A DNA stretch of 63,189 nt, counting the filler. It is 7 parts of 7 records of this genome, joined end to end, with 100 filler letters (N's around TTAATTAATTAA, not from the genome) between each part and the next. Parts side by side here need not be neighbours in the genome. Positions count along the whole stretch, not along the records: positions 15,762 to 22,669 come from SRR22947727_141; 6 more parts are not named here. The stretch is one strand, 5' to 3'. The notes beneath the pieces were generated by a model. That model made no database searches, was not told where the DNA came from, and saw nothing but the letters and a program-made list of their open reading frames with translations. The translations under genes were made by a program, and so were the position numbers. This document shows, piece by piece, positions 1 to 63,189 of this stretch (positions are counted from its first letter, which is position 1; every line of letters begins with the position of its first letter).

Positions 1-1
1 T

Positions 2-226
2 TCTCAAAAAAAATATAAACTTATTAAAGAGCAGTTAAATGAAATAGAAAATGAAAAAAGTCAAATCTCAAAAAAAATTGAAGATTTGACTGACTCATTA
101 TCTAAAACTAAGATAGTTACAAATGTTTTTGAAAAAAGAGACCAGAATTTAAATGAAAAAATTTCTAAAAAGATAGATGATATTGATTTAGGAAAAATGA
201 TTGAAAATATTTTTAACAAATCTTAG
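2..226 (+). CDS. Hypothetical coiled-coil protein, 3' end only
   Basis: Open frame from base 2 reads SQKKYKLIKEQLNEIENEKSQISKKIEDL...DLGKMIENIFNKS to TAG at 224-226; start lies outside the window. Confidence 0.7.
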   Translation, partial: SQKKYKLIKEQLNEIENEKSQISKKIEDLTDSLSKTKIVTNVFEKRDQNLNEKISKKIDDIDLGKMIENIFNKS

Positions 227-263
227 CATCCAATATTTTAGCTATTAATAAATAATTTTAATT

Positions 264-1394
264 TTAGTTAATATTTATTGTTTTACTGTCAATAAAAGCT
301 TTAAATTTATTTCTAAAACTTTTTCTTGAGAACTTTAATGAATTATTTTTAGAGTGAATAAATTTGAAACAACGATAATTTTTTTCAAACAAATTAATAC
401 TTTTAATAATAGAATTTGGTGTTTGTTTTTTAAAAAAAATGCCTGTTGCCTTTTTTTTTGGATAATTGACAACTGTATCTAAAGCACCACCTTTGCCATA
501 CGCTATAACAGGTGTACCACATGATTGAGCTTCAACAGGAACAATGCCAAAATCTTCCAAAGCAGCAAAAATAAAACATTTAGAGTTCTGCATATTTTTA
601 ATTAATTCCTTTTGGTCTGCCCATCCGGTAACTTTAATATTTGAATTAGCCAAATTCTTATATTCTTTTAACTTTGGCCCATCTCCAATTACATGTAAAG
701 AATGTTGAGGCAATTTATTAAATGCTTTTATTATAATATCAATTTTTTTGTACGGCACTAATCGTGAGGCAGTTAAATAAAAATTTTTTTTTTTTATTTT
801 AAATATAAATTTATCTGTATCTACAGGAGGATGTATGACCGTTGAAGTCCTGTTGTAAATTTTTTTAATTCTTTTTTTAAGATATTCTGAATTAGCAATA
901 AAATGATCTACATTTTTATTTGAATTAATATCCCAGGTTTTGATCATGTTTAGGATGATTTTTAGTAAATTTTTTAAAAAAAAATTTTTAATACCATAAT
1001 AATCCTTGATATATTCATTCATCATTACATGTGCATATCTTACAGGTGTATGACAATAAGAGATATGAATTTGTTTTTTATTTTTTATAATATTTTTAGC
1101 AAAAGAGTGAGAGTTAGAAATAATTATGTCGTAATTATTAAAATCTAAGAATCTTAAAGCTAATGGCATTAAGACAAAATAAAATCTAAATATTTTTTTT
1201 GCAAAAGGTAGATATTGAATAAACGAATATTTTATTTTACGATTTTTAAGAAATTTACGATCCTTTTTTTTCATGAAATCTGCTAATAAAAACAAATCAG
1301 AATTTGGATAAATCAATAAAAGATCCTCAAGAACTTTTTCTGCACCACCTTTTTTTTCTAGCCAATCATGAATTATTGCTATTTTTTTACTCAT
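264..1394 (-). CDS. Glycosyltransferase family 4 (WbaZ-like, probable mannosyltransferase)
   Basis: HDWL..GGAEKV N-terminus, YCHTPVRY, SRLVPYK, EDFGIVPVEAQSCGTPVI (EX7E) motif. Confidence 0.92.
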   Translation of the reverse strand: MSKKIAIIHDWLEKKGGAEKVLEDLLLIYPNSDLFLLADFMKKKDRKFLKNRKIKYSFIQYLPFAKKIFRFYFVLMPLALRFLDFNNYDIIISNSHSFAKNIIKNKKQIHISYCHTPVRYAHVMMNEYIKDYYGIKNFFLKNLLKIILNMIKTWDINSNKNVDHFIANSEYLKKRIKKIYNRTSTVIHPPVDTDKFIFKIKKKNFYLTASRLVPYKKIDIIIKAFNKLPQHSLHVIGDGPKLKEYKNLANSNIKVTGWADQKELIKNMQNSKCFIFAALEDFGIVPVEAQSCGTPVIAYGKGGALDTVVNYPKKKATGIFFKKQTPNSIIKSINLFEKNYRCFKFIHSKNNSLKFSRKSFRNKFKAFIDSKTININ

Positions 1395-2598
1395 TATATT
1401 TTTTTATCATACTAGAGATTAACTTAATAAATAAAGATGTTGCAATGTAGTATCCTATTGGACCAGAACTAAAAACATTAAAAATTGGACAATATAATAA
1501 ACATAAACTTAATGTGATTACAGCAAATAACCATAGTTCATCTCCATCATTTAATTTTTTAAAAGGAACTGAAATAATAAAAAAAATAATAAAAATAAAT
1601 ATAGGAGAAAAAAATTTGAAATCTCTAAAAAATGTTCCTGCAAAAGTTTGATAAATACCAGATCTGTAGTTATCAAGTGAATTTGTTTCAAAAACTTGGA
1701 AAAAAACATTTAAAAATTTAATAGGTAGCCATAATAAATTTTTACCAAAATCATAATATATGTTTGAGTTTTCAATCATATACATGAATTCAAAAATTCC
1801 ATGAATTAAATATATATAAATGTGAAGTAATGATGTTGTAAAAAAATTTAAATTATATAATTCAAACATATCAATTATAGGTTTTACGGTAAAAACATAT
1901 CCAGAAAAAAATAAACTATTTGATAAATCAGAACCGTATCCACCAATTTTAAGATTAAAATAATATCCAGAGAAAAAAATTATTAATATTGAAAAAATTA
2001 AAATAACTAACTTGTTCAATCTATAATAAAAACTATATGCAAAAATTTGAATTAATAGTGATGAAATTAATTGAATTCTAGAACCGACTGTAATAATTAA
2101 AATTAAGTAAATTATTAAAAGTAAAATACATATTTTCAAGTATTTTCGATCTTTATAATAATAATTTTTTTGAAGATAGGTGGGGATTAAAAAAATACAA
2201 AATGTATTTGTAATTGCTGCAATAACAGAAAATATAGATGTACTTGACTCAGTCCATCTAATATAATTACTGGTAATATCGAAAGTAAAACTAAGACCCC
2301 TTATAAAAAACCACTCATAAACAGTCACTACTAATCCGATGATTGATACTTTTATTAATATAGATAGTAGTAAATTATATTTTTCTTGAGATAATATATT
2401 TTTAATTTTTTTTTTTTTTTCAAATGAATTTCCACCTAATTTTAATCCTAAAAATGCTGATAAAAAACAAATAAATGTAAAAAAATATGTACTAAGATAA
2501 TATTTAAAACCTAACTCATAAAAGGGTAATATCAATAACATTAAAATAATTAAAGATGAATATAAAAAAATTTTATGAGGGAAATATAATAATTTCAT
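1387..2598 (-). CDS. wzy: Putative O-antigen/polysaccharide polymerase (Wzy)
   Basis: 403 aa, about 10 hydrophobic segments, GSR motif, late T..G.FFRDF segment; located among glycan genes. Confidence 0.7.
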   Translation of the reverse strand: MKLLYFPHKIFLYSSLIILMLLILPFYELGFKYYLSTYFFTFICFLSAFLGLKLGGNSFEKKKKIKNILSQEKYNLLLSILIKVSIIGLVVTVYEWFFIRGLSFTFDITSNYIRWTESSTSIFSVIAAITNTFCIFLIPTYLQKNYYYKDRKYLKICILLLIIYLILIITVGSRIQLISSLLIQIFAYSFYYRLNKLVILIFSILIIFFSGYYFNLKIGGYGSDLSNSLFFSGYVFTVKPIIDMFELYNLNFFTTSLLHIYIYLIHGIFEFMYMIENSNIYYDFGKNLLWLPIKFLNVFFQVFETNSLDNYRSGIYQTFAGTFFRDFKFFSPIFIFIIFFIISVPFKKLNDGDELWLFAVITLSLCLLYCPIFNVFSSGPIGYYIATSLFIKLISSMIKKYNE

Positions 2599-3371
2599 GA
2601 ATTTCTTATAAATGCAAAGTTAAGACTTTCTTTTCCATTTAGAACATAATTATTCTTTGACAAAAAATTTTTTATTTTTTTTGAGTTTTTAAAACTTGGA
2701 TTTATCTCTATTACAATTACATCAGGTAAAAATTTTTTTTTAATGTTTTTAAATAGATCTTTCAATACTTCATATTCTTGTCCTTCAATATCCATTTTAA
2801 TTGCAGCTATTTTTTTATTTATTCTTTTATTAAACCAACCGCTTAAAGTAATAGTTTTTTTAGCCGATTTTCTGGTATTAATTTTAATGAAACTAGATCC
2901 TCTATTTTTTAAATTAGGAACAAAAGTATATGAAAGTTTATGTCCTGATACAGCTTGATCAATAATTTTTATAAATTTTGATAAATTATTAATTTTGATA
3001 TTTTCTTTTATAATTTTAATTGAAAACGGATCAATTTCAAATGCATAAGATTTTGATATTTTTTTTAAATCTTGGTAGATTTTTAAAGCATAAAAACCAC
3101 TATGAGACCCTAAATCAATAAAAATTCCCTTATGTTTTACATTTTTATTAATTGTTGCTAACATTTTTTTTTCTATTATTCTTGGATATAGAGCTATTCC
3201 AGTCTGATGTAATGATTTAGATGGATATAGCTTGAAATTTAAATTTTTAATTTTCAAATAAAACGGTCTTTCTATTTGTCTAAATAATATCATTAGAGGT
3301 TTACATATCATTCTAAAAAATTTAATTTCATATGGTAAAAAATTAATTATATTTTTTATTAGGTTTCTCAT
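2595..3371 (-). CDS. FkbM-family SAM methyltransferase
   Basis: FIDLGSHSGFY, AFEID and IKMDIEGQE motifs. Confidence 0.88.
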   Translation of the reverse strand: MRNLIKNIINFLPYEIKFFRMICKPLMILFRQIERPFYLKIKNLNFKLYPSKSLHQTGIALYPRIIEKKMLATINKNVKHKGIFIDLGSHSGFYALKIYQDLKKISKSYAFEIDPFSIKIIKENIKINNLSKFIKIIDQAVSGHKLSYTFVPNLKNRGSSFIKINTRKSAKKTITLSGWFNKRINKKIAAIKMDIEGQEYEVLKDLFKNIKKKFLPDVIVIEINPSFKNSKKIKNFLSKNNYVLNGKESLNFAFIRNS

Positions 3372-3382
3372 TATGTTTGGTT

Positions 3383-4351
3383 TTATTTTAGTGCAATGCT
3401 AATTTGCAAGGTTTCTCTTGTTCCGTCAGTGACAATGCCACCTCTATGTATACCGAGTGGATCAAATACAATTATGGTTCCTGCATCTCCAATTATTTTT
3501 TCCTCATTAGATAAGAGAAAATTAGATAAAGGAGAATTTTTTGGAATGTCGCTACCAAAATCAGATTTTATCTGAAGCATTTTAGGAAGTGATATAAATT
3601 TTTGTTTTGTCTTTTCATCTCTAAAAAAAAGACCCAAGTTATCTACTGCTCCACCTACGTAACTATTTAGATTTGGTTTACCACCTAAATGTGACTTTTT
3701 ACAAAATCCAGTTGGTCCGTTACTTTCATTTTTTACGTCTGTTAAGTACATAAGTATTTTTATTTGTCCAATTACTGCATCACGATGCATGTACTCACAA
3801 GGAAATTCATTTTGTCTTAACACTCTTTCTTTTGCATAACCATCACTTGCAGATATACACTGTAAAGTAATCTTATTTACTTTCGGTAATTTTTTTAGAC
3901 TTTTATATTTTGAAATTGATTTTAAACCTTTAATAAAATTATCATCAGAAAGGAGGACACCTTTTAATTTAAATAGATCATGCTTATTCAGTATAGAAAT
4001 AGTTTTATCAAAGTCATTAACATTATTCTCAATAGAATTTTTTTTATGTTTTTCGATAAGTGGATTTAAAATTTTCTTAATTTCTAATAAGCTAATTATT
4101 GAAATTTTAGATATCTCATAACCAGTATTTTTTAACTCACTGGTCTCAACTGTTTTTTTATCGTTGATTTTGAATATAGTTTTAAAAAATCCCCAAGGAT
4201 CATACTTAAGTTGTCTTATCAATATCCAAAAAACTCTTAAAATAACAGAAATTGATTGAATAAATTTTTGAGATAAACTTTTTCTTAATTTATTATATTC
4301 CGGTAAATCTTCGTAATTAATTTTTATATTATTAAAAGTTAAATTTTTCAT
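3383..4351 (-). CDS. Putative Fe(II)/2-oxoglutarate dioxygenase (PhyH-like)
   Basis: MHRD (HxD), IKILMYLTDV..NGPT, SH, GDAGTIIVFD..GIHRG and a distal Arg match the PhyH jelly-roll pattern. Confidence 0.7.
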   Translation of the reverse strand: MKNLTFNNIKINYEDLPEYNKLRKSLSQKFIQSISVILRVFWILIRQLKYDPWGFFKTIFKINDKKTVETSELKNTGYEISKISIISLLEIKKILNPLIEKHKKNSIENNVNDFDKTISILNKHDLFKLKGVLLSDDNFIKGLKSISKYKSLKKLPKVNKITLQCISASDGYAKERVLRQNEFPCEYMHRDAVIGQIKILMYLTDVKNESNGPTGFCKKSHLGGKPNLNSYVGGAVDNLGLFFRDEKTKQKFISLPKMLQIKSDFGSDIPKNSPLSNFLLSNEEKIIGDAGTIIVFDPLGIHRGGIVTDGTRETLQISIALK

Positions 4352-4546
4352 AATTTAAAAATATTAAATTAAAATCAATATACAGACATCTTTGTTCTTA
4401 ATATACTTTATTTCTCAAATATTTATTTGTGGATTTATTTCAATATAACATTTTTAACAACCATTAATCAAATTCTCTATAATGAATAAATTCAATATAA
4501 ATACACATTGATTTGCAAATGTTTAGAATTTAATTCATGATAAAAG

Positions 4547-5473
4547 TTATTCAATATTGATAATTATATCTCCAACTGTTGATTTATTAAAATCAATTTC
4601 CTCTAATGATGTAAAATTACCTGATAATATCATTGCGATTCCCTTAAAAACTTTTGGCCAGGTTTTCTTATAAGGAATTATATTTTTTAATTCTTTAATA
4701 ACTATTTTTCTATTTTTAAAATAATTTTTAATTGATATAAAATCCAAATTATCATCCCAATTTTCAAATATAATATCAACATTTATGTTTTTTGGTAATG
4801 CTTTAGATATACTCTCCAATATTGATTGTTCCATACCCTCAACGTCAATTTTAATAACCCCATTTATTAGATTATTACTTGAAAGATCTTTAAATAGTTC
4901 ACTTAAATTATTTGATCCATTACAAACTTTAACATTTTCGATTATATAATTTTTTTTGTCTAAATTGATAAACCCATCTTTTTTTGCAAGTACGTCGTCA
5001 CTATAAAAATTATCCCTACTTCTAATAAATGCTCCACCCCAATTTTTTTTTGGTATCCAAAGTTCGAGATCTTCGTCTTGTGTCCCAAGTCCAAATTCAT
5101 AAATTTTTACATTTAATTTATTTAATGAAATTGCAGTATTAACTTTTAGTATATGACAACACAGTGGATTTGGTTCATAACAAATAACTTTCTTGAAATC
5201 ATTACCAGTTTGACAAGATATTAAACCTATATTTGCACCAATATCTATTAAAAAATCTGACTTATTATTTTGGGTTGCGCTAAATTTTATGTAATTACTT
5301 ACTGCAGCTTCATGCAAACCTTCTATTTGAGGAGCTATAGACAATCTATCACTTCCTCTTACATATAAATTATTACTTTTAGTAGTTGCTGTACGAAAAA
5401 AAATATATTTAATTATATTCTTAATTACCGTTAGGGGGTTTTGTGAAAAAGTATATTGCTTTTGATCTTTCAT
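4547..5473 (-). CDS. FkbM-family SAM methyltransferase
   Basis: LIDIGANIG, YEPNP and IKIDVEGME motifs. Confidence 0.9.
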   Translation of the reverse strand: MKDQKQYTFSQNPLTVIKNIIKYIFFRTATTKSNNLYVRGSDRLSIAPQIEGLHEAAVSNYIKFSATQNNKSDFLIDIGANIGLISCQTGNDFKKVICYEPNPLCCHILKVNTAISLNKLNVKIYEFGLGTQDEDLELWIPKKNWGGAFIRSRDNFYSDDVLAKKDGFINLDKKNYIIENVKVCNGSNNLSELFKDLSSNNLINGVIKIDVEGMEQSILESISKALPKNINVDIIFENWDDNLDFISIKNYFKNRKIVIKELKNIIPYKKTWPKVFKGIAMILSGNFTSLEEIDFNKSTVGDIIINIE

Positions 5474-6680
5474 TTTTTAAAAATAATTTTTTTGGTAATA
5501 TATCACTAATTAAAAATTTATACGAAGTCAAAATATAGTAAATCATTATAATAATATGAGTATAACTTAGATAAATTATATCTAAATCTAAATATTTAAA
5601 TAATACTAATGAAATAAAAAAAATAGATAAATATTGTATCAGAATTGTTTTATAAAATTTAATAGATTTTCTCGATCGTAAAAGAATTATTTGTATATAA
5701 TTTACAAATGATAACAAAAATATTTGAATAACAATCAATAAGTTAAATCTAATTGATATTAAATTAAATTTCTCAAATTTACTTAAATAAATATAAAGTA
5801 ACACAAAAAATAATGATGCTACAAATGTAAGCATGACAGTTAAAAAAATTAATTTAATTATTTTTAACCATCTTGATTTAAATATATCTCTGAAAAAAAA
5901 GGTAGAAAATAATTGATGTATAATAAATCCCAAAAAAGCAATTCTATAAGTATAAATGAAATCAAATTGCTGATCTTCTGGAAAATATTTAAAAAAAATT
6001 CTAGGGTATAGTGATATCAAAGATATGATAATACCAGAAATTAAAAGTCCATAAGATCTTTTATATATCTTAAAAGTTTCTTTAATGTGAAGTTTGTGTA
6101 AAATTTTTTGACCATAAAAGACAAAATGACAAACAATGTAGATCAAAGATAAAAAATAAAAGAAATTTTTTTGTAAAAAATTATATTGAAAATGAACTTT
6201 ATTATAAGAATAGAATATCAAAAATATTAATATTAATAGATATAAAAAACTCTCACCAGCGAGTCCTAAGATTTTTTTTTTATTAATTTTAAAGAGAGTC
6301 GTTGTAGAATGTGTAATTAATAAAATAATCAAAATATTGATTATATTTAATATTATATAATGACTCGTAAAAAATAAAATTGTTGAAACTAGGAAAAGAA
6401 GCAGTGATGAAACTTGAATGTGCCTATTTATTAAATCTTTATTAATTTTATTTTGGTTAATTACTGCTAATAAGCCAGTTATTCCAAAACTTGCAAAGGG
6501 TAATATCAAAGATGATATAGCAAAAATATTTTCTAAATTAACATATTGACTTGATGTAAGAAGATATGCACCAAGAAAAAAAACAATAAATGGTAATGCG
6601 CGTGCTAAACCAAAAATTAAAATAAATAATAGATTATAAGTTTTGAAAACTTTATTTTTAAAATTTCTCATATTTTTCAA
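5421..6680 (-). CDS. wzx: Putative polysaccharide flippase (Wzx)
   Basis: About 12 TM segments, 419 aa, MOP-like layout within a glycan cluster; exact start uncertain. Confidence 0.65.
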   Translation of the reverse strand: MKNMRNFKNKVFKTYNLLFILIFGLARALPFIVFFLGAYLLTSSQYVNLENIFAISSLILPFASFGITGLLAVINQNKINKDLINRHIQVSSLLLFLVSTILFFTSHYIILNIINILIILLITHSTTTLFKINKKKILGLAGESFLYLLILIFLIFYSYNKVHFQYNFLQKNFFYFLSLIYIVCHFVFYGQKILHKLHIKETFKIYKRSYGLLISGIIISLISLYPRIFFKYFPEDQQFDFIYTYRIAFLGFIIHQLFSTFFFRDIFKSRWLKIIKLIFLTVMLTFVASLFFVLLYIYLSKFEKFNLISIRFNLLIVIQIFLLSFVNYIQIILLRSRKSIKFYKTILIQYLSIFFISLVLFKYLDLDIIYLSYTHIIIMIYYILTSYKFLISDILPKKLFLKNERSKAIYFFTKPPNGN

Positions 6681-7986
6681 TGTGAGAAATAAATCTAGCC
6701 ATTAATTTGTAATTATTAAATTTTTTATAAGGATTAAAAAGATCAAAATGAACTGGAAAACTTGTTTTACATATTGATTTAAGTAATGAGATGGTATTGT
6801 TTTTATTATTTTTTTTAGTATTTTTTGTAAAATTATTTAATTTTTTTGCCACATCTGAGAGAGTGATTACTTTCGTAACACCTCTAAAATTTGAAAAAGG
6901 AGAATTAGATGTTACAAAAATATTTTTCCCAGAAAATATAGACTCAAAAATAATTGTTCCAGTAATAGAAAATACTGCATTACATTTATTTAACAAATAA
7001 TTCATGCTTATTGATGGTGGTATTAAAATTACATTAGAAATTCTTTTTATTCTTTTATATGTCCTTATATTCAATTCAAATTTAAATTTAGGATTAGCTT
7101 TTACCGCCAAAACATAATTTATTTTTTTCAACGATTTAGATAGTTCTAAAATTGTTTGTTCTTGATTTATATAAGGATAGCTCCAAACGTCTGTTGACAC
7201 TTCAGGCTGCATTTGTAAAGGAAATAAAATTACTTTTTTTTTTTCTAAAATATCAAAAGTTTTTGCTTTGTTGATATATGAGTCAAATCCCCATTTTGCT
7301 TTAAGATATGATCTTTCTAAACGTGAACTTACAAATTTTATTGGACTAGGTGTATTGAATTTTTCACCAAATATATATGAAAAAAAAACATAAAACTGAA
7401 AATATAAATTTTTAAACTTTTGTAAAAAATTAGTTTTTTTCATATAATCTAATTCGTATTTATTATTGTTTATTAAATTTGCTATTTTTTTAATTTTTAA
7501 ATTATTGGTAGGTATTTTTTTGTTTAATATTGGATTTAAAGTATTATATTTATAAAAGCTAGTTCTATACTTTGGATATCTTGTGTGACCTGGAAACATG
7601 TATCTAATTTTTATTTTTTTTGAAATATCAATAACCATTAATTCATGAAATAAATCAGCTTCTCCAATTATTAAGGAAGGATTCACTTTTTTAATTATTT
7701 TTTCTATTTCTTTATAATAATATTGGTAATGATCCGTCTTGTTATGATAAAATCTTCTTCCTCTATCGCTATCGTAAATTGCTCTAAATATTTTTTTAGT
7801 ATTTAAATTATATAAATTTTTTTGAGAAGGATATTTAATTATATGATTAACACCAGTTTTAGGAACAAATAAGTTATTTTGAACTAACCAATGTATTTCG
7901 TATTTTTTTGATAATTGTTCTGCTACTTTATCATAATAAAAAATTGCTCTTCTATTTTCTATAAATAACAATTTTTTTTTCATCAT
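6658..7986 (-). CDS. Capsule polysaccharide biosynthesis protein (KpsS/KpsC-like glycosyltransferase)
   Basis: FPLQMQPE.STD, VKANP and SITGTIIFES motifs typical of the Capsule_synth family. Confidence 0.7.
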   Translation of the reverse strand: MMKKKLLFIENRRAIFYYDKVAEQLSKKYEIHWLVQNNLFVPKTGVNHIIKYPSQKNLYNLNTKKIFRAIYDSDRGRRFYHNKTDHYQYYYKEIEKIIKKVNPSLIIGEADLFHELMVIDISKKIKIRYMFPGHTRYPKYRTSFYKYNTLNPILNKKIPTNNLKIKKIANLINNNKYELDYMKKTNFLQKFKNLYFQFYVFFSYIFGEKFNTPSPIKFVSSRLERSYLKAKWGFDSYINKAKTFDILEKKKVILFPLQMQPEVSTDVWSYPYINQEQTILELSKSLKKINYVLAVKANPKFKFELNIRTYKRIKRISNVILIPPSISMNYLLNKCNAVFSITGTIIFESIFSGKNIFVTSNSPFSNFRGVTKVITLSDVAKKLNNFTKNTKKNNKNNTISLLKSICKTSFPVHFDLFNPYKKFNNYKLMARFISHIEKYEKF

Positions 7987-8054
7987 TAAGATATAATATT
8001 CACAATAAATAGATTATTAAATTTATTTATTACAATAAATTGATATAAAAAAAA

Positions 8055-9188
8055 ATGATTAAAAAGAAAATCCTTATAGTTTTTGGTACAAGACCTGAAG
8101 CTATTAAGTTAGCACCCTTGATTCTTAAGCTTAAAACTAATAAAAAATTTTTAACAAAAATTTGTATTACATCTCAACATAAAAAGATGCTTCATCAAGT
8201 TTTAAAATTGTTTGAAATAAAACCTGATTATGATTTAGATATTATGAAAAAAGATCAAAATTTATCTCATATTACTGCTAATATTTTAAATAGATTTAAT
8301 TTTACGCTTGATAGATTTAAACCTGATCTAGTAATTGTTCATGGAGACACATCAACTACCATGGCTTGTTCACTGTCTGCATTTTATAAAAAAATTGATA
8401 TTGCTCATGTTGAAGCTGGTTTAAGAACTGGCAGTATGTATTCACCATATCCAGAAGAAATTAATAGAAAAGTTACTTCAAATTTAACTAAATTTCATTT
8501 TGCACCAACTTATAAAGCCAAAAAAAATCTCTTGGACGAGGGTTATAAAAAAAAAAATATTTTAATTACAGGGAACACCGTTATTGACTCTGTTTTATGG
8601 ATGAATAAAAAGATAAAATCAAAAAAAAAGATAAATGAAATTCTTGAAAAAAAATTCCCTTTTTTAAAAAAAAATAAAAAAAAAATCATTCTAGTTACAT
8701 GTCATCGTAGAGAGAATTTTGGTAAAAGTTTTGAAAATATTTGTAACTCAATTTTACAGATTTCAAAAAGAAATAAAAATTGTTTAATAGTTTATCCTAT
8801 TCATTTAAACCCAAATATTAAGATACCAGTTAATAGAATTTTAAATAATATTGATAATATCTTATTGTTAGATCCGCTTAACTACATGGAGTTTATTTTT
8901 TTAATGAAAAAGTCACACCTAATTTTGACAGACTCAGGTGGAATTCAAGAAGAAGCACCAACTCTTAATAAACCAGTTTTAATAATGAGGGATCATACTG
9001 AAAGGCCAGAGGCAATTAGAGCAGGTACATCAAAAATGGTTGGAACTAAACCTAAAAGAATTATATACGAAGTTGAAAAACTTCTCAAAAATAATTTAAT
9101 ATATTCAAATATGTCTAAAATTAAAAATCCTTTTGGTGATGGAAATGCTTCAAAAAAAATTATTCAATATTTAGAAAAATATATTTAA
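8055..9188 (+). CDS. wecB: UDP-N-acetylglucosamine 2-epimerase (non-hydrolysing)
   Basis: FGTRPEAIK, HGDT, HVEAGLR, PEE.NR, TDSGGIQEEAP, ERPE. Confidence 0.97.
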   Translation: MIKKKILIVFGTRPEAIKLAPLILKLKTNKKFLTKICITSQHKKMLHQVLKLFEIKPDYDLDIMKKDQNLSHITANILNRFNFTLDRFKPDLVIVHGDTSTTMACSLSAFYKKIDIAHVEAGLRTGSMYSPYPEEINRKVTSNLTKFHFAPTYKAKKNLLDEGYKKKNILITGNTVIDSVLWMNKKIKSKKKINEILEKKFPFLKKNKKKIILVTCHRRENFGKSFENICNSILQISKRNKNCLIVYPIHLNPNIKIPVNRILNNIDNILLLDPLNYMEFIFLMKKSHLILTDSGGIQEEAPTLNKPVLIMRDHTERPEAIRAGTSKMVGTKPKRIIYEVEKLLKNNLIYSNMSKIKNPFGDGNASKKIIQYLEKYI

Positions 9189-10429
9189 TGAAAACAATTT
9201 CTATAATAGGTCTTGGGTATATTGGCATGCCTTTAGCGGTAATGTTAGCAGATAAAAATAAAAAGATTTATGGATATGATTCAGATTTAAAAGTTATTGA
9301 AGATATTAAAAAAAATAAAATTAAGATAAAAGAATCTGATTTTTTACAAAAATTTAATAACCAGAAAATTAAACGTAATTTTATTCCATTAAATAAAATA
9401 ATAAAATCTGATGTTTATATTATAGCAGTTCCAACTCCATTTAATGAAAAAACACTTAAACCTGTTATTTCTGCTGTAAAAAATTCTATCTTTAAGATTT
9501 TAAATTTATTAGAACCAAATAATTTGATTATAATAGAGTCCACTTGTCCTGTAGGAACTACAGAGTTAATTGAAAAACTAATATATAAAAAAAGAATTGA
9601 TTTAAAAAAAAATTCTATAAACATAGCTTATTGTCCCGAAAGGATATTACCTGGCAATACATTGAATGAATTAATTTATAACGATAGGATTATTGGAGGT
9701 ATTAATAACAAAAGCTCATTATATGCTAAAAAAATTTATAAATTATTTGTCAAGGGAAATTTAAAAATTACTGACGCAAAAACAGCTGAAATGTGTAAAT
9801 TGGTTGAAAATACTTATAGAGATATAAACATAGCTTATGCAAATGAACTATCAATGATTTCTAATAAACTTGGAATAAATGTTTGGAAATTAATTGATTT
9901 AGCCAATCTTCATCCTAGAGTTAACATTTTGAAACCAGGACCAGGTGTTGGTGGACACTGTATAGCTGTTGATCCATGGTTTTTAATTAGTCAAAACGTT
10001 AAATTATCAAAATTAATATATACAGCTCGTAAAATAAATAATGATAAAACTAACTGGGTTATTGATAATATTAATAAAAAAATTAGATTTTTAGAAAAAA
10101 AAAAAAATAATTTTAAAAAAATTACCGTAAGTTTTTTTGGTGCAACATATAAACCAAACTCTGAAGATTTAAGAGAAAGCCCATCAATTAAAATTATTAA
10201 TCACTTTTTAAGTATGAAAAAATTAAATACCTCTGTTGTTGAACCAAATATTGACCAAAAATCTTTTAAACATCTTAATTTGACAAATACTAAAAATGCG
10301 ATAAAAAAATCTGATATAGTTGTGATCTTGGTAAATCATAAAGAGTTTAAAAATTTAAAAATCTTCAATAAAAATAATACAAAAACGGAAATACTAGATA
10401 TTTCAGGTTTGCATAATTCTTTAAAATAA
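9188..10429 (+). CDS. wecC: UDP-N-acetylmannosamine dehydrogenase
   Basis: GLGYIG, AVPTP, ESTCPVGTT, CPERILPG, KLVENTYRD, PGPGVGGHC; translationally coupled to wecB. Confidence 0.93.
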   Translation: MKTISIIGLGYIGMPLAVMLADKNKKIYGYDSDLKVIEDIKKNKIKIKESDFLQKFNNQKIKRNFIPLNKIIKSDVYIIAVPTPFNEKTLKPVISAVKNSIFKILNLLEPNNLIIIESTCPVGTTELIEKLIYKKRIDLKKNSINIAYCPERILPGNTLNELIYNDRIIGGINNKSSLYAKKIYKLFVKGNLKITDAKTAEMCKLVENTYRDINIAYANELSMISNKLGINVWKLIDLANLHPRVNILKPGPGVGGHCIAVDPWFLISQNVKLSKLIYTARKINNDKTNWVIDNINKKIRFLEKKKNNFKKITVSFFGATYKPNSEDLRESPSIKIINHFLSMKKLNTSVVEPNIDQKSFKHLNLTNTKNAIKKSDIVVILVNHKEFKNLKIFNKNNTKTEILDISGLHNSLK

Positions 10430-12334
10430 ATGTGTGGAATTAATGGAATAATTAAATCTCAAATAGACAAAAATGATATAAATAAAGTCTATGAGATGAA
10501 CAAAATACTATCTCATAGAGGACCTGACTTTTCAGATATTTGGTCGAATGAAAATATTGTCTTAGGTCATACGCGTTTATCAATTATTGATTTGAATCCT
10601 AGAAGCAATCAACCTTTTGCAAAAGATAACTTAGTAATAGTTTTTAATGGTGAAATTTATAATTACCTAGAACTAAAAAAAGAACTGTCAGATGTAAATT
10701 TTTCAACAAATTCTGATACAGAGGTAATTTTAGAGCTTTGGAAAAAATATAAGGAAAAATGTTTCAATATGCTTAGGGGCATGTTTGCTTTTGCAATATA
10801 TGATACAAATACAAGAGAAACCGTAATTGCAAGAGATCATTTTGGAATAAAGCCATTACATTATTATATAGATGAAGAAAAATTAATTTTTTCATCTGAA
10901 ATAAAATCTATAAAAGAAACACTTAACATCAAGTTAAGTATATCTAATGAAGCAATATTATCTTCAGTTTATTATTGCTGGGTGCCTGAGGAAAATTGTA
11001 TCTTTGATGAAATAAAAAAACTTCTTCCAGGACAATATATTACAGTAAAAGATAATATATCTAAAATTAATAATTATTGGTCTAGCAATGTTTTAATTGA
11101 AAGCAAAACTACTTTTAATGATTTAGATAAAAGTATTGAAAAATTAAATTATACATTGGAAGATAGTGTGGAAAAACATTTAATTTCCGATGTACCAGTA
11201 AACGCTTTTTTGTCTGGTGGTTTAGATTCCTCACTTCTAGTTGCTATGGCAAAAAAAAAAATTGATCAGATTGATTGTTTTAATATTAAATTTACAGATA
11301 TAGATTCTAAATTTGATGCTAGCAGCGATGATTCTTTTTATGCAGAAAAAGTTTCAAAATATTTAAATGTTAAATTAAATACTCTTGAGGTAAAGCCTGA
11401 TTTATCAAATTTATTAGAAAAAATAGTTTATCATTTAGATGAGCCGGTGGGTGATTCTGCTGCTATTAATACTTATTTAATATGTGAAAATGCAAAAAAA
11501 AATGGTGTTAAAGTTTTATTATCTGGGATGGGAAGTGATGAAATATTTTCTGGTTATAGAAAACATCAAGCATTAAAAATTAAATCTAATTTAAGTTTTA
11601 TTCCTACTATCTTTTTTAATTACTCAAATAAGATAATGCAAAATTTACCAGTTAGATCTAATTCAAGTGGTATAAAATTTATTAGATGGGTTAAAAGATT
11701 TCTTAACATTTTAAAGTATTCCAAAAATAATAAATCATTTTTTAGAAGTTATACCTATTATGATATTGGTGAAGCAAAGGAAATATTTACTTTTGAAACA
11801 AGTGAATTGATAAAATCAACTTTTGATAAGTTTGATAAAAAATTTTCTTATGCAGAAAATAAAAGAAATTTAATAGATGCTATGAATTTTGTAGATTTAA
11901 ATGATTTTATGGTTTCTCTTAATTTAAAATACACTGATTTAGCAAGTATGGCAGCTTCTACTGAAGTAAGAGTACCTTTTATAGACAGGGAGGTAATTAA
12001 GCTAGCATTTCAAATTAATGATAAATTAAAAATTAGAGGTAATAATCAAAAATACATTTTAAAAAAAGTAGCTGAGCACTGGCTTCCAAATGAAATAATA
12101 TATAGACCAAAATCTGGGTTTACTTTGCCATTAAGAGCATGGATAAATAAAGATCTTAAATCCCTAGTTTCTGAGTATATTTTGTCAGAAAATGGTATTA
12201 AAAAAAGAAATATTTTTAAAGATACTTTTTTAAAGAAAATAATTGAGGATGAATATAACAATGTGGAAGACAATTCTCAAAAAATTTGGCAACTTCTTAC
12301 ACTAGAACAATGGTTTAGAAATAATGAAAAATAG
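10430..12334 (+). CDS. asnB: Asparagine synthase-family glutamine amidotransferase (probable sugar amidotransferase)
   Basis: MCGI N-terminus, HRGPD, RLSIID, FNGEIYN, LSGGLDSS, EVRVPF; glycan-locus context. Confidence 0.92.
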   Translation: MCGINGIIKSQIDKNDINKVYEMNKILSHRGPDFSDIWSNENIVLGHTRLSIIDLNPRSNQPFAKDNLVIVFNGEIYNYLELKKELSDVNFSTNSDTEVILELWKKYKEKCFNMLRGMFAFAIYDTNTRETVIARDHFGIKPLHYYIDEEKLIFSSEIKSIKETLNIKLSISNEAILSSVYYCWVPEENCIFDEIKKLLPGQYITVKDNISKINNYWSSNVLIESKTTFNDLDKSIEKLNYTLEDSVEKHLISDVPVNAFLSGGLDSSLLVAMAKKKIDQIDCFNIKFTDIDSKFDASSDDSFYAEKVSKYLNVKLNTLEVKPDLSNLLEKIVYHLDEPVGDSAAINTYLICENAKKNGVKVLLSGMGSDEIFSGYRKHQALKIKSNLSFIPTIFFNYSNKIMQNLPVRSNSSGIKFIRWVKRFLNILKYSKNNKSFFRSYTYYDIGEAKEIFTFETSELIKSTFDKFDKKFSYAENKRNLIDAMNFVDLNDFMVSLNLKYTDLASMAASTEVRVPFIDREVIKLAFQINDKLKIRGNNQKYILKKVAEHWLPNEIIYRPKSGFTLPLRAWINKDLKSLVSEYILSENGIKKRNIFKDTFLKKIIEDEYNNVEDNSQKIWQLLTLEQWFRNNEK

Positions 12335-12359
12335 AATAAAAAAATGATACAATATTAAT

Positions 12360-14525
12360 ATGAAGCAAATTTTACAAAATAATAATACTGGTAAAATCAA
12401 AATTGAAGAAGTTCCTATTCCTCAGCTGCAAGATAATTTCATTATAGTTCAAAATTTATTTTCTCTAATTAGCTCAGGAACAGAAAAAACTAAAATAGAA
12501 CTTTCAAAAAAAAATTTATTACAAAAAGCTAAGGCTAGACCTGATTTAGTTCAGAAAGTATTAAAAAAATTGAAAACTGATGGAATAATGGAAACATTTA
12601 ATACAGTAAAATCAAAATTAGATACACCAGTTCCTTTAGGATATAGCACTGCTGGGAAAGTTTTGAGTGTTGGAGGTCATGTTAAAGGAATATCCCCGGG
12701 AGATCTTGTTGCTTGTGCCGGTGCTGGTTATGCTAATCATGCTGAAGTAATTACTGTTCCTATAAATCTAGTTTCAAAAATTCCAAATGGAGTAACTTTA
12801 GAAGAAGCTTCTTTTACTACGTTGGGTGCAATTGCATTACAAGGATGCAGATTATCTAAACCATTAATTGGAGAAACTTTTTTGGTAATTGGTCAAGGTC
12901 TAATAGGACAACTTGCTTCTCAAATTTTAAATGCAAATGGTTGTAGAGTTATAGCTTCTGATTTGAATGACAATCTGATCAATTATTTAAAATCAAAAAA
13001 TTTAGAAACTTATAAATCTGATGAAAATTTAGAAAAAATTATTGAAGAAATAACTGATGGAAATGGTGTTGATGGTGTTTTAATCTGTGCTGGAAGCACT
13101 AGCAATTCTTTAATAGAATTGGCGGGAAGAGTTACAAGAGAAAAAGGTAGAGTTGTAGTTGTTGGTGCTGTAAAAATGGATATTCCTCGTGAAGATTATT
13201 ATAAAAAAGAAATAGAAATTATTATATCAAGATCTTACGGTCCAGGTAGATACGATCCATATTACGAAGAAAAAGGAAACGATTATCCTTTAGCTTATGT
13301 AAGGTTTACTGAAAAACGTAACATGGAAACTTTTCTTTCTTTAATTAATCAAAAAAAAATTAATGTGAAAGAATTGATTACGCATGAATTTCTATTTAGC
13401 GATGTAAATAAAGCTTATGATCTATTAAATCCAAAAAATGATCAATTTCATCTTGGAATATTGCTCAAGTATCAAGATAATAAATTTTTTGAAAATAAAA
13501 ATCAAACTTCAACAAACAAAGTAAAAATTTTTTCAAATAATAAAATATCATTATCATTAATTGGAGCTGGAAATTATGCTAAGGGAAAATTGCTTCCTAT
13601 ATTAAAATCAGATCCAAATGTAGAATTTAATGGAATAGTTACAAATAATGGTTCAAATTCTTTATTTATTAAAGAGACATATAACTTTTTATTCAATACC
13701 AGTAACATTGATGAGCTATTAGATGATAAAACTAACGCAATTATGATTACAACTTTGCATAATACTCATTCAGATTATGTTGTTAAGTCATTAAACGCGA
13801 ACAAACATGTATACGTTGAAAAACCATTAGCATTGAATGTTGAAGAATTAAAAAAAGTAAATCAAGCATTCCTCACTAACAATAGCTCTTTATTAGTAGG
13901 ATTTAATAGAAATTTTTCTTCATTAACCAAAAAAGTTTTAGATTTATTTAAAAATATAGACAAAAAAATTATACATATAAGAGTTAACGCTGGTAAAATA
14001 GATAAAGACCATTGGACACAAAACCCTAAAATCGGCGGCGGTAGGTTAATTGGTGAGGGCTGCCATTTCATATCTCTTGCCTCATGTTTGGCATCCAGTA
14101 AAATTTCTAAAGTTTATTCAAATTCAATTAATTCAAATAATTCAGAAATTATATGTAATGATAATTTTAATATTTCAGTTAAATTTGAAAATGGTAGTAT
14201 TGCAAATATTGTTTACACGTCTGCTGGTTCTGTAGCACTAGAAAAAGAATATATTGAGGTTTTTGGTGGTGGTTGTACAGCTAAAATTATAGATTTTCAA
14301 AAACTTGAGCTGTATCAAGATAATAAAAATATTTTTAGTAAAAAATATTCTTCACAAGATAAGGGGCAAAAACACATGATTTCATCATGGCTTAAAGATA
14401 TTAAATTAAATAAAATTTCAATGAGCTATGATTTTATTATAAACACAAGTTTGTCTACTGTACTTTCTGCTGAATCTTTAATGACAGGTGAACCCGTAGA
14501 CGTAAATTTAAATATATTAGATTAA
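12360..14525 (+). CDS. Bi-domain oxidoreductase (MDR/Zn-ADH-like plus Gfo/Idh/MocA)
   Basis: SLISSGTE, PLGYS..G, SRSYGPGRYD N-terminal domain; IGAGNY, HVYVEKP, VGFNR, GEGCHF C-terminal domain. Confidence 0.9.
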   Translation: MKQILQNNNTGKIKIEEVPIPQLQDNFIIVQNLFSLISSGTEKTKIELSKKNLLQKAKARPDLVQKVLKKLKTDGIMETFNTVKSKLDTPVPLGYSTAGKVLSVGGHVKGISPGDLVACAGAGYANHAEVITVPINLVSKIPNGVTLEEASFTTLGAIALQGCRLSKPLIGETFLVIGQGLIGQLASQILNANGCRVIASDLNDNLINYLKSKNLETYKSDENLEKIIEEITDGNGVDGVLICAGSTSNSLIELAGRVTREKGRVVVVGAVKMDIPREDYYKKEIEIIISRSYGPGRYDPYYEEKGNDYPLAYVRFTEKRNMETFLSLINQKKINVKELITHEFLFSDVNKAYDLLNPKNDQFHLGILLKYQDNKFFENKNQTSTNKVKIFSNNKISLSLIGAGNYAKGKLLPILKSDPNVEFNGIVTNNGSNSLFIKETYNFLFNTSNIDELLDDKTNAIMITTLHNTHSDYVVKSLNANKHVYVEKPLALNVEELKKVNQAFLTNNSSLLVGFNRNFSSLTKKVLDLFKNIDKKIIHIRVNAGKIDKDHWTQNPKIGGGRLIGEGCHFISLASCLASSKISKVYSNSINSNNSEIICNDNFNISVKFENGSIANIVYTSAGSVALEKEYIEVFGGGCTAKIIDFQKLELYQDNKNIFSKKYSSQDKGQKHMISSWLKDIKLNKISMSYDFIINTSLSTVLSAESLMTGEPVDVNLNILD

Positions 14526-14569
14526 ATATAGTAAAATCCTATTCAGTCTCAGGAAAAATAAAAAAATAA

Positions 14570-15552
14570 TTAATATTTATAATTTTTTTCCCATTTAATA
14601 GAACTTAAGATAATATTTTTGATATTATTATATCTAGGCTTTCATTTTAAAATTTTTTTTAATTTTTTAGTTTTCGCATAAACTTGTACGATATCACCTG
14701 ATCTTATTTTTAGATATCGAACATTAATGCTTTTTTAATTTTTTTAAAGATATCTATAATTTGTTTAACAGAGTATCCTTTTTCATAACCACAATTTATA
14801 ACAAAAGAATTATGATCATTTGTAAGATAATTTAATCCTTTAATATGTATATCTGACAAATCAGAAACATGAATATAGTCCCTTATGCAAGTTCCATCCG
14901 TAGTTTTGTAATCATTACCAAAAATTTTAACAACTGGGGTTTTTTAAAGACTCTATAGCTAAATCTTTAATTAAATGACCATGTAATTTTTCTATTTCTT
15001 CACTCTTTCCTGATTGACTGGCACCAGCAACATTAAAATATCTTAAAATCCTATATTTATATTTACATTTTGAATACATTTTTTTTATTAATTCTTCACC
15101 TTTAAATTTTGTATAAGCATAATATCCTTGTTGATTTGGTTTTTATTTTCATCAACTGAACCTTTCACATTGTCATAAATACTGCATGATGATAAAAATA
15201 TAATATTTTTTAAATTAGAATTTTTACAAGCTTGTAAAAGATTTTTAGTCCCGATAATATTATTTTCGTAATATTTTTTTTATTTTTTCCAGCCTCACCA
15301 ACATTGAGATATGCAGCAAGGTGGATAACATAGGTTATATTATTATCTCTTATAATTCTGGTTGTTTTAGATTTATTTTTAATATCAGCTTCAATAAATT
15401 TAGCTTATTTTCTTTATTAGTTTTTTGTAACCAGTTACTAAATTATCTTGAATTATTACTGTTTCTTTATCTTTAATTAATTGTTCGACTATATGAGTAC
15501 CAATATAGCCTGCACCTCCTGTAACTAAAATATTATTCCTTGATTTAGACAT
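14570..15552 (-). pseudogene. galE: UDP-glucose 4-epimerase pseudogene
   Basis: Manual translation gives [69 protein letters not shown] in different frames; frameshifts near 15410, 15280, 15140, 14940, 14730 and an in-frame TGA at 14642-14644. Confidence 0.93.
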
Positions 15553-15575
15553 TGTAATCTATATTTAAATTAACA

Positions 15576-15661
15576 ATGCTAAAAAATCTTCCAAAAAAAT
15601 GCAAAGTTGTTGTTATTGGTGGTGGAGTAATTGGTTGCTCTGTTGCTTATCATTTAGCAAA
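15576..15661 (+). CDS. FAD-dependent oxidoreductase (sarcosine/dimethylglycine dehydrogenase-like), 5' fragment
   Basis: MLKNLPKKCKVVVIGGGVIGCSVAYHLA then contig end. Confidence 0.75.
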
Positions 15662-15761
15662 NNNNNNNNNNNNNNNNNNNNNNNNNNNNNNNNNNNNNNN
15701 NNNNNTTAATTAATTAANNNNNNNNNNNNNNNNNNNNNNNNNNNNNNNNNNNNNNNNNNNN
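15662..15761. other. Artificial contig spacer
   Basis: 44 N + TTAATTAATTAA + 44 N. Confidence 0.99.
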
Positions 15762-16286
15762 ACCTCTATTTGGCATACTTGCAAGACCCCAAACAAAAGC
15801 TTTGTCTCCAGCTTCTAGACCACAAACTTCAACACCTTTTTTTCCAAGGTTAAAACCAGCAGCAAATAGGTCAGCACCTGCATAACCAAAACCAGTAGTC
15901 TTAAGCTCAGCTTCTAAATCAGGAAGGGGAGTGTTCATAGTAGTAACTACTATTCCCATTTCTCTTGCTTCATTAATAATAGGTCTCATTGCAGCATCAC
16001 CAGGAAAGCCATAAATAGCAATTCCATCTGGTTGAAGGGCAACAGCTTCTTTGAACTGTTTGATCATGATTTCTGAATTCCACTGAGACCAGTAATAATC
16101 AACATCACAACCAGTGTGTTCAGCAGCAGCTACTGCACCGTTATAAACAATAGTTCCAAATGGTCCACCTTCTGGTCCACCTGGAAAAAAGATAAATTTC
16201 TTATCACAACTGTAGTCATTTTTAGCAATTGCTGAAGTTGATGCAAAAGCAAAAAAAAGGGCTACTAAAGCTAAAATTTTTTTCAT
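15762..16286 (-). CDS. Sugar ABC transporter substrate-binding protein (RbsB-like), truncated by contig end
   Basis: Signal peptide ending AIA, FGTIVYNGAVAAA, EAVALQPDGIAI, GIVVTTMN, GYAGADLFAAG; GGAGG RBS upstream. Confidence 0.88.
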
Positions 16287-16331
16287 TTTTCCTCCATGAA
16301 TTTTATTTTATATATAATTTTTAATTTTATA

Positions 16332-16352
16332 TGTGAAAATGATTTTTTTACA
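16332..16352. promoter_or_regulatory. Candidate operator (imperfect inverted repeat) in divergent promoter region
   Basis: TGTGAAAA-TGATT-TTTTTACA, 7 of 8 arm positions pair; AT-rich background weakens it. Confidence 0.3.
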
Positions 16353-16478
16353 AACTTAATCTAAAAAAAGATCAAAAAATCATAATGCGACAAAAAAACT
16401 ATTAATTTTAACAAATTAGTTAATTAACACACCTAGTTTAAAGTTTGATATTTGGTTAAAAGATGATAATTTAATATT

Positions 16479-17459
16479 ATGGATGTAGATTTAAACAGTT
16501 GGTATAAACCTAATATAGATAAAAAAGAATTTAAAAAACTGTGCAAAAAATCTGACTGGCAAGGTTTTAAACACATGATCATTTATTTTTCATTTTTAGG
16601 ATTATTTGGTTATTTGGCGTTTGCAACATGGGGTACATGGTGGTCTTTATTATTTTTTATAATATACGGAAATATTTGGGGATGTAGTGATGCGATATGG
16701 CATGAAACTGGTCATAGAACAGCATTTAAATCAAAGTTTTGGAATGATTTTTTTTATTACATTGCCAGCTTTATGGATAATTTTGAGCCAATAAGATGGA
16801 GATATTCTCATTATCATCACCATACGTATACAATATTCTCTGATCCTGTAGATTTTGAAATTCATGTTAAAAAACCTACTGATTTAATAATTTTCTTCAC
16901 CCACTATATACCTTTTTCAGGTTTTATATTTTTTAAAAATTCTCTTCAGTGGGAAACAATTAAACATGCATTTGGTGTTACAACAGAAGTAATGAAAGTA
17001 TGTATCCCTGAAAATGAAAGATCAAAATGTCGTTGGTCAGCAAGAAGTCATGTTTTTATTTGGTTAGTTACAATTTTCTGCTCAATTTATTTTCAATCTT
17101 GGTTACCTGTGTTGTTTATTGTACTTCCAAATTTTTATGGCAAAACGTTAGTTATGTTAATGGGGCTAACGCAGCACGCAGGTTTACAAGAAGATGTAAA
17201 AGATCACCGTTTAACGACAAGAACAGTTCATTTAAATCCAATTTTTAGTTTTCTATATTGGCATATGGAGTACCATGTTGAACACCATATGTTTCCTCAG
17301 GTTCCATCTTACAATTTAAAAAAATTACATGCATTAATTAAAGATCAAATGCCTCCCGCAAGAAAGGGATTATGGGGAGCTTATAAAGAAATTATTCCAG
17401 CTCTAGTGAAACAAGCTAAAGATCCAAATTATAAAATTTCTTTAGTTATACCAACTTAA
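16479..17459 (+). CDS. mocD: Membrane di-iron oxygenase, fatty-acid-desaturase family (MocD-like), copy 1
   Basis: His boxes HETGH, HYHHH, HVEHH plus TQHAGL; adjacent to Rieske ferredoxin and reductase as in rhizobial mocDEF. Confidence 0.85.
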   Translation: MDVDLNSWYKPNIDKKEFKKLCKKSDWQGFKHMIIYFSFLGLFGYLAFATWGTWWSLLFFIIYGNIWGCSDAIWHETGHRTAFKSKFWNDFFYYIASFMDNFEPIRWRYSHYHHHTYTIFSDPVDFEIHVKKPTDLIIFFTHYIPFSGFIFFKNSLQWETIKHAFGVTTEVMKVCIPENERSKCRWSARSHVFIWLVTIFCSIYFQSWLPVLFIVLPNFYGKTLVMLMGLTQHAGLQEDVKDHRLTTRTVHLNPIFSFLYWHMEYHVEHHMFPQVPSYNLKKLHALIKDQMPPARKGLWGAYKEIIPALVKQAKDPNYKISLVIPT

Positions 17460-17538
17460 AGCTATACTTCGAAAAAAAATTTATAATAAAAATTATTATA
17501 TTTTTTATGAGTATGACAGAAGGAACATTGGTTAAAAA

Positions 17539-18774
17539 ATGAATTCTCTTAAAAAAATATTAATTATAGGTAGTGGTCAGGCTGCTATTTATGCGGCAAG
17601 TGAATTTAGAAAACATGATAAAGATTCTGCAGTTACAATATTTGGTAATGAAAATTACCATCCTTATGAAAGACCCCCTCTGTCAAAAGAATTTCTTATG
17701 GATAAAAAAAAGGAAGATGAATTTTTATTTTTTTCAAAAAATTTTTTTGATGATCAAAATGTTAGTATTATTAATAAAACAATAGACTCAGTTGATTTTA
17801 AAAATAAATTTTTAATATCTTTTGATAATAATAAATATTTTTATGATAAACTTTTAATTACAACAGGCTCCACTAATAGAAAAATAGAAATTGATAAAGA
17901 AATCGATAATGAGATTTATTATTTAAGAAATTTAGATGAGGCTAATAAAATTAAAAAGAAAGCTTCTGAAGTAAATAACATAGCTATTATAGGTGGGGGA
18001 TTTATAGGCTTAGAAATCGCATCTTCCCTAAACCAGCAAAATAAATCAGTCAATATAATAGAAATTTCTAATCAATTAATGGGAAGAATAATCCCTTCTC
18101 CCATTGCAAATTTAGTAAAAGTCGAACATGAAAAGCATGGTAATAAAATACATCTAGATAGTAAAATTAAAAGCATTGAAAAAATTAATGATACTTTTAA
18201 AATTTTACTTGAGAATGATCATATTATTGAAACAGAAATGATTATTGGGGGTATTGGCTCTATTCCAACTACAGATTTGTTTAATAACTCAGATTTAGAA
18301 TTAAAAAATGGAATTTTAACAAATAAATATAATCAAACATCAGTTGAAAATGTTTATGCGGCGGGAGATGTGTCAAATTTCTACCACCCACTATATCAAA
18401 AAAATATTAGACTTGAGTCTTATCAACATGCCCAAAATCAGGGAATAAATGCTGGAAAGAATATTGCTGGAATAAAATCAGAATATTTATCTGTTCCTTG
18501 GATGTGGTCTGATCAATTTGATTTAAATTTGCAACTCACTGGACTATGTGATGATTATCATGAAATAATTGAAAGAGGTGAGGATATAGAAAATGGAATT
18601 ATTCATTTTTTCATTAAGGATGACAAAATAGTTGGGGCATGTGGTTTGGGCTTAGTAGGTAAAGTTGGGCGAGATATTAGAATTGCTTCAAAATTAATTG
18701 AAAAACAAACTATTGTTGATAAAAAAATTCTATCTGATCAAAATCAAAAATTAAATCCTCTTTTAAAAAAATAG
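17539..18774 (+). CDS. mocF: Ferredoxin-NAD(+) reductase (MocF-like)
   Basis: IIGSGQA, PYERPPLSK, IIGGGFIGLEIA, VYAAGD, PWMWSDQFD. Confidence 0.9.
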   Translation: MNSLKKILIIGSGQAAIYAASEFRKHDKDSAVTIFGNENYHPYERPPLSKEFLMDKKKEDEFLFFSKNFFDDQNVSIINKTIDSVDFKNKFLISFDNNKYFYDKLLITTGSTNRKIEIDKEIDNEIYYLRNLDEANKIKKKASEVNNIAIIGGGFIGLEIASSLNQQNKSVNIIEISNQLMGRIIPSPIANLVKVEHEKHGNKIHLDSKIKSIEKINDTFKILLENDHIIETEMIIGGIGSIPTTDLFNNSDLELKNGILTNKYNQTSVENVYAAGDVSNFYHPLYQKNIRLESYQHAQNQGINAGKNIAGIKSEYLSVPWMWSDQFDLNLQLTGLCDDYHEIIERGEDIENGIIHFFIKDDKIVGACGLGLVGKVGRDIRIASKLIEKQTIVDKKILSDQNQKLNPLLKK

Positions 18775-18830
18775 TCAAAAATTATTATTTCTATTTATTT
18801 TTTAGATTTTATTATTATATAAACAACATT

Positions 18831-19148
18831 ATGGTAGAAGAAAATTGGATAGAAGTTGGCAAAGTAGATAGTATTGATATGGAGGATCTAATTAGGTTCG
18901 ATCATGCTGAAAAAACCTTTTGCGTTTATCGGATAGAAGATGGTTTTTATGCTACAGACGGTATTTGTACGCATGAAGAGGTTCACCTAGAAGATGGTCT
19001 GGTGATGGATGATGAGATAGAATGTCCAATGCATCAAGGGATTTTTAATATTAAAACGGGAGAAGCAATAAGCCCACCTGCTTGTGATGATTTAAAAACA
19101 TATCCAGTAAAAGTTGAAAATGATTTAGTTTACATTAATATACCCTAA
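18831..19148 (+). CDS. mocE: Rieske [2Fe-2S] ferredoxin (MocE-like)
   Basis: CTHEEVHL and IECPMH Rieske ligand motifs, 105 aa. Confidence 0.93.
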   Translation: MVEENWIEVGKVDSIDMEDLIRFDHAEKTFCVYRIEDGFYATDGICTHEEVHLEDGLVMDDEIECPMHQGIFNIKTGEAISPPACDDLKTYPVKVENDLVYINIP

Positions 19149-19165
19149 ATTTTTGGGAGATATTT

Positions 19166-19993
19166 ATGAGTAGAAAAAAATTAACAGTTCACGATTATTT
19201 ACAGTGTAAAGGTAAGAGACAACTCAGTGTCATGTTTGTACATAATGCTGATGAAGCAGCTGCAGCTGAAGAAGCTGGCATTGATATGATTTGCACTTCT
19301 CATGATGCTCCACAATTTGGAATTTACAATTCATTTGATGAATTAAAAAGAATTCGTGCAGCTGCACCAACATGCTTTATGCAATCTGGAGGAGCAGTTC
19401 GAGTTGCTTCAGAATATGAAGCAATGAAGTTATCACATAAATATTTAGATATTGGCGCTGATGTAATTTATGGAGGTAACTGGAGTTATAAGTGGCTTAG
19501 AGCTCTAAGAGATGAATTTGTTCCAATTAATAGTCATGTGGGTTTAGTGCCAGGAATTGCTACATGGATTGGTGGATTTAAAGCTCAAGGAAAAACAGCT
19601 GATTCAGCAATGAAAATTTTACAAAACACAATTGAATTACAAGAAGCTGGTGTTGTGGGCGTTGAATTAGAAGTTGTTCCTCCAAAGGTGGCAGAAGTGA
19701 TAACCAAAAAAGTAGATATTATGACTTTGTCTATGGGAAGTGGATCAGGTTGTGATGGGCAGTATTTATTTGCTAATGATGTACTTGGGTATACCGAAGG
19801 TCATACACCTAGACATGCAAGAATTTATAGAGATTTCAAAAAAGAATTTGCAAAAATTCAAGTAGAGAGAGTTAATGCTTTTAAAGAATTTCATAATGAT
19901 ACTGTTAATAAAAAATTTGATGATCCAAAAATTACTGTTGGAATTGATGAAAAAGAATTTGAAAATTTTTTAAAACTTTCTGAAAAATATTGA
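19166..19993 (+). CDS. PanB-fold (ketopantoate hydroxymethyltransferase-like) protein, copy 1, degenerate active site
   Basis: HVGLVP, GGFKAQGK, ELEVVP, SMGSGSGCDGQ, DVLG..HTPRHA present; GDS, D.PF and VK.EG motifs absent. Confidence 0.85.
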   Translation: MSRKKLTVHDYLQCKGKRQLSVMFVHNADEAAAAEEAGIDMICTSHDAPQFGIYNSFDELKRIRAAAPTCFMQSGGAVRVASEYEAMKLSHKYLDIGADVIYGGNWSYKWLRALRDEFVPINSHVGLVPGIATWIGGFKAQGKTADSAMKILQNTIELQEAGVVGVELEVVPPKVAEVITKKVDIMTLSMGSGSGCDGQYLFANDVLGYTEGHTPRHARIYRDFKKEFAKIQVERVNAFKEFHNDTVNKKFDDPKITVGIDEKEFENFLKLSEKY

Positions 19994-19999
19994 TTGTAA

Positions 20000-21013
20000 A
20001 TGCTTGCTGGTGATGTTGATCTGAATGCTTGGTACAAACCTGATATAGATAAAAAAATCTTAAAAGAATTATCTAGGCGTTCAGATATAAAAGGCACAAT
20101 TGATATTTCTTTATTCATTTTAATTCTCTCATTATCTGGATATTTCTCAATAGTAACCTGGGGGTCTTGGTTATTTATTCCAGCGATTCTACTTTATGGG
20201 AATATTTTTTATTGCAAAATTATAAGCATCCAGCACGAAACTAATCACGAGACATATTTTAAATCAAGAAAGCTTAATAAATTTTTTTATGAGATTACTT
20301 CTTTTCTGGGAGGTTTTGAGTCTGTAAGATGGAAATGGAGTCATTTTCATCATCACACTTACACAATTTTTACTCATGAAGAAGTTTACGATTATGAAAA
20401 TAATAGTCCAAGACCAACTGAGCCAATAAGATTTTTATTAAATTTTTTACCTTTAGGGCCGATCATCAATATTCAAAAAGTTAGACACTTCACACATTTT
20501 GAAATTATAAAACATTCTTTAGGTCTTATTTCTAATGTTGTAAAAATTACTGTTCCTAAAAAAGAAATTAATAAAGTTATAAACATGTCTCGTATTTATG
20601 TGTCACTATGGATACTTATTATTGGAATCTCTTTACTTTTAAATTCTTGGCTACCTGTTATTATGATCATCTTACCACCATTCTATGGCAATACTATCTT
20701 AATGATTTGCGGGATGACACAACATGCAGGTTTGGCAGATAATGTGAAGGATCATCGAAAAAGTACTCGTACAGTTATTTTAAATCCCTTTTTTAGTTTT
20801 TTATATTCTAATATGGAATATCATATTGAACATCACATCTTTCCAAAAATACCATGTCACAATTTAAAAAAATTTCACAAAACAATTAAAGATCAAATGC
20901 CGCCTCCTAAACGAGGAGTAATAGACGCGTATCAATCTATAATCCCAGCTATTTTTAAACAAGCGAAAGATAAAAATTACTTTATTGATGTTAAAATACC
21001 AACTACAAATTAA
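20000..21013 (+). CDS. Membrane di-iron oxygenase, fatty-acid-desaturase family (MocD-like), copy 2
   Basis: His boxes HETNH, HFHHH, HIEHH, TQHAGL; N-terminus DVDLNAWYKPDIDKK nearly matches copy 1. Confidence 0.85.
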   Translation: MLAGDVDLNAWYKPDIDKKILKELSRRSDIKGTIDISLFILILSLSGYFSIVTWGSWLFIPAILLYGNIFYCKIISIQHETNHETYFKSRKLNKFFYEITSFLGGFESVRWKWSHFHHHTYTIFTHEEVYDYENNSPRPTEPIRFLLNFLPLGPIINIQKVRHFTHFEIIKHSLGLISNVVKITVPKKEINKVINMSRIYVSLWILIIGISLLLNSWLPVIMIILPPFYGNTILMICGMTQHAGLADNVKDHRKSTRTVILNPFFSFLYSNMEYHIEHHIFPKIPCHNLKKFHKTIKDQMPPPKRGVIDAYQSIIPAIFKQAKDKNYFIDVKIPTTN

Positions 21014-21015
21014 AT

Positions 21016-21849
21016 ATGAGAAAAAAAATAACAGTTAAAGATTTACAAAATTTTAAAGGTAAAAAAAAGTTAGTATGTATTCTTATCAAGAACATAAAAG
21101 AAGCACTAGCTGCCGATAAAGTTGGTTTCGAAATGTTAGCAACTGGTGTGGCTGGAGAATACAAAAATGATGATGGTCATCCTGAGTTTGATGAATTAGT
21201 AAAAATGAGAGAAGCAGCACCTACGGCTTTTATGCACTGTGGGGCGCCTGATAGTCTTATACCTACAATAGATGAAGCAAAAAAGTTTTCTTTTAAGATA
21301 TTAGAACATGGTTTTGATATGCTTTATTGTAATACGAGGTTCGATCTCATTAAAGAATTATATAAGGAAGGCATTCCTTGTTTGGGCCATGTTGGGTTAG
21401 TGCCTCCAAAAAGAACTTGGACAGGAGGATTTGTAGCTGTTGGAAAAACTGCCTCTGAAGCAATGTGGATTTATGATCAATGTTTAAAGATCCAGGATGC
21501 TGGTGGTGTTGCAATTGAAATGGAGTGTGTTCCTTATAAAATTGCAGAGGCAATTTCTAAAAAAATCAAACCGACAGTAATGTCTATGGGTAGTGGGCCT
21601 GGATGTGATGTTGAGTATGTATTTGGGTGTGACATATTGGGAACAACCAAAGGTCATATTCCGCGACATGCTAAAAAATATAGGGATTTTCAACAAGAAT
21701 TTGATAGATTACAACAAGAAAGAGAGAATGCTTTTCAAGAATTTTATGATGATGTTCATGCAGGAGGTTTTCCAGAGAAAAAAAATATTGTTGAAATTAA
21801 TGAAAATGAATTAGATACATTCTTAAATAGATTAGAACAAAGAAGTTAA
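21016..21849 (+). CDS. PanB-fold protein, copy 2, degenerate active site
   Basis: GHVGLVP, GGFVAVGK, EMECVP, SMGSGPGCD, DILG..GHIPRHAKKY; lacks GDS and VK.EG. Confidence 0.85.
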   Translation: MRKKITVKDLQNFKGKKKLVCILIKNIKEALAADKVGFEMLATGVAGEYKNDDGHPEFDELVKMREAAPTAFMHCGAPDSLIPTIDEAKKFSFKILEHGFDMLYCNTRFDLIKELYKEGIPCLGHVGLVPPKRTWTGGFVAVGKTASEAMWIYDQCLKIQDAGGVAIEMECVPYKIAEAISKKIKPTVMSMGSGPGCDVEYVFGCDILGTTKGHIPRHAKKYRDFQQEFDRLQQERENAFQEFYDDVHAGGFPEKKNIVEINENELDTFLNRLEQRS

Positions 21850-21850
21850 T

Positions 21851-22669
21851 ATGAGCGAAAAAAATTTAAATGATGAAAATTTTGGAACTAGAGACAAAAG
21901 AGGGCATTGGAAACCTTTTGGAACTATTGCTGTAAATCCACCCAAATCAATTTTTTTTAACCCAATTAAACTTATAAAATACTTTTTTAAATTCCCAGGA
22001 ATATTTTTTCCATGGACATTTGTTTTTGGTTTTATAACTGTTCTTACTTACTTATTTCTTACACCTTCATTAGAGACAATGAAAACATTTCAAGTTGATT
22101 GGATAGCATTCATTTTTTTTAGAAATGCAGCAATTATCTTATTATGGACTGGTTTTTTTCACCTGAGATTAAAAAATCAAGGAACTTCCTTTAAGTATAA
22201 CCCAAGACCGCTAGAAGAGAATAATCCAACTTTTTTATTTAATAACCAAACTAAAGATAATTTATTTTATACTTTTTGCAGCGCTATTCCTTTGTGGACA
22301 GCTTATGAGGTAGTTACTTTTTGGGCTTTTGCAAATCAAGTAATTCCATATGTTAGCTGGGAGATATATCCCGTATATTGTTGTTTTTTATTTTTTCTTG
22401 TTCCTTTTATAAGAGATGCGCATTTCTACTTAACACATAGATTACTTCATTGGGGACCTTTGTATAGAATTGCTCACAAAGTGCATCATCGTAATACCAA
22501 TACTGGAGCATGGTCTGGCATGTCTATGCACCCTATAGAGCACATTCTTTATTTTTCTGGAATTCTCATTCATTGGATTATACCTTCACATCCCCTTGTA
22601 GCAATGTATCATGTTTTCCATGCAGGGTTAGCTCCAACGCCAGGTCATACTGGATATGAAAAAATGACT
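21851..22669 (+). CDS. Sterol desaturase/fatty acid hydroxylase-family di-iron enzyme, truncated by contig end
   Basis: HFYLTHRLLH, HKVHH, SMHPIEH, GHTGYE motifs. Confidence 0.88.
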
Positions 22670-22769
22670 NNNNNNNNNNNNNNNNNNNNNNNNNNNNNNN
22701 NNNNNNNNNNNNNTTAATTAATTAANNNNNNNNNNNNNNNNNNNNNNNNNNNNNNNNNNNNNNNNNNNN
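22670..22769. other. Artificial contig spacer
   Basis: 44 N + TTAATTAATTAA + 44 N. Confidence 0.99.
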
Positions 22770-22771
22770 AT

Positions 22772-23215
22772 AGGAAAAAATTACAAATTGCAAAAAACTT
22801 TGGGTGTAAATATATATTTAATACAAATAATTCAAAAAATCTAAAAAAAATTTCGTTAAGTCTTGATAAGGAGAAAATCAAATTCAATATTGAACTTTCT
22901 GGAAATATTGAAATGATGGAATTTGCATACAAAAATTTATCAAAAAATGGAATATTTGTGCTAGCTGGCAATCCGAAAAAAGGTCAAAAAATTAAAATTA
23001 ATCCTTACGATTTAATATTTGGAAAAAAAATATTTGGTTTTTCAGGAAATGATATTTCTTTACAAAAAAATATTAATATTTATAGTAAAATAATAAAACG
23101 GACTGGAATAAAAAAATTAAGAAAAATTTATAATTCCTATTTTTTTAAAAATATAAATAAAGCTATTGAGGATTTTAATAAAGGAAAAGTTTTAAGACCT
23201 CTAATAAAACTTTAA
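22772..23215 (+). CDS. Zinc-binding (MDR) alcohol dehydrogenase, 3' part
   Basis: Frame is open from the spacer: KLQIAKNFGCKYIFN...ELSGN...GIFVLAG...INKAIEDFNKGKVLRPLI. Confidence 0.8.
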   Translation, partial: RKKLQIAKNFGCKYIFNTNNSKNLKKISLSLDKEKIKFNIELSGNIEMMEFAYKNLSKNGIFVLAGNPKKGQKIKINPYDLIFGKKIFGFSGNDISLQKNINIYSKIIKRTGIKKLRKIYNSYFFKNINKAIEDFNKGKVLRPLIKL

Positions 23216-23218
23216 AAA

Positions 23219-23893
23219 TTATTTTAATTTATTATAAAAAAAAATATTTTGCTTGCCCATTAAAAATTTATAAACTTTTTTTGCTACAGAAGTAACATCT
23301 GCAGGTATTTTCTTTTTTTTATTGTAGTGAGTAAAATATTTATTATTATGAAACATTTTAGTATCAATGCTTGACAAAATAACAGTTTTGAAATCTATTT
23401 TTTTTAATGTTTCATTAAAAATTTTACTAAAATTATAAATAATTTTTTTTGAAGCTGTATAACCTTTGTTTAATTTAGATCTAGAGTAAATATTATAGCT
23501 AGAAATTGATGTCACAGAATGAAGCAAATTTTTTTCTAAAAATTTTAAAATTAAAGATACTTGGTTGTGAAAATTAATTTTATAAACTAGGGTAAAATAA
23601 TTCATATTTGTAAAATCTTTAAAAGTATCTTTCATATTTATTCCTGCATTTAAGATAAAATAGCATTTTTGTTTATTTATTTTTAAAATTATTTTCTTTA
23701 AAACCTGATTATTGAATGCGTCATCTTTAAAATTATGTTTAAATTGATAAAAATTTTTATAATTTGTTTTAAGATTTATTTTTCTTTTAGAGATACCTAT
23801 TAAAATATTATTTTTATCTTTAATGATTTGCTTGGATAACTCAAACCCCAAACCATCTGTATGTCCGGTCAATATAAAATATTTTTTACTCAT
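23219..23893 (-). CDS. Short-chain dehydrogenase/reductase
   Basis: TGHTDGLG, LNAG, catalytic YTASK. Confidence 0.82.
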   Translation of the reverse strand: MSKKYFILTGHTDGLGFELSKQIIKDKNNILIGISKRKINLKTNYKNFYQFKHNFKDDAFNNQVLKKIILKINKQKCYFILNAGINMKDTFKDFTNMNYFTLVYKINFHNQVSLILKFLEKNLLHSVTSISSYNIYSRSKLNKGYTASKKIIYNFSKIFNETLKKIDFKTVILSSIDTKMFHNNKYFTHYNKKKKIPADVTSVAKKVYKFLMGKQNIFFYNKLK

Positions 23894-24593
23894 AAATACG
23901 ATATTTTGATATTTTTATTAAAGTCATCATGACATTGAAAATATTTTTTAACCTAAAGGCTTTTGAAAGCCCCTCAGTTCTATCTAAATTTTTTATTTTT
24001 ACTTGCGTAAATGAAGATTTTTTCTTTTTTAACAAACTTGCTAAAATTTCAGTTTGATAACCATACCCAGCAGATAATTTTTTTAATTGTATAATATTTT
24101 TAGTAAGATGAACTACTGGACCATTATAGTATTTTACTTTTAAACCCAAAATAACATTTACTAACAAAGTGTACATTTTAGAAATGAGCTTTCTTGTTTT
24201 AGAGCGAACATCCAAATTATCAAAATATGGTATTATTATTTCACTTTTTCCAAGGTATTTTAGAATTTTTACTATAGAATTTTTTGGTTCAGTATTGTCG
24301 CCATTGATAAGCATATAAAATTTACCTTTCGCACAATTTGCATACTTAAAGTACGATTTTCCAAGGCCTAAATTCTTTTTATTTTTTTTTAAAAAAACAT
24401 TTTTATTATTTTTTGTAATTTTTTTAATTACTTTATAGCTATCATCTGTAGAACCATCATCTACAATTAAGATCTCATATTTAAAATTATAAAAATTTAC
24501 AGCACTTATTAAATTTTGATAAGCTTTTAAAATATTTTTTTCTTCATTAAAACAGGGTATAAAAAAAGTAATATCTTTATTTAGCTTATCCAC
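23886..24593 (-). CDS. Glycosyltransferase family 2 (DPM1/GtrB-like)
   Basis: IPCFNEE, VDDGSTD, NLGLG, INGD; GTG start. Confidence 0.88.
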   Translation of the reverse strand: MDKLNKDITFFIPCFNEEKNILKAYQNLISAVNFYNFKYEILIVDDGSTDDSYKVIKKITKNNKNVFLKKNKKNLGLGKSYFKYANCAKGKFYMLINGDNTEPKNSIVKILKYLGKSEIIIPYFDNLDVRSKTRKLISKMYTLLVNVILGLKVKYYNGPVVHLTKNIIQLKKLSAGYGYQTEILASLLKKKKSSFTQVKIKNLDRTEGLSKAFRLKNIFNVMMTLIKISKYRIYE

Positions 24594-25053
24594 TGAACCT
24601 CACTAAAAAAAGTTTATGAATAATTTTAAAGCACTTTTTAACAAAATAGATTTTATTTGTTACATAGAGATTTTTTTTTTTTTTTATTAAATATTTGTTA
24701 TCAATTAAAATTTTAACTCGAGGTAAAAAACTTTCATATTTAAACTTTGCATAATATTTTTGAAAATTATAGTTTTTATTTTTTATATCTAACAATATTT
24801 TGACAGAAATAGATTTTAAAAGACCGGCGTAAATAAAAAAAACTAAAATTGTAAGAGTAAAATTAGTATTAAAGATATGTATAATATTAGGAATATTAAT
24901 TTCAAAATATATATAATTAATTGTTATAAATATTACAGAATTAAAAATTAGATATAAGGAAAATTTTTTTGATGTTATTTTCATAAATAAAAAATTTATA
25001 AAAATTAAAATTATAAAATATAAAAAAGAAAATATCAGTATACTTTTAACCAT
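24586..25053 (-). CDS. Hypothetical membrane protein
   Basis: Three hydrophobic segments then basic soluble tail; overlaps neighbours in operon style. Confidence 0.7.
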   Translation of the reverse strand: MVKSILIFSFLYFIILIFINFLFMKITSKKFSLYLIFNSVIFITINYIYFEINIPNIIHIFNTNFTLTILVFFIYAGLLKSISVKILLDIKNKNYNFQKYYAKFKYESFLPRVKILIDNKYLIKKKKNLYVTNKIYFVKKCFKIIHKLFLVRFSG

Positions 25054-25543
25054 TTTTTTTTATAGAAAATGTAAAATTTAAAAATTTAATTAAAAAATAT
25101 AATATTAATCCAAATTTTGTTAAAAAAATAAAATTTTTATCTTTAATTAAGTTGAGCTTAATTAAGTCTTTCATTCTTTTTTTTAGCATCCATTTTAAAG
25201 TATTATTATTTGCATAAAATTTTTCTAATTCTTTAAGTTTAAATTTTTTTTTTTTTATGTTTGTTACTAATGAAATTGTAAATCCCCGAGATATTAATGA
25301 AAAAAATTCTATATAAATTATAAAAACTGCGAAATTCAAAATTAAAAAGTATAAATGTATACTCATTAATTTTAATATTAAGTAAGAAATAAAAAAACTT
25401 AAAACATTGCTTAAAACTAAATTTAACTCTTTATTGTTTCGTATAACCCTTATGATTAAAATATGTAAAAAAAAAGTTAAAAAAAAAAATATAGCTACGT
25501 AGATAGCTAAATTTAATAATTGATGTAAAAATGAAAATAACAC
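25046..25543 (-). CDS. Hypothetical membrane protein, probable paralog of the adjacent gene
   Basis: Three hydrophobic segments then KRMKDLIKLNLI...LTKFG tail. Confidence 0.7.
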   Translation of the reverse strand: MLFSFLHQLLNLAIYVAIFFFLTFFLHILIIRVIRNNKELNLVLSNVLSFFISYLILKLMSIHLYFLILNFAVFIIYIEFFSLISRGFTISLVTNIKKKKFKLKELEKFYANNNTLKWMLKKRMKDLIKLNLIKDKNFIFLTKFGLILYFLIKFLNFTFSIKKNG

Positions 25544-25547
25544 CTAA

Positions 25548-26693
25548 TTATATATTAAAAAATTTGTTTATTTCTTTAACCATGTGATAAATCTCCCTGC
25601 CACTTATAAATTCATGTACTGGTAAAGATATTGAAGTTTTTGCTAATTTTTCAGCAACAGGGAAGTCGCCTTTTTTGTATTTAAGATATTTGGCAGCTTT
25701 TTGCAAATGCACTGGTATTGGATAATGAACTTTTGCATCTATATTCTTTGAAATTAAATATTTTTGTAACTCATCTCTTTTCTTTACGTTTATATGATAA
25801 AGATGGAATACTTCTTTCAAGTATCTTTTCCTTTTCACAAGAATTACATTTTTATTTTTTGTTAAATACTTATCAAGCATCTTTGAGTTTCTAATTCTTT
25901 TTTTTGTAATATTGTCTAACTTGAATTTCATTTTGTAATTAGCTACTGCAGCCTGAATTGTATCTAGTCGAGAGTTATATCCAAAAATTTCTACATGATT
26001 TCTATCTTTAAGACCGTGATTTCTTAACAAATAGAGTTTTTTTGCTAATTCTTTTTTATTTGTAACAATAAAACCTCCATCACCCCAAACATTCAAATTT
26101 TTTAAAGGATGCATGCTGTATGTACAAGTATCACCATAATTTACTAAGTAATTATTTTTATATTTAGCTCCTATAATATGAGCGCTATCTTGAACTATTT
26201 TTAAATTATATTTTTTTGCAATTGAAAATATTTTATCCATTTCGCATGGTCTACCGGCCCAATGAACTGGTATTATTGCTTTTGTTTTTTTAGTAATAGC
26301 TGATTCAATTTTTGTTTCATCAATATTGTAATCATTTTTTACATCAACAAATACTGGTTTGGCTCCTGCAGTCACGATTGACCCTACAGTTGCAACAAAG
26401 GTATATGAAACAGTTATAACTTCGTCCCCTGATCCTATTCCCAATGCTTTTAAACTAAGTAATAATGCATCTGTTCCATTACCAACACTAATTGCATACT
26501 TTGCACCAGTTCTTCTGGCAAAATTTTTTTCACAAAGATCAACTTCTTTTCCTAGTGTGTAATCTCCTTTTTGTACAACTTTTTCTATTTTTTTAAAAAT
26601 TTTTTTATAATCTGAGAATTGCTCAATTAAATAACTGTGATTAATTTTTAACTTCTCATTAGCTTTATATTGAATTGGTAAAAAATTTTTCAT
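25548..26693 (-). CDS. DegT/DnrJ/EryC1/StrS sugar aminotransferase
   Basis: NGTDAL, GDEVIT, PVHWAG, DSAH, SMHPLKNL (PLP Lys), GYNSRLD. Confidence 0.95.
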   Translation of the reverse strand: MKNFLPIQYKANEKLKINHSYLIEQFSDYKKIFKKIEKVVQKGDYTLGKEVDLCEKNFARRTGAKYAISVGNGTDALLLSLKALGIGSGDEVITVSYTFVATVGSIVTAGAKPVFVDVKNDYNIDETKIESAITKKTKAIIPVHWAGRPCEMDKIFSIAKKYNLKIVQDSAHIIGAKYKNNYLVNYGDTCTYSMHPLKNLNVWGDGGFIVTNKKELAKKLYLLRNHGLKDRNHVEIFGYNSRLDTIQAAVANYKMKFKLDNITKKRIRNSKMLDKYLTKNKNVILVKRKRYLKEVFHLYHINVKKRDELQKYLISKNIDAKVHYPIPVHLQKAAKYLKYKKGDFPVAEKLAKTSISLPVHEFISGREIYHMVKEINKFFNI

Positions 26694-27697
26694 TATTTTT
26701 TTAAATTTTTGTCTTGATAAATCATATCTTTTGCTGAAATCTTTTTAATGTATTTTTTATGATAGTCTACTACTTTTTTTAAACCAGATATTAAAGTATA
26801 GACTGGACGCCAATTTAATTGTTTTTTTGTTTTTTTGCAGTCAAGTTTATATAAAAAATCTTGACCTAATCTTCGATTAACTTTTTTTATTAATTTTTTT
26901 TGATCATATGATTTTATTTTACAAATATTTTTAATAATATCTAAAACACTATTAAAATTTTTACCCGAAAAATGATAAGTTTTTCCTATTTTTCCCTTTA
27001 AAATAATCCTTTTTATTCCATTGCAAAAATCATCTTTATAAATAAAATTTCTTTGAGATCGCCCATTACCTTCAAGTGGAAATTTTTTTTCACTATCAAT
27101 ACAAGAAATTAACTTTGGAATTAATCTGTGCAAGGGCTGACCTGGACCATAAAAATTAGAAAATCTAGATATAATTAAAGGAAATTGAAAATTTTTATGA
27201 TAATTTTTTAAAAAAATTTCAAAACTTAGTTTTGATGAAGCATACGGAGTCTTTGGTTTAAATGAATCAAAATCTTCATTAATATACTTACTAGATGAAC
27301 CAAAAATTTCTGGTGTTGATATATAAATATATTTATCTAAAAAATTTGATGTACTTAAATACTGAATTGTTTTAATTTTAGATAAAACATTAATTTGATA
27401 ATAAAGTTCAGGATTTTTCCAACTCTCATTAACCATGCAAATTGATGCAAAATCTAAAATAATATTCGGCTTTATCTTTTTTACTAAATTTAGGAGCTTG
27501 TGGGATTTTTTTGATAAATCAATTTTATAATTTTTAAAAAAATTTATGTTTTTATTATGTTTGTAAAGTAATAAGTAATTTTTTTTTCTTTTTCTATAGG
27601 TGCCAAAAACTAAATATTTATTTTCAGTTAACAAATTATCAATTAGAGATGCTCCAGAAAAGCTTGAACTTCCTAAAACTAATATTTTTTTTTTCAT
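26693..27697 (-). CDS. NDP-sugar dehydratase/epimerase (RmlB-like SDR)
   Basis: GSSSFSG, STPEIFG, PYASSK, RFSNFYGPGQ..RLIP. Confidence 0.85.
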   Translation of the reverse strand: MKKKILVLGSSSFSGASLIDNLLTENKYLVFGTYRKRKKNYLLLYKHNKNINFFKNYKIDLSKKSHKLLNLVKKIKPNIILDFASICMVNESWKNPELYYQINVLSKIKTIQYLSTSNFLDKYIYISTPEIFGSSSKYINEDFDSFKPKTPYASSKLSFEIFLKNYHKNFQFPLIISRFSNFYGPGQPLHRLIPKLISCIDSEKKFPLEGNGRSQRNFIYKDDFCNGIKRIILKGKIGKTYHFSGKNFNSVLDIIKNICKIKSYDQKKLIKKVNRRLGQDFLYKLDCKKTKKQLNWRPVYTLISGLKKVVDYHKKYIKKISAKDMIYQDKNLKK

Positions 27698-27702
27698 CTA
27701 AA

Positions 27703-28764
27703 TTAAAATGGACCTTTAAATTTAGCATCTGGAATATCATTAGCTATATTTTTGTTAAATTTTATATTTATTTTTCGATTAATTAATTTTTGTATTTGCT
27801 TTAAAATATCATTTTTGCTTACATAAAAATCCTTAGAATAAAAAACACTCGTAGGTGAAGGTGTATCTGGCAAAGTAATCAATATTGGTGGTTTAATTAA
27901 TTTTATATTTTTATCTAAATATAATCTAGATATTATTTCCGAACCTACGGAGCATATAGGATGTGAGATAGTATCAAGAACTAAAAGTTTTTTTGTTCTT
28001 TTTAAGGACTTCTTTACTAATGTTAAGTCAAGTGGTTTTATACTTCTGAGGTCTATATGGTCAAAAAAAATTTTTTTTTCTATAAGTTTTTCTTTTAAAG
28101 ATAAGATTTCTAATGTAGATAAGGAATAAGTTACAACTGTAAAATCATTTCCTTTACTTAAAAGTCTTGATGTTCCTAGTTGATCTTTAGAATTTTTTTT
28201 TATAATTTTTTTTTCTTCTAATCCATGAAGCCATCTATGTTCAATAAATAAAACTGGATTTGGATCTCTAATGGAAGCTTTTAATAAATTGTAAGCATCT
28301 AGAGGAAACGTTGGCATCACTACTTTTAACCCAGGTATATGAGCGAACCAGCTTTGCAAGCTTTGAGAATGAGTTGGGCCCTGACCCCATCCCTTACCTA
28401 CTATCAATCGTATTGTAATTGGGATACTTTTCTGCCCACCAAACATATAATGCCACTTTGCTGCGCTATTAACTAATTGATCCATAGCAAGTAAAAAAAA
28501 ATCTAATCTTTGATGCATCATTACACACGGATTCTTATAAAGAGACATTCCAATACCTATTCCAGTCATAGCATTTTCCGATGTAGGTGTTTCAAATACT
28601 CTCTCTGATCCAAATTTTTCCACTAAGCCTTTGGTGGTACCAAAAAATCTTAAAGCATCATTTACTCCTAGTCCAAAACATACAAGCTTTTTGTTTCTTG
28701 TCATTTCTTCTTCTAAGGCAAGATTAATTGCTTCTGAGTAACTAATGTTCATTTTTATAAACAA
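27703..28764 (-). CDS. ThDP-dependent enzyme, PDH E1 beta-like subunit
   Basis: ERVFETPTSENAMTG, DQLVNSAAK, GPTHSQS, PGLKVV, PVLFIEH, IDLRSIKPLD; start may be the second Met. Confidence 0.92.
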   Translation of the reverse strand: MFIKMNISYSEAINLALEEEMTRNKKLVCFGLGVNDALRFFGTTKGLVEKFGSERVFETPTSENAMTGIGIGMSLYKNPCVMMHQRLDFFLLAMDQLVNSAAKWHYMFGGQKSIPITIRLIVGKGWGQGPTHSQSLQSWFAHIPGLKVVMPTFPLDAYNLLKASIRDPNPVLFIEHRWLHGLEEKKIIKKNSKDQLGTSRLLSKGNDFTVVTYSLSTLEILSLKEKLIEKKIFFDHIDLRSIKPLDLTLVKKSLKRTKKLLVLDTISHPICSVGSEIISRLYLDKNIKLIKPPILITLPDTPSPTSVFYSKDFYVSKNDILKQIQKLINRKINIKFNKNIANDIPDAKFKGPF

Positions 28765-29719
28765 GTTTTTTTATTTTATTAAATTTAGGCTTTTTATATT
28801 TTTTAATTAAATCAAATTCTAAATTAATATTTTTTAGAATATTTTTTTCTATTAAATCCATTTTTTTCTTATTTAAAATTTTATTTTTTAAAATATATTT
28901 TCTTGAAAAAACTAAAGGATCTCTGTCTTTCCAATTATTTATTTCTTGTAATTTTCTATAACCAAGTTGAGTATCATCATTAGGTCCACAATGCTCAAGG
29001 TATCGATAAGTTTCAATTTCTATAAAATGAGGAAATGGATTGTTTCTAATTCCTTCAAATATTTTTTTTAACTTTGAAAATAGTATAAAGGGATTGTTTT
29101 GATAAAACTTAAATGATTTGGCCCCAATTGCTTCAGCTAATTTAAATGGTTTTCTTTTAGTTGGTTGTCTATCTTTTATATGTGTGTAAACAGAATAAAA
29201 ATTATTTTCACAAATAAATACAACAGGTAGTTTCTTTATAACACAAAAATTTAGAGACTCGTAAAATACACCCTCCTCTAAAGATGCATCGCCAACATAA
29301 ATACATACAAGATTTTTTTGTTTGTTGATTTTAAGAGAGTAGGATAACCCTACTCCTATAGGTATTGAATTTGATACTATGGCAGTACTACCATAAAAAT
29401 TATTTTTTAAATCTATTAAATGCATCGATCCACCGATCCCGCTGCTACAACCTTCTTCGTAACCATGAAGTTCTGCAAATAATTTTTTTAAACTTCCTCC
29501 TTTAGCTAAATAATGAGCATGTGAACGATGATAACTAATTGAAATATCTTTTTTATTTAAAGCCAACCCACTTGCTGTCGCAACAGCTTCTTGGCCTATT
29601 GATAGATGAATTGGGCATCTCATCAAATTATATTTATAATTATTTGATATCTTTTCCTCTGCAGACCTTATTTTTTTTTGCATAGCAAAAATTTTTTTAT
29701 AAATTGAAGAATTTATCAT
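28742..29719 (-). CDS. ThDP-dependent enzyme, PDH E1 alpha-like subunit
   Basis: HLSIGQEA, HRSH, GGSMH, GDAS...ENN ThDP motif, TYRYLEH. Confidence 0.92.
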   Translation of the reverse strand: MINSSIYKKIFAMQKKIRSAEEKISNNYKYNLMRCPIHLSIGQEAVATASGLALNKKDISISYHRSHAHYLAKGGSLKKLFAELHGYEEGCSSGIGGSMHLIDLKNNFYGSTAIVSNSIPIGVGLSYSLKINKQKNLVCIYVGDASLEEGVFYESLNFCVIKKLPVVFICENNFYSVYTHIKDRQPTKRKPFKLAEAIGAKSFKFYQNNPFILFSKLKKIFEGIRNNPFPHFIEIETYRYLEHCGPNDDTQLGYRKLQEINNWKDRDPLVFSRKYILKNKILNKKKMDLIEKNILKNINLEFDLIKKYKKPKFNKIKKLVYKNEH

Positions 29720-30387
29720 GGCTTAAACCAGTAATAGTCACCTGCATATCCAGTTTCTAAAAAAATTTTTTTCCACTCTTCTGTATGAAGTATCGTTTTT
29801 GCTGTTAAATTCCATGCATACATTAACTCACGTTCTTGATCATTTGAATAAGCGTCAACGGTAATAAATTTATTTTTTTTTGATACTCTCTCAATCTCAC
29901 GCAAAGAATCTTTGCATTCACTTAAATCTAAATTATGAATAGTTGTAATTGAAATTACTAAATCAAAGGTGTTGTCTGCATAATCTAATTTTTTGGCATT
30001 TCCAACTTTAAGATTTTTTTTCACCTCAGGTTTTGCATTTTTAATAGCATATTCAGAAATATCTATACCCTCAATTTCAAAATTAGAATTAGCTTTTTTG
30101 AAATCATAAAGCATAAACCCTTTACCACATCCTACGTCTAGAATTTTATCACCATCTTTTAAATTATAAAAATTTATAAAATCAGGTATTACGTTTATCC
30201 AAAATCTTTCATTATAATAATAACCTCCATACCCATTACTTCGATCACCATCAAAAAAATCCTTGCCAAATTTTCTTGCTAATTCCTGCTGTTCGCTAGT
30301 TTTTGAAGAACCTCTTTTAGAAACATCCCTTTTAGATTTTGGGTATTTTGATAATAAATCTACTTCTCTTCCAATTTTATTTAACAT
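29716..30387 (-). CDS. Class I SAM-dependent methyltransferase
   Basis: ILDVGCGKG, GIDIS, DNTFDLVIS; GYGGY motif. Confidence 0.9.
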   Translation of the reverse strand: MLNKIGREVDLLSKYPKSKRDVSKRGSSKTSEQQELARKFGKDFFDGDRSNGYGGYYYNERFWINVIPDFINFYNLKDGDKILDVGCGKGFMLYDFKKANSNFEIEGIDISEYAIKNAKPEVKKNLKVGNAKKLDYADNTFDLVISITTIHNLDLSECKDSLREIERVSKKNKFITVDAYSNDQERELMYAWNLTAKTILHTEEWKKIFLETGYAGDYYWFKP

Positions 30388-31324
30388 CTATTTTCATCAT
30401 TTTTTTTAAATTAAAATTATTTATACCAAATTGATTTAATTTTTTTTTTCTAAAATATTCAATCAATTCATTAATAGAATCATCTACTGTAAATTTAGGC
30501 TTAAAACCTGATTTAATTAATCTCGATGAATCCTGTCTGTAGGATCTTAAATCGACTTGTTTTTTAATTATTAATTTTGCTGCTGTTTTTTTTTGTATTT
30601 TTTTCGCAATTTGTAAAATACTTAAATTTTCAAAACCCATATTGTAAATATTGTATTTATTTTTTTTATTATTAAATAAAAAAAACTCTATTACTCTAAC
30701 AACATCTTTCATATTTGCATTTGGTCTAATCTGATCGCCCCCATCGACAAATATTTTTTTTTTGAAAATTGCATCAAAAGTTAATTTATTGACCGTCAAA
30801 TCTAATCTTAATCTATCAGAAAATCCAGAAACAGTTGCTGGTCTCAAACATATTAAATTAATCTTATCTTTGTAGCTTAAAAATACTCTTTCAGCGATCA
30901 TTTTAGTTTTATTATAAACAGATATAGGATTTAATTTTAAATCTTCAGTAACTCTTTTTTCTTTTTTTACTCCATAAACACTCCCAGAACTAAAAAAAAT
31001 AATTTTTTTTATTTTGTTTTTAATTGCATGCTCAACAATTATTTTTGAGGCTAAAACATTTACCTCCCAAGACAAGTTTGGATTTAATTCAACTGATGGA
31101 TCATTTGCAATATTAGCTAAATGAATAATACTATCAATTTTTTTAATATTGATTTTATCAAAATTTCTAATATCTTCTTTAACAATTGTTAAATTAGTAT
31201 TTTTTTTTAAATTATTACCAAACCATAAGTTGTCTATTATTGTTACTTTGTGATTATTAAGCAAAAGTTTTTTGGTTATTTCAGTGCCAATAAAACCACA
31301 ACCACCTGTAATTAAAATATTCAT
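30377..31324 (-). CDS. NAD-dependent NDP-sugar epimerase/reductase
   Basis: TGGCGFIG, HLANIANDP, SSGSVYG, YNKTK, LRPAT. Confidence 0.9.
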   Translation of the reverse strand: MNILITGGCGFIGTEITKKLLLNNHKVTIIDNLWFGNNLKKNTNLTIVKEDIRNFDKINIKKIDSIIHLANIANDPSVELNPNLSWEVNVLASKIIVEHAIKNKIKKIIFFSSGSVYGVKKEKRVTEDLKLNPISVYNKTKMIAERVFLSYKDKINLICLRPATVSGFSDRLRLDLTVNKLTFDAIFKKKIFVDGGDQIRPNANMKDVVRVIEFFLFNNKKNKYNIYNMGFENLSILQIAKKIQKKTAAKLIIKKQVDLRSYRQDSSRLIKSGFKPKFTVDDSINELIEYFRKKKLNQFGINNFNLKKMMKIDVK

Positions 31325-31328
31325 TAAT

Positions 31329-32846
31329 CTATTTTAGAATGTGATTTATTTGTTTTTGAAGAATTGAATAATTAAAAATTAATTTATTTCCTAGCTGATT
31401 TGTGGAATATGCAGCCGCCAATGAACTAAATAGCAAAACAAGTTTTGGATCTACCTTACTTGATAAGCATAATGCCGACAGCGTCAAAAAAGTATCTCCC
31501 GCACCTATCGAATCAATACTTTTTTGATTAAATGCCGGGCAATATATGCTCAACCAGTTTTTACAGCTAAAAAAAACTGAGCCTAAATTTCCCCTGGTCA
31601 CTATAGCATTATTGAATATAATTTTTTTTCTAAGTAATTTCACTAATTCTATTATTCTTGAACTATTGTCGCCTATCTCATAACGCAATTCACTTTCATT
31701 TATGACTAGAGTATTAATTTTTTTATATTTAAAAATAGAATGATAACCTCTGTTAAATGAATTTATTTGTGTATTTAAAAAAATTTTTTTACTATTTTTA
31801 GAAATTAATTTTCTTATTTTTTCAGTTATAATCCCGTGACCATAATCAGCTACTATTACAGATTTATATTTTTTTAAATTTTCTTTTATTAAATTATAAA
31901 ATTTACTTTCTTCATTTTTAGAGATTGGTTGGTCATTTAAATCGTAAATACCGATAATCTTATTTTTTTTATAATCGTCTAAATATCTAGTTTTTAAAAT
32001 TGTAGGAGAGCCTTTTTTTAATAAAAAATTATATTTTATTTTTTTATATAAATTTTTTAGAATAAATTTTTTTTCATTTTTAAACTGACCCAGAAAACTT
32101 AATAATTTTGTCTCTTTAGCAAATGAATTACAGAGATTAGCTATATATCCAATACCTCCTAAAAATTTAATATCATTTTTTTTTTTTATAACCATTATTG
32201 GTTCTTTACCTGATTTTCCAATTGCTTCTGTCGTGATATATTTATCAATAATTGTTTCACCAATAGTTAATACTTTTTTCTTTTGAATAGATTTTAAATT
32301 ATTTAAGATTTGTTCAAGTGAATAACGATTTCGAATTGACTCAATAAATTTTTTACATTCTTCACTTAGATTCTGAAGCCCATAGTCATTTATCGTTTTG
32401 CTAGAACTATAATTTTTTTCCCTTATTATATGAAATTTCCCATTTACAGATCTTAAAGCTTTTAATTCTTTATTTAAATTTTTATCTTTTTTTTCTGAAA
32501 CACCTAAATAATCAATTCCCTTGCAATAATAATTAGGTTTTAAATTAATTATTATTTTTTCTGCCGTCAAATAATCACTTATACATATATGATCTATGCA
32601 ATTTATTTGATTTAGAAACTTTACTCTTTCATTTATACTAAAGGCAGGTCTTCCCGGTCCTTTATTAACAAACTGATCGTCTGTTACTGAAACTACTAAT
32701 TTATGGCCAAGTTTTTTTGCTGAAATAAAATAATTAATATGACCAATATGTAATAGGTCAAAAACTCCATGGCAAAGAATAATTTTTTTATTTTTATATT
32801 TTTTTTTAAGAAATTTTAATTCATTTATATTCAATAATTTGTTCAT
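31329..32846 (-). CDS. Nucleotidyltransferase / PfkB sugar-kinase fusion (HldE/RfaE-like, reversed domain order)
   Basis: N-terminal HGVFDLLHIGH and NKGPGRP; C-terminal DYGHG and DSIGAGD. Confidence 0.88.
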   Translation of the reverse strand: MNKLLNINELKFLKKKYKNKKIILCHGVFDLLHIGHINYFISAKKLGHKLVVSVTDDQFVNKGPGRPAFSINERVKFLNQINCIDHICISDYLTAEKIIINLKPNYYCKGIDYLGVSEKKDKNLNKELKALRSVNGKFHIIREKNYSSSKTINDYGLQNLSEECKKFIESIRNRYSLEQILNNLKSIQKKKVLTIGETIIDKYITTEAIGKSGKEPIMVIKKKNDIKFLGGIGYIANLCNSFAKETKLLSFLGQFKNEKKFILKNLYKKIKYNFLLKKGSPTILKTRYLDDYKKNKIIGIYDLNDQPISKNEESKFYNLIKENLKKYKSVIVADYGHGIITEKIRKLISKNSKKIFLNTQINSFNRGYHSIFKYKKINTLVINESELRYEIGDNSSRIIELVKLLRKKIIFNNAIVTRGNLGSVFFSCKNWLSIYCPAFNQKSIDSIGAGDTFLTLSALCLSSKVDPKLVLLFSSLAAAYSTNQLGNKLIFNYSILQKQINHILK

Positions 32847-32903
32847 AAATAAAATTTTATATCTATTTTTTGTAAAATAAAATTATGTTAGTAAATAATC
32901 TGC

Positions 32904-34628
32904 TCATATTATTTTATATAAATAAATTGTACTATCACTTTCTTCTAATATATATATTAATTCCAATTTATCGTTTATAACTTCAAAAGAAGAAACTATA
33001 TATTTAGCACCTAAATTTTTTGCCTCGTCAAATTTAATTAACAAATTTTTTTTATTGGTATAAAAAAGATAAATTCTATTACCCCAATTATCATAATAAT
33101 CTTTTAAAAAATTATTTTGATTAAGTTCTTCTTCTATTATTAATCTAAATTTTTTTTTATAAAATAAAGGGTATATATTATAGTACCCATCGATAATATT
33201 AATATTGTTCATTGCAGCTATCATGGGATCAATTCCTAATGAAGCAATTCGACTTTCTTCAACTGTGTTTTTAATTTTCTCATATTGATCAAATTTATAA
33301 TAATTATCAAATGAAGATCTAGCTTTTAAATCAAAGTTTATTTTATTTAATTTAAAATTATTTAATTTAAATATTTTTGATAGTAAACTTTTATAATTTT
33401 TAAAATTATAATCTTCTTTTACATTATCAAGATACTCTTCCTTTAAATTAATCTTTAAAAATTCTTTAACATATTCAGTGCATGGCAAATAAAATTGTAG
33501 CATCAAACACGACGATATAATCATTATTTGAAAAAACTTTTTATAATATAATCTTTTTGAAAAAGTCATAATCAAACCAACTAACAAAGATAATAAAAAT
33601 GGCATTAAGTTTACAATTCTAGAAAAATTAAAACCTTTTAAAAACTTAAAAGTTATTTCAAAAAAATTATCAATTAATGAAGATTGTAAAATTACCCTTA
33701 GTAAAAATAAAATAAAAATAAAAAATGTTACATAATAAACTCTTTTATCATTTATAAGAATGAAAGAAAAAATAATACAAACCTTTAAAAAGTTTAAAGG
33801 TAATAAAAAAATATCAAATAAATTTTGAATTGAAAAAAAATTATATAAAAAAACTATTTCTTTTTTAAATGAACCAAATAAATGTTCTTTAATAAATTCT
33901 AATCTATGAATTGGTTGTTCAAAAATAGTTAAAAATAAGGGTATTGAAGAAATTAAAATTGCTGTAGAAATAGTAAAAATTATAGCAAAATAATTTTTTA
34001 ATATATTTTTATCATCTTTTAAAAAAAAACATAATATTAAGCCTGTAATGAATGCTAAATAATCAAAAATAAGTGAGCTATTTAATCCTATAAAAAAGAT
34101 TATTAAATAATGTTTTAAAGAAAAATTTTTTTTAAATAAAATTAAATAAAATATATAAGGCATAAAAGATAAAAAAATTGTTGGAGAATAATTCGCAAAA
34201 CTTAAATGAACAATGGTTGCATAAAGTATTGATGCAAAAAAAGCACTTTTTTTATCTTTTAAAAAAAATTTAGAAAATAAAAAAAAAGAAAGGTAAGAAG
34301 AAATTTTTTTTATAATTTCAAAAACAAAATAAAAAATTTTATCGTTAAAAATTAAATTAAATAAATTTATTGGATAAAATATTTTATCTAAGTAAAACCA
34401 TTTAAATTCACCCCCTAGAAAAGATTTATAGCTATCTATTTCGCCATTAATCATTCTTGAAATTATGTGATTGTATACAACTACATTATCTAAATTATCA
34501 TGGCTATTAATTACAATTTCTTTAAATAAAAAAAATGATAGAAAATAGTAAAATGAAAAAATTAATAATGCATAAAAATGATATTTTAAACTTAAATTAT
34601 TACTTTTCAAAATATATAAATTAGACAT
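32904..34628 (-). CDS. Polytopic membrane protein (DUF6044-like)
   Basis: HDNLD near N-terminus, many TM segments, C-terminal GIDP..DGYYNIYPL.YK..FR..I..EL..WGNR.Y. Confidence 0.7.
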   Translation of the reverse strand: MSNLYILKSNNLSLKYHFYALLIFSFYYFLSFFLFKEIVINSHDNLDNVVVYNHIISRMINGEIDSYKSFLGGEFKWFYLDKIFYPINLFNLIFNDKIFYFVFEIIKKISSYLSFFLFSKFFLKDKKSAFFASILYATIVHLSFANYSPTIFLSFMPYIFYLILFKKNFSLKHYLIIFFIGLNSSLIFDYLAFITGLILCFFLKDDKNILKNYFAIIFTISTAILISSIPLFLTIFEQPIHRLEFIKEHLFGSFKKEIVFLYNFFSIQNLFDIFLLPLNFLKVCIIFSFILINDKRVYYVTFFIFILFLLRVILQSSLIDNFFEITFKFLKGFNFSRIVNLMPFLLSLLVGLIMTFSKRLYYKKFFQIMIISSCLMLQFYLPCTEYVKEFLKINLKEEYLDNVKEDYNFKNYKSLLSKIFKLNNFKLNKINFDLKARSSFDNYYKFDQYEKIKNTVEESRIASLGIDPMIAAMNNINIIDGYYNIYPLFYKKKFRLIIEEELNQNNFLKDYYDNWGNRIYLFYTNKKNLLIKFDEAKNLGAKYIVSSFEVINDKLELIYILEESDSTIYLYKII

Positions 34629-34672
34629 ATTTATTTTATATTATTAATTAAATATTAATGTAAGTATATTTA

Positions 34673-35179
34673 ATGAAAAAAAAACCAGGAGCATTTTTAG
34701 ATAGGGATGGAGTCATTAATTATGATTTAAAATACGTACATAAATATAAAGATTTTAAATTTAAGATTGGAGTAATCGAAGGATTACAATTACTAACAAA
34801 AAAAAATTATAGAATTTTTATAGTCTCTAATCAATCAGGTATTGCAAGAGGATATTATAAAAAAAAAGATGTTTATTTATTACACAAAAAAGTTATAAAT
34901 TATTTATCAAAGAAAAAAATTAAAATTAGTCAAATTAAATTTAGCCCCTATCATCATTTAGGTGTAATAAAAAAGTATACTAAGATTCATGCAAGCAGAA
35001 AACCAGGGAATTTAATGGTTAAAGAATTATTAAAAAAATGGCCTACAAATAAAAAAAAAAGTTTTATGATTGGGGATAATAAATCAGATCAAATTTGTGC
35101 AAAAACAAGTAACTTATATTTTGAATATGCAAAAAAGAATTTTTACAATCAAATAATCAATATTTTTAAAAAAATTTAG
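34673..35179 (+). CDS. gmhB: HAD-IIIA phosphatase (heptose bisphosphate phosphatase-like)
   Basis: FLDRDGVIN, SNQSGIARG, RKP, MIGD. Confidence 0.88.
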   Translation: MKKKPGAFLDRDGVINYDLKYVHKYKDFKFKIGVIEGLQLLTKKNYRIFIVSNQSGIARGYYKKKDVYLLHKKVINYLSKKKIKISQIKFSPYHHLGVIKKYTKIHASRKPGNLMVKELLKKWPTNKKKSFMIGDNKSDQICAKTSNLYFEYAKKNFYNQIINIFKKI

Positions 35180-35182
35180 TTC

Positions 35183-35714
35183 TTAAATAACTTTATTGAG
35201 TCTAATTAGATCACAAATACTTAAAAGCCATATTTGATGAATATTTTCAATATGGTTGTAAATATTACTGTCTACCCATAAATTATAATTTCCCTGTTTT
35301 GAAAGAGGATTATTTTTTTTATTTCCTGTTAATGTAATTATTTTAGAAATTTTTTTTCTTTTTGCAGCCTTGCATGCGTTTAACATATTTTTTGAATTAC
35401 CGCTTGAAGAAATTAATATTATTATATCTTTTTGCGTAGCATAAAATTCTATCGCTTTTTCCACCCATTTTTCATAACCATAATCATTTGAAAAGCATGT
35501 AATCAAATCAGCTTCATTAAAATTCATAGCTTTTACGTTTAAATTTTTTGTAAAATCTACACTTACATGGCTTGCAATAGCAGCACTACCCCCATTACCA
35601 AAAATAAAAATCCTTGAATTATTTTTTCTAGCTTTATTAATAATTTTTTTTATCCTGATAATTTTATCAAGAGTTTTATTATCAGGTATAATTTTTAAAC
35701 TAAGGTTTTTTAAA
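35183..35714 (-). CDS. gmhA: SIS-domain phosphosugar isomerase (GmhA-like), 5' end missing
   Basis: Frame stays open upstream of the listed Met to the spacer and contains IFGNGGSAAIASH; also NDYGY, ISSSGNS. Confidence 0.82.
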
Positions 35715-35814
35715 NNNNNNNNNNNNNNNNNNNNNNNNNNNNNNNNNNNNNNNNNNNNTTAATTAATTAANNNNNNNNNNNNNNNNNNNNNNNNNNNNNN
35801 NNNNNNNNNNNNNN
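35715..35814. other. Artificial contig spacer
   Basis: 44 N + TTAATTAATTAA + 44 N. Confidence 0.99.
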
Positions 35815-35815
35815 T

Positions 35816-35920
35816 CATTTTGAAAAAAAAGGTTGGCCAGAGTCTACAGTTGTTATTAGGTTTTGGATTATTTCAATTATTTTAGCGATGATTGGATTGG
35901 CCACTCTAAAATTAAGATAA
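35816..35920 (+). CDS. mraY: Phospho-N-acetylmuramoyl-pentapeptide transferase, 3' end
   Basis: [34 protein letters not shown]-stop, directly before murD. Confidence 0.95.
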
Positions 35921-37236
35921 TGATAAATAAATTAAATATTTTTTTAAATAAGAAAATATTAGTTTATGGGTTAGGTAAAAGCGGGATAGCATCTTATAAA
36001 TTTTTAAAAGATAAAAGTGATGTTTATTTATATGATGATTTTAGATCTAATATTCAAGCTGTTCATTTAAAAAAAAGATCAATTAATTACTCGGATATTT
36101 CAAAAATTGAATTTGATAAAATAGTTATAAGCCCAGGTATAGATCTAAATAAATGTAAGCTAACTAAATTTTTAAAAAAAAATAAAGATAAAATTTATTC
36201 CGATTTGGATATATTTTATGCATTTTATAAAAATGACTCTATAACAATAACTGGTACAAATGGGAAATCGACTACATCTCAACTCTTGTATGAAGTTTTA
36301 TCAAATCAAAAATTTAATGTTAAATTTGTTGGAAATATTGGAAAACCAATTTTATCAATTAAGAATGTTAAAAAAGATACAATCTTTGTTATTGAAGCTT
36401 CCTCTTACCAATTAGAATATAGCAAAATTTTTAAATCAAAATATTCAGTAATACTAAATTTATCTCCAGACCATATTGAAAGACATCAAACTATAAAGAA
36501 ATATGTTAAGGCTAAATTTAGACTATTAAAAAATCAACTAAAAGGACATTTTGCATTTGTTAAAAGAAATGATTTACTAATTCATAAGGAACTCAGAACA
36601 AATAAATTTAAAAGTAAGATAATAAAAGTTGACACTAATAAAGTCGATAGATTTTTAGGTAAAATTAAAAATACTTATTTTTTAACAGAAACCAACAAAG
36701 AAAATTTATCATTTGTTTTAGAAATATCTAAAAAATTTAAATTTAAAAATAATTTATTTATAAAAACAATTCAAAATTTTAGAGGGCTTAAGTATCGTCA
36801 GCAAGTTATCTTAAAAAAAAATAATCTAACAATCATTAATGACTCAAAATCTACAAGCTTTTCTTCATCTATAGGTGTTTTAAAGGTAAATCCCAATATT
36901 TATTGGTTATTAGGGGGCATGCCAAAAAAGGGAGATGAATTTAATTTACCCAAAAAATATTTTAGTAATATTAGAGCTTTTATATATGGAAAAAATAAAA
37001 ATTTTTTCATAAAAAAATTAAATGGAAAAATTAAATATTATGACTTTGATAATTTAAAAGAAGCCTTAAAAAAAGTATTTGCGATTATAAAACAACAGAA
37101 TAGCACTCAACAGACTATATTATTCAGCCCTTGTGCAGCTTCCTTTGATAAATTTAAAAATTTTGAAGAAAGAGGTTTGTACTTTAATAATTTGATAAAG
37201 AAATATTTGAATGGAAAAAAAAAGATCAATATATAG
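35920..37236 (+). CDS. murD: UDP-MurNAc-L-Ala:D-Glu ligase
   Basis: GLGKSG, SPG, ITGTNGKST, EASSYQL, NDSKST, SPCAASFDKF; start moved to ATG at 35920 (TAATG overlap with mraY). Confidence 0.96.
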   Translation: MINKLNIFLNKKILVYGLGKSGIASYKFLKDKSDVYLYDDFRSNIQAVHLKKRSINYSDISKIEFDKIVISPGIDLNKCKLTKFLKKNKDKIYSDLDIFYAFYKNDSITITGTNGKSTTSQLLYEVLSNQKFNVKFVGNIGKPILSIKNVKKDTIFVIEASSYQLEYSKIFKSKYSVILNLSPDHIERHQTIKKYVKAKFRLLKNQLKGHFAFVKRNDLLIHKELRTNKFKSKIIKVDTNKVDRFLGKIKNTYFLTETNKENLSFVLEISKKFKFKNNLFIKTIQNFRGLKYRQQVILKKNNLTIINDSKSTSFSSSIGVLKVNPNIYWLLGGMPKKGDEFNLPKKYFSNIRAFIYGKNKNFFIKKLNGKIKYYDFDNLKEALKKVFAIIKQQNSTQQTILFSPCAASFDKFKNFEERGLYFNNLIKKYLNGKKKINI

Positions 37237-38335
37237 TTTTTATTATGAGTGGTGGAAAAATATTGATAAATTCATATTTTTTATAATAATTTTATTGTTT
37301 ATTACTGGGTTGTTTTTTTCCTTAGTATCAACTTCATTAATTGTTTCGGATAAATTAGAAACAAATGATTACACATTTTTTTTTAAACACTTATTATTTG
37401 TTTTTTTGGGGATAATAATAATTTTTCTTTTATCTTCAATTAATGAGGCAAAACTTTTTAAATTTTCTCAAATAATTTTTATATTTTCATTAATTAGCTT
37501 ATTACTTGTTCCTATTATAGGTGTAGAAGTGAATAGTGCTCAACGATGGATAGATTTATATTTTTTGCCAAGATTTCAACCGATTGAGTTAGTAAAACCA
37601 TTTTTGATTATTTCAATTAGCTTAATCTTGAGTAGTAAAAAATACACTAACATCTACCTTAAATATTTACTTTCTTTTTTTATAACTCTAATGATAGCTA
37701 TATTATTAGCTGCTCAACCTGACATAGGACAAACATTATTAATTTTCTTTAGTTGGTCACTTTTAATTTTTATTTCTGGAATCAACATTGTCTTTTTAGC
37801 AGCTTCTATTTCAGTTTTATTAATAATACTTTTTTTTTCTATTATGATTTTTCCAAAATTTGAATATATCAAAAATAGAATAACATCTTTTTTTAACACT
37901 GAGGCGGGTACATATAATGCACAATCAGAAAAAGCGATCGACTCTATTACAAGTGGTGGATATTTTGGAAAGGGAATAGGAGAAGGAACTTTAAAAAACA
38001 GAGTGCCCGAGGCTCATACTGATTATATTATATCTGTTATTTCTGAGGAGTTTGGAGTCATTGCCATAATCTTAATTTTATTTTTGTTTTTAATATTTAT
38101 TTATTCAGTTTTAAAAAAAGTTAATTTAAAAAATGAAGAAAGAACAAAATTAGTTCTAGTAGGTTGTATCAGTTTGATTTTAATACAAGCAATGATACAT
38201 ATAGGGGTAAATATAAGATTGTTTCCCACAACAGGAATGACACTTCCATTTATAAGTTATGGGGGCTCTTCAATAATAAGCATTTCTATTTTATCTGGTA
38301 TAATTTTAAACTTAACAAAACGAAAAATTAACTGA
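37211..38335 (+). CDS. ftsW: Peptidoglycan glycosyltransferase FtsW
   Basis: AQRWI, FQPIE, QPDIG, PEAHTD, EEFG, PTTGMTLPFISYGGSS. Confidence 0.96.
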   Translation: MEKKRSIYSFYYEWWKNIDKFIFFIIILLFITGLFFSLVSTSLIVSDKLETNDYTFFFKHLLFVFLGIIIIFLLSSINEAKLFKFSQIIFIFSLISLLLVPIIGVEVNSAQRWIDLYFLPRFQPIELVKPFLIISISLILSSKKYTNIYLKYLLSFFITLMIAILLAAQPDIGQTLLIFFSWSLLIFISGINIVFLAASISVLLIILFFSIMIFPKFEYIKNRITSFFNTEAGTYNAQSEKAIDSITSGGYFGKGIGEGTLKNRVPEAHTDYIISVISEEFGVIAIILILFLFLIFIYSVLKKVNLKNEERTKLVLVGCISLILIQAMIHIGVNIRLFPTTGMTLPFISYGGSSIISISILSGIILNLTKRKIN

Positions 38336-38336
38336 T

Positions 38337-39401
38337 ATGGAAAATAATTTTTTAATTACAACAGGTGGTTCCGGAGGTCATGTTATACCTGCTACAATTC
38401 TTTATGATCATTTATCAAAAAAAGCAAGATTATTAATTACCACAGATAAAAGAGGTTCAAAATACTTAAATAAAGATTCTTATTTATTTGAAATTATAGA
38501 TACTCCAAAGTTGAATAATATTATTTTTTTATTACCAAATTTAATAAAAGTTTTTTTTTTAATTTTTAAATCTATCTTTTTATTAAAGAAAAAAAAAATT
38601 AAAAAAATTTTATCTACAGGAGGATATATGTCGCTTCCTGTGATCTTAGCAGCGAAATTTTTAGGATTGAAAATTTTTTTATTAGAACCCAATCAAGTTT
38701 TAGGTCGTAGTAATAAATTTTTTTTACAATCTTGTGCTAAGATTTTTTGTTATTCAAGAGAAATTAAAAATTTTCCAGAAAAATTTAAAGATAAGATGGT
38801 TATTATTAATCCGTTGGTAAAAAAAAGTATTTATGAAGCAAATTTATCATTAAAAAATAGAGACAAATTTAATCTTTTAGTAGTAGGTGGTAGCCAAGGG
38901 GCAGATATTTTTGATAAAAAATTAAAAGATTCTATTAAGAATATTTCAAAGGATTTTCCAATTAAAATAATTCAACAAACTAGTGAAAAAAATATTTTAC
39001 TTTTAAAAAATTTTTATTTTAAAAATAATATTGAAAATATAATTTTTAGTTTTACTAAAAACTTTACTCAAATTATTCAACAAGCAGACTTATGTATAAC
39101 AAGAGCTGGTGCTTCAACTTTAGCTGAATTGTCAGTTTTAAATACACCTTTTATAGCAGTCCCATTACCAACATCTAAAGATAATCATCAACTTGAAAAT
39201 GCGAATTACTATAAAAATAATGATTCTTGCTGGGTTTTAGAGCAATCTTCTTTTGAAGAGAAGATCGAAGAAGTTTTAAAAGACATTATTGATAATAAAA
39301 GTAAATATATGAAGAAAAAAGAAAACTTAAAAAAAATAAACCACCAAAATACTTGGAATAATGTAAATAAAAAAATATTAGAAATTATAAATGAAAATTG
39401 A
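38337..39401 (+). CDS. murG: Lipid II GlcNAc transferase
   Basis: GGSGGHVIP, GGY, GGSQGA, RAGASTLAE, HQLENA. Confidence 0.96.
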   Translation: MENNFLITTGGSGGHVIPATILYDHLSKKARLLITTDKRGSKYLNKDSYLFEIIDTPKLNNIIFLLPNLIKVFFLIFKSIFLLKKKKIKKILSTGGYMSLPVILAAKFLGLKIFLLEPNQVLGRSNKFFLQSCAKIFCYSREIKNFPEKFKDKMVIINPLVKKSIYEANLSLKNRDKFNLLVVGGSQGADIFDKKLKDSIKNISKDFPIKIIQQTSEKNILLLKNFYFKNNIENIIFSFTKNFTQIIQQADLCITRAGASTLAELSVLNTPFIAVPLPTSKDNHQLENANYYKNNDSCWVLEQSSFEEKIEEVLKDIIDNKSKYMKKKENLKKINHQNTWNNVNKKILEIINEN

Positions 39402-40785
39402 ATTAGCTAAAACAGAAATTATTCACTTTATTGGAATAGGTGGGATAGGTATGAGTGGACTGTCTTTAATAATGAATGGTAAAGGCTTTAAGACTCAAGG
39501 AAGTGATTTATCTTTAAATAAAAATATTGAAAGATTAAAAAAAGAAAAAATTAAAATTTTTATTGGTCATAAGAAACAAAATCTTAATAAAGCAACGATA
39601 GTTGTTGTTTCTTCGGCAATAAAAAAAAATAATCCTGAAATGATTGAAGCAAAAAGAAAAAAGCTCCCAATTATTGCAAGGGGAAAAATGTTAGCACATA
39701 TTGTTTCTTTAACTAAAAATATTGTCGTAGTTGGATCACATGGAAAGACTACTACGACTTCATTAGTAGCTTCAATCTTTCAAAAAACAAAATTAGATCC
39801 CACAATTATTAACGGTGGTGTTATTAATTCAATACAAAATACTGCTAAGCTTGGAAAAAGTGAATGGTCAATATTAGAGGCCGACGAGTCTGACGGAAGT
39901 TTTATTCACATACCCCCGACATACTCAATAATTACTAATATTGATAGAGAACATATGGATTTTTATAAGTCCATAGATGATTTAAAAAGTTATTTTATAA
40001 AATTTATAGAAAAAGTTCCATCATTTGGAAAATCATTTATTTGTATAGATGATAAGATTAATAATGAAATTGTAAAAAAATTAGAAAGTAAAAATTTTTA
40101 TACCTATGGTACCAATCTAAATTCAAACTTTTTAATTAAAAATATAAAACAAAATAAAAAGTTTACTGAGTTTGATGTCCAAATTAAAGTACCCAATAAA
40201 AAAAAAATATTAATTAAAAAGATAAGAATACCTTTACTTGGCATACATAATGTAAGAAACTCAGTTGGCGCTATAGCTGTAGCTTTAACAGTTGGAATAT
40301 CAATTTCAGACATTAAAGAAGGTTTATTAAACTTTAAAGGTGTTCAAAGACGATTTAATAAAATATTCACTCACAATAATATTGATTTCTATGATGACTA
40401 TGCACATCATCCCACAGAAATAAAAGTTGTATTAGAGGGTGTTAACAAAGTTTATAAAGGGTTTGAAAAAGTGTGCATATTTCAGCCTCATCGAATTTCA
40501 AGATTAAAAGACCTTAAAAAAGACTTTTCCTTTTCTTTTAAAAATGCTGACACTGTTATCTTGTGCCCAATTTATAGTGCTGGCGAAAAAATCAAACTAG
40601 GTTTTAATTATAATTCATTTGCAAAGGAAATAATTAAAAATTCAAAAGTAAAATTATTTTTAGTTAATGATAATTATCAATTAGCAAAATTTCTTAAAAA
40701 AAATATGTATGGAAAAAAAATTGTGATTGGAATGGGAGCTGGTACTATCTCTAGTTGGATGAAAACACTTCCACAATTGATATAA
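39391..40785 (+). CDS. murC: UDP-MurNAc:L-alanine ligase
   Basis: GIGGIGMSG, GSHGKTTTT, EADESD, DDYAHHPTE. Confidence 0.97.
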   Translation: MKIELAKTEIIHFIGIGGIGMSGLSLIMNGKGFKTQGSDLSLNKNIERLKKEKIKIFIGHKKQNLNKATIVVVSSAIKKNNPEMIEAKRKKLPIIARGKMLAHIVSLTKNIVVVGSHGKTTTTSLVASIFQKTKLDPTIINGGVINSIQNTAKLGKSEWSILEADESDGSFIHIPPTYSIITNIDREHMDFYKSIDDLKSYFIKFIEKVPSFGKSFICIDDKINNEIVKKLESKNFYTYGTNLNSNFLIKNIKQNKKFTEFDVQIKVPNKKKILIKKIRIPLLGIHNVRNSVGAIAVALTVGISISDIKEGLLNFKGVQRRFNKIFTHNNIDFYDDYAHHPTEIKVVLEGVNKVYKGFEKVCIFQPHRISRLKDLKKDFSFSFKNADTVILCPIYSAGEKIKLGFNYNSFAKEIIKNSKVKLFLVNDNYQLAKFLKKNMYGKKIVIGMGAGTISSWMKTLPQLI

Positions 40786-41467
40786 TGGAAATTGAAGAAC
40801 TAAAAAATTTATTAGACGAATTTAGTGATAATATTAAATTCCAGTATGATCTTAAAAAGAAAAACTGGTTTAATATTGGAGGAAAGACAAAAGTTTTTTA
40901 TAAAGCTGAAAATTTAAAAGAATTAATAAATTTTTTAAAAAAATTAGACAATAAAGAAAAAGTTTTTATTATTGGTGCAGGTTCAAATACTTTAATACCT
41001 GATAAATTGTTTGAAGGGGTTGTTATAAAATTAAGTAAAAATTTCAGTAATATTTCTTTACTTAATGAAGATATAATAATTTCAGGAAGTGCTGTTTTAG
41101 ATAAAACTTTGTCAGAATTTGCATTGAAAAACAATTTGAGTGGATTTGAATTTCTTTCGTGCATCCCAGGTACTATAGGTGGTGGAATAAGAATGAATGC
41201 AGGATGTTTTGGTAGGGAATTTAAAGATATACTAATATCAGTGCAAGCAATTGATAAATCAGGAAATATGATAACAATTCCATCTAAAGACATTAAGTTT
41301 GAATATAGAAAAAATGATTTATCTGGTGACTTTATCTTTTTAAGTGCTTCTTTTAGAGGAAATAAAAGTGAGCATGCAAAAATCAAAAGCGAAATGCATA
41401 AACTGAAAAAAGAAAAAGAAATAAATCAACCAACTAAAATTAAAACAAGTGGAAGTACTTTTAAAAA
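40785..41467 (+). CDS. murB: UDP-N-acetylenolpyruvoylglucosamine reductase, truncated by contig end
   Basis: IGG, GAGSN, IPGTIGG..MNAG, YR, GSTFK; start moved to ATG at 40785. Confidence 0.95.
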
Positions 41468-41567
41468 NNNNNNNNNNNNNNNNNNNNNNNNNNNNNNNNN
41501 NNNNNNNNNNNTTAATTAATTAANNNNNNNNNNNNNNNNNNNNNNNNNNNNNNNNNNNNNNNNNNNN
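41468..41567. other. Artificial contig spacer
   Basis: 44 N + TTAATTAATTAA + 44 N. Confidence 0.99.
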
Positions 41568-41677
41568 ATTCTTTCTTTTAATAATCTTGAATAAATATCA
41601 TATGCCCTTTCTCCTTTACTGGTCTGTTCAACAACCATTGGAATGAGGCTATTAAGATGTTCTTCGATTCGACTCAT
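41568..41677 (-). CDS. clpP: ATP-dependent Clp protease proteolytic subunit, 5' fragment
   Basis: [36 protein letters not shown], downstream of tig. Confidence 0.95.
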
Positions 41678-41700
41678 AAGAAAATTTATATAATGTATGC

Positions 41701-43122
41701 TTACTTTTTACTAACTTTTTTTACTTTAGAACCTTTTTTAGTATCTTTTTTTTCTTTAACAACATCATCTTGATGATCGTGATTATGATCATGGTCATGA
41801 TTATGATCGTCTTCATATCTTGGTGAATTTTTTTCTGATTTATTAAATTCAGTTATAATTTTTTCAGCTTCTTTAATTGTAATCTCTTTATTATTAATTT
41901 TTATTTTTGATTTAAATAAATCTATTATTTTTTCTTCATACAAGGCTCCTTTTAAGCTTTGTGCAGCAGAAGGATTTTTTTGGTAATAATCGACTACCAT
42001 TTTTTCCTGACCTGGCATACCCTTGATTTGTTTTTGAATTTCAGCTTTGACATCATCATCAGATACTTTTAAATTATTTTTTTCACCATATTCATTCAAA
42101 ATCATTCCAAGTTTAATTCTGGATTCGGCGATTTTTGTATTTCTGTGTTTGTTTTTTTCAATTTCATCTTTTTTTAGATGATGAGTCATTAAATGTAATT
42201 CCTGCTCAACTAAATTTTTAGGTAATTCAATTTTATGAAGTTTTTCAATTTGATCTAAAATTTCTTTTTTTAAAATTGAATCAAGAGCTTGTTTGTATTG
42301 AGTTGAAATTTGTTTTTCTATTAAAGACTTTAGATCAGCTAAATCTTTTGCACCCATATTTTTCGCAAAATTGTCATCGACTTTTATTTCGTTTGGCTTT
42401 TGTACATTAATGATTTTACATTCAAATTTAGCTTTTTGATTTGCTAATTTTTTATCAGGATAATTTTCAGGTAAGTTGACTTCTATGGATAAACTATCGC
42501 CTTTTGAAACTCCTACTAACTTTTCATCAAAACCTTTTAAGAAAAGATCTTGGCCTATTACCAATCTTGTGTTTTTTCCTTCACTACCCTCAAATTTTTG
42601 ATTATTTACCAATGCATTATAATCAAAAATTACTAAATCACCTTTTGTAGATTTTTCATTTTTATCAGAGAATGTTTTATTGTTTTTGGCAATTTCTTCT
42701 ATTTTTTCATCCACTAATTTATTTTCTATCTTTAATGAAAATTGATTAATTGAATATTTACCAAAATCCGCAAGTTCAATTTTTGGTAATGAGTCAACTT
42801 CCAACGTGTAGTTTAAATCTTTTCCCTCACCAAAAGTTTTAAGATCAATTTTAGGTTGCCCAGCTGGTTTTATTTTTTTTTCCTCTAATGCTTTACTGGA
42901 ACTTTCTCTTAATATTTTATCAATAACTTCACCATAAATAGCTTTGCCAAATTGACTTTTAATAACATTGGGCGGTACTTTTCCTGGTCTAAAACCTTTA
43001 AGGCTTACTTCAGATTGCAGTTCTATTAATTTTTTATCAAGCTCTTCTTGTATAGTTTTTTTATCAATAATAATGGATAGTGTGGTTGTTAGACCTTTCT
43101 TATTTTGTATTTCAATTTTCAT
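41701..43122 (-). CDS. tig: Trigger factor
   Basis: GFRPGKVP ribosome-binding signature, FKBP-like domain; tRNA-Leu-tig-clpP synteny. Confidence 0.97.
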
Positions 43123-43131
43123 AAATTTTCT

Positions 43132-43216
43132 TGGTGGGCGAGAAGAGACTCGAACTCTTAAACCTTACGGTACTAGTTCCTAAGACTAGCGCGTATACCA
43201 ATTCCGCCACTCGCCC
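43132..43216 (-). tRNA. tRNA-Leu (anticodon TAG)
   Basis: GGGCGAG acceptor stem, TGGCGGAATTGGTATACGC D arm, CTAGT-CTTAGGA-ACTAG anticodon arm, long variable arm, GTTCGAG T loop, encoded CCA. Confidence 0.97.
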
Positions 43217-43249
43217 AACCCACATTTAAGTGACAGCTTATATAACAAA

Positions 43250-44308
43250 TTACTTTTTAGAGAAACTATAAAGTCTAAAATATACAAATGTGTAAAGAAT
43301 AATTAATAAAAAAAACCAATATCTACAAAATAATCCATTATTTTTAAAAAACTGTAAGGGAAGCATTAGAATTAGATAAGATAAATTAATAACAATTGAA
43401 GTTGTGTAATTTGAGTTTTTAATTTTTCTATTTTTAACCAACCAATTAAATAAAAGCATATGCAGATGTTTGTTGTCAGGTTTTAGTGGTGAGCGTCTTG
43501 AAATGGCTTTTCTAATAAATGAAAAAAAAACCTCATAGAATAAATAGGCCAAAATGGCTGCAAAAAAGAAAGGGCTAATTAAAAAATTTAGCTCGTAAGT
43601 TTTAATTGTATTTAAAGCTATTAACGAACCTATTAAATAAGATCCACTGTCACCCAAAAAGATTTTTGCCTTTGGAAAGTTAAAAAATAATATTGAAATT
43701 GCAATAATAATCTGAGTTAAAAGAATATTTGAAAAGTTGATATTTTGGCTAATCAAATTTATAAAATAATAAATTAGTGTTATTATTATAAAATGAGAAA
43801 TTAACAGACCATTAAAACCATCAATTAAATTTGATCCATTAATAATAAATAAAAAACATAACAATACAAAACATAATTGAAATATATTATTTTCCAGCCA
43901 AGAATTTAAAAATTCTAGTCCTGATCGATTTACTTCAATTGAAAATATATTAATAGAGAATACTAAAATCATTAGCATTATGATCAATCTATAATTTGGG
44001 GAAATTTTAACTTTTAAGTCATCTAAAAAACCTAATATGAAGAAAGATGATGCGATAAGAAAATAATCTATTAAAAAATAATCATAAATCTTAAAAAAAA
44101 TAAAAATAAAAATTAAAAATAAGAAGAAAAAAATTAATCCCCCAACTCTTGCTGTTGCCTGATGGTGAAATGCTTGTGGCTTTGAAAAATCTTTATCTAT
44201 CAACTGTCCTTTGAAAATTTTTTTAGAGATTCTTACAATTGAAAAAGAGAAGATAATACTAAATAAAAAAAATAAGAAAAAAAATTCATTACTTAAATTA
44301 AAAGACAT
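43250..44308 (-). CDS. wecA: Polyprenyl-phosphate GlcNAc-1-phosphate transferase (WecA/TagO, MraY-like family)
   Basis: RVGG, GFLDD, NLIDGFNGL, FNFP.AKIFLGDSG, PD..HLH. Confidence 0.85.
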   Translation of the reverse strand: MSFNLSNEFFFLFFLFSIIFSFSIVRISKKIFKGQLIDKDFSKPQAFHHQATARVGGLIFFFLFLIFIFIFFKIYDYFLIDYFLIASSFFILGFLDDLKVKISPNYRLIIMLMILVFSINIFSIEVNRSGLEFLNSWLENNIFQLCFVLLCFLFIINGSNLIDGFNGLLISHFIIITLIYYFINLISQNINFSNILLTQIIIAISILFFNFPKAKIFLGDSGSYLIGSLIALNTIKTYELNFLISPFFFAAILAYLFYEVFFSFIRKAISRRSPLKPDNKHLHMLLFNWLVKNRKIKNSNYTTSIVINLSYLILMLPLQFFKNNGLFCRYWFFLLIILYTFVYFRLYSFSKK

Positions 44309-44315
44309 TTTTTAA

Positions 44316-45194
44316 TTATTTGTTATTTTTTTTTGCAATGTAAATACCTGTAATAATTATTATAAGAGAAACTAATACTTTCCAAGTAATTTGCTCTTTC
44401 ATAATTAATGCTCCAAATATTACCCCGAAGATTGGAATTAAATAAGCTACCTGGGTTTGAAATACTAATCCATTTTTAGCCAAAATTTTAAATCTCAACC
44501 ACCAAGCAAAACCTGTAGCCACAACACCTAGATAGATAAGTGAAAAAGTAGAAATTAGAGATGGATTTGAATTAAGTGGATGTTCAAAAATAAAAGACAT
44601 CGGTAATAAAAAAATTACAGACCATATTAAAGTTGATGTTGTAACGTTCATATTGCCTGCCTCTTTTAAATTTTTTAAAATGATTATTCCAGCTATTGAA
44701 TAAAAAGTAGAGCCAAGTAAAATAATTAATACAAAAAAAATATTATTTGAGTTAACTATAATTTTATCAAAGAATAATAATAGGATACCTGAAAACCCAA
44801 GTAGAATACCTAGAGACTTCAAAAAAGTAATTTTTTCATTTTTTGTAAAAAAGTGAGCTAGTATAGATCCAGATATAGGTGTAGTGCTCATAAGTATTGC
44901 AGCCAAATAACTATCAACCTTGTTTGTTCCAACAGCTATTAATGAAAATGGAATGGTTATATTACATAAACTTACAACGGCATAAATTTTCCATTTATTT
45001 GAAAATGCATAAATTTTTATTTTATAAAAATAACAAACCAACAGCATTGTAAGTGTGGCTAAAACCACCCTTACCAAAGCAAGTGTAAATGGTTCATAGC
45101 TGTGCGTAGCAATTTTTATGTTAAAAAAAGAAGATCCCCAAATTGCTCCAAGCAGAAGTAATAATAATACATCTATGGTTTGAGCTTGTTTCAT
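44316..45194 (-). CDS. EamA/DMT family transporter
   Basis: IWGSSF, two EamA repeats, YLIPIFGV..G...E. Confidence 0.92.
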   Translation of the reverse strand: MKQAQTIDVLLLLLLGAIWGSSFFNIKIATHSYEPFTLALVRVVLATLTMLLVCYFYKIKIYAFSNKWKIYAVVSLCNITIPFSLIAVGTNKVDSYLAAILMSTTPISGSILAHFFTKNEKITFLKSLGILLGFSGILLLFFDKIIVNSNNIFFVLIILLGSTFYSIAGIIILKNLKEAGNMNVTTSTLIWSVIFLLPMSFIFEHPLNSNPSLISTFSLIYLGVVATGFAWWLRFKILAKNGLVFQTQVAYLIPIFGVIFGALIMKEQITWKVLVSLIIIITGIYIAKKNNK

Positions 45195-45316
45195 TTCAAT
45201 TCTAGATTGTATCTATGTGTTATCTGCATAACTGTTATTGTTTAAATAATAATGTCGAATTTCAAATTTCTGCTATGTTAAACACGTTTTTAAAAAATTT
45301 TACAAAGGAATAATAA

Positions 45317-46723
45317 ATGAGCTCTAAAAATATTTTAAAGTTAATGAAAGATAAAGAAATTGAGTTTGTGGATTTTAGATTTACAGACCCTCGAGGAAAA
45401 CTTCAGCATTTAACAATGGACGCAACTATTGTAGATGACGAAATGTTAGAAGAAGGTGTTTTTTTTGATGGCTCATCAATAGCTGGTTGGAAAGCTATAA
45501 ATGAATCGGACATGATCTTAAAGCCAGATTTAGCAAGACCAATAGTTGATCCTTTTAATTCACATAATACTTTAAATATATTTTGTGACATTTTAGATGC
45601 CGTAAAAAAAGAGTCTTATGAAAGAGACCCTAGAGGTACAGCAAAAAAAGCAGAAAATTATTTAAAAAAATCTGGTGTAGGAGACAAGGCATACTTTGGT
45701 CCTGAACCTGAATTTTTTACTTTTGATGATGTGAGGTTTGAAAATAAAATGAACTCTAGTAGTTTTATAATTGATAGCTCGGAAGGTCCATATAACACCG
45801 GTAAAATATATGAAAATGGAAATATGGGACATCGACCGGGTATTAAAGGTGGGTATTTTCCAGTCCCTCCAGTTGATAGTGCTCAAGATATGAGAGCCGA
45901 AATGTTAAAAGCTCTTAAAGATATGGGGATTAAAGTTGAGAAACACCATCATGAAGTAGCTCCGAGTCAGCATGAATTGGGAATGTATTTTGGAACTTTA
46001 ACTGATCAGGCTGACAATGTTCAGTTATATAAATATGCTGTGCAAATGGTTTCTCATTCTTTTGGAAAAACTTCTACATTTATGGCAAAACCAATTAAAG
46101 GAGATAATGGTTCAGGTATGCACGTTCATCAATCTATATGGAAAGGAAATACTCCAGTTTTTATGGGCGATAAGTATGCTGGTTTATCTCAACAAGCACT
46201 TTATTATATTGGAGGAATTTTAAAGCATGCAAAAGCAATAAATGCATTTACAAATTCCACAACTAATAGTTATAAAAGATTAATTCCAGGCTTCGAAGCG
46301 CCAGTAATGCTTGCTTACTCTGCTAGAAACAGATCGGCTTCTTGCAGAATACCAATTATTATGAATAAAAAAGCTGCAAGATGTGAAATCAGATTCCCTG
46401 ATGCAGCAGGAAATCCTTATTTAGGTTTCGCTGCAATGCTAATGGCAGGCTTAGATGGAATAAAAAATAAAATTGATCCAGGTAAATCTATGGATCAAGA
46501 TTTATATCATTTATCTGATAGTGAATTGAAAAAAATTCCGCAAGTGTGCGGGTCTTTGAGAGAAGCTATGGAAAACCTCGACAAAGATCGATCGTTTTTG
46601 ACTCAAGGCGGAGTTTTTACTGATGATCAAATTGATGGTTACATTTCATTAAAATTTGAGGAAATTTATAAATTAGAACATACTCCTCATCCAATTGAAT
46701 ACGAAATGTATTACAGCCAATAA
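45317..46723 (+). CDS. glnA: Glutamine synthetase type I
   Basis: [49 protein letters not shown]. Confidence 0.98.
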
Positions 46724-46734
46724 TTAAATTATTA

Positions 46735-46757
46735 AGCCCATCTGAATAAGGTGGGCT
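46735..46757. terminator. Probable bidirectional intrinsic terminator hairpin
   Basis: AGCCCATCT-GAATA-AGGTGGGCT GC-rich stem between convergent glnA and sufA; U-tails are weak. Confidence 0.65.
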
Positions 46758-46766
46758 ACAAATTAG

Positions 46767-47099
46767 TTAAACTTTAAAAGACTCTCCACACCCACAACGT
46801 TCCGTTTCATTAGGATTTTTAAATACAAACTGAGAAGAAAATTTTTCTTGCTTGTAATCCATTTCAGTTCCTAGAAGATAAATTATTGCACTTGGATCAA
46901 TTAATACTTTAACCCCTTTATCTTCAATAATTTCCTCATTAGGCCTAGGTTCTTTTGCATATTCCATAATATATGACATACCTGCACAACCACCAGACTG
47001 AACGCCGATTCTAACTCCAATAGTTTTTTCATCAGCTTTTGACATTATTTCTTTTATTCTGTTAGCAGCGTTATCGCTAAGTTTGATTATTTGCGTCAT
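46767..47099 (-). CDS. sufA: A-type Fe-S carrier (HesB/IscA/SufA)
   Basis: GGCAGMSY and CGCGESF. Confidence 0.92.
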   Translation of the reverse strand: MTQIIKLSDNAANRIKEIMSKADEKTIGVRIGVQSGGCAGMSYIMEYAKEPRPNEEIIEDKGVKVLIDPSAIIYLLGTEMDYKQEKFSSQFVFKNPNETERCGCGESFKV

Positions 47100-47401
47100 A
47101 AATTTAATTCTAATTTTGCAGCTTCAGACATCATATCTTTTGTCCAAGGAGGACTCCAAACTAATTTTAAGTCTACTTCATCAATTCCTTCAACTTTTAA
47201 AACATTTTCTTTAACGTTATTAGGTAAGCTCTCTGCAACAGGACAATTAGGGCTTGTTAGAGTCATCTCTATATCTGCTTTTTTGTTTTTTTCATCAAAT
47301 TCTATTTTATATATAAGGCCTAACTCATAGATATTTACTGGAATTTCAGGATCATAAATTTTTTTTATTTCTTCAATAATTTTATTTTTTAACTCAGACA
47401 T
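47096..47401 (-). CDS. sufT: DUF59 Fe-S assembly protein
   Basis: DPEIPVNIYELGLIY, TLTSPNCP, PPW..MSE. Confidence 0.92.
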   Translation of the reverse strand: MSELKNKIIEEIKKIYDPEIPVNIYELGLIYKIEFDEKNKKADIEMTLTSPNCPVAESLPNNVKENVLKVEGIDEVDLKLVWSPPWTKDMMSEAAKLELNL

Positions 47402-47403
47402 AA

Positions 47404-47847
47404 TTAATTTTTTTTATTTAAAGCTGACAAAAATGTATGCCATACCATTGTCGCACATTTTACCCTCATTGGAAATTCTTGTACACCCGCCAAAGAACTT
47501 ATTGTTGTTATTTGATCTTCGGTGAGACTATTAATTGTTATTTTCTCTTTGTTTTTAATCATACCAAGAATTTCTTCAGAAATTTTTTTTGTTAAATTTA
47601 AATCTTTACCTTTTAAAATTTCTGTAAGAATAGATGCAGATGCTAGAGAAATTGCGCAGCCCTCACCTTCAAAACTTATATCAACTAATTTTTTATTTTT
47701 ATCTAAATTCAAATAAATATGAACTTTATCACCGCAAAGGGGATTGTGTGCTTGAGCATCAAAATTATAATTTGAACAGACTCCTTTATTTCGAGGATTT
47801 TTTCCGTGATCTAAAATAATTTCTTGGTATAGCTCTTTTAATTCCAT
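47404..47847 (-). CDS. sufU: SUF-system NifU-like protein
   Basis: LYQEIILDH.KNPRN, NPLCGD, GCAIS.AS, RVKCA. Confidence 0.92.
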   Translation of the reverse strand: MELKELYQEIILDHGKNPRNKGVCSNYNFDAQAHNPLCGDKVHIYLNLDKNKKLVDISFEGEGCAISLASASILTEILKGKDLNLTKKISEEILGMIKNKEKITINSLTEDQITTISSLAGVQEFPMRVKCATMVWHTFLSALNKKN

Positions 47848-49065
47848 TTATATTTGAAATACTTTCTTGCAATGATCTATTGCCTTACATAAAATATCAA
47901 TATCTTCCTTGGTATTGTAGACTCCAATTGAAGCTCTTGTTGTTGCAGGTAATCCTAATTTTTCATGTAATACTTGACAACAATGATGCCCTGCTCTTAC
48001 TGCTACACCTTCATCATCCAAAATTGTTGCAATGTCGTGAGGATGAATACCTTTAATTGTAAAACATAATACAGACCCTCTTTCTTTTGGTTCTCCAATT
48101 ATATTAATTGAATTCTTTTTTTTTAATTGTTCTATTCCATATTCTAAAATTTTATTTTCATGATATAAAATATTTTTCATTCCAATTTTTTCTATAAAAT
48201 TAATTGACTCACTAAATGCTACAACTTCTGCTGTTTGCATAGTTCCTGCCTCGAACTTAGTTGGAGTATCAGCATAACTAATTGAGTCTTTATAAACTTC
48301 ATTAATCATACCTCCGCCTCCCTGATATGGGGGTAAAAGATCTAGCCATTTTTTTTTTGCATATAATATTCCTAAACCATTAGGTCCATACATTTTGTGA
48401 CAAGATATTGCATAAAAGTCACAACCCAAATCTTGCATATCAAGGGTTAGGTGCGGTGCTCCTTGGGTACCGTCTATTAATACAGGAATATTTCTTTCTT
48501 GAGCAATATCTACAATTTTTTTTATAGGTGTAATTGCTCCAGTAACGTTAGAGATATGGGTTATGGCGATAATTTTGGTTTTATTACTAATATTTTTTTT
48601 TATTTCATCTATTTCAACTTCGCCATTAAGATTTACTTCAGCAAATTTAATTTTAGCACCTTTTTCTTGTCTAATAAAATGCCAAGGTACGTAATTAGAA
48701 TGGTGTTCTAATTCTGTAATCAATATCTCATCTCCTGAATTTATAAATTTCTTGCCAAAACTTGATGCAACTAAATTTATTGCTTCCGTAGCACCTTTTG
48801 TAAAAATAATTTCTTCTCTATGTTTTGCATTTAAATATTTTTGAACTCGATCACGTGTATTCTCAAATCTATTGGTAGCTTTAACTGCTAAAGAATGAAC
48901 GCTTCTACCAACATTAGAAAATTCTGTTTCATAAAAACTTGAAATTCTATCAATAACAGATTTTGGCTTTTGAGAAGAGTTAGCACTATCAAGATAGACT
49001 AATGGTTTTCCATTAATTTTTTGTTTAAATATTGGAAACTTTTTTTTAATATTTTCAATTTCCAT
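47848..49065 (-). CDS. sufS: Cysteine desulfurase
   Basis: YLDSA.SSQKP, EHHSN, HKMYGP, RAGHHC. Confidence 0.96.
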   Translation of the reverse strand: MEIENIKKKFPIFKQKINGKPLVYLDSANSSQKPKSVIDRISSFYETEFSNVGRSVHSLAVKATNRFENTRDRVQKYLNAKHREEIIFTKGATEAINLVASSFGKKFINSGDEILITELEHHSNYVPWHFIRQEKGAKIKFAEVNLNGEVEIDEIKKNISNKTKIIAITHISNVTGAITPIKKIVDIAQERNIPVLIDGTQGAPHLTLDMQDLGCDFYAISCHKMYGPNGLGILYAKKKWLDLLPPYQGGGGMINEVYKDSISYADTPTKFEAGTMQTAEVVAFSESINFIEKIGMKNILYHENKILEYGIEQLKKKNSINIIGEPKERGSVLCFTIKGIHPHDIATILDDEGVAVRAGHHCCQVLHEKLGLPATTRASIGVYNTKEDIDILCKAIDHCKKVFQI

Positions 49066-49283
49066 TAACTTGCCTTTCTAAATTTTCCTCAAATAACATT
49101 TTAATTTCCTGATTTTTTACTTTTTCCAAAACATCGGCTAAAAAACCTTTAATCAAAAGTTTTTTTGCATCTATCTCTGAAATGCCCCTAGTCATCAAAT
49201 AATAAATAGAATTTTCATCAATACTTCCAGAAGTAGAGCCGTGTGAACATTTAACATCGTCAGCATAAATTTCTAATTCTGGT
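49055..49283 (-). CDS. sufD: Fe-S assembly protein SufD, 3' end
   Basis: PELEIYADDVKCSHGSTSG.ID...YYLMTRGI to TGA at 49055-49057. Confidence 0.93.
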
Positions 49284-49383
49284 NNNNNNNNNNNNNNNNN
49301 NNNNNNNNNNNNNNNNNNNNNNNNNNNTTAATTAATTAANNNNNNNNNNNNNNNNNNNNNNNNNNNNNNNNNNNNNNNNNNNN
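49284..49383. other. Artificial contig spacer
   Basis: 44 N + TTAATTAATTAA + 44 N. Confidence 0.99.
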
Positions 49384-49748
49384 CCATAAATTCTTTTTGT
49401 TTCTTCAGCATTCCACTCAAATATATCAGCTGCACCACCTGCTTCTCCAATTCCTTCTGCTAATGGTTTTCCAACTTCTAAGGTCATCCATTTAGCTAAA
49501 ACATCTTGCTTGTCTCTAATTTTATCAGCAATTCTTCTGATAATATAAGATCTTTGCCATGGAGCAGTATCTCTCCAAATTTTCAAACCTTTTTCTGCAG
49601 ATTTTAAAGCTTTTTGAACATCTTCACGGCTAGCTTTAGATGCTTTACCTAACACTTCTTCTGTAGCAGGATTTATTACGTCGTAAGTTTCATTATTTGA
49701 TGATGCTTGCCACTTGCCGTCGATGAATTGTCCAAATTTATTATACAT
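49384..49748 (-). CDS. NAD-dependent aldehyde dehydrogenase (succinate/ketoglutarate semialdehyde DH-like), 5' fragment
   Basis: FIDGKW, VINPATEE, TLEVGKPLAE, EWNAEETKRIY. Confidence 0.88.
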
Positions 49749-49821
49749 ATTTATTTATAAGGTTTACTTAGTATGGTTAATTATTTTATAAGTATTTATA
49801 TATATATAAAGATAAATTAAA

Positions 49822-51666
49822 ATGAAAAAAATTACTCTTACATGTGCACATGCAATTATTAAATACTTAATTGCTCAAAAAATATTAATCGATGGTAAAA
49901 AAGAAGCTTTGTTTCCTGGTGTATTTGGAATTTTTGGACATGGAAATGTTGCATGTTTAGGTCAAGCATTAGAAGAAAATCAGAAAGACCTTCCAACATA
50001 TAGAGGTCACCATGAACAAAATATGGCTTTAACAGGTATAGGCTATGCTAGAGCAAAAAGAAGACAACAAATTTTTATAGCTACATCATCTGTTGGACCA
50101 GGTGCAACAAACATGATTACAGCAGCAGGAGTTGCTATGAGCAATAGACTTCCTATATTATTTTTACCAGGAGATACATATGCTAATAGATTGCCAGATC
50201 CTGTGTTACAACAAGTGGAGCATTTTAATAACCCTAACGTTACAGCAAATGATGCTTTTAAACCAGTAACAAGGTACTTTGATAGAATAACCAGACCAGA
50301 GCAAATAATTCAATCTTTTCCTGCAGCAGTTCAAACCATGTTAGATCCTGCGGACTGTGGTCCAGCATGTATCTCTCTAAGTCAGGATATTCAAGGACAA
50401 ATTTTTGATTATCCAGAAGATTTTTTCAAAGAAAAAATTCATTTAATTAGAAGACCTAGACCTGATGAGTTTCAAATTAAAGAGGCAGCAGAAAAGATTA
50501 AATCATCAAAAAAACCAATACTTATTTCGGGTGGAGGAGTTTTTTACTCTGATGCTATGGATGCTTTAAGCAAGTTTGCAATTAAACATAATATTCCGGT
50601 TGCTCAAACAGTTATGGGTTATTCTACAATGAAAAGAGATCACTCACACTATGCTGGCCAAATAGGTGGATTGGGTGGAAAAAACACAAATACGCTAGCA
50701 AAACAAACAGATCTTGCAATAGCGGTTGGAACTAAACTTGCAGACTTTACTACAGGATCTTGGGCAAACTTTGAAAATAATGATTTTAAACTTGTTTCAA
50801 TTAATGTTTCAAGATTTGATGCAAATAAACATTTAGCTCAAGCAGTTGTTGGAGATGCAAGAGCCTCCTTAGATGAATTATCAGCTGTCTTAGGTGAGTG
50901 GAAAGCACCTGATGAGTGGAATAATAAATCTCAAGCTGAACTTAAATCCTGGAATGAACATGTAGACAAAGAAAGTGCTCCAACTAATCAAGAAGTACCT
51001 AGCTATGTTCAAGTTGTTGGTGCTGTATATAGAAATTCTGATCCATCAGATATTGCAGTTACAGCTGCAGGAGGTTTAGTTGGAGAAGTTATACAAGTCT
51101 GGAGACCAAGAGAGTTAAATACCCATGAAACTGAGTGGGGCTTTAGTTGTATGAGTTATGAAATATCTGGTGCACTTGGTATTAAGATGGCAAATCCAGA
51201 TAAAGAAGTAATTTCTTTTATTGGAGATGGTTCATACTTGTTAAACAATTCAGATATTTACTCTTCAGTCATCACTAAGAATAAACTTATTATAATTGTT
51301 TGTGATAACGGTGGTTTTGCTGTGATTAATAGACTTCAATTATTTAAAGGTGGTAAAGAGTTTAATAATTTACTTAAAAGTTCAAACACACCTGGTTTAG
51401 TCGGAGTTAATTTTGCCAAACATGCTGAAAGTATGGGTGCTAAATCAGAAGAGGTAAGTTCAATTTCCGATTTAGAAGAAGCCTTTAAAAGAGCAAAAAA
51501 ATCAGATGTCACTTATGTGATTTCAATTAAAACACAACCGTATCAGTGGTTAGAAGGATCATCTTTTTGGGATAGCCCAACTTTAGAAATTCCTACTACA
51601 GAGGAGAATAAAGAAGCTTTGAAACTTTATAAAGAAGGCAAATCTAAACAAAGACAAGGTGTTTAG
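49822..51666 (+). CDS. iolD: 3D-(3,5/4)-trihydroxycyclohexane-1,2-dione acylhydrolase
   Basis: GIFGHGNV, PDPVLQQVEH, RYFDRITRPEQ, DPADCGP, EWGFSCM.YEI, GDGSY..N, INRLQ. Confidence 0.95.
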   Translation: MKKITLTCAHAIIKYLIAQKILIDGKKEALFPGVFGIFGHGNVACLGQALEENQKDLPTYRGHHEQNMALTGIGYARAKRRQQIFIATSSVGPGATNMITAAGVAMSNRLPILFLPGDTYANRLPDPVLQQVEHFNNPNVTANDAFKPVTRYFDRITRPEQIIQSFPAAVQTMLDPADCGPACISLSQDIQGQIFDYPEDFFKEKIHLIRRPRPDEFQIKEAAEKIKSSKKPILISGGGVFYSDAMDALSKFAIKHNIPVAQTVMGYSTMKRDHSHYAGQIGGLGGKNTNTLAKQTDLAIAVGTKLADFTTGSWANFENNDFKLVSINVSRFDANKHLAQAVVGDARASLDELSAVLGEWKAPDEWNNKSQAELKSWNEHVDKESAPTNQEVPSYVQVVGAVYRNSDPSDIAVTAAGGLVGEVIQVWRPRELNTHETEWGFSCMSYEISGALGIKMANPDKEVISFIGDGSYLLNNSDIYSSVITKNKLIIIVCDNGGFAVINRLQLFKGGKEFNNLLKSSNTPGLVGVNFAKHAESMGAKSEEVSSISDLEEAFKRAKKSDVTYVISIKTQPYQWLEGSSFWDSPTLEIPTTEENKEALKLYKEGKSKQRQGV

Positions 51667-51674
51667 ATAGTTTT

Positions 51675-52832
51675 ATGAATAAAATTTTTAAAGTTGGATT
51701 AATTGGATGTGGTCATATTTCTGAGACATATTTTAGAGCTGAAAAATATTTTAATAATATAAAAATTGTTAAGTGTGCAGATATAAATCTAATCAACGCA
51801 AAAAAATGTGCTAAAATTAATAAGATTAAAGCATTAACCGTTAAAGAATTATTAAAAGACAAAGAAATAGAAATAATATTAAATTTAACAATTCCTAAAG
51901 CTCATTACCAAGTAGCTAAACAAGCTTTAACTAATGGTAAACATGTATATTCAGAAAAACCATTAGCAATTAATTTTAAAGATGGTCAGGAGTTACTAAG
52001 ACTTTCAAAAAAGAAAAAACTTTATATAGGCAATGCTCCTGATACTTTTTTGGGTGGAGGTATTCAAAAATCAAAAGAACTAGTGGATAAAAAAATAATT
52101 GGTAAAATTAATTTAGGTAATGCTATTTTTGCTTTTCCAGGAGTTCAGTCTTACCATCCTAACCCAGAACCTTGGTTTGCAAAAAAAGAAGGTGGTCCTG
52201 TAATAGATATGGGCCCTTATTATTTAACAGCTTTAGTGAATTTATTAGGTCCTGCTAAAAAAGTATCAGGTAGTGTTGTTAAGGGAGTTAAAAGAAGAAC
52301 TATAGGAATAGGTCCTAGAAAAAATAAAACTTTTAAAGTTGAATGTCCTACAACCTATTTATCAACAATTACTTTTGAAAATGGAACTGTAATTAGATTA
52401 ACACTTTCATTTGATGTAATTGCACATCAAAGAAATCATATAGAATTATATGGAGATAAAGGTTCAATGATTGTGCCAGATCCAAATATGTTTGGTGGTT
52501 CCGTTTATGTTTGTAAAAAATTAGGTAATCCTTGGAGTGAATATAAAACTAATAAAATGCCTTTAGGTAAAATTAATATTAGATCACAAAGCTCTAGAGC
52601 AAATGAGTCTGCAACAAATGCTAATTATAGAGGGGCTGGTTTAGCAGAAATGGCATATTCAATAGAAAATAAAAAAATGAACAAATGTAATGGTGAGCTT
52701 TCACTACATGTTTTAGATATTATTCAATCAACAATGAAAGCTTGTACATCAGGTAAACTACAATCAATCAAAACAACTTGTGCCAAGCCCCAACCTTTTT
52801 CTTTGAAAGACATAAAAAAAATAATAAAGTGA
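51675..52832 (+). CDS. Gfo/Idh/MocA family oxidoreductase (possible cyclitol dehydrogenase)
   Basis: GCGHIS, NLTIP.AH, HVYSEKP, APDTFLG, DMGPYY, PDPNMFGG. Confidence 0.9.
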   Translation: MNKIFKVGLIGCGHISETYFRAEKYFNNIKIVKCADINLINAKKCAKINKIKALTVKELLKDKEIEIILNLTIPKAHYQVAKQALTNGKHVYSEKPLAINFKDGQELLRLSKKKKLYIGNAPDTFLGGGIQKSKELVDKKIIGKINLGNAIFAFPGVQSYHPNPEPWFAKKEGGPVIDMGPYYLTALVNLLGPAKKVSGSVVKGVKRRTIGIGPRKNKTFKVECPTTYLSTITFENGTVIRLTLSFDVIAHQRNHIELYGDKGSMIVPDPNMFGGSVYVCKKLGNPWSEYKTNKMPLGKINIRSQSSRANESATNANYRGAGLAEMAYSIENKKMNKCNGELSLHVLDIIQSTMKACTSGKLQSIKTTCAKPQPFSLKDIKKIIK

Positions 52833-52850
52833 TTATTTAAATAACAATTT

Positions 52851-53873
52851 ATGGCAAAATTAATCGTTATATCTGACCCTTACCCAAGAACACTTGATCT
52901 TATTTTTACAAAAAAAAAACTTAAAGAGTTAAAGTCTAAATATGAAATAATAACTCCTCCAAAAATTAATAAAAAAAAATTTTATGAAAATAATATTCAT
53001 AAAGCTGCCTTTATAATGGGTCAACCTGATCTTGATATGTCTCTTTTATCAAAAGCAAAAAAGCTTAAAGCAGTAATTAATGTTGAAAGTAATTTTATGG
53101 ATAATATTGATTATGAATACTGTTTTAAAAAAGGGATTCACGTTATTGCAACTTCTCCAGTATTTTCGAAACCTGTAGCTGAGCTAGCCTTAGGTTTAAC
53201 CCTATCTTTATTAAGAGATATTCATAATTCACATAAAGATTTTCTTAATAAAACAGAAAAATATGGCTTAGAAAGCAATTTAAAATCCTCTTTATTAAGT
53301 GAAAAAAAAATTGGTCTCCTAGGTTATGGAGACTTAGCAAAAGCTTTAACACCTTTATTAGTACCTTTTTCAAGAAATATTAATGTTTATGATCCTTGGG
53401 TTCCTAGTAAAACTATTAAAGATGATGGTTTTAATACAATCACTCTAGAGAATATGTTTAAAACTTGTGATGTAATTTATGTATTGGCAGCAATTACTAA
53501 AAATAATCAGTCTCTTATTGATAAAAAACTTCTTGATAAATTAAAATCAAATTCTTTATTTATTTTAATGAGTAGAGCGGCTGTTGTTAATTTTGATGAC
53601 CTGATTAGAAGAGTTAAAAAAGGTGATATCTATGTGGCAACAGATGTGTTTCCTGAAGAACCAGTTAAAAAAAATGACCCAATAAGAAAAGTAAAAAATT
53701 TTTTATTTTCAGCACATCGTGCTGGAGCATTAAAGGATACCTTTACAGAAATGGGTGAAATTGTCTTAGAAGACATGAGATTAATTTCAAAAAATTTACC
53801 ACCAAGACTGTGCAAAAGAGCAGAAAGAGAAACTGTAAGGTTAATTAGATCAAAACCTGTTGCAATTAATTAA
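52851..53873 (+). CDS. D-isomer-specific 2-hydroxyacid dehydrogenase family protein
   Basis: VAELALG, GYGDLA, YDPW, SRA, DVFPEEP, SAHRAG. Confidence 0.88.
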   Translation: MAKLIVISDPYPRTLDLIFTKKKLKELKSKYEIITPPKINKKKFYENNIHKAAFIMGQPDLDMSLLSKAKKLKAVINVESNFMDNIDYEYCFKKGIHVIATSPVFSKPVAELALGLTLSLLRDIHNSHKDFLNKTEKYGLESNLKSSLLSEKKIGLLGYGDLAKALTPLLVPFSRNINVYDPWVPSKTIKDDGFNTITLENMFKTCDVIYVLAAITKNNQSLIDKKLLDKLKSNSLFILMSRAAVVNFDDLIRRVKKGDIYVATDVFPEEPVKKNDPIRKVKNFLFSAHRAGALKDTFTEMGEIVLEDMRLISKNLPPRLCKRAERETVRLIRSKPVAIN

Positions 53874-53894
53874 TTTTTTTTTTAAGTTGCTACA

Positions 53895-54614
53895 ATGTCT
53901 TATTCAAATAAAATAATTTTAGAAGCAAAAGGCATAAGTAAGTATTTTGGAACAATCACAGCATTAGAGAATGTTAATCTGACCATTAAAGAAGGGGAGT
54001 GTTTGGGTGTTGTTGGTGATAACGGTGCAGGAAAATCTACTTTCATGAAAGTTTTATCTGGCCTTTATAAACCAAGTAAAGGAGCTCTATATTTTAATAG
54101 CAACGAAGAAGTACTTGAAAGTCCGCGAGACTCTCAAAATTTAGGACTTGAGATGGTTTATCAAGATCTTGCTTTAGCAGGAAATTTACCTATCGGAGAA
54201 AATATTTTCCTTGGTCGTGAACCAACTAAAAAATTAGGTTTTTTAAAACTGCTTGATTATAAAAAGATTAAAGAAATGTCAGAAGCGCATTTAGATAAAT
54301 TAAAAATCCATGTAAAAAGTGCAGATCAAAAAGTTGAAGAACTGTCTGGAGGTCAAAGACAAGCGATTGCAATAGCAAGAGCTACAGCATTTAACTCCAA
54401 ATTGGTAATCATGGATGAACCTACGGCTGCTTTAGCAATTAAAGAAGTTGGAAAAGTTTTAGATCTTATTAATAGTTTAAAAAAAATGGGTGTAAGTGTA
54501 ATTATAATCAGCCATAGAATGGATGATATTTTTGCAGTCTGCGATAGAGTAATGGCACTTTTTCAAGGAACAAACTTTGCAGAATCTGAATTATCAAAAA
54601 CTTCTAGAGATGAA
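53895..54614 (+). CDS. Sugar ABC transporter ATP-binding protein (single NBD), truncated by contig end
   Basis: GDNGAGKST, VYQDLAL, LSGGQRQ, MDEPTAAL, ISH. Confidence 0.93.
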
Positions 54615-54714
54615 NNNNNNNNNNNNNNNNNNNNNNNNNNNNNNNNNNNNNNNNNNNNTTAATTAATTAANNNNNNNNNNNNNNNNNNNNNNNNNNNNNN
54701 NNNNNNNNNNNNNN
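54615..54714. other. Artificial contig spacer
   Basis: 44 N + TTAATTAATTAA + 44 N. Confidence 0.99.
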
Positions 54715-54847
54715 GTGACGTTGGATGATTAACTAATTTTTTTTGTTTGTTATTTAAGTTTAAATTTCTATTTATTTTTTGATTTGAAGAGTTTAATAGC
54801 TTTTCAGATGCATCAACTATTTCTTTAATTGAAAATATTTTGATCAT
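54715..54847 (-). CDS. Hypothetical protein, 5' fragment
   Basis: MIKIFSIKEIVDASEKLLNS... runs into the spacer. Confidence 0.65.
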
Positions 54848-54905
54848 AGATTCAACCTAAGGTTTTATGAAAAATTGTCAATATTGTTCGACTTAAAATT
54901 TCTTA

Positions 54906-55916
54906 TTATGATTTTGTAAAACGACTCAAATTTGTACCTTTTTGACTCATCTCACCTTCTATCCAATTATATGTTTTAGCTAAACCCTCTTTTAAACTCA
55001 TTTTATAACTCCAATTTAAAACTTTTTTAACTAGATCATTATCGCTAGATCTTCCTCTCACACCTTTTGGTTTATCTAATTGATAATTTTTTTTAAACTC
55101 TCCACTCTTAGAAATTCCTTCTATTATCTGTATCATTTGATTTATTGAAACTTGTTCATCACTCCCAATATTTACCGGATCTGAATAATCTGATTCAAAC
55201 AATCTTAAAGTACCTTCTACGCATTCATCCACATATAAAAAAGTTCTTGTTTGCTCGCCATCTCCCCAAACATCAATGGTATCATTTTTATTTTTTTTTG
55301 CTTGTATTACTTTCCTACAAAGAGCGGCAGGTGCTTTTTCTCTTCCACCATCATATGTGCCATAAGGTCCATAAATATTATGATATCTCGCAACTCTTAC
55401 CTCTAGACCATAATCTTCCATAAAATGTCTGCACATTCTTTCACTAAATAATTTTTCCCATCCATATCCATCTTCAGGGTCTGCTGGATAAGCATCTTCT
55501 TCTTTAAGTCCTTCGATAAAAACATCTTGCTGTTTAGTTTTGTTATATGCGCATGCACTAGATGAAAAGAAATATCTTTGAACTTTATTTTCGTTACAAG
55601 CAATTAATAAATTGGTATTAATTAATACTGATTGCATACATTCAGCTTTATTGTTTTCAATAAATCCCATGCCACCCATATTGCAAGCCATATTAAAAAC
55701 ATAATCAACATCTTTTGTAACCTTTCTACAATTTAAGATATCTTTCATATCTGTAGAATAATAATTTTTAACATTTTCAAAATCTTGAAACCAATATTCT
55801 TTAGGCTTAATATCTGTTGCAACAACAGAATTTCCATTATCTAATATTTTTTTTACTAGATGTCCCCCAATGAATCCTCCAGCACCAACAATTAAAACTT
55901 TTTTATTTTTATCCAT
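54906..55916 (-). CDS. GDP-mannose 3,5-epimerase-like SDR
   Basis: GAGGFIG, MGGMGFI, SSAC, YGWEK, HNIYGP.GT..GGREKAPAA.CRK, WGDG.QTR, GVRGR as in plant GME. Confidence 0.88.
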   Translation of the reverse strand: MDKNKKVLIVGAGGFIGGHLVKKILDNGNSVVATDIKPKEYWFQDFENVKNYYSTDMKDILNCRKVTKDVDYVFNMACNMGGMGFIENNKAECMQSVLINTNLLIACNENKVQRYFFSSSACAYNKTKQQDVFIEGLKEEDAYPADPEDGYGWEKLFSERMCRHFMEDYGLEVRVARYHNIYGPYGTYDGGREKAPAALCRKVIQAKKNKNDTIDVWGDGEQTRTFLYVDECVEGTLRLFESDYSDPVNIGSDEQVSINQMIQIIEGISKSGEFKKNYQLDKPKGVRGRSSDNDLVKKVLNWSYKMSLKEGLAKTYNWIEGEMSQKGTNLSRFTKS

Positions 55917-55973
55917 TAAACTTATAATAACCTTATATTAGAAATATTTATAACAAATTATTAATATGATATA

Positions 55974-56777
55974 CTAGAAGTTTTTAAGTATTATATTGTG
56001 TGATACTTGCTTATTTACAAATTTAAATTTACCCTCTTTAAAACTTGGATAGTAAATATTAAAATTCATTTTTTTTAGTTTACCTAATAAACTATTATTT
56101 AATGTTTCTAAATACATTAATACTTTGTTATTTTTAATTATATTTAGAGAGCCTTCAATTAACTTATCTTCGTGTCCCTCAACATCAATTTTAATAAATA
56201 TACTTTGATTTTTTAGATCATATAAATTATCTAATCTATCAATTATTATTTTTTGTTTATCATTATGATTATTATTCTTAAATCCTGGATTTATAGTTGC
56301 CGTTCCTATATTAGCGTCTGTGTTTGAAAAATGTAGAAAGCTTTCTCCAATTTCATTTGATAATGCAATTTTATGGAAAATATGTCCCTCGAAAGCATTG
56401 TTAATTTGGAAATTATTAATTAATTTTTTATAAGAATATTCTAGTGGTTCAAAACATATAATTTTTAGATTTTTTTCATTACAAAATGGCAAACTTATAG
56501 TGCCTGAGTTACTCCCAATATCAAAAAAGTATCTAAATTGAGATATTTCTGTCTTAATATAATTGACTAGTCCTTTTTCTAATCCGCCATAAAAATAAAC
56601 TCCCCAGTCTATAAAGTTGCTTGTTATTCCTTCATATTTTTTATTAAAGTAATCTGTATTAAATTTTTTTCCAGAATTTAAGTTTCGATCAGGTGAATAT
56701 AAAAATCGTATTATTTTGTCTTTGCCTATAAAATATGGAAATTTTCTTCCTAGTATTTTTGCGATTGTTTTTTTCAT
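55974..56777 (-). CDS. FkbM-family SAM methyltransferase
   Basis: FDIGSNSG, FEP, IKIDVEGHE. Confidence 0.9.
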   Translation of the reverse strand: MKKTIAKILGRKFPYFIGKDKIIRFLYSPDRNLNSGKKFNTDYFNKKYEGITSNFIDWGVYFYGGLEKGLVNYIKTEISQFRYFFDIGSNSGTISLPFCNEKNLKIICFEPLEYSYKKLINNFQINNAFEGHIFHKIALSNEIGESFLHFSNTDANIGTATINPGFKNNNHNDKQKIIIDRLDNLYDLKNQSIFIKIDVEGHEDKLIEGSLNIIKNNKVLMYLETLNNSLLGKLKKMNFNIYYPSFKEGKFKFVNKQVSHNIILKNF

Positions 56778-56841
56778 TTGTATAGTGAATTTTAAATTAT
56801 ATCTTCATTACTAGAGCATTTATAAATCAATTATTTAAATG

Positions 56842-57603
56842 TTATATGTTTACAATAATTTGACCAGATAACCTATCATACTTCAATTCAAAATTACTTT
56901 TTTCAAAATATTCTTTAACAGCATCTTGTACTCCTTTGAAATTAATATAATTGTCAATTATCAAAATTCCCCCTTTTTGTATTCGTGGAAATAATATTTT
57001 TAATTCTTTCTTGGTGCTTTCGTACAAGCAAGTATCAAGTTTAAGAATTGAGATTTTTTTTGGGATATTATTTTCATCTATTAATGTGTTTTCAACCTTG
57101 CCTTTAATTAAAACAATATTTTTTGAACTTATCGTATTATTTTCAATATTCATTCGTACATCTGTAAACGAACAGTAGTTCCAGTTTGATGAATCTTCAT
57201 TAATTTTATTTATTTCAAATCTAGATCTCATTGAAGATCCATCTTTTGCAATATCTTTTTGGCTAGGCTTTGGAAAGCCTTCGAAAGTATCGTAACCAAA
57301 TATCTTTTTTTCTTTAATTTTATTAAGATCCAGTATTTTGTTAAAAAAAACTATACTTATACCCTTCCAAATACCACATTCAACAATATCACCTTCAATT
57401 TTATTATTTATTATTTTTTTTATACAAAAGAAATTCACCCATAAATCATAAATCGTTGAAGTGTTTATATTTAAATTATTACATTGTTTGATAGTATGAC
57501 ATATTTCACTTTTATATATTAAACAAAAATATAGATTAAGAAATTTTATGATTAAACTTTTAAATTTACCTTTGATAATTTTTAGACTTTTATAGTTAAA
57601 CAT
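56842..57603 (-). CDS. TylF/MycF/NovP-family O-methyltransferase
   Basis: EGDIVECGIWKG, DTFEGFP, LIKG..ENTL, LKLDTCLYEST, GGILIID.Y. Confidence 0.92.
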   Translation of the reverse strand: MFNYKSLKIIKGKFKSLIIKFLNLYFCLIYKSEICHTIKQCNNLNINTSTIYDLWVNFFCIKKIINNKIEGDIVECGIWKGISIVFFNKILDLNKIKEKKIFGYDTFEGFPKPSQKDIAKDGSSMRSRFEINKINEDSSNWNYCSFTDVRMNIENNTISSKNIVLIKGKVENTLIDENNIPKKISILKLDTCLYESTKKELKILFPRIQKGGILIIDNYINFKGVQDAVKEYFEKSNFELKYDRLSGQIIVNI

Positions 57604-58459
57604 TTATTTTAAATTTTTTAAGAATTTTAATCTCTTTTTTGAATTCATTTTGTAAAAATTTTTTTATTCTTTTATCCATGGGTTTTGTTGGTCTACCAAT
57701 ACCTAAACTTTTGACATTTAAGATTTTCACTATTTTATTTCTTAAAGTTTTTGAGAAGTTCGATGATAATATTTTTTTTATAAATTCATTATCAACTTTT
57801 GTTGATTTGTTCACTATTTTTCTGTGTACGTCCTGATAATTAATATTTAAAAAAATAAATGTTTTTTTAAGTACTTTTTTATAATCTTTTTGTAAATCCT
57901 TATAAGATAAAATTAATAAATTTTTCTTAGGTATAATCTTTTTAACTTTTATTAATTGTGTACCTAGAGAACATATTTTTTTATACTGTAATAATTCATT
58001 ATACTTATTGTATAGCTTATCAGTAGGTTTAATGTTCAATCTTTTAGTTTGTAAATTCCATGCTTTCATAAAATTACTTTCAGGTTCTTGTCCTGCAAAA
58101 TTTAACATATTATGAAGAGTATAAGACATAGATATAGGATTTCTTATTAATACAATAAATTTAGATTTAGAGTTAAACTTAAGTATATTTTTAACTGCAA
58201 CTTGAGAATATAAATAAAAAGGTGAGCCCTCAGCAATATAATTATAATTTTTTTTTCGAAAATTAAAATATTTATTAAGATATGCATCTATATTTTTTAC
58301 TTTACTTAATTTATGTAAAATTTTTATATCCTTACAGAAATAATCTATTTCTTTGTGAGTGGCCCATTTAATGCTGTTATGTTGTTTTAGCATATAACAA
58401 AAAGCAGTAGTTCCACATTTTGGACCACCAATTAAAAATAAATTAGGCTTAGCTTTCAT
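57596..58459 (-). CDS. PAPS-dependent sulfotransferase
   Basis: GGPKCGTT (5'-PSB), KE..YF, EGSP.YL, RNP...YT (3'-PB). Confidence 0.9.
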   Translation of the reverse strand: MKAKPNLFLIGGPKCGTTAFCYMLKQHNSIKWATHKEIDYFCKDIKILHKLSKVKNIDAYLNKYFNFRKKNYNYIAEGSPFYLYSQVAVKNILKFNSKSKFIVLIRNPISMSYTLHNMLNFAGQEPESNFMKAWNLQTKRLNIKPTDKLYNKYNELLQYKKICSLGTQLIKVKKIIPKKNLLILSYKDLQKDYKKVLKKTFIFLNINYQDVHRKIVNKSTKVDNEFIKKILSSNFSKTLRNKIVKILNVKSLGIGRPTKPMDKRIKKFLQNEFKKEIKILKKFKINV

Positions 58460-58540
58460 TATTTGATTTTATAAAAAGAATTAAATTATTATGATTAGTA
58501 TATGTATTAAAATTTGAAAACAAAATATTAAATTCAAAAA

Positions 58541-59875
58541 TTATTGTACTCGTTCATTAATTAAATTTTTTGCAGAAAATGTGCTATATATTAAAATTAA
58601 TATTGATCCAATTAAATTACATATAAATAAATATATATAAGAGTAGTTCAGATTAAAAAGTGAATAAGCAATAATTATAATTAAAATATTAATCACAACT
58701 TGAAAAAAAGTGATTTTAAAAAACTTATTAATTGATTTATTGATAAAAGACACTGAGCTTGCAAATATAAAAATGCTTGAATCAAATATTATAAGAAATA
58801 AAATAAGATAATTTAACTCATATGAGTTGTTAAGCCATAGGTTGTAAATTAATTTGCCAAATATTAAAAAAAAAATTATAAGTAAAAGATTATAAATTAA
58901 TCCAATCTTTAGATAATTTGAGTATGTAGTCTTTAACAAGCTAAAATTTTTAATTGCATATAACCTTGTAAATTCATAAAAAATCACTTTTGCAACAATA
59001 CCCCAGGTTCTTATTGGTAAAAAATAAAATAATGTTTTCAAAGTACTTACTAAACCAACTATTTGTGGAGTAAAAAATAAACCCAAAATAATAATTTGGT
59101 AACTATTCTTTAAAATACCAGAGATTGTTTCAAGATAATATGAGGTTGATAATTTAAATAAATTAAACATTTTATTTTTTGAGATATGTTTTAAATTAAA
59201 TGACAATTCTGTTTTGCCAATTATAAAATAAAAATAATAAATTATTATCTTTAAAATCGTTGCAATTAAAAGTGCAAGCGCTGCAAATAATAAATTTTTG
59301 AATATTATTCCTAGCAGCAAAATTAATAATTTACTTAAAAAATCTGAAAATATTTCGATATATACATCTAAATCCAACTTACCCTTATATGTAAGAGCTG
59401 TTTTAAAAATATTATTTAATAAATTAATTAGAAAGGATATTATGATACAATATAATATAATTCTAATTTCATTTTTATTTAGAGTATTTAAGATATCTAA
59501 ATCAAAATTAAAATAGTTAAAAAATATAAATGATAATAATGCCAGCATTAAAACAAAAAAAATAATTAATACCGAAGAATTTACAAATATTTGATTAACT
59601 TTTTTTGTTTTTTTTTTATTATAAAAGATAGACATTTCTGTTCTTGCGGCCAAGTTTAAATTGAAATTAAGAATTGAAAATGCATAAGGTATTGCCGTTA
59701 AAAAAACCCATATACCAAAATTTTCTAATCCGTAAATATTTATCATTAATGGAGGAAATAAAATTTGTATAATAACTAAAGATATATTTAAGGATATTTG
59801 TGAAATGAAATTTTTCTTAATCCTTTTTTTGTTATTATTCGAAAAAGTTAAAAATAAATTTTTGAAAGCTTTCAT
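58541..59875 (-). CDS. wzx: Polysaccharide flippase (Wzx/MOP family)
   Basis: P..I...G.E.FG.W N-terminal MOP pattern, about 12 TM segments. Confidence 0.8.
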   Translation of the reverse strand: MKAFKNLFLTFSNNNKKRIKKNFISQISLNISLVIIQILFPPLMINIYGLENFGIWVFLTAIPYAFSILNFNLNLAARTEMSIFYNKKKTKKVNQIFVNSSVLIIFFVLMLALLSFIFFNYFNFDLDILNTLNKNEIRIILYCIIISFLINLLNNIFKTALTYKGKLDLDVYIEIFSDFLSKLLILLLGIIFKNLLFAALALLIATILKIIIYYFYFIIGKTELSFNLKHISKNKMFNLFKLSTSYYLETISGILKNSYQIIILGLFFTPQIVGLVSTLKTLFYFLPIRTWGIVAKVIFYEFTRLYAIKNFSLLKTTYSNYLKIGLIYNLLLIIFFLIFGKLIYNLWLNNSYELNYLILFLIIFDSSIFIFASSVSFINKSINKFFKITFFQVVINILIIIIAYSLFNLNYSYIYLFICNLIGSILILIYSTFSAKNLINERVQ

Positions 59876-59976
59876 TAAATTTTGATTTTATAAAATTAAT
59901 AAAATGAGATATTTAAACATTAAGTATATAATAATCTATTATATAAACATATATTAATATTCTTGAACAAGTTAAA

Positions 59977-61581
59977 ATGACAATTATAAAAAGTAATTCA
60001 GTAGAAAATAATACTACTTTTGAATCCAAAATTTGTATTATTGGATCAGGTATGAGTGCTCAAATTATTGCTTATGCATTAAAAAACAAAAATATAATTT
60101 TAGTAGAAAGTGGGAAAATTAATTATGACGAAAGTATACAAAATTTAAATCACTATGATGAAGAAGGATTAAAATTTAGAAAAGATCATAAAAATCGTAT
60201 TAGGCAACTTGGTGGTTCTGCTAATTTATGGGCTAATCAACTTATGACTTTAGATAAGGATGATATTGAAGAAAGAGATTGGGTCATAAATGACTTTGCG
60301 TGGCCTATATCATATTATGAACTTGAAAAATATTATGAAAAAATATCAAACATAATTTATAAAAAAAGTTTTAATAAAAATATATTTTCCGAATTTTTTC
60401 CAGAAAAGTATAAGAATGAAGAGTTTCAAAATTATTTTACAAATAGTGGTGAATTTATATTTAAAAATCACTTTTGGCCATCAAAAGTCGAAAATTTTAA
60501 TTTAAAATCAAATCTTACTTTAAATCTACTGAATTCGAAAAATTTGAGATTTATTGAAAATTTTACATGCACTAATTTAAATGTTTTTGAAGGTACTAAT
60601 AAAGTTAATAATATAGACATTCAATCTGAGACAAAAAAATGTAAAATTAAATCTAATATTTATATTTTAGCATGTGGCGCACTAGAGAATGCAAGAATAA
60701 TTTTAAACAACGAGAAAAAAAACCAATTATTCCACAATCACAATACTGGAAAGTATTTTATGGATCATCCAAGAAGAACTTTGGGTTTTTTAAAATTAAA
60801 AAAAAAAATTACTATTAATAATTTTTATGGGATCAAAAAGTTAAATAATGATTTTAAAACTAGTATAAAGTTATCATCAAAAATTATGAAGGAATATAAA
60901 TTACTCAATTCTCATTGTTATATAGATCCTAAATTCTCAGAGGAAGATTTATTGCTTTTTGAAAAAATTATATCTAATACAAAAAATTTAATTAAATTCA
61001 AACAGTTTCCCAAACTAGATTTTAAAATGTTTAATATAAATAAAATTTTTCAATTTATTTATTTTATGTTACCTAAACAATTATCTAATTCTTATTTAAA
61101 TTTGATTGTTTATTATTATTTGAGAAATTTTAAGCCTAATCTTATTTTTGATGAATTAAGTCTTAACCTTCAATCTGAACAAATGCCAAGTTATGCTAGT
61201 AGAGTTTTTTTAAGTAAAAATTTAGATAAATATAAGCAAAGTAAATTAATAATTGATTGGAATCTCAATAAATTAGATTTTGAAACTGCAAATCTTTTTC
61301 AAAAATTAATTAGAGAAAAAATAAAAAATTCACCTTTTTTTCTATTCAATGAACCTAAAAAAATTGAAATTACTGATGCAAGTCATCATTCAGGCACAAC
61401 CAGAATTTCAAAAAATAAAAATGATGGTGTGGTTGATTTAAATTGTAAGTTTCATGATATTGATAATCTATTTATATCTGGCAGCTCTACTTTTAGAGTA
61501 TCAGGTAGTGCCAATCCTGGTTTGACAAATCTAGCAATGTCATTAAGGTTAGGTGAGCATATTAATAAATTATATGACTAA
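59977..61581 (+). CDS. GMC-family FAD oxidoreductase
   Basis: IIGSGMS, RQLGGSANLW, LACGALENARI, G.YFMDH, HHSGTTR, GVVD, NPGLT. Confidence 0.88.
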   Translation: MTIIKSNSVENNTTFESKICIIGSGMSAQIIAYALKNKNIILVESGKINYDESIQNLNHYDEEGLKFRKDHKNRIRQLGGSANLWANQLMTLDKDDIEERDWVINDFAWPISYYELEKYYEKISNIIYKKSFNKNIFSEFFPEKYKNEEFQNYFTNSGEFIFKNHFWPSKVENFNLKSNLTLNLLNSKNLRFIENFTCTNLNVFEGTNKVNNIDIQSETKKCKIKSNIYILACGALENARIILNNEKKNQLFHNHNTGKYFMDHPRRTLGFLKLKKKITINNFYGIKKLNNDFKTSIKLSSKIMKEYKLLNSHCYIDPKFSEEDLLLFEKIISNTKNLIKFKQFPKLDFKMFNINKIFQFIYFMLPKQLSNSYLNLIVYYYLRNFKPNLIFDELSLNLQSEQMPSYASRVFLSKNLDKYKQSKLIIDWNLNKLDFETANLFQKLIREKIKNSPFFLFNEPKKIEITDASHHSGTTRISKNKNDGVVDLNCKFHDIDNLFISGSSTFRVSGSANPGLTNLAMSLRLGEHINKLYD

Positions 61582-62704
61582 ATATTTACTTTTTATTAAA
61601 ATAATTCTTTTCAAATTTTTTTATTTAAATTTATCTTTTCTTAAAAGAGAAATATCTGGTTATCCAAAACATGTTTTAGAATTTGAAAAAGATTTTTCTA
61701 AGTATATTGGAAAACAATATGGTTTAACTTTTTGTAATGGTACTTCGGCCATTGAGGCAGCAATATATGCCCTCAATTTAGATAAAAATTCAGAAATATT
61801 AATTCCTTCAAGTATTTTTCACGCTAGTATTGGACCAATTTTGAGTCAAAATTTCAAAATAAAATTTGTAGACATAGATAACGAAACATTAACAATTGAT
61901 TGTGATGATTTAGAGAAAAAGATAAACGAAAATAGTCGCGCTTTAATAATTGTGCATCCTTGGGGATACCCTTCTAACATGGCAAGAATATTAGAAATTA
62001 CAAAAAAAAATAAAATTAAATTAATTGAAGACTGTTCTCATGCCCATGGAGCAAAATATGAAAATAATATGATTGGAGGTTATGGGGATATAAGTTGTTT
62101 TAGTCTCCAAGGTAATAAAGCTATAGCAGGTGGTGAAGCTGGTATATCTCTAACAAATAATTATGAGTATTATCTTAGAATGTCAGTTTTTGGACATTTT
62201 AATAGGCACGAGATTGAACTAAATAAAAATGAAAATTTGAAATCTTTCAGCAAAACTGGGATATCAAAAAAACTAAGAGCACATCCATTTAGTATTTGTT
62301 TAGCTAAGGTTGATCTTAAAAATATAGATAAAATAAATTTTCACAAAACAATTGTTTATAAAAAAATTGATAAAATTTTATCAAATTATAAGTTTTTAAA
62401 AACAATGAGAATTAATGAAAACGGCTTAAGGGGCGGTTTTTTTGGTGGTTATCCTATAATTATTGATGAAACAAAAAACATAAGTAAAATTATTAGTATA
62501 TTCAATTCTTTCAATTTAAAGTTAATTAAATATCCTTGGTTAAATCATCATAAAATGAAAATTTACACACAAGACAATATCATGCTAAATAATACCGAAG
62601 ATATTTCTGAAAAATTTTTTTTATTAAATATTCCTTATCTTCTTAATTTTAATTATAATGTTTTGTCCAAATGTTTGGAAAGAATCTCAAAAGAAATAAA
62701 TTAG
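61574..62704 (+). CDS. DegT/DnrJ/EryC1/StrS aminotransferase
   Basis: NGTSA, VHPWG, EDCSHAHGA, FSLQGNK..GGEAG; start moved to ATG at 61574 overlapping the GMC stop. Confidence 0.9.
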   Translation: MTKYLLFIKIILFKFFYLNLSFLKREISGYPKHVLEFEKDFSKYIGKQYGLTFCNGTSAIEAAIYALNLDKNSEILIPSSIFHASIGPILSQNFKIKFVDIDNETLTIDCDDLEKKINENSRALIIVHPWGYPSNMARILEITKKNKIKLIEDCSHAHGAKYENNMIGGYGDISCFSLQGNKAIAGGEAGISLTNNYEYYLRMSVFGHFNRHEIELNKNENLKSFSKTGISKKLRAHPFSICLAKVDLKNIDKINFHKTIVYKKIDKILSNYKFLKTMRINENGLRGGFFGGYPIIIDETKNISKIISIFNSFNLKLIKYPWLNHHKMKIYTQDNIMLNNTEDISEKFFLLNIPYLLNFNYNVLSKCLERISKEIN

Positions 62705-63189
62705 TTTTTTTTAAATATAAAACAAAAATTACCCATCTTTAATTTATTTGTCAGTAGGGAAGTTATCAAAATATAAATTATTCTTTTAATAAAATTATTT
62801 GGCAATGTAATAAAAAAATACTTTTTACATAATTTAAAATTAAAATGCTTTGCGCATTTTGATAAAATAGATAATGATTTATCATATTGAATAAGCCACT
62901 GATGCTTATGCCCTGGCTTTGTTCCCACCATATCTAAACCATGAGTTGGTATTCCCTCACCTACTAAAAATCTTAATCTATTTAATAAGTATTCTTCATT
63001 TGGAAGTCCAACCATTACATATTTATTTGATTTCTTTAAAGCAATTTTAAATAATTCATCAAATTTGTCTGTATGCTCCAAAACATCCATTAAAACAACA
63101 CAATCATATTTTTTTCGGTGTTTTTTTAAAAATTTTTCAGTTGTGCTACCATCTTTAAAATATTTTATAAATTTATTTTTTTTTTTTTT
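62701..63189 (-). CDS. Class I SAM methyltransferase, 5' end outside window
   Basis: Frame open to the window end; YDCVVLMDVLEH and LPN motifs. Confidence 0.78.
   Translation of the reverse strand, partial: KKKKNKFIKYFKDGSTTEKFLKKHRKKYDCVVLMDVLEHTDKFDELFKIALKKSNKYVMVGLPNEEYLLNRLRFLVGEGIPTHGLDMVGTKPGHKHQWLIQYDKSLSILSKCAKHFNFKLCKKYFFITLPNNFIKRIIYILITSLLTNKLKMGNFCFIFKKN

Follow-up and report, generated by a model that had tools for sequence, protein, structure and literature searches.

Membrane di-iron oxygenases paired with PanB-like proteins in a SAR11 operon: a candidate module for the catabolism of methylated sugars

What does a marine bacterium do with an operon in which MocD-like membrane di-iron oxygenases are interleaved with relatives of PanB (3-methyl-2-oxobutanoate hydroxymethyltransferase)? 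The operon lies on SRR22947727_141, one whole 6,908-bp contig that occupies exactly positions 15762-22669 of the window, the entire 63,189-nucleotide stretch of DNA analyzed, filler included. All eight genes given in a preliminary description of this DNA, seven on one strand and a divergent one for a binding protein, are present (Table 1), with the tight spacing reported for the second half of the run (gaps of 17, 6, 2 and 1 bp). The contig is bounded by artificial linkers, whose 12-mer (TTAATTAATTAA) occurs 6 times in the window vs. 0.53 expected; consequently, the binding protein and the last oxygenase are truncated at the contig ends, and the genes to the left and right, which belong to unrelated contigs, are not true neighbours. 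The host is a marine SAR11-type bacterium and the operon is tied to sugar uptake. Contigs from four seawater metatranscriptome libraries cover 6 of the 7 genes and bridge 3 gene junctions, a weak hint of expression.

Table 1. Features of the contig and its boundaries, in window coordinates.
Feature	Position	Strand	Evidence
Artificial contig linker	15662..15761	.	100 bp, 44 N + TTAATTAATTAA + 44 N; left contig end
Sugar-type periplasmic solute-binding protein (Peripla_BP_4), N-terminal part	15762..16286	-	signal peptide; cut by contig end
A+T-rich divergent intergenic region	16287..16478	.	192 bp, between importer genes and oxygenase operon
des1, MocD-like membrane di-iron oxygenase (FA_desaturase)	16479..17459	+	PF00487, 119.6 bits
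MocF-type FAD-dependent ferredoxin-NAD(P) reductase	17539..18774	+	Pyr_redox_2 and Reductase_C
MocE-family Rieske [2Fe-2S] ferredoxin	18831..19148	+	TIGR02377, 138.5 bits (cut-off 136.15)
PL1, PanB-like protein 1	19166..19993	+	PF02548, 131.4 bits; panB equivalog 109.8 (cut-off 207.55)
des2, second MocD-like di-iron oxygenase	20000..21013	+	PF00487, 122.8 bits
PL2, PanB-like protein 2	21016..21849	+	PF02548, 114.8 bits; panB equivalog 89.7 (cut-off 207.55)
fah, third membrane di-iron oxygenase (FA_hydroxylase, 'sterol desaturase')	21851..22669	+	PF04116, 48.8 bits
Artificial contig linker	22670..22769	.	100 bp, 44 N + TTAATTAATTAA + 44 N; right contig end

The two MocD-like oxygenases are 49% identical. 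Des1 has intact His boxes (HETGH, HHH, HVEHH) and hydrophobic segments; its identity is 39% to the MocD encoded in a moc locus that is linked to MocR, and 42% to a R. leguminosarum homologue. The boxes of des2 read HETNH, HHH and HIEHH. Identity to the corresponding proteins of the moc locus is 62% for the Rieske ferredoxin (MocE) and 33% for the reductase. His motifs and hydrophobic segments are also found in fah, of which 273 of ~335 residues remain (a full-length relative scores 72.4 bits with PF04116). The binding protein is represented by its N-terminal 175 of ~326 residues; the genes for its full-length relatives are followed by those for an ABC ATPase and a permease, and the best PDB match of a full-length relative reaches only 57.7 bits.

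PL1 and PL2 share 44% identity and an identical residue pattern. Both have the PanB fold: the AF2 model of PL1 has a pLDDT of 92.3, and the best Foldseek matches are PanB structures (3vav, 1m3u, 1oy0; TM ~0.7), followed by structures of the isocitrate-lyase and PEP-mutase families. Judged by sequence, however, they are not PanB, as they fall below the equivalog cut-off and miss four conserved PanB residues. PL1 lacks Asp45, Asp84, Lys112 and Glu114, retains His136 and Glu181, and has an extra Glu two residues before Glu181 ('ExE'). The same four residues are absent from 35/35 aligned PanB-like proteins and conserved in 3/3 canonical PanBs aligned, while His136, Glu181 and the C-terminal half are kept in all 35; in a 33-sequence alignment (A1), His136, Glu181 and the extra Glu are invariant. 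Thus the PanB-like proteins share with PanB the fold, PF02548, His136, Glu181 and the beta5-beta8 motifs, but also lack Ser46 and have gained, besides the invariant Glu, an invariant His in a 'PRH' motif. Conservation of their beta2-beta4 residues is paralog-specific, and they form a separate clade in the tree (support 100/100). The four missing residues are presumably the Mg2+/2-oxoacid site of PanB, so the carbon-acceptor chemistry of that enzyme, which the preliminary description had invoked, is not simply transferable. From descent from PanB alone, they may bind tetrahydrofolate (THF). A separate canonical panB is present in related genomes; each of 3 SAR11 genomes has one (255-303 bits) in addition to 3-6 PanB-like copies. 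The persistence of 3-6 deeply diverged paralogs in a streamlined 1.4-Mb genome suggests substrate-specific roles rather than generic C1 capture.

The gene arrangement is not due to chance, as it recurs in 72 related Pelagibacteraceae loci and in distant bacteria. Counted over these 72 loci, the Rieske ferredoxin occurs in 67, the reductase and fah in 66 each, des1 in 65, and des2 and the binding protein in 64 each, with a lactonase in 57 and an IlvD/EDD dehydratase in 55; PL2 is found in only 19. The commonest order (37/72) is sbp-des1-red-rieske-PL1-des2-fah-lactonase-dehydratase. These loci indicate what lies beyond the contig, a sugar-type ABC importer upstream and the lactonase and IlvD/EDD sugar-acid dehydratase downstream; the latter resembles L-arabinonate dehydratase (832.6 bits, below the cut-off of 882). 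Other annotated SAR11 PanB-like loci all have an adjoining PhyH, FA_desaturase or FA_hydroxylase gene (5/5).

PanB-like proteins are conserved beside these oxygenases not only in SAR11, but also in other Alphaproteobacteria and rhizobia; the lack of such conservation, named in the preliminary description as a refutation, is not seen. A PanB-like protein occurs in 22 of 401 sampled Alphaproteobacteria, and in 8 of 20 fetched loci it adjoins des or fah, mostly with a Rieske ferredoxin and/or reductase. Four of these genomes encode no more than 4-8 oxygenases of this kind in 3.5-5.5 Mb, for which rough arithmetic gives a chance adjacency of ~2% per locus. On a Rhizobium indicum plasmid, a MocR gene (739 bits vs. 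the NCBI rhizopine equivalog cut-off of 650) stands beside the series FA desaturase - MocE (178 bits) - FAD reductase - PanB-like - purU (330.6 bits vs. a cut-off of 285.95), and the block adjoins iolE, Gfo/Idh/MocA and sugar SBP genes. Of this block, 80% or more is found in 14 plasmid records, and the mocD-to-purU part in many Sinorhizobium records. A complete iol gene set harbours a second cluster (G153), which encodes a Rieske ferredoxin, a pair of FA_hydroxylases, a PanB-like protein and PurU. PurU recycles formyl-THF. Its gene directly follows the PanB-like gene in the rhizopine locus and in the iol cluster, two distant, unrelated loci, which lends independent support to a link with folate C1 metabolism, as had been proposed from the contig. 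Literature searches found no description of the oxygenase/PanB-like pairing, in agreement with the preliminary description, and no assay of any enzyme of the module, MocD included.

We consider it somewhat more probable than otherwise that the operon is a catabolic module for methylated sugars, in which O-demethylation is coupled to transfer of the C1 unit to THF via the PanB-like proteins. The recurring pairing and the purU neighbours favour this O-demethylation over the C-demethylation that had been put forward beside it. Partner oxygenase class varies within well-supported PanB-like clades, in keeping with action on a small product that the oxygenases have in common. Several observations count against this explanation. 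The several diverged, paralog-specific PanB-like copies of SAR11 genomes, noted above, do not suit a generic C1 capture; the number of oxygenases per PanB-like protein varies, most loci having 3:1, the window 3:2 and the L066 type, whose locus is devoid of des, Rieske and reductase genes, 1:3; a di-iron oxygenase neighbour is missing in 12 of 20 non-operon loci and never accompanies the clade L127-L131; and none of the five SAR11 genomes searched has a PurU above cut-off. Moreover, hemiacetals shed formaldehyde spontaneously and formaldehyde and THF condense unaided, so that a dedicated enzyme is not strictly needed.

Removal of a C-methyl group would make use of PanB chemistry, which makes and breaks C-C bonds: after hydroxylation of the methyl, the PanB-like protein would carry out a retro-aldol transfer of the C-hydroxymethyl group to THF, running the PanB reaction backwards. 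A stable C-CH2OH would need an enzyme, which would explain why PanB-like proteins are retained; diverged paralogs with paralog-specific substrate-side barrel residues persist in a streamlined genome; and a gene trio adjoining the L070 cluster is presumably similar to the apiose/apulose pathway, which acts on a branched sugar. We nevertheless regard this as quite unlikely, including for the C-methyl inositols initially suggested. The same PanB-like and purU pair occurs in the MocR-certified rhizopine locus, where the archetypal substrate, 3-O-methyl-scyllo-inosamine, is O-methylated and not C-methylated; sugars and inositols with a C-methyl group are uncommon next to O-methyl sugars; and the residues that we take to serve the Mg2+/2-oxoacid enolate are missing from every PanB-like protein aligned. 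That loss also bears on a role without any C1 transfer, in which PanB-like proteins act as aldolases, isomerases or lyases on keto acids made by the dehydratase and the oxygenases hydroxylate or desaturate the sugar (e.g., deoxy-sugar hydroxylation). PanB belongs to the PEP/pyruvate TIM-barrel superfamily, consistent with the next-best fold matches; the dehydratase, which follows the operon in most SAR11 loci, comes directly after the PanB-like gene of a distant genome (L124); and some members of the FA_desaturase family hydroxylate small polar molecules (des2 scores 54.9 bits with the GntB arginine hydroxylase model). Such an aldolase would be expected to keep the metal/2-oxoacid residues, however, a DHDPS-family aldolase already adjoins the dehydratase in the L066-type locus, PanB-like proteins pair with oxygenases also where the dehydratase is absent, and the purU adjacency points to folate C1 flow. 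We judge this role rather unlikely.

The preliminary description had named methylated cyclitols or sugars as substrates, of which the sugar is the better choice for SAR11. With the same O-demethylating mechanism, the substrate could be a rhizopine-, pinitol- or ononitol-like cyclitol: iol genes surround the archetype and two further clusters, the rhizopine SBP model is the best family match of the binding protein, IolB was found in 3 of the 5 SAR11 genomes searched, and related SAR11 clusters (L070, L082) contain GFO_IDH_MocA and AP_endonuc_2 genes. The SBP match is far below the cut-off (80.8 bits for a full-length relative vs. 420), though, G001, the sole operon-bearing genome that is complete, gave no IolB match, and the lactonase and L-arabinonate-dehydratase-like enzyme that follow the operon act on aldoses, not inositols. 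A methylated aldose is therefore more likely, and a cyclitol substrate unlikely. Ordinary lipid modification, by acyl-lipid desaturases and a sterol/sphingolipid-type hydroxylase beside unrelated genes, is suggested by Pfam family names and weak DesA/DesB model matches (≤37 bits vs. cut-offs of 500); the tight operon with a Rieske ferredoxin, reductase and soluble PanB-like proteins, the conservation of a divergent sugar importer and of sugar-acid enzymes downstream, and the recurrence of the module in the rhizopine locus make it highly improbable. Overall, the preliminary description is supported in part: its pairing and its folate link gain support, PanB chemistry is not simply transferable, and C-demethylation and a cyclitol substrate are the less favoured options.

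Among the closest known systems is MocDEF of the rhizobial rhizopine locus, for which Bahar et al. (1998) reportedly proposed a role in demethylation. As in SAR11, an FA_desaturase oxygenase, a MocE-family Rieske protein and an FAD reductase share one operon, and a PanB-like gene lies right after mocF (40-42% identity to PL1 and PL2). The SAR11 loci differ in having three oxygenases rather than one, in lacking MocR, mocA, mocB, mocC and purU, in the swapped order of Rieske ferredoxin and reductase, and in being followed by a lactonase and sugar-acid dehydratase instead of iol genes. DmdA, LigM and the sarcosine/dimethylglycine oxidases (with purU and folD) couple demethylation to folate through GcvT-fold THF-binding domains. 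The logic is shared, in that a nutrient gives up a methyl group which THF then carries towards oxidation, and purU is in the operon also in the rhizobial and G153 versions; here, however, THF would be bound by a TIM barrel derived from PanB, a protein distinct from the oxygenase. In marine Bacteroidota, a cytochrome P450 with ferredoxin and reductase O-demethylates 6-O-methyl-D-galactose, an algal methyl sugar; there, too, three components act together in an oxidative O-demethylation, and a C1 unit is set free. That oxygenase is a haem P450 rather than a membrane di-iron enzyme, and we know of no PanB-like partner for it.

Under the O-demethylation that we favour, the substrate would be imported by the sugar-type ABC importer and its O-methyl group hydroxylated by the three membrane di-iron oxygenases (two MocD-like, one FA_hydroxylase-type), with NAD(P)H as the electron source and the MocF-type reductase and MocE-type Rieske ferredoxin as carriers. 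The hydroxymethyl (hemiacetal) group, or freed formaldehyde, would be transferred to THF by the soluble PanB-like proteins, giving 5,10-methylene-THF. The gene content, the conserved pairing, the PanB fold with its four missing residues and purU beside the PanB-like gene in two distant loci are observed; from these we infer demethylation, folate as the acceptor, the transfer to it and what the substrate is. The demethylated aldose would then pass through a dehydrogenase, the lactonase and the IlvD/EDD-type dehydratase encoded just downstream in related genomes. According to PMC3160333, SAR11 oxidises C1 units through THF, and HTCC1062 is said to be without a formaldehyde-activating enzyme. The 5,10-methylene-THF formed by such a module could be oxidised by SAR11 for energy.

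The segment from 15762 to 22669 is one complete contig of 6,908 bp, bounded on both sides by a 100-bp linker made of 44 N, TTAATTAATTAA and another 44 N. This 12-mer has 6 occurrences in the window against 0.53 expected. At least seven separately assembled contigs have thus been strung together in the window, and any gene neighbourhood that spans a linker is artificial: the polysaccharide-synthesis genes on the left and the glycosyltransferase genes on the right are not true neighbours. All genes listed for the contig in the preliminary description were recovered by gene calls and domain matches, and the close spacing reported there (1-17 bp) is borne out by gaps of 17, 6, 2 and 1 bp between the last five genes.

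Features of the contig, of other parts of the window and of related loci (L-numbers; positions within each locus), with the number of 72 related SAR11-type loci in which each operon gene was found
Feature	Position	Strand	Description	Loci (of 72)
Linkers (n = 6)	15662-15761, 22670-22769, 35715-35814, 41468-41567, 49284-49383, 54615-54714		identical, 100 bp each	
sbp		minus	Peripla_BP_4 solute-binding protein; truncated at contig end	64
des1		plus	FA_desaturase family; first of run	65
Reductase		plus	Pyr_redox_2/Reductase_C flavoprotein; after des1	66
Rieske ferredoxin		plus	above MocE-family cut-off	67
PL1		plus	PanB-like; after Rieske ferredoxin	
des2		plus	FA_desaturase family; 49% identity to des1	64
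PL2		plus	PanB-like; 44% identity to PL1	19
fah		plus	FA_hydroxylase ('sterol desaturase'); truncated at other contig end	66
Lactonase			SMP-30 type	57
Dehydratase			IlvD/EDD family	55
Fusion gene	12360-14525	plus	721 aa; zinc-type alcohol dehydrogenase half and GFO_IDH_MocA oxidoreductase half	
Three short ORFs	14710-15552	minus	49-50 aa; resemble pieces of a single NAD-dependent sugar epimerase	
Flavoprotein start	15576-15661	plus	'VVVIGGGVIGCSVAYHLA'; truncated at contig end	
L081	5901-10041		two PanB-likes among three PhyH-type dioxygenases and aminotransferases	
L082			PanB-like with three FA_desaturases, FA_hydroxylase, PhyH, second Peripla_BP_4 importer and GFO_IDH_MocA dehydrogenase	
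L083	6730-10132		PanB-like between GMC oxidoreductase and PhyH	
L084	5033-9044		PanB-like with PhyH, FA_desaturase and two GH4 glycosidases	
L056	16475-18165		PanB-like with PhyH and CUT1 sugar importer	
L003, HxlR-type regulator	9194-9559	minus	inside operon, between reductase and ferredoxin; complete Pelagibacter genome	
L083, HxlR-type regulator	10963-11379	minus	near another PanB-like/PhyH pair	
L070	16433-20637		xylose-isomerase-like TIM barrel, FGGY kinase and split transketolase	
L125, L126	~7136-13159		des1-like gene (62-64% identical) and PanB-like beside DUF1800/DUF1501 genes; two small low-GC genomes	

On the contig to the left, the 721-aa fusion is accompanied by genes for sugar nucleotides and polysaccharides, with UDP-glucose dehydrogenase and asparagine synthase among them. 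The last of the three short ORFs has the N-terminal motif 'VTGGAGYIG', and together they may be one frameshifted or broken gene where that contig ends.

PL1 and PL2 have the PanB fold yet are not PanB. Both match PF02548 (131 and 115 bits, respectively) and both fall below the 207.55-bit cut-off of the panB equivalog TIGR00222, at 109.8 and 89.7 bits. With 33 family members as input, AlphaFold (AF2) modelled PL1 confidently (pLDDT 92.3); in Foldseek, the ten solved structures that match this model best are all PanBs (TM ~0.7, 22-26% identity), with isocitrate-lyase and PEP-mutase relatives next. In a tree, the PanB-likes group together to the exclusion of the canonical PanBs (100/100 support), with long branches between the two sets, and each of three SAR11 genomes (G001-G003) encodes one separate true panB (255-303 bits) as well as 3-6 PanB-likes.

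Residues were compared (E. coli numbering) in an alignment of 35 PanB-likes and three canonical PanBs, one from E. coli and two from SAR11. Asp45/Ser46, Asp84, Lys112 and Glu114 are present in all three canonical proteins and absent from all 35 PanB-likes, in which the position of Glu114 lies within a short deletion. We take Asp45, Asp84, Lys112 and Glu114, on strands beta2-beta4, to be the Mg2+/ketopantoate site of the E. coli structure. The residues found in their place differ between paralog groups and are conserved inside each group. His136, Glu181 and the strand motifs of beta5-beta8 are kept in 35/35 PanB-likes. In a 33-sequence alignment of the family, His136 and Glu181 are invariant, and two further invariant residues have been gained: a Glu two positions ahead of Glu181 and, within a 'PRH' motif, a His. 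We also considered the PanB-likes as cleavers of apionate-derived 4-hydroxy-2-oxoacids; this role was dropped because it requires the keto-acid/Mg2+ site that they have lost.

The oxygenase system, judged by sequence likeness, is of a known kind, the MocDEF system of rhizopine catabolism: a MocE-family ferredoxin, a MocD-homologous oxygenase and a MocF-type reductase are all present in the SAR11 operon. The ferredoxin scores 138.5 bits on TIGR02377 (cut-off, 136.15); des1 and des2 match PF00487 (119.6 and 122.8 bits), have three His boxes and are 39% and 36% identical to the MocD of a MocR-linked locus; and the reductase (Pyr_redox_2 and Reductase_C domains) is 33% identical to that of the moc locus. 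The fah product matches PF04116 with 48.8 bits in the truncated copy and 72.4 bits in a full-length relative, and carries the His motifs HRLLH, HKVHH and HYIHH. Histidine boxes are intact and hydrophobic segments present in all three oxygenases, and a sequence scan found no such segments in the PanB-likes, the ferredoxin or the reductase. MocR, mocA, mocB and mocC were not found in the four SAR11 loci searched (L001, L003, L056, L066).

Relatives of PL1 are numerous in the protein collection (2,015 at E <= 0.001 among 4,669 candidates); the best 120 of them are 81-99% identical, and those that carry a name belong to Pelagibacteraceae. A scan of reference genomes yielded 72 distinct loci, nearly all from SAR11-type single-cell or metagenome assemblies, with one complete Pelagibacter genome. 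The commonest order, sbp-des1-reductase-Rieske-PL1-des2-fah-lactonase-dehydratase (37/72 loci), has a single PanB-like gene; the window therefore holds a rarer form, with a second one. In relatives the genes after that of the binding protein encode a one-domain ABC ATPase and then a sugar-type permease. The lactonase and dehydratase genes that adjoin the operon are known from these relatives and would lie beyond the end of the window contig. On PRK06131 one such dehydratase reaches 916.6 bits; on NCBI's L-arabinonate dehydratase model its 832.6 bits fall just below the cut-off of 882; a short-chain dehydrogenase and a GlcD-like FAD oxidase are also encoded nearby. A divergent form, seen whole in L066, reads importer, then fah-PL1-PL2-DHDPS-family aldolase-dehydratase-dehydrogenase-third PanB-like; there are no des, Rieske or reductase genes in that locus, and a MocE-type ferredoxin is encoded ~55 kb away in the same genome. 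The fah gene likewise precedes PL1 in L067-L069. Among 301 sampled Pelagibacterales genomes, 60 have a PanB-like match (E <= 1e-30), and a PL1 orthologue occurs only in the sample's centre genome, the PanB-likes of the others being ~34-39% identical to PL1 and not orthologous to it. The operon is therefore a property of a SAR11 subset.

The pairing of oxygenases with PanB-likes is general, and recurs, as a survey of PanB-like neighbourhoods confirmed, in SAR11, in other Alphaproteobacteria and on rhizobial plasmids. Oxygenase genes adjoin the PanB-like gene in all five other SAR11 loci that we annotated (L081-L084, L056); the PhyH-type enzymes of L081, L083, L084 and L056 are Fe/2OG dioxygenases. 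Across 401 sampled alphaproteobacterial genomes, 22 encode a PanB-like (E <= 1e-30), and a des- or fah-type gene adjoins it in 8/20 loci fetched, mostly together with a Rieske ferredoxin and/or a reductase. In four of these genomes, of 3.5-5.5 Mb, such oxygenase genes number only 4-8, from which we calculate a chance adjacency of ~2% per locus. The other 12 loci have no di-iron oxygenase neighbour; one has a 2OG-Fe(II) oxygenase and several have housekeeping-like surroundings. A well-supported PanB-like clade marked by the motifs 'FMAFSVPL' and 'MCQW' (L127-L131, from G393, G122, G164, G277 and G306) lacks an oxygenase neighbour in 5/5 loci and may have a different role.

Several of the loci have features of their own. 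In L132, a des-Rieske-reductase-PanB-like set stands beside an OpuAC-type betaine binding protein. The 4.8-Mb alphaproteobacterial genome G158 (L118-L122) has 21 FA_desaturase and 22 FA_hydroxylase matches and five PanB-like genes, an unusual expansion of oxygenases. L125, the annotated one of the two low-GC loci, also encodes a Rieske ring-hydroxylating oxygenase alpha subunit and is without sugar genes. The L070 trio, which resembles the apiose (apulose) transketolase pathway, adjoins a des/fah/PhyH/PanB-like cluster with two sugar importers. By annotation name, a '3-methyl-2-oxobutanoate hydroxymethyltransferase' and a GcvT gene are also listed at the Filomicrobium locus for methanesulfonate monooxygenase, a formaldehyde-releasing enzyme (PMC4433239, Table 1).

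The rhizobial link changes how the SAR11 operon is read. A plasmid search with des1 returned 298 records, mostly from Rhizobium and Sinorhizobium (~42% identity). A four-gene operon beside a LacI regulator gene, seen both in R. leguminosarum WSM1325 and on S. meliloti pSymB, encodes a fatty acid desaturase family protein, a MocE-family ferredoxin, an FAD oxidoreductase and a PanB-like annotated as '3-methyl-2-oxobutanoate hydroxymethyltransferase'. These four genes recur on a Rhizobium indicum plasmid, behind a regulator that scores above the cut-off of NCBI's MocR equivalog (739 bits vs 650); their neighbours there are iolE, two Gfo/Idh/MocA genes and a gene for a sugar binding protein. This locus matches the published mocCABRDEF layout. 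Its PanB-like scores 102.3 bits on TIGR00222, again below the cut-off, and is followed after a 9-bp gap by purU, encoding formyl-THF deformylase (330.6 bits vs 285.95). At least 80% of the mocR-to-purU block is found on 14 plasmid records, and mocD-to-purU on many Sinorhizobium records. One contig of an unrelated genome (G153) combines two FA_hydroxylases, a LacI regulator, a sugar importer, three GFO_IDH_MocA genes and two AP_endonuc_2 genes with a Rieske ferredoxin, a PanB-like, PurU, IolC, IolD and IolB. A 'sterol desaturase family protein' is paired with a PanB-like gene on Gemmobacter, Neotabrizicola and Mesorhizobium plasmids, the first of which also carries MocE ferredoxin and iolG genes. 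PurU occurs near a PanB-like gene only in L136 and L144 among 144 loci, and no PurU scored above cut-off in the SAR11 genomes searched; we take the latter as neutral, because Sun et al. (PMC3160333) describe a different route of THF oxidation in SAR11.

These loci most likely carry out O-demethylation, with the C1 unit passing to THF through the PanB-like protein. The oxygenase would hydroxylate the O-methyl group of the substrate and the C1 unit would then reach THF via the PanB-like; this is the simplest reading because rhizopine (3-O-methyl-scyllo-inosamine) is O-methylated and because, in the rhizopine locus, a PanB-like and a folate-recycling enzyme directly follow the oxygenase genes. 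The kept half of the barrel, with Glu181, may serve THF and the C1 unit, and the diverged half would no longer bind a keto acid. What the PanB-like receives can be read in two ways. A small common product such as free formaldehyde fits the switching of the partner oxygenase class (des, fah or PhyH) inside well-supported PanB-like clades, and the variable ratio of oxygenases to PanB-likes among the 72 loci. The paralog-specific residues and the retention of several paralogs in a 1.4-Mb genome suggest instead recognition of the hydroxymethyl ether while it is still attached, with each PanB-like matched to its own substrate. HxlR-type regulator genes lie in or near two PanB-like loci, and the founding member of their family senses formaldehyde; given the breadth of that family, this is only a hint. 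SAR11 is described as oxidising C1 units via THF, and the slow oxidation of formaldehyde by HTCC1062 is ascribed to a missing activating enzyme (Sun et al., PMC3160333).

A methylated cyclitol or sugar had been proposed as the substrate. The sugar half of that proposal is favoured for SAR11, where a methylated aldose appears more likely than a cyclitol, because the conserved downstream genes resemble a lactone, sugar-acid and keto-deoxy-acid route and because the complete genome G001 has the operon and no IolB match. IolB (PF04962) is also absent from the incomplete G404; G002, G003 and G403 do encode it, either on a different contig from the operon or a long way from it. The number of oxygenases, three, points to a substrate methylated at several positions or to a group of related sugars. 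The full-length binding protein has 326 aa, as in L001 or L003. A full-length relative of the binding protein scores 80.8 bits on the rhizopine SBP model against a cut-off of 420, and the ligand is unreadable from its best PDB relatives because these are only distant sugar binders (57.7 bits); the available text of Clifton et al. (PMC11485210) does not mention this protein.

RNA-library contigs give a hint, and only that, that the operon is transcribed, the comparison having no silent control stretch. Contigs from four seawater metatranscriptome libraries (four studies) that match at 90% or more cover 24-28 of 30 bins, and single contigs bridge the PL1/des2, des2/PL2 and PL2/fah junctions. At this threshold the reductase gene has almost no coverage over ~17578-18216.

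Neither the PanB-derived partner nor its spread in SAR11 appears to have been described. In the literature outside subscription journals and supplements, ketopantoate hydroxymethyltransferase with Pelagibacter returned nothing, as did rhizopine with tetrahydrofolate; ketopantoate hydroxymethyltransferase with SAR11 returned only the methanesulfonate paper; PanB with fatty acid desaturase, Rieske and demethylation only a broad review; and rhizopine with hydroxymethyltransferase only an unrelated use of the word. The 'hydroxymethyltransferase' in the available text of a MocR regulon paper (PMC5320631) is serine hydroxymethyltransferase, and that of a pinitol paper (PMC9788770) holds nothing of relevance.

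The PanB-like family stands a fair chance of representing a new enzyme activity. We put forward tentatively, at somewhat less than even chances, that the PanB-likes are a new enzyme family derived from PanB that has lost the keto-acid site and now acts as a THF-dependent acceptor of hydroxymethyl groups or formaldehyde from oxidative demethylases, serving di-iron, PhyH-type and possibly Rieske oxygenases; they would be an overlooked part of the rhizopine locus and, in SAR11, would have multiplied to 3-6 copies per genome for harvesting the methyl groups of methylated sugars in seawater. Such a family would be the THF counterpart of the formaldehyde-activating enzymes, which are known for other C1 carriers. 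We know of no enzyme that loads formaldehyde onto tetrahydrofolate, and the PanB-likes are a candidate answer to this old gap. Synthetic plant-microbe signalling now makes use of the rhizopine catabolic locus, in which mocF is followed by two conserved genes, PanB-like and purU, that the rhizopine-locus literature searched does not mention. SAR11 are among the most abundant marine bacteria, with a known strength in burning methyl groups through folate, and methylated sugars have been documented in the dissolved organic matter of the sea. If the proposal is true, methylated sugars would join the fuels of SAR11, with several loci in each small genome devoted to them.

Follow-up and report, generated by a model that had tools for sequence, protein, structure and literature searches.

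What do two neighbouring genes annotated for pantothenate synthesis do in a cluster of membrane oxygenases? The window, the whole 63,189-nucleotide stretch of joined contig parts and filler that was analysed, comes from a marine SAR11 bacterium, and genome-level counts were taken from four related SAR11 genomes (G001-G004). It encodes two PanB-like paralogues on the + strand, referred to here as A (19166..19993, 275 aa) and B (21016..21849, 277 aa), which belong to the same subfamily lacking the metal site. Proteins of this kind are publicly annotated as 3-methyl-2-oxobutanoate hydroxymethyltransferase, with a pantothenate GO term.

Two PanB-like genes in an oxygenase cluster

A and B carry the TIM-barrel fold of PanB (ketopantoate hydroxymethyltransferase). 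Both match Pfam PF02548 above its cut-off of 28.7 bits, A with 131.4 bits, confined to residues 82-251, and B with 114.8 bits. On TIGR00222, the NCBIfam panB equivalog model, A and B score 109.8 and 89.7 bits, far under the cut-off of 207.55; as controls, four canonical SAR11 PanBs score 229.5-283 bits and E. coli PanB scores about 441. The AF2 model of A has a pLDDT of 95.2, and its best Foldseek matches are all PanB structures (TM 0.65-0.78, identity 20-26%). A search of the ESM Atlas gave solely clusters named PanB, and phmmer aligns A and B to PDB 1M3U with E values of 1e-22 to 7e-14. As the sequence-only reading had described, both ORFs are present and their translations keep the C-terminal PanB motifs, which are SHVGLVPG, IGGFKAQGK, VELEVVP, SMGSGSGCDGQ and GHTPRHAR in A and GHVGLVPP, TGGFVAVGK, IEMECVP, SMGSGPGCDVE and GHIPRHAK in B.

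The cluster begins with a divergently transcribed gene for a periplasmic sugar-type solute-binding protein (Peripla_BP_4; 15714..16286, - strand). Its ORF enters a masked stretch and the translated part (15762-16286) matches PF13407 with 55.6 bits; in L083 and L086, where the orthologues beside this cluster are full-length, the scores are 106-107.5 bits. All other genes lie on the + strand. MocD1 (16479..17459; PF00487, 119.6 bits), a MocD-type membrane di-iron oxygenase of the FA_desaturase family, is found in most of 72 SAR11 loci. It is followed by a MocF-like FAD ferredoxin-NAD(P)+ reductase (17539..18774; PF07992, 191.7 bits, plus Reductase_C), whose top NCBIfam matches are Rieske-dioxygenase ferredoxin reductases, all under cut-off. 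The Rieske 2Fe-2S ferredoxin encoded next (18831..19148; PF00355, 63.3 bits) passes the MocE family model TIGR02377 (MocE_fam_FeS) with 138.5 bits against a cut-off of 136.15. A second MocD-type oxygenase of the same family, MocD2 (20000..21013; PF00487, 122.8 bits), lies between A and B and matches the arginine hydroxylase GntB only weakly (54.9 bits against a cut-off of 380). Downstream of B, a membrane oxygenase of the FA_hydroxylase (sterol desaturase/methyl-oxidase) family is encoded by an ORF that also enters a masked stretch (21851..22717; PF04116, 48.8 bits over 21851-22669), and its full-length orthologue at L083:11602-12609 scores 71.6 bits. The MocE-family ferredoxin shares this gene string with the FA_desaturase-type oxygenases and the FAD ferredoxin reductase.

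Gaps as short as 2 nt and 1 nt separate PanB-like from oxygenase genes in the window, and in L083 the genes at 7131-7964 and 7961-8821 overlap by 4 nt. Each PanB-like gene was first thought to follow a MocD gene. This is right for B, which directly follows the MocD-type gene at 20000-21013, but A comes after the gene of the MocE ferredoxin (18831-19148), the gene order being MocD1-MocF-MocE-A. RNA-library contigs cover A and B at at least 90% identity in all four runs from four studies and leave bins 17642-18055 without cover; such contigs can neither prove transcription nor rank the genes.

A separate subfamily with altered active-site residues

Active-site residues were mapped by pairwise HMMER alignment to PDB 1M3U and by MAFFT alignment with E. 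coli PanB (translated from L081), against whose translation the E. coli residue numbering was checked. Residues were counted in 63 core subfamily rows and 19 canonical rows. In E. coli PanB we take Asp45, Asp84 and Glu114 to be the Mg2+ ligands, Ser46 and Lys112 to bind the carboxylate of the 2-oxoacid, and Glu181 to contact the hydroxymethyl group of ketopantoate. The five metal and 2-oxoacid residues are invariant in the canonical rows (19/19) and all five are lost in the core subfamily rows (63/63), so the absence of the GDS motif, the D.PF Asp and the VK.EG Lys/Glu, first noticed in A and B, extends to the whole core set. At the positions of Asp45 and Ser46, A has H46 and D47 and B has V45 and A46. 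Asp84 is replaced by Gly in both (Gly75 in A, Gly76 in B) and Lys112 by Tyr (Tyr102 in A, Tyr104 in B), while Glu114 falls inside a two-residue deletion (113-114). Among the core rows, none has Asp at 45 or 84 (0/63 each) or Lys at 112 (0/63), where Tyr (52), His (4), Met (3) and Phe (2) occur, and position 114 is deleted in every row (63/63). Judged from these alignments, the loss in A and B is evidently not due to chance.

The equivalents of Glu181 and His136 (Glu169 and His124 in A, Glu170 and His125 in B) are kept in all 63 core rows, as are those of Asp209 and Asp217. Two residues are gained throughout the same rows, a Glu in place of V179 (E167 in A, two residues ahead of the catalytic Glu) and a His in place of F229 (H217 in A), together with a near-invariant Tyr (Y102 in A). 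In E. coli numbering the subfamily signature is Gly/Ala 84, Tyr 112, deletion of 113-114, Glu 179 and His 229, and A and B carry all of it. The acidic Mg2+ ligands had been read as lost; the original ones are, but a new metal site, of quite different chemistry, could arise from the gained Glu167 and His217 in combination with Glu169 and His124.

The phylogeny proposed with the sequence-only reading set the subfamily apart. One clade (SH-aLRT 99) unites all 42 locus-derived subfamily rows, A and B among them, with 28 of 32 representatives, opposite 17 canonical rows. The long representatives P0264, P0255 and P0245, considered as subfamily members, are canonical PanBs, one of them fused to PanE. 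On the subfamily HMM, A and B score 352-357 bits and E. coli PanB 189; scores across 401 Pseudomonadota genomes are bimodal, with 28 matches of 245-358 bits in 18 genomes and the next best at 212. The subfamily is under strong purifying selection, with a median dN/dS of 0.041 for A (69 orthologues) and 0.066 for B (17 orthologues).

One member has been studied in Rhizobium etli CFN42. According to the available passages of Villasenor et al. (2011; PMC3082293), RHE_PE00443 on plasmid p42e was termed a 'second MOHMT', the panB mutant is auxotrophic although this gene is present, and its constitutive expression does not complement the mutant (data not shown there). The same passages report that the protein keeps 5 of 12 invariant active-site residues, with no metal-binding domain detected, and they assign no function to it. 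RHE_PE00443 is the sole PF02548 match on p42e, scores 348 bits on the subfamily HMM and lies inside the clade, in an operon with the order FA_desaturase-MocE-reductase-PanB-like. A search of the main texts of open-access papers found no function for the subfamily, no treatment of a member other than PMC3082293, and no other papers on the three locus tags upstream of RHE_PE00443.

Each of the four SAR11 genomes has one canonical PanB (4/4; PF02548 255-303 bits, TIGR00222 229.5-283 bits) besides 3-6 paralogues of the subfamily in 1.4-1.6 Mb. Collectively, the clade structure, the lost metal and 2-oxoacid residues, the canonical PanB in 4/4 related genomes and, as far as the R. etli paper was available, the failed complementation support the view, already taken in the sequence-only reading, that A and B belong to a distinct, widespread and repurposed PanB subfamily and are not pantothenate enzymes. 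That they are still ketopantoate hydroxymethyltransferases, as redundant or condition-specific PanB isozymes, would agree with their Pfam scores and public name but is close to refuted by TIGR00222 scores of 89-110 bits, the absence of all five residues, the canonical PanB of each genome, the R. etli result in the passages of PMC3082293 cited above, and the lack of pan genes near A and B or in any related neighbourhood examined. On sequence evidence, this appears to be a newly recognised functional variant of a known fold, with a biochemistry that is a prediction.

Distribution and gene neighbourhood

The subfamily is abundant: 2015 clusters (90% identity) surround A alone, 257 plasmid records hold the clade, and several copies occur in a streamlined genome where paralogues are rarely retained. 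Among the 72 SAR11 loci, A is present in all, having served as the query by which they were found, and a B-type gene in 18. B falls in another subclade than A and belongs to the variable part of the cluster: where both flanks are seen, it stands between MocD2 and the FA_hydroxylase gene in 16 of 63 SAR11 loci and is missing from 47. Most other genomes have a single PanB-like copy per operon. The suggestion that A and B form a hetero-oligomer is, in its obligate form, unlikely, and we reject it on this distribution. P0122 (542 aa), with two PanB-like halves, was considered as a fused heterodimer; its halves are an exact repeat and it is a probable assembly artefact. The predicted complex of MocD2 with B scored 0.00 in a run without controls, and the score carries no weight for or against an interaction.

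What is new here is the gene neighbourhood with O2-dependent hydroxylases. In the four SAR11 genomes, a gene matching PF00487, PF04116 or PF05721 is found no more than 5 kb from 17 of 19 paralogues; regions this near to such a gene make up at most about 6-17% of any one genome. For the two other copies (L089 and L086:7643-8518), no oxygenase was recognised over the same distance. Loci from other Pseudomonadota (GC 47-70%), with ORFs in the high-GC loci chosen by GC3 weighting, contain an FA_desaturase or FA_hydroxylase gene in the same string in 14 of 15 cases, and FA_desaturase at these loci comes with a Rieske ferredoxin and sometimes a reductase. The four annotated plasmid loci also pair the PanB-like gene with such hydroxylases (4/4). 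The partner oxygenases belong to three unrelated families, namely MocD-type FA_desaturase with MocE/MocF, FA_hydroxylase, and PhyH, and the PanB-like subclades divide according to oxygenase type: L135, L136 and L138, which form one clade, accompany FA_hydroxylase, a large rhizobial-type clade accompanies FA_desaturase and Rieske ferredoxin, and the clade of L082 and L090 accompanies PhyH.

The neighbouring uptake proteins vary, including sugar-type Peripla_BP_4 or SBP_bac_1, betaine-type OpuAC (L137) and TRAP transporters (L139, L141), and across these contexts the PanB-like proteins stay about 40% identical with their invariant residues unchanged. An Aestuarium plasmid locus holds iol genes and a 'rhizopine-binding protein', and related loci hold MocA-like, MocB-like ('rhizopine-binding protein'), MocC-like (AP_endonuc_2) and iol genes. 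For skeleton processing the clusters already hold genes for AP_endonuc_2 TIM-barrel proteins, dehydratases, aldolases and dehydrogenases. A folate gene is directly adjacent in only one of roughly 35 loci examined, L129, in which the PanB-like gene is immediately next to one for a PurU-like formyl-THF deformylase. In two fusion proteins, P0271 and P0272, the PanB-like domain is joined to a second domain; relatives of that domain that stand alone have the sugar-binding fold of galactose mutarotase, and for P0271 this fold was assigned only through the model of such a relative. The C-terminal domain of P0271 has no Pfam match and no meaningful PDB sequence match, and its BLASTP alignment with the DUF4432 protein of L125 is not significant (E 0.75). 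The family of the partner domain is also present in the L134 operon.

Predicted role and comparison with known systems

The PanB-like proteins may assist hydroxylase modules that depend on O2, as accessory enzymes within gene clusters that break down small polar compounds, for instance sugars, cyclitols and betaines. The window's module would combine the FA_hydroxylase with a pair of MocD-type di-iron oxygenases supplied through MocE and MocF; elsewhere, PhyH 2-oxoglutarate dioxygenases would stand in for these oxygenases. First, an oxygenase would hydroxylate a methyl group carried on O or N. The resulting hydroxymethyl group, in a hemiacetal or hemiaminal, or formaldehyde set free from it would then be taken up by the PanB-like protein, which would hand the C1 unit to tetrahydrofolate (THF), giving 5,10-methylene-THF in a reversal of the PanB half-reaction. 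The metal and 2-oxoacid site could be dispensable because the leaving group, as we propose, is O or N and not an Mg2+-stabilised enolate, and the retained half of the barrel would be the THF or C1 half of PanB. We infer THF use, C1 capture and a methylated substrate alike. Hydroxymethyl or formaldehyde transfer from oxidative demethylation to THF is the most likely role, and the whole explanation, with A and B as oxygenase-module accessory enzymes passing on the C1 unit, is given just under an even chance of being correct.

Several observations bear on this reading. Since the transporter class varies and the PanB-like gene stays, the pattern points to a common small product rather than a common carbon skeleton. 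The THF-linked C1 role, which the sequence-only reading had raised and which is plausible but unproven, fits the constant pairing with hydroxylases and the single adjacent PurU-like gene. MocD-type and PhyH enzymes also perform plain C-H hydroxylations, so the methyl substrate is an assumption. A generic formaldehyde scavenger is disfavoured by the 3-6 copies per streamlined genome and by subclades that follow the type of oxygenase; both features would fit an enzyme acting on each hydroxylated skeleton equally well.

Such an enzyme is the alternative that survives best, although we consider it unlikely. The PanB-like proteins would act without folate on the hydroxylated carbon skeleton, as a lyase, retro-aldolase, isomerase or tautomerase of the ICL/PEPM-PanB superfamily type. 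The active site would be rebuilt from Glu167, Glu169, His217, His124 and Tyr102, possibly around a new metal, with each paralogue tuned to the product of the adjoining oxygenase; we find these details similarly doubtful. Besides copy number and subclade pattern, the invariant gained Glu and His speak for it, as do the P0271 and P0272 fusions with a mutarotase-like domain whose family recurs in the L134 operon. Against it, the transporters imply widely differing substrate classes around a protein with unchanged invariant residues, the lost residues are exactly the carbon-substrate binders of PanB, and separate genes for skeleton processing are already in the clusters.

It is improbable that A and B are non-catalytic pseudoenzymes serving as structural, assembly or regulatory subunits of the oxygenases. 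The loss of the canonical metal and substrate ligands and the tight packing with oxygenase genes, including the overlap in L083, would suit such subunits, but the Glu181 and His136 equivalents are kept, the new Glu and His are invariant in the core rows, dN/dS is 0.04-0.07, and three unrelated partner folds argue against one conserved docking surface.

Returning to C1 transfer, the subfamily might represent an unrecognised class of hydroxymethyl/formaldehyde:tetrahydrofolate transferase, the second component of two-component oxidative O-/N-demethylases, a proposal we regard as possible but somewhat less probable than its negation. The public PanB name for the clade is almost certainly wrong and inflates the apparent vitamin-B5 capacity of SAR11 and rhizobia. 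If C1 capture is correct, the clade would provide a dedicated route from oxidative demethylation to methylene-THF and a marker of where the most abundant marine heterotroph and rhizosphere bacteria use methylated sugars, cyclitols or osmolytes; SAR11, with each copy beside its own oxygenase, would harvest methyl groups into THF oxidation without freeing formaldehyde. Even if the C1 reading is wrong, a rebuilt PanB barrel paired with three hydroxylase families is an unstudied two-gene module, testable in tractable rhizobia.

Canonical PanB (EC 2.1.2.11; PF02548; TIGR00222; PDB 1M3U, 1OY0, 3VAV) shares with A and B the TIM barrel and the HxGLxP, GGxxxxG and GxG motifs. A and B differ from it by an insertion of about 11 residues, a C-terminal extension, and a gene setting among oxygenases rather than pan genes. 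For this ancestral enzyme, the sole cosubstrate beside the 2-oxoacid is 5,10-methylene-THF, according to the part of PMC7770189 available.

The proposed logic, in which a formaldehyde equivalent is trapped on a carrier, is like that of GcvT-fold modules (dimethylglycine and sarcosine dehydrogenases, sarcosine oxidase, TMAO demethylase), and likewise that of the formaldehyde-activating enzymes Fae and Gfa, in which methyl-derived formaldehyde is trapped and none set free. Amine demethylases with GcvT-fold domains capture the C1 unit on folate. These folds are unrelated to that of the PanB-like proteins, and the likeness is analogy, not membership. In the accessible portions of PMC3160333, Gfa is described, as is the THF-linked route in SAR11, which oxidises methyl groups via THF; strain HTCC1062 lacks a formaldehyde-activating enzyme, and the legend of the pathway figure includes a 'spontaneous reaction' symbol.

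RHE_PE00443 shares about 40% identity with A and B and is a single copy, unlike the two in the window. Another related system is MocDEF of rhizopine (3-O-methyl-scyllo-inosamine) catabolism in rhizobia, which demethylates rhizopine. The window likewise has a MocE-family ferredoxin, an FA_desaturase-type oxygenase and an FAD reductase, and differs from it in having two MocD-type genes and an FA_hydroxylase.

Organization of the gene cluster

The window is AT-rich (GC 0.20–0.33). Its PanB-like A protein is 100% identical to that in L001, a contig from single-cell sequencing of an uncultured alphaproteobacterium. Among the 72 related loci, all assigned to Pelagibacter, Pelagibacteraceae or uncultured Alphaproteobacteria, is one complete Pelagibacter genome (L003), and the source of the window is therefore treated here as SAR11. 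A gene encoding a sugar-type periplasmic binding protein (15714–16286, minus strand) is divergent from a set of plus-strand genes. These encode a MocD-type FA_desaturase oxygenase (MocD1; 16479–17459), an FAD ferredoxin reductase (MocF; 17539–18774), a MocE-family Rieske ferredoxin (18831–19148; TIGR02377 score 138.5, cut-off 136.15), PanB-like A (19166–19993; PF02548, 131.4 bits), a second MocD-type oxygenase (MocD2; 20000–21013), PanB-like B (21016–21849; PF02548, 114.8 bits) and an FA_hydroxylase-family oxygenase (21851–22717). The intergenic spacers from A through MocD2 and B to the FA_hydroxylase gene are 6, 2 and 1 nt. Each PanB-like gene had been described as following a MocD gene, which is true for B, located after MocD2, but not for A, located after the MocE gene.

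The G+C content of the oxygenase/PanB-like cluster is about 0.28–0.31, versus 0.20–0.24 on both flanks (window 1–15000 and 22900–34000). The low-GC flanks carry surface-polysaccharide-type genes, encoding UDP-GlcNAc 2-epimerase, UDP-sugar dehydrogenase, asparagine synthase, glycosyltransferase and aminotransferase. In the SAR11 genome G003, lactonase and dehydratase genes come after the same cluster instead of the polysaccharide-type genes. Both A and B are covered by contigs of four RNA libraries from four studies at ≥90% identity, which is compatible with, and no proof of, transcription in seawater. One RNA-library contig (run X9) links MocD1 to MocD2 (window 16801 / 20341), omitting 3539 bases; 6 foreign letters lie at the junction and its short side has 21 letters only. 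It may represent a natural variant with recombined paralogous oxygenase genes, or a chimera.

Active-site remodelling in a separate PanB clade

On the NCBIfam panB equivalog TIGR00222, A and B score 109.8 and 89.7, far under the cut-off of 207.55, compared to 229.5–283 for the canonical PanBs of four SAR11 genomes and 441 for E. coli PanB. Residues were compared using HMMER alignments to solved PanBs and a MAFFT alignment with E. coli PanB (annotated gene, L081). Both proteins retain the C-terminal PanB motifs and lack the motifs around E. coli D45/S46 (VGDS), D84 (ADLPF) and K112/E114 (VKIEG). In a 91-row alignment, D45, S46, D84, K112 and E114 are invariant in 19/19 canonical rows. In the 63 core rows of the subfamily, Asp never occurs at position 45 or 84, position 112 is never Lys (Tyr in 52, His in 4, Met in 3 and Phe in 2), and residues 113–114 are deleted throughout. 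His136, Glu181, Asp209 and Asp217 are retained in all 63 rows, each of which has also gained a Glu at E. coli position 179 (E167 in A) and a His at 229 (H217 in A). These alignments confirm the sequence-only reading that the Mg2+/2-oxoacid residues have been lost and the C-terminal motifs kept; the catalytic roles given to the E. coli residues are taken to be those of the 2003 structure papers. From barrel topology, reasoned rather than computed, Lys112 (strand 4) and position 179 (strand 6) would occupy the same barrel layer, and the pocket would have given up its cationic character and become acidic and hydrogen-bonding. Such a pocket would suit a neutral or cationic substrate, not a carboxylate.

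A was searched against 1.84 billion representative proteins, giving 68 proteins at E≤1e-30 and 1413 at E≤1e-10. A subfamily HMM built from 45 members (A1) matched 28 proteins in 18 of 401 Pseudomonadota genomes, with scores of 245–358 bits; an unpublished genome (G387) enters this tally only. The scores are bimodal: the next best match has 212 bits, as expected of a canonical PanB. An IQ-TREE phylogeny (quick search, LG+G4) was constructed from 91 rows after merging of identical rows, comprising 42 subfamily rows from loci, 17 canonical rows and the 32 of 50 full-length representatives that are in A1. One clade with SH-aLRT support of 99 takes in 42/42 locus-derived subfamily rows and 28 representatives. 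Two further representatives branch from the stem of this clade; the opposite side holds every canonical row and two representatives. The phylogeny thus sets the subfamily apart from canonical PanB, as had been predicted, with A and B in different subclades. Four representatives at the stem or base of the clade (P0242, P0256, P0151 and P0174) show intermediate active-site states. Some keep Lys112 although Asp84 is gone and Glu179 is already in place, and some are without the 113–114 deletion, so the active site may have been rebuilt in steps.

Both genes are under functional constraint, with median dN/dS values of 0.041 for A (2293 unsaturated pairs among 69 orthologues) and 0.066 for B (135 pairs among 17 orthologues). 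The AlphaFold2 model of A is confident (pLDDT 95.2), and the closest solved structures are PanBs with 20–26% identity, so the clade contains no solved structure. Subfamily members were also found by tblastn in 257 plasmid records, mainly from Rhizobium and Sinorhizobium. P0122, a 542-aa 'double PanB-like' protein, is a single sequence repeated exactly; misassembly of a circular or repeated contig is the probable cause.

Association with hydroxylase genes

Neighbourhood Pfam scans and genome-wide maps of FA_desaturase (PF00487), FA_hydroxylase (PF04116) and PhyH (PF05721) genes were compared with the positions of the paralogues in four SAR11 genomes (G001–G004). A gene of these families lies within 5 kb of 17/19 PanB-like genes (3/3 in G001, 4/4 in G002, 6/6 in G003 and 4/6 in G004). 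These genomes contain 8, 22, 19 and 24 such oxygenase genes, respectively, so at most about 6–17% of each genome is within 5 kb of one. The two PanB-like genes with no such oxygenase within 5 kb are in L089 and at L086:7643–8518. In L089, the paralogue is flanked by genes at 5958–7067 and 8075–9028 (369 and 317 aa) that match no Pfam family, even at E 0.01, and may be unrecognised partners. The load of 8–24 FA_desaturase, FA_hydroxylase and PhyH genes per 1.4–1.6 Mb is striking for a streamlined SAR11 genome. An 'oxygenase island' in G004 (C1, 280–312 kb) holds at least 13 such genes and two PanB-like genes in about 32 kb.

Beyond SAR11, 20 Pseudomonadota loci with GC of 47–70% were sampled and 15 scanned, the other five being near-copies in gene layout. 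In 14/15 loci, L141 aside, the gene string includes an FA_desaturase gene (with a Rieske ferredoxin and sometimes a reductase gene) or an FA_hydroxylase gene. All four annotated plasmid examples examined show a LacI regulator followed by an FA_desaturase–MocE-type ferredoxin–(FAD reductase)–PanB-like operon, which in an Aestuarium plasmid adjoins genes for a 'rhizopine-binding protein' and an ABC transporter, and iolG, iolC and iolD.

The uptake and downstream genes vary between loci. Uptake genes include those for sugar-type binding proteins, an OpuAC betaine-type binding protein (L137) and TRAP transporters (L139 and L141). SAR11 neighbours encode IlvD/Edd dehydratase, SMP-30 lactonase, DHDPS-type aldolase and GH4, and genes resembling histidine ammonia-lyase and ornithine cyclodeaminase occur in L125–L129. 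A PurU-like formyl-THF deformylase gene (ACT + Formyl_trans_N; L129:7117–7998, non-SAR11) directly abuts a PanB-like gene and is the sole direct folate-metabolism neighbour among about 35 loci.

Proposed function and relation to known PanB proteins

Ancestral PanB has two substrates, a Mg2+-bound 2-oxoacid and 5,10-methylene-THF. The residues lost by the clade are exactly those for the Mg2+-bound 2-oxoacid, and the catalytic Glu and His remain. The neighbouring enzymes share hydroxylation as their chemistry, and their presumed substrates differ in carbon skeleton; the simplest shared denominator is therefore a C1 unit from a hydroxylated O- or N-methyl group. We tentatively propose that the neighbouring oxygenase would hydroxylate such a methyl group, releasing the C1 unit, and that the PanB-like protein would hand a hydroxymethyl or formaldehyde unit over to THF. 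A heteroatom leaving group would require no enolate stabilisation, which would explain how the metal site could be lost. This proposal fits SAR11 physiology as given in one study, in which methyl groups are oxidised via THF and HTCC1062 is without a formaldehyde-activating enzyme (PMC3160333).

The chief alternative, which we regard as somewhat unlikely, is that these proteins act without folate on each hydroxylated skeleton, using a rebuilt active site. The two gained residues, Glu167 and His217, could even make a new metal site together with Glu169 and His124 (A numbering), and the copies are many, with subclades that follow oxygenase type. Natural fusions (P0271 and P0272) also point in this direction: an acidic linker connects the PanB-like part with a second domain, about 340 aa long and without a Pfam family. 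That domain has many standalone relatives (family P0273–P0392; 1781 hits at E≤1e-5), most of them annotated as hypothetical, and one was modelled as a galactose-mutarotase-like beta-sandwich (pLDDT 93.3, TM 0.5–0.68). A member of this family (L134:4064–5242) is in an operon with a PanB-like gene.

The suggested hetero-oligomer of A and B is unlikely, at least as an obligate complex. MocD2 and the FA_hydroxylase gene are both visible in 63/72 SAR11 loci, and B lies between them in 16; in the other 47 the hydroxylase gene directly follows MocD2. Most often (40 loci) the genes run MocD1-MocF-MocE-A-MocD2-FAH, and operons of non-SAR11 genomes mostly contain a single PanB-like gene. This distribution fits better with A and B each serving a different oxygenase, B being an accessory cluster gene that the source genome happens to carry.

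A role in pantothenate synthesis, already rejected in the sequence-only reading, is made very unlikely by the coexistence of one canonical PanB (PF02548, 255–303 bits) with 3–6 paralogues (111–141 bits) in each of G001–G004 and by a Rhizobium etli relative. According to Villasenor et al. (2011; PMC3082293), the R. etli plasmid p42e carries a 'second MOHMT' (RHE_PE00443) that keeps only 5/12 invariant active-site residues and in which no metal-binding domain was detected. The R. etli panB mutant is a pantothenate auxotroph despite this gene, and its constitutive expression did not complement the mutant ('data not shown'), so the complementation suggested as a refutation had already been tried on a relative and did not refute the claim. 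We found exactly one PF02548 match on p42e, within the annotated CDS 488817–489632; the protein falls inside the clade and scores 348 bits on the subfamily HMM versus 189 for E. coli PanB.

In the searched literature, with subscription journals and supplements outside the search, there is no mention of the clade as large, conserved and marked by a defined signature or of its multiplication in SAR11, and no tie to the three hydroxylase families. One paper on methanesulfonate monooxygenase lists a GcvT gene and a gene named 'PanB' in a 20.3-kb Filomicrobium msm segment (PMC4433239, Table 1). For R. etli, a second PanB that lacks the active-site residues and has no part in pantothenate synthesis is already in print (2011); the association of PanB-like genes with hydroxylase genes is new here.
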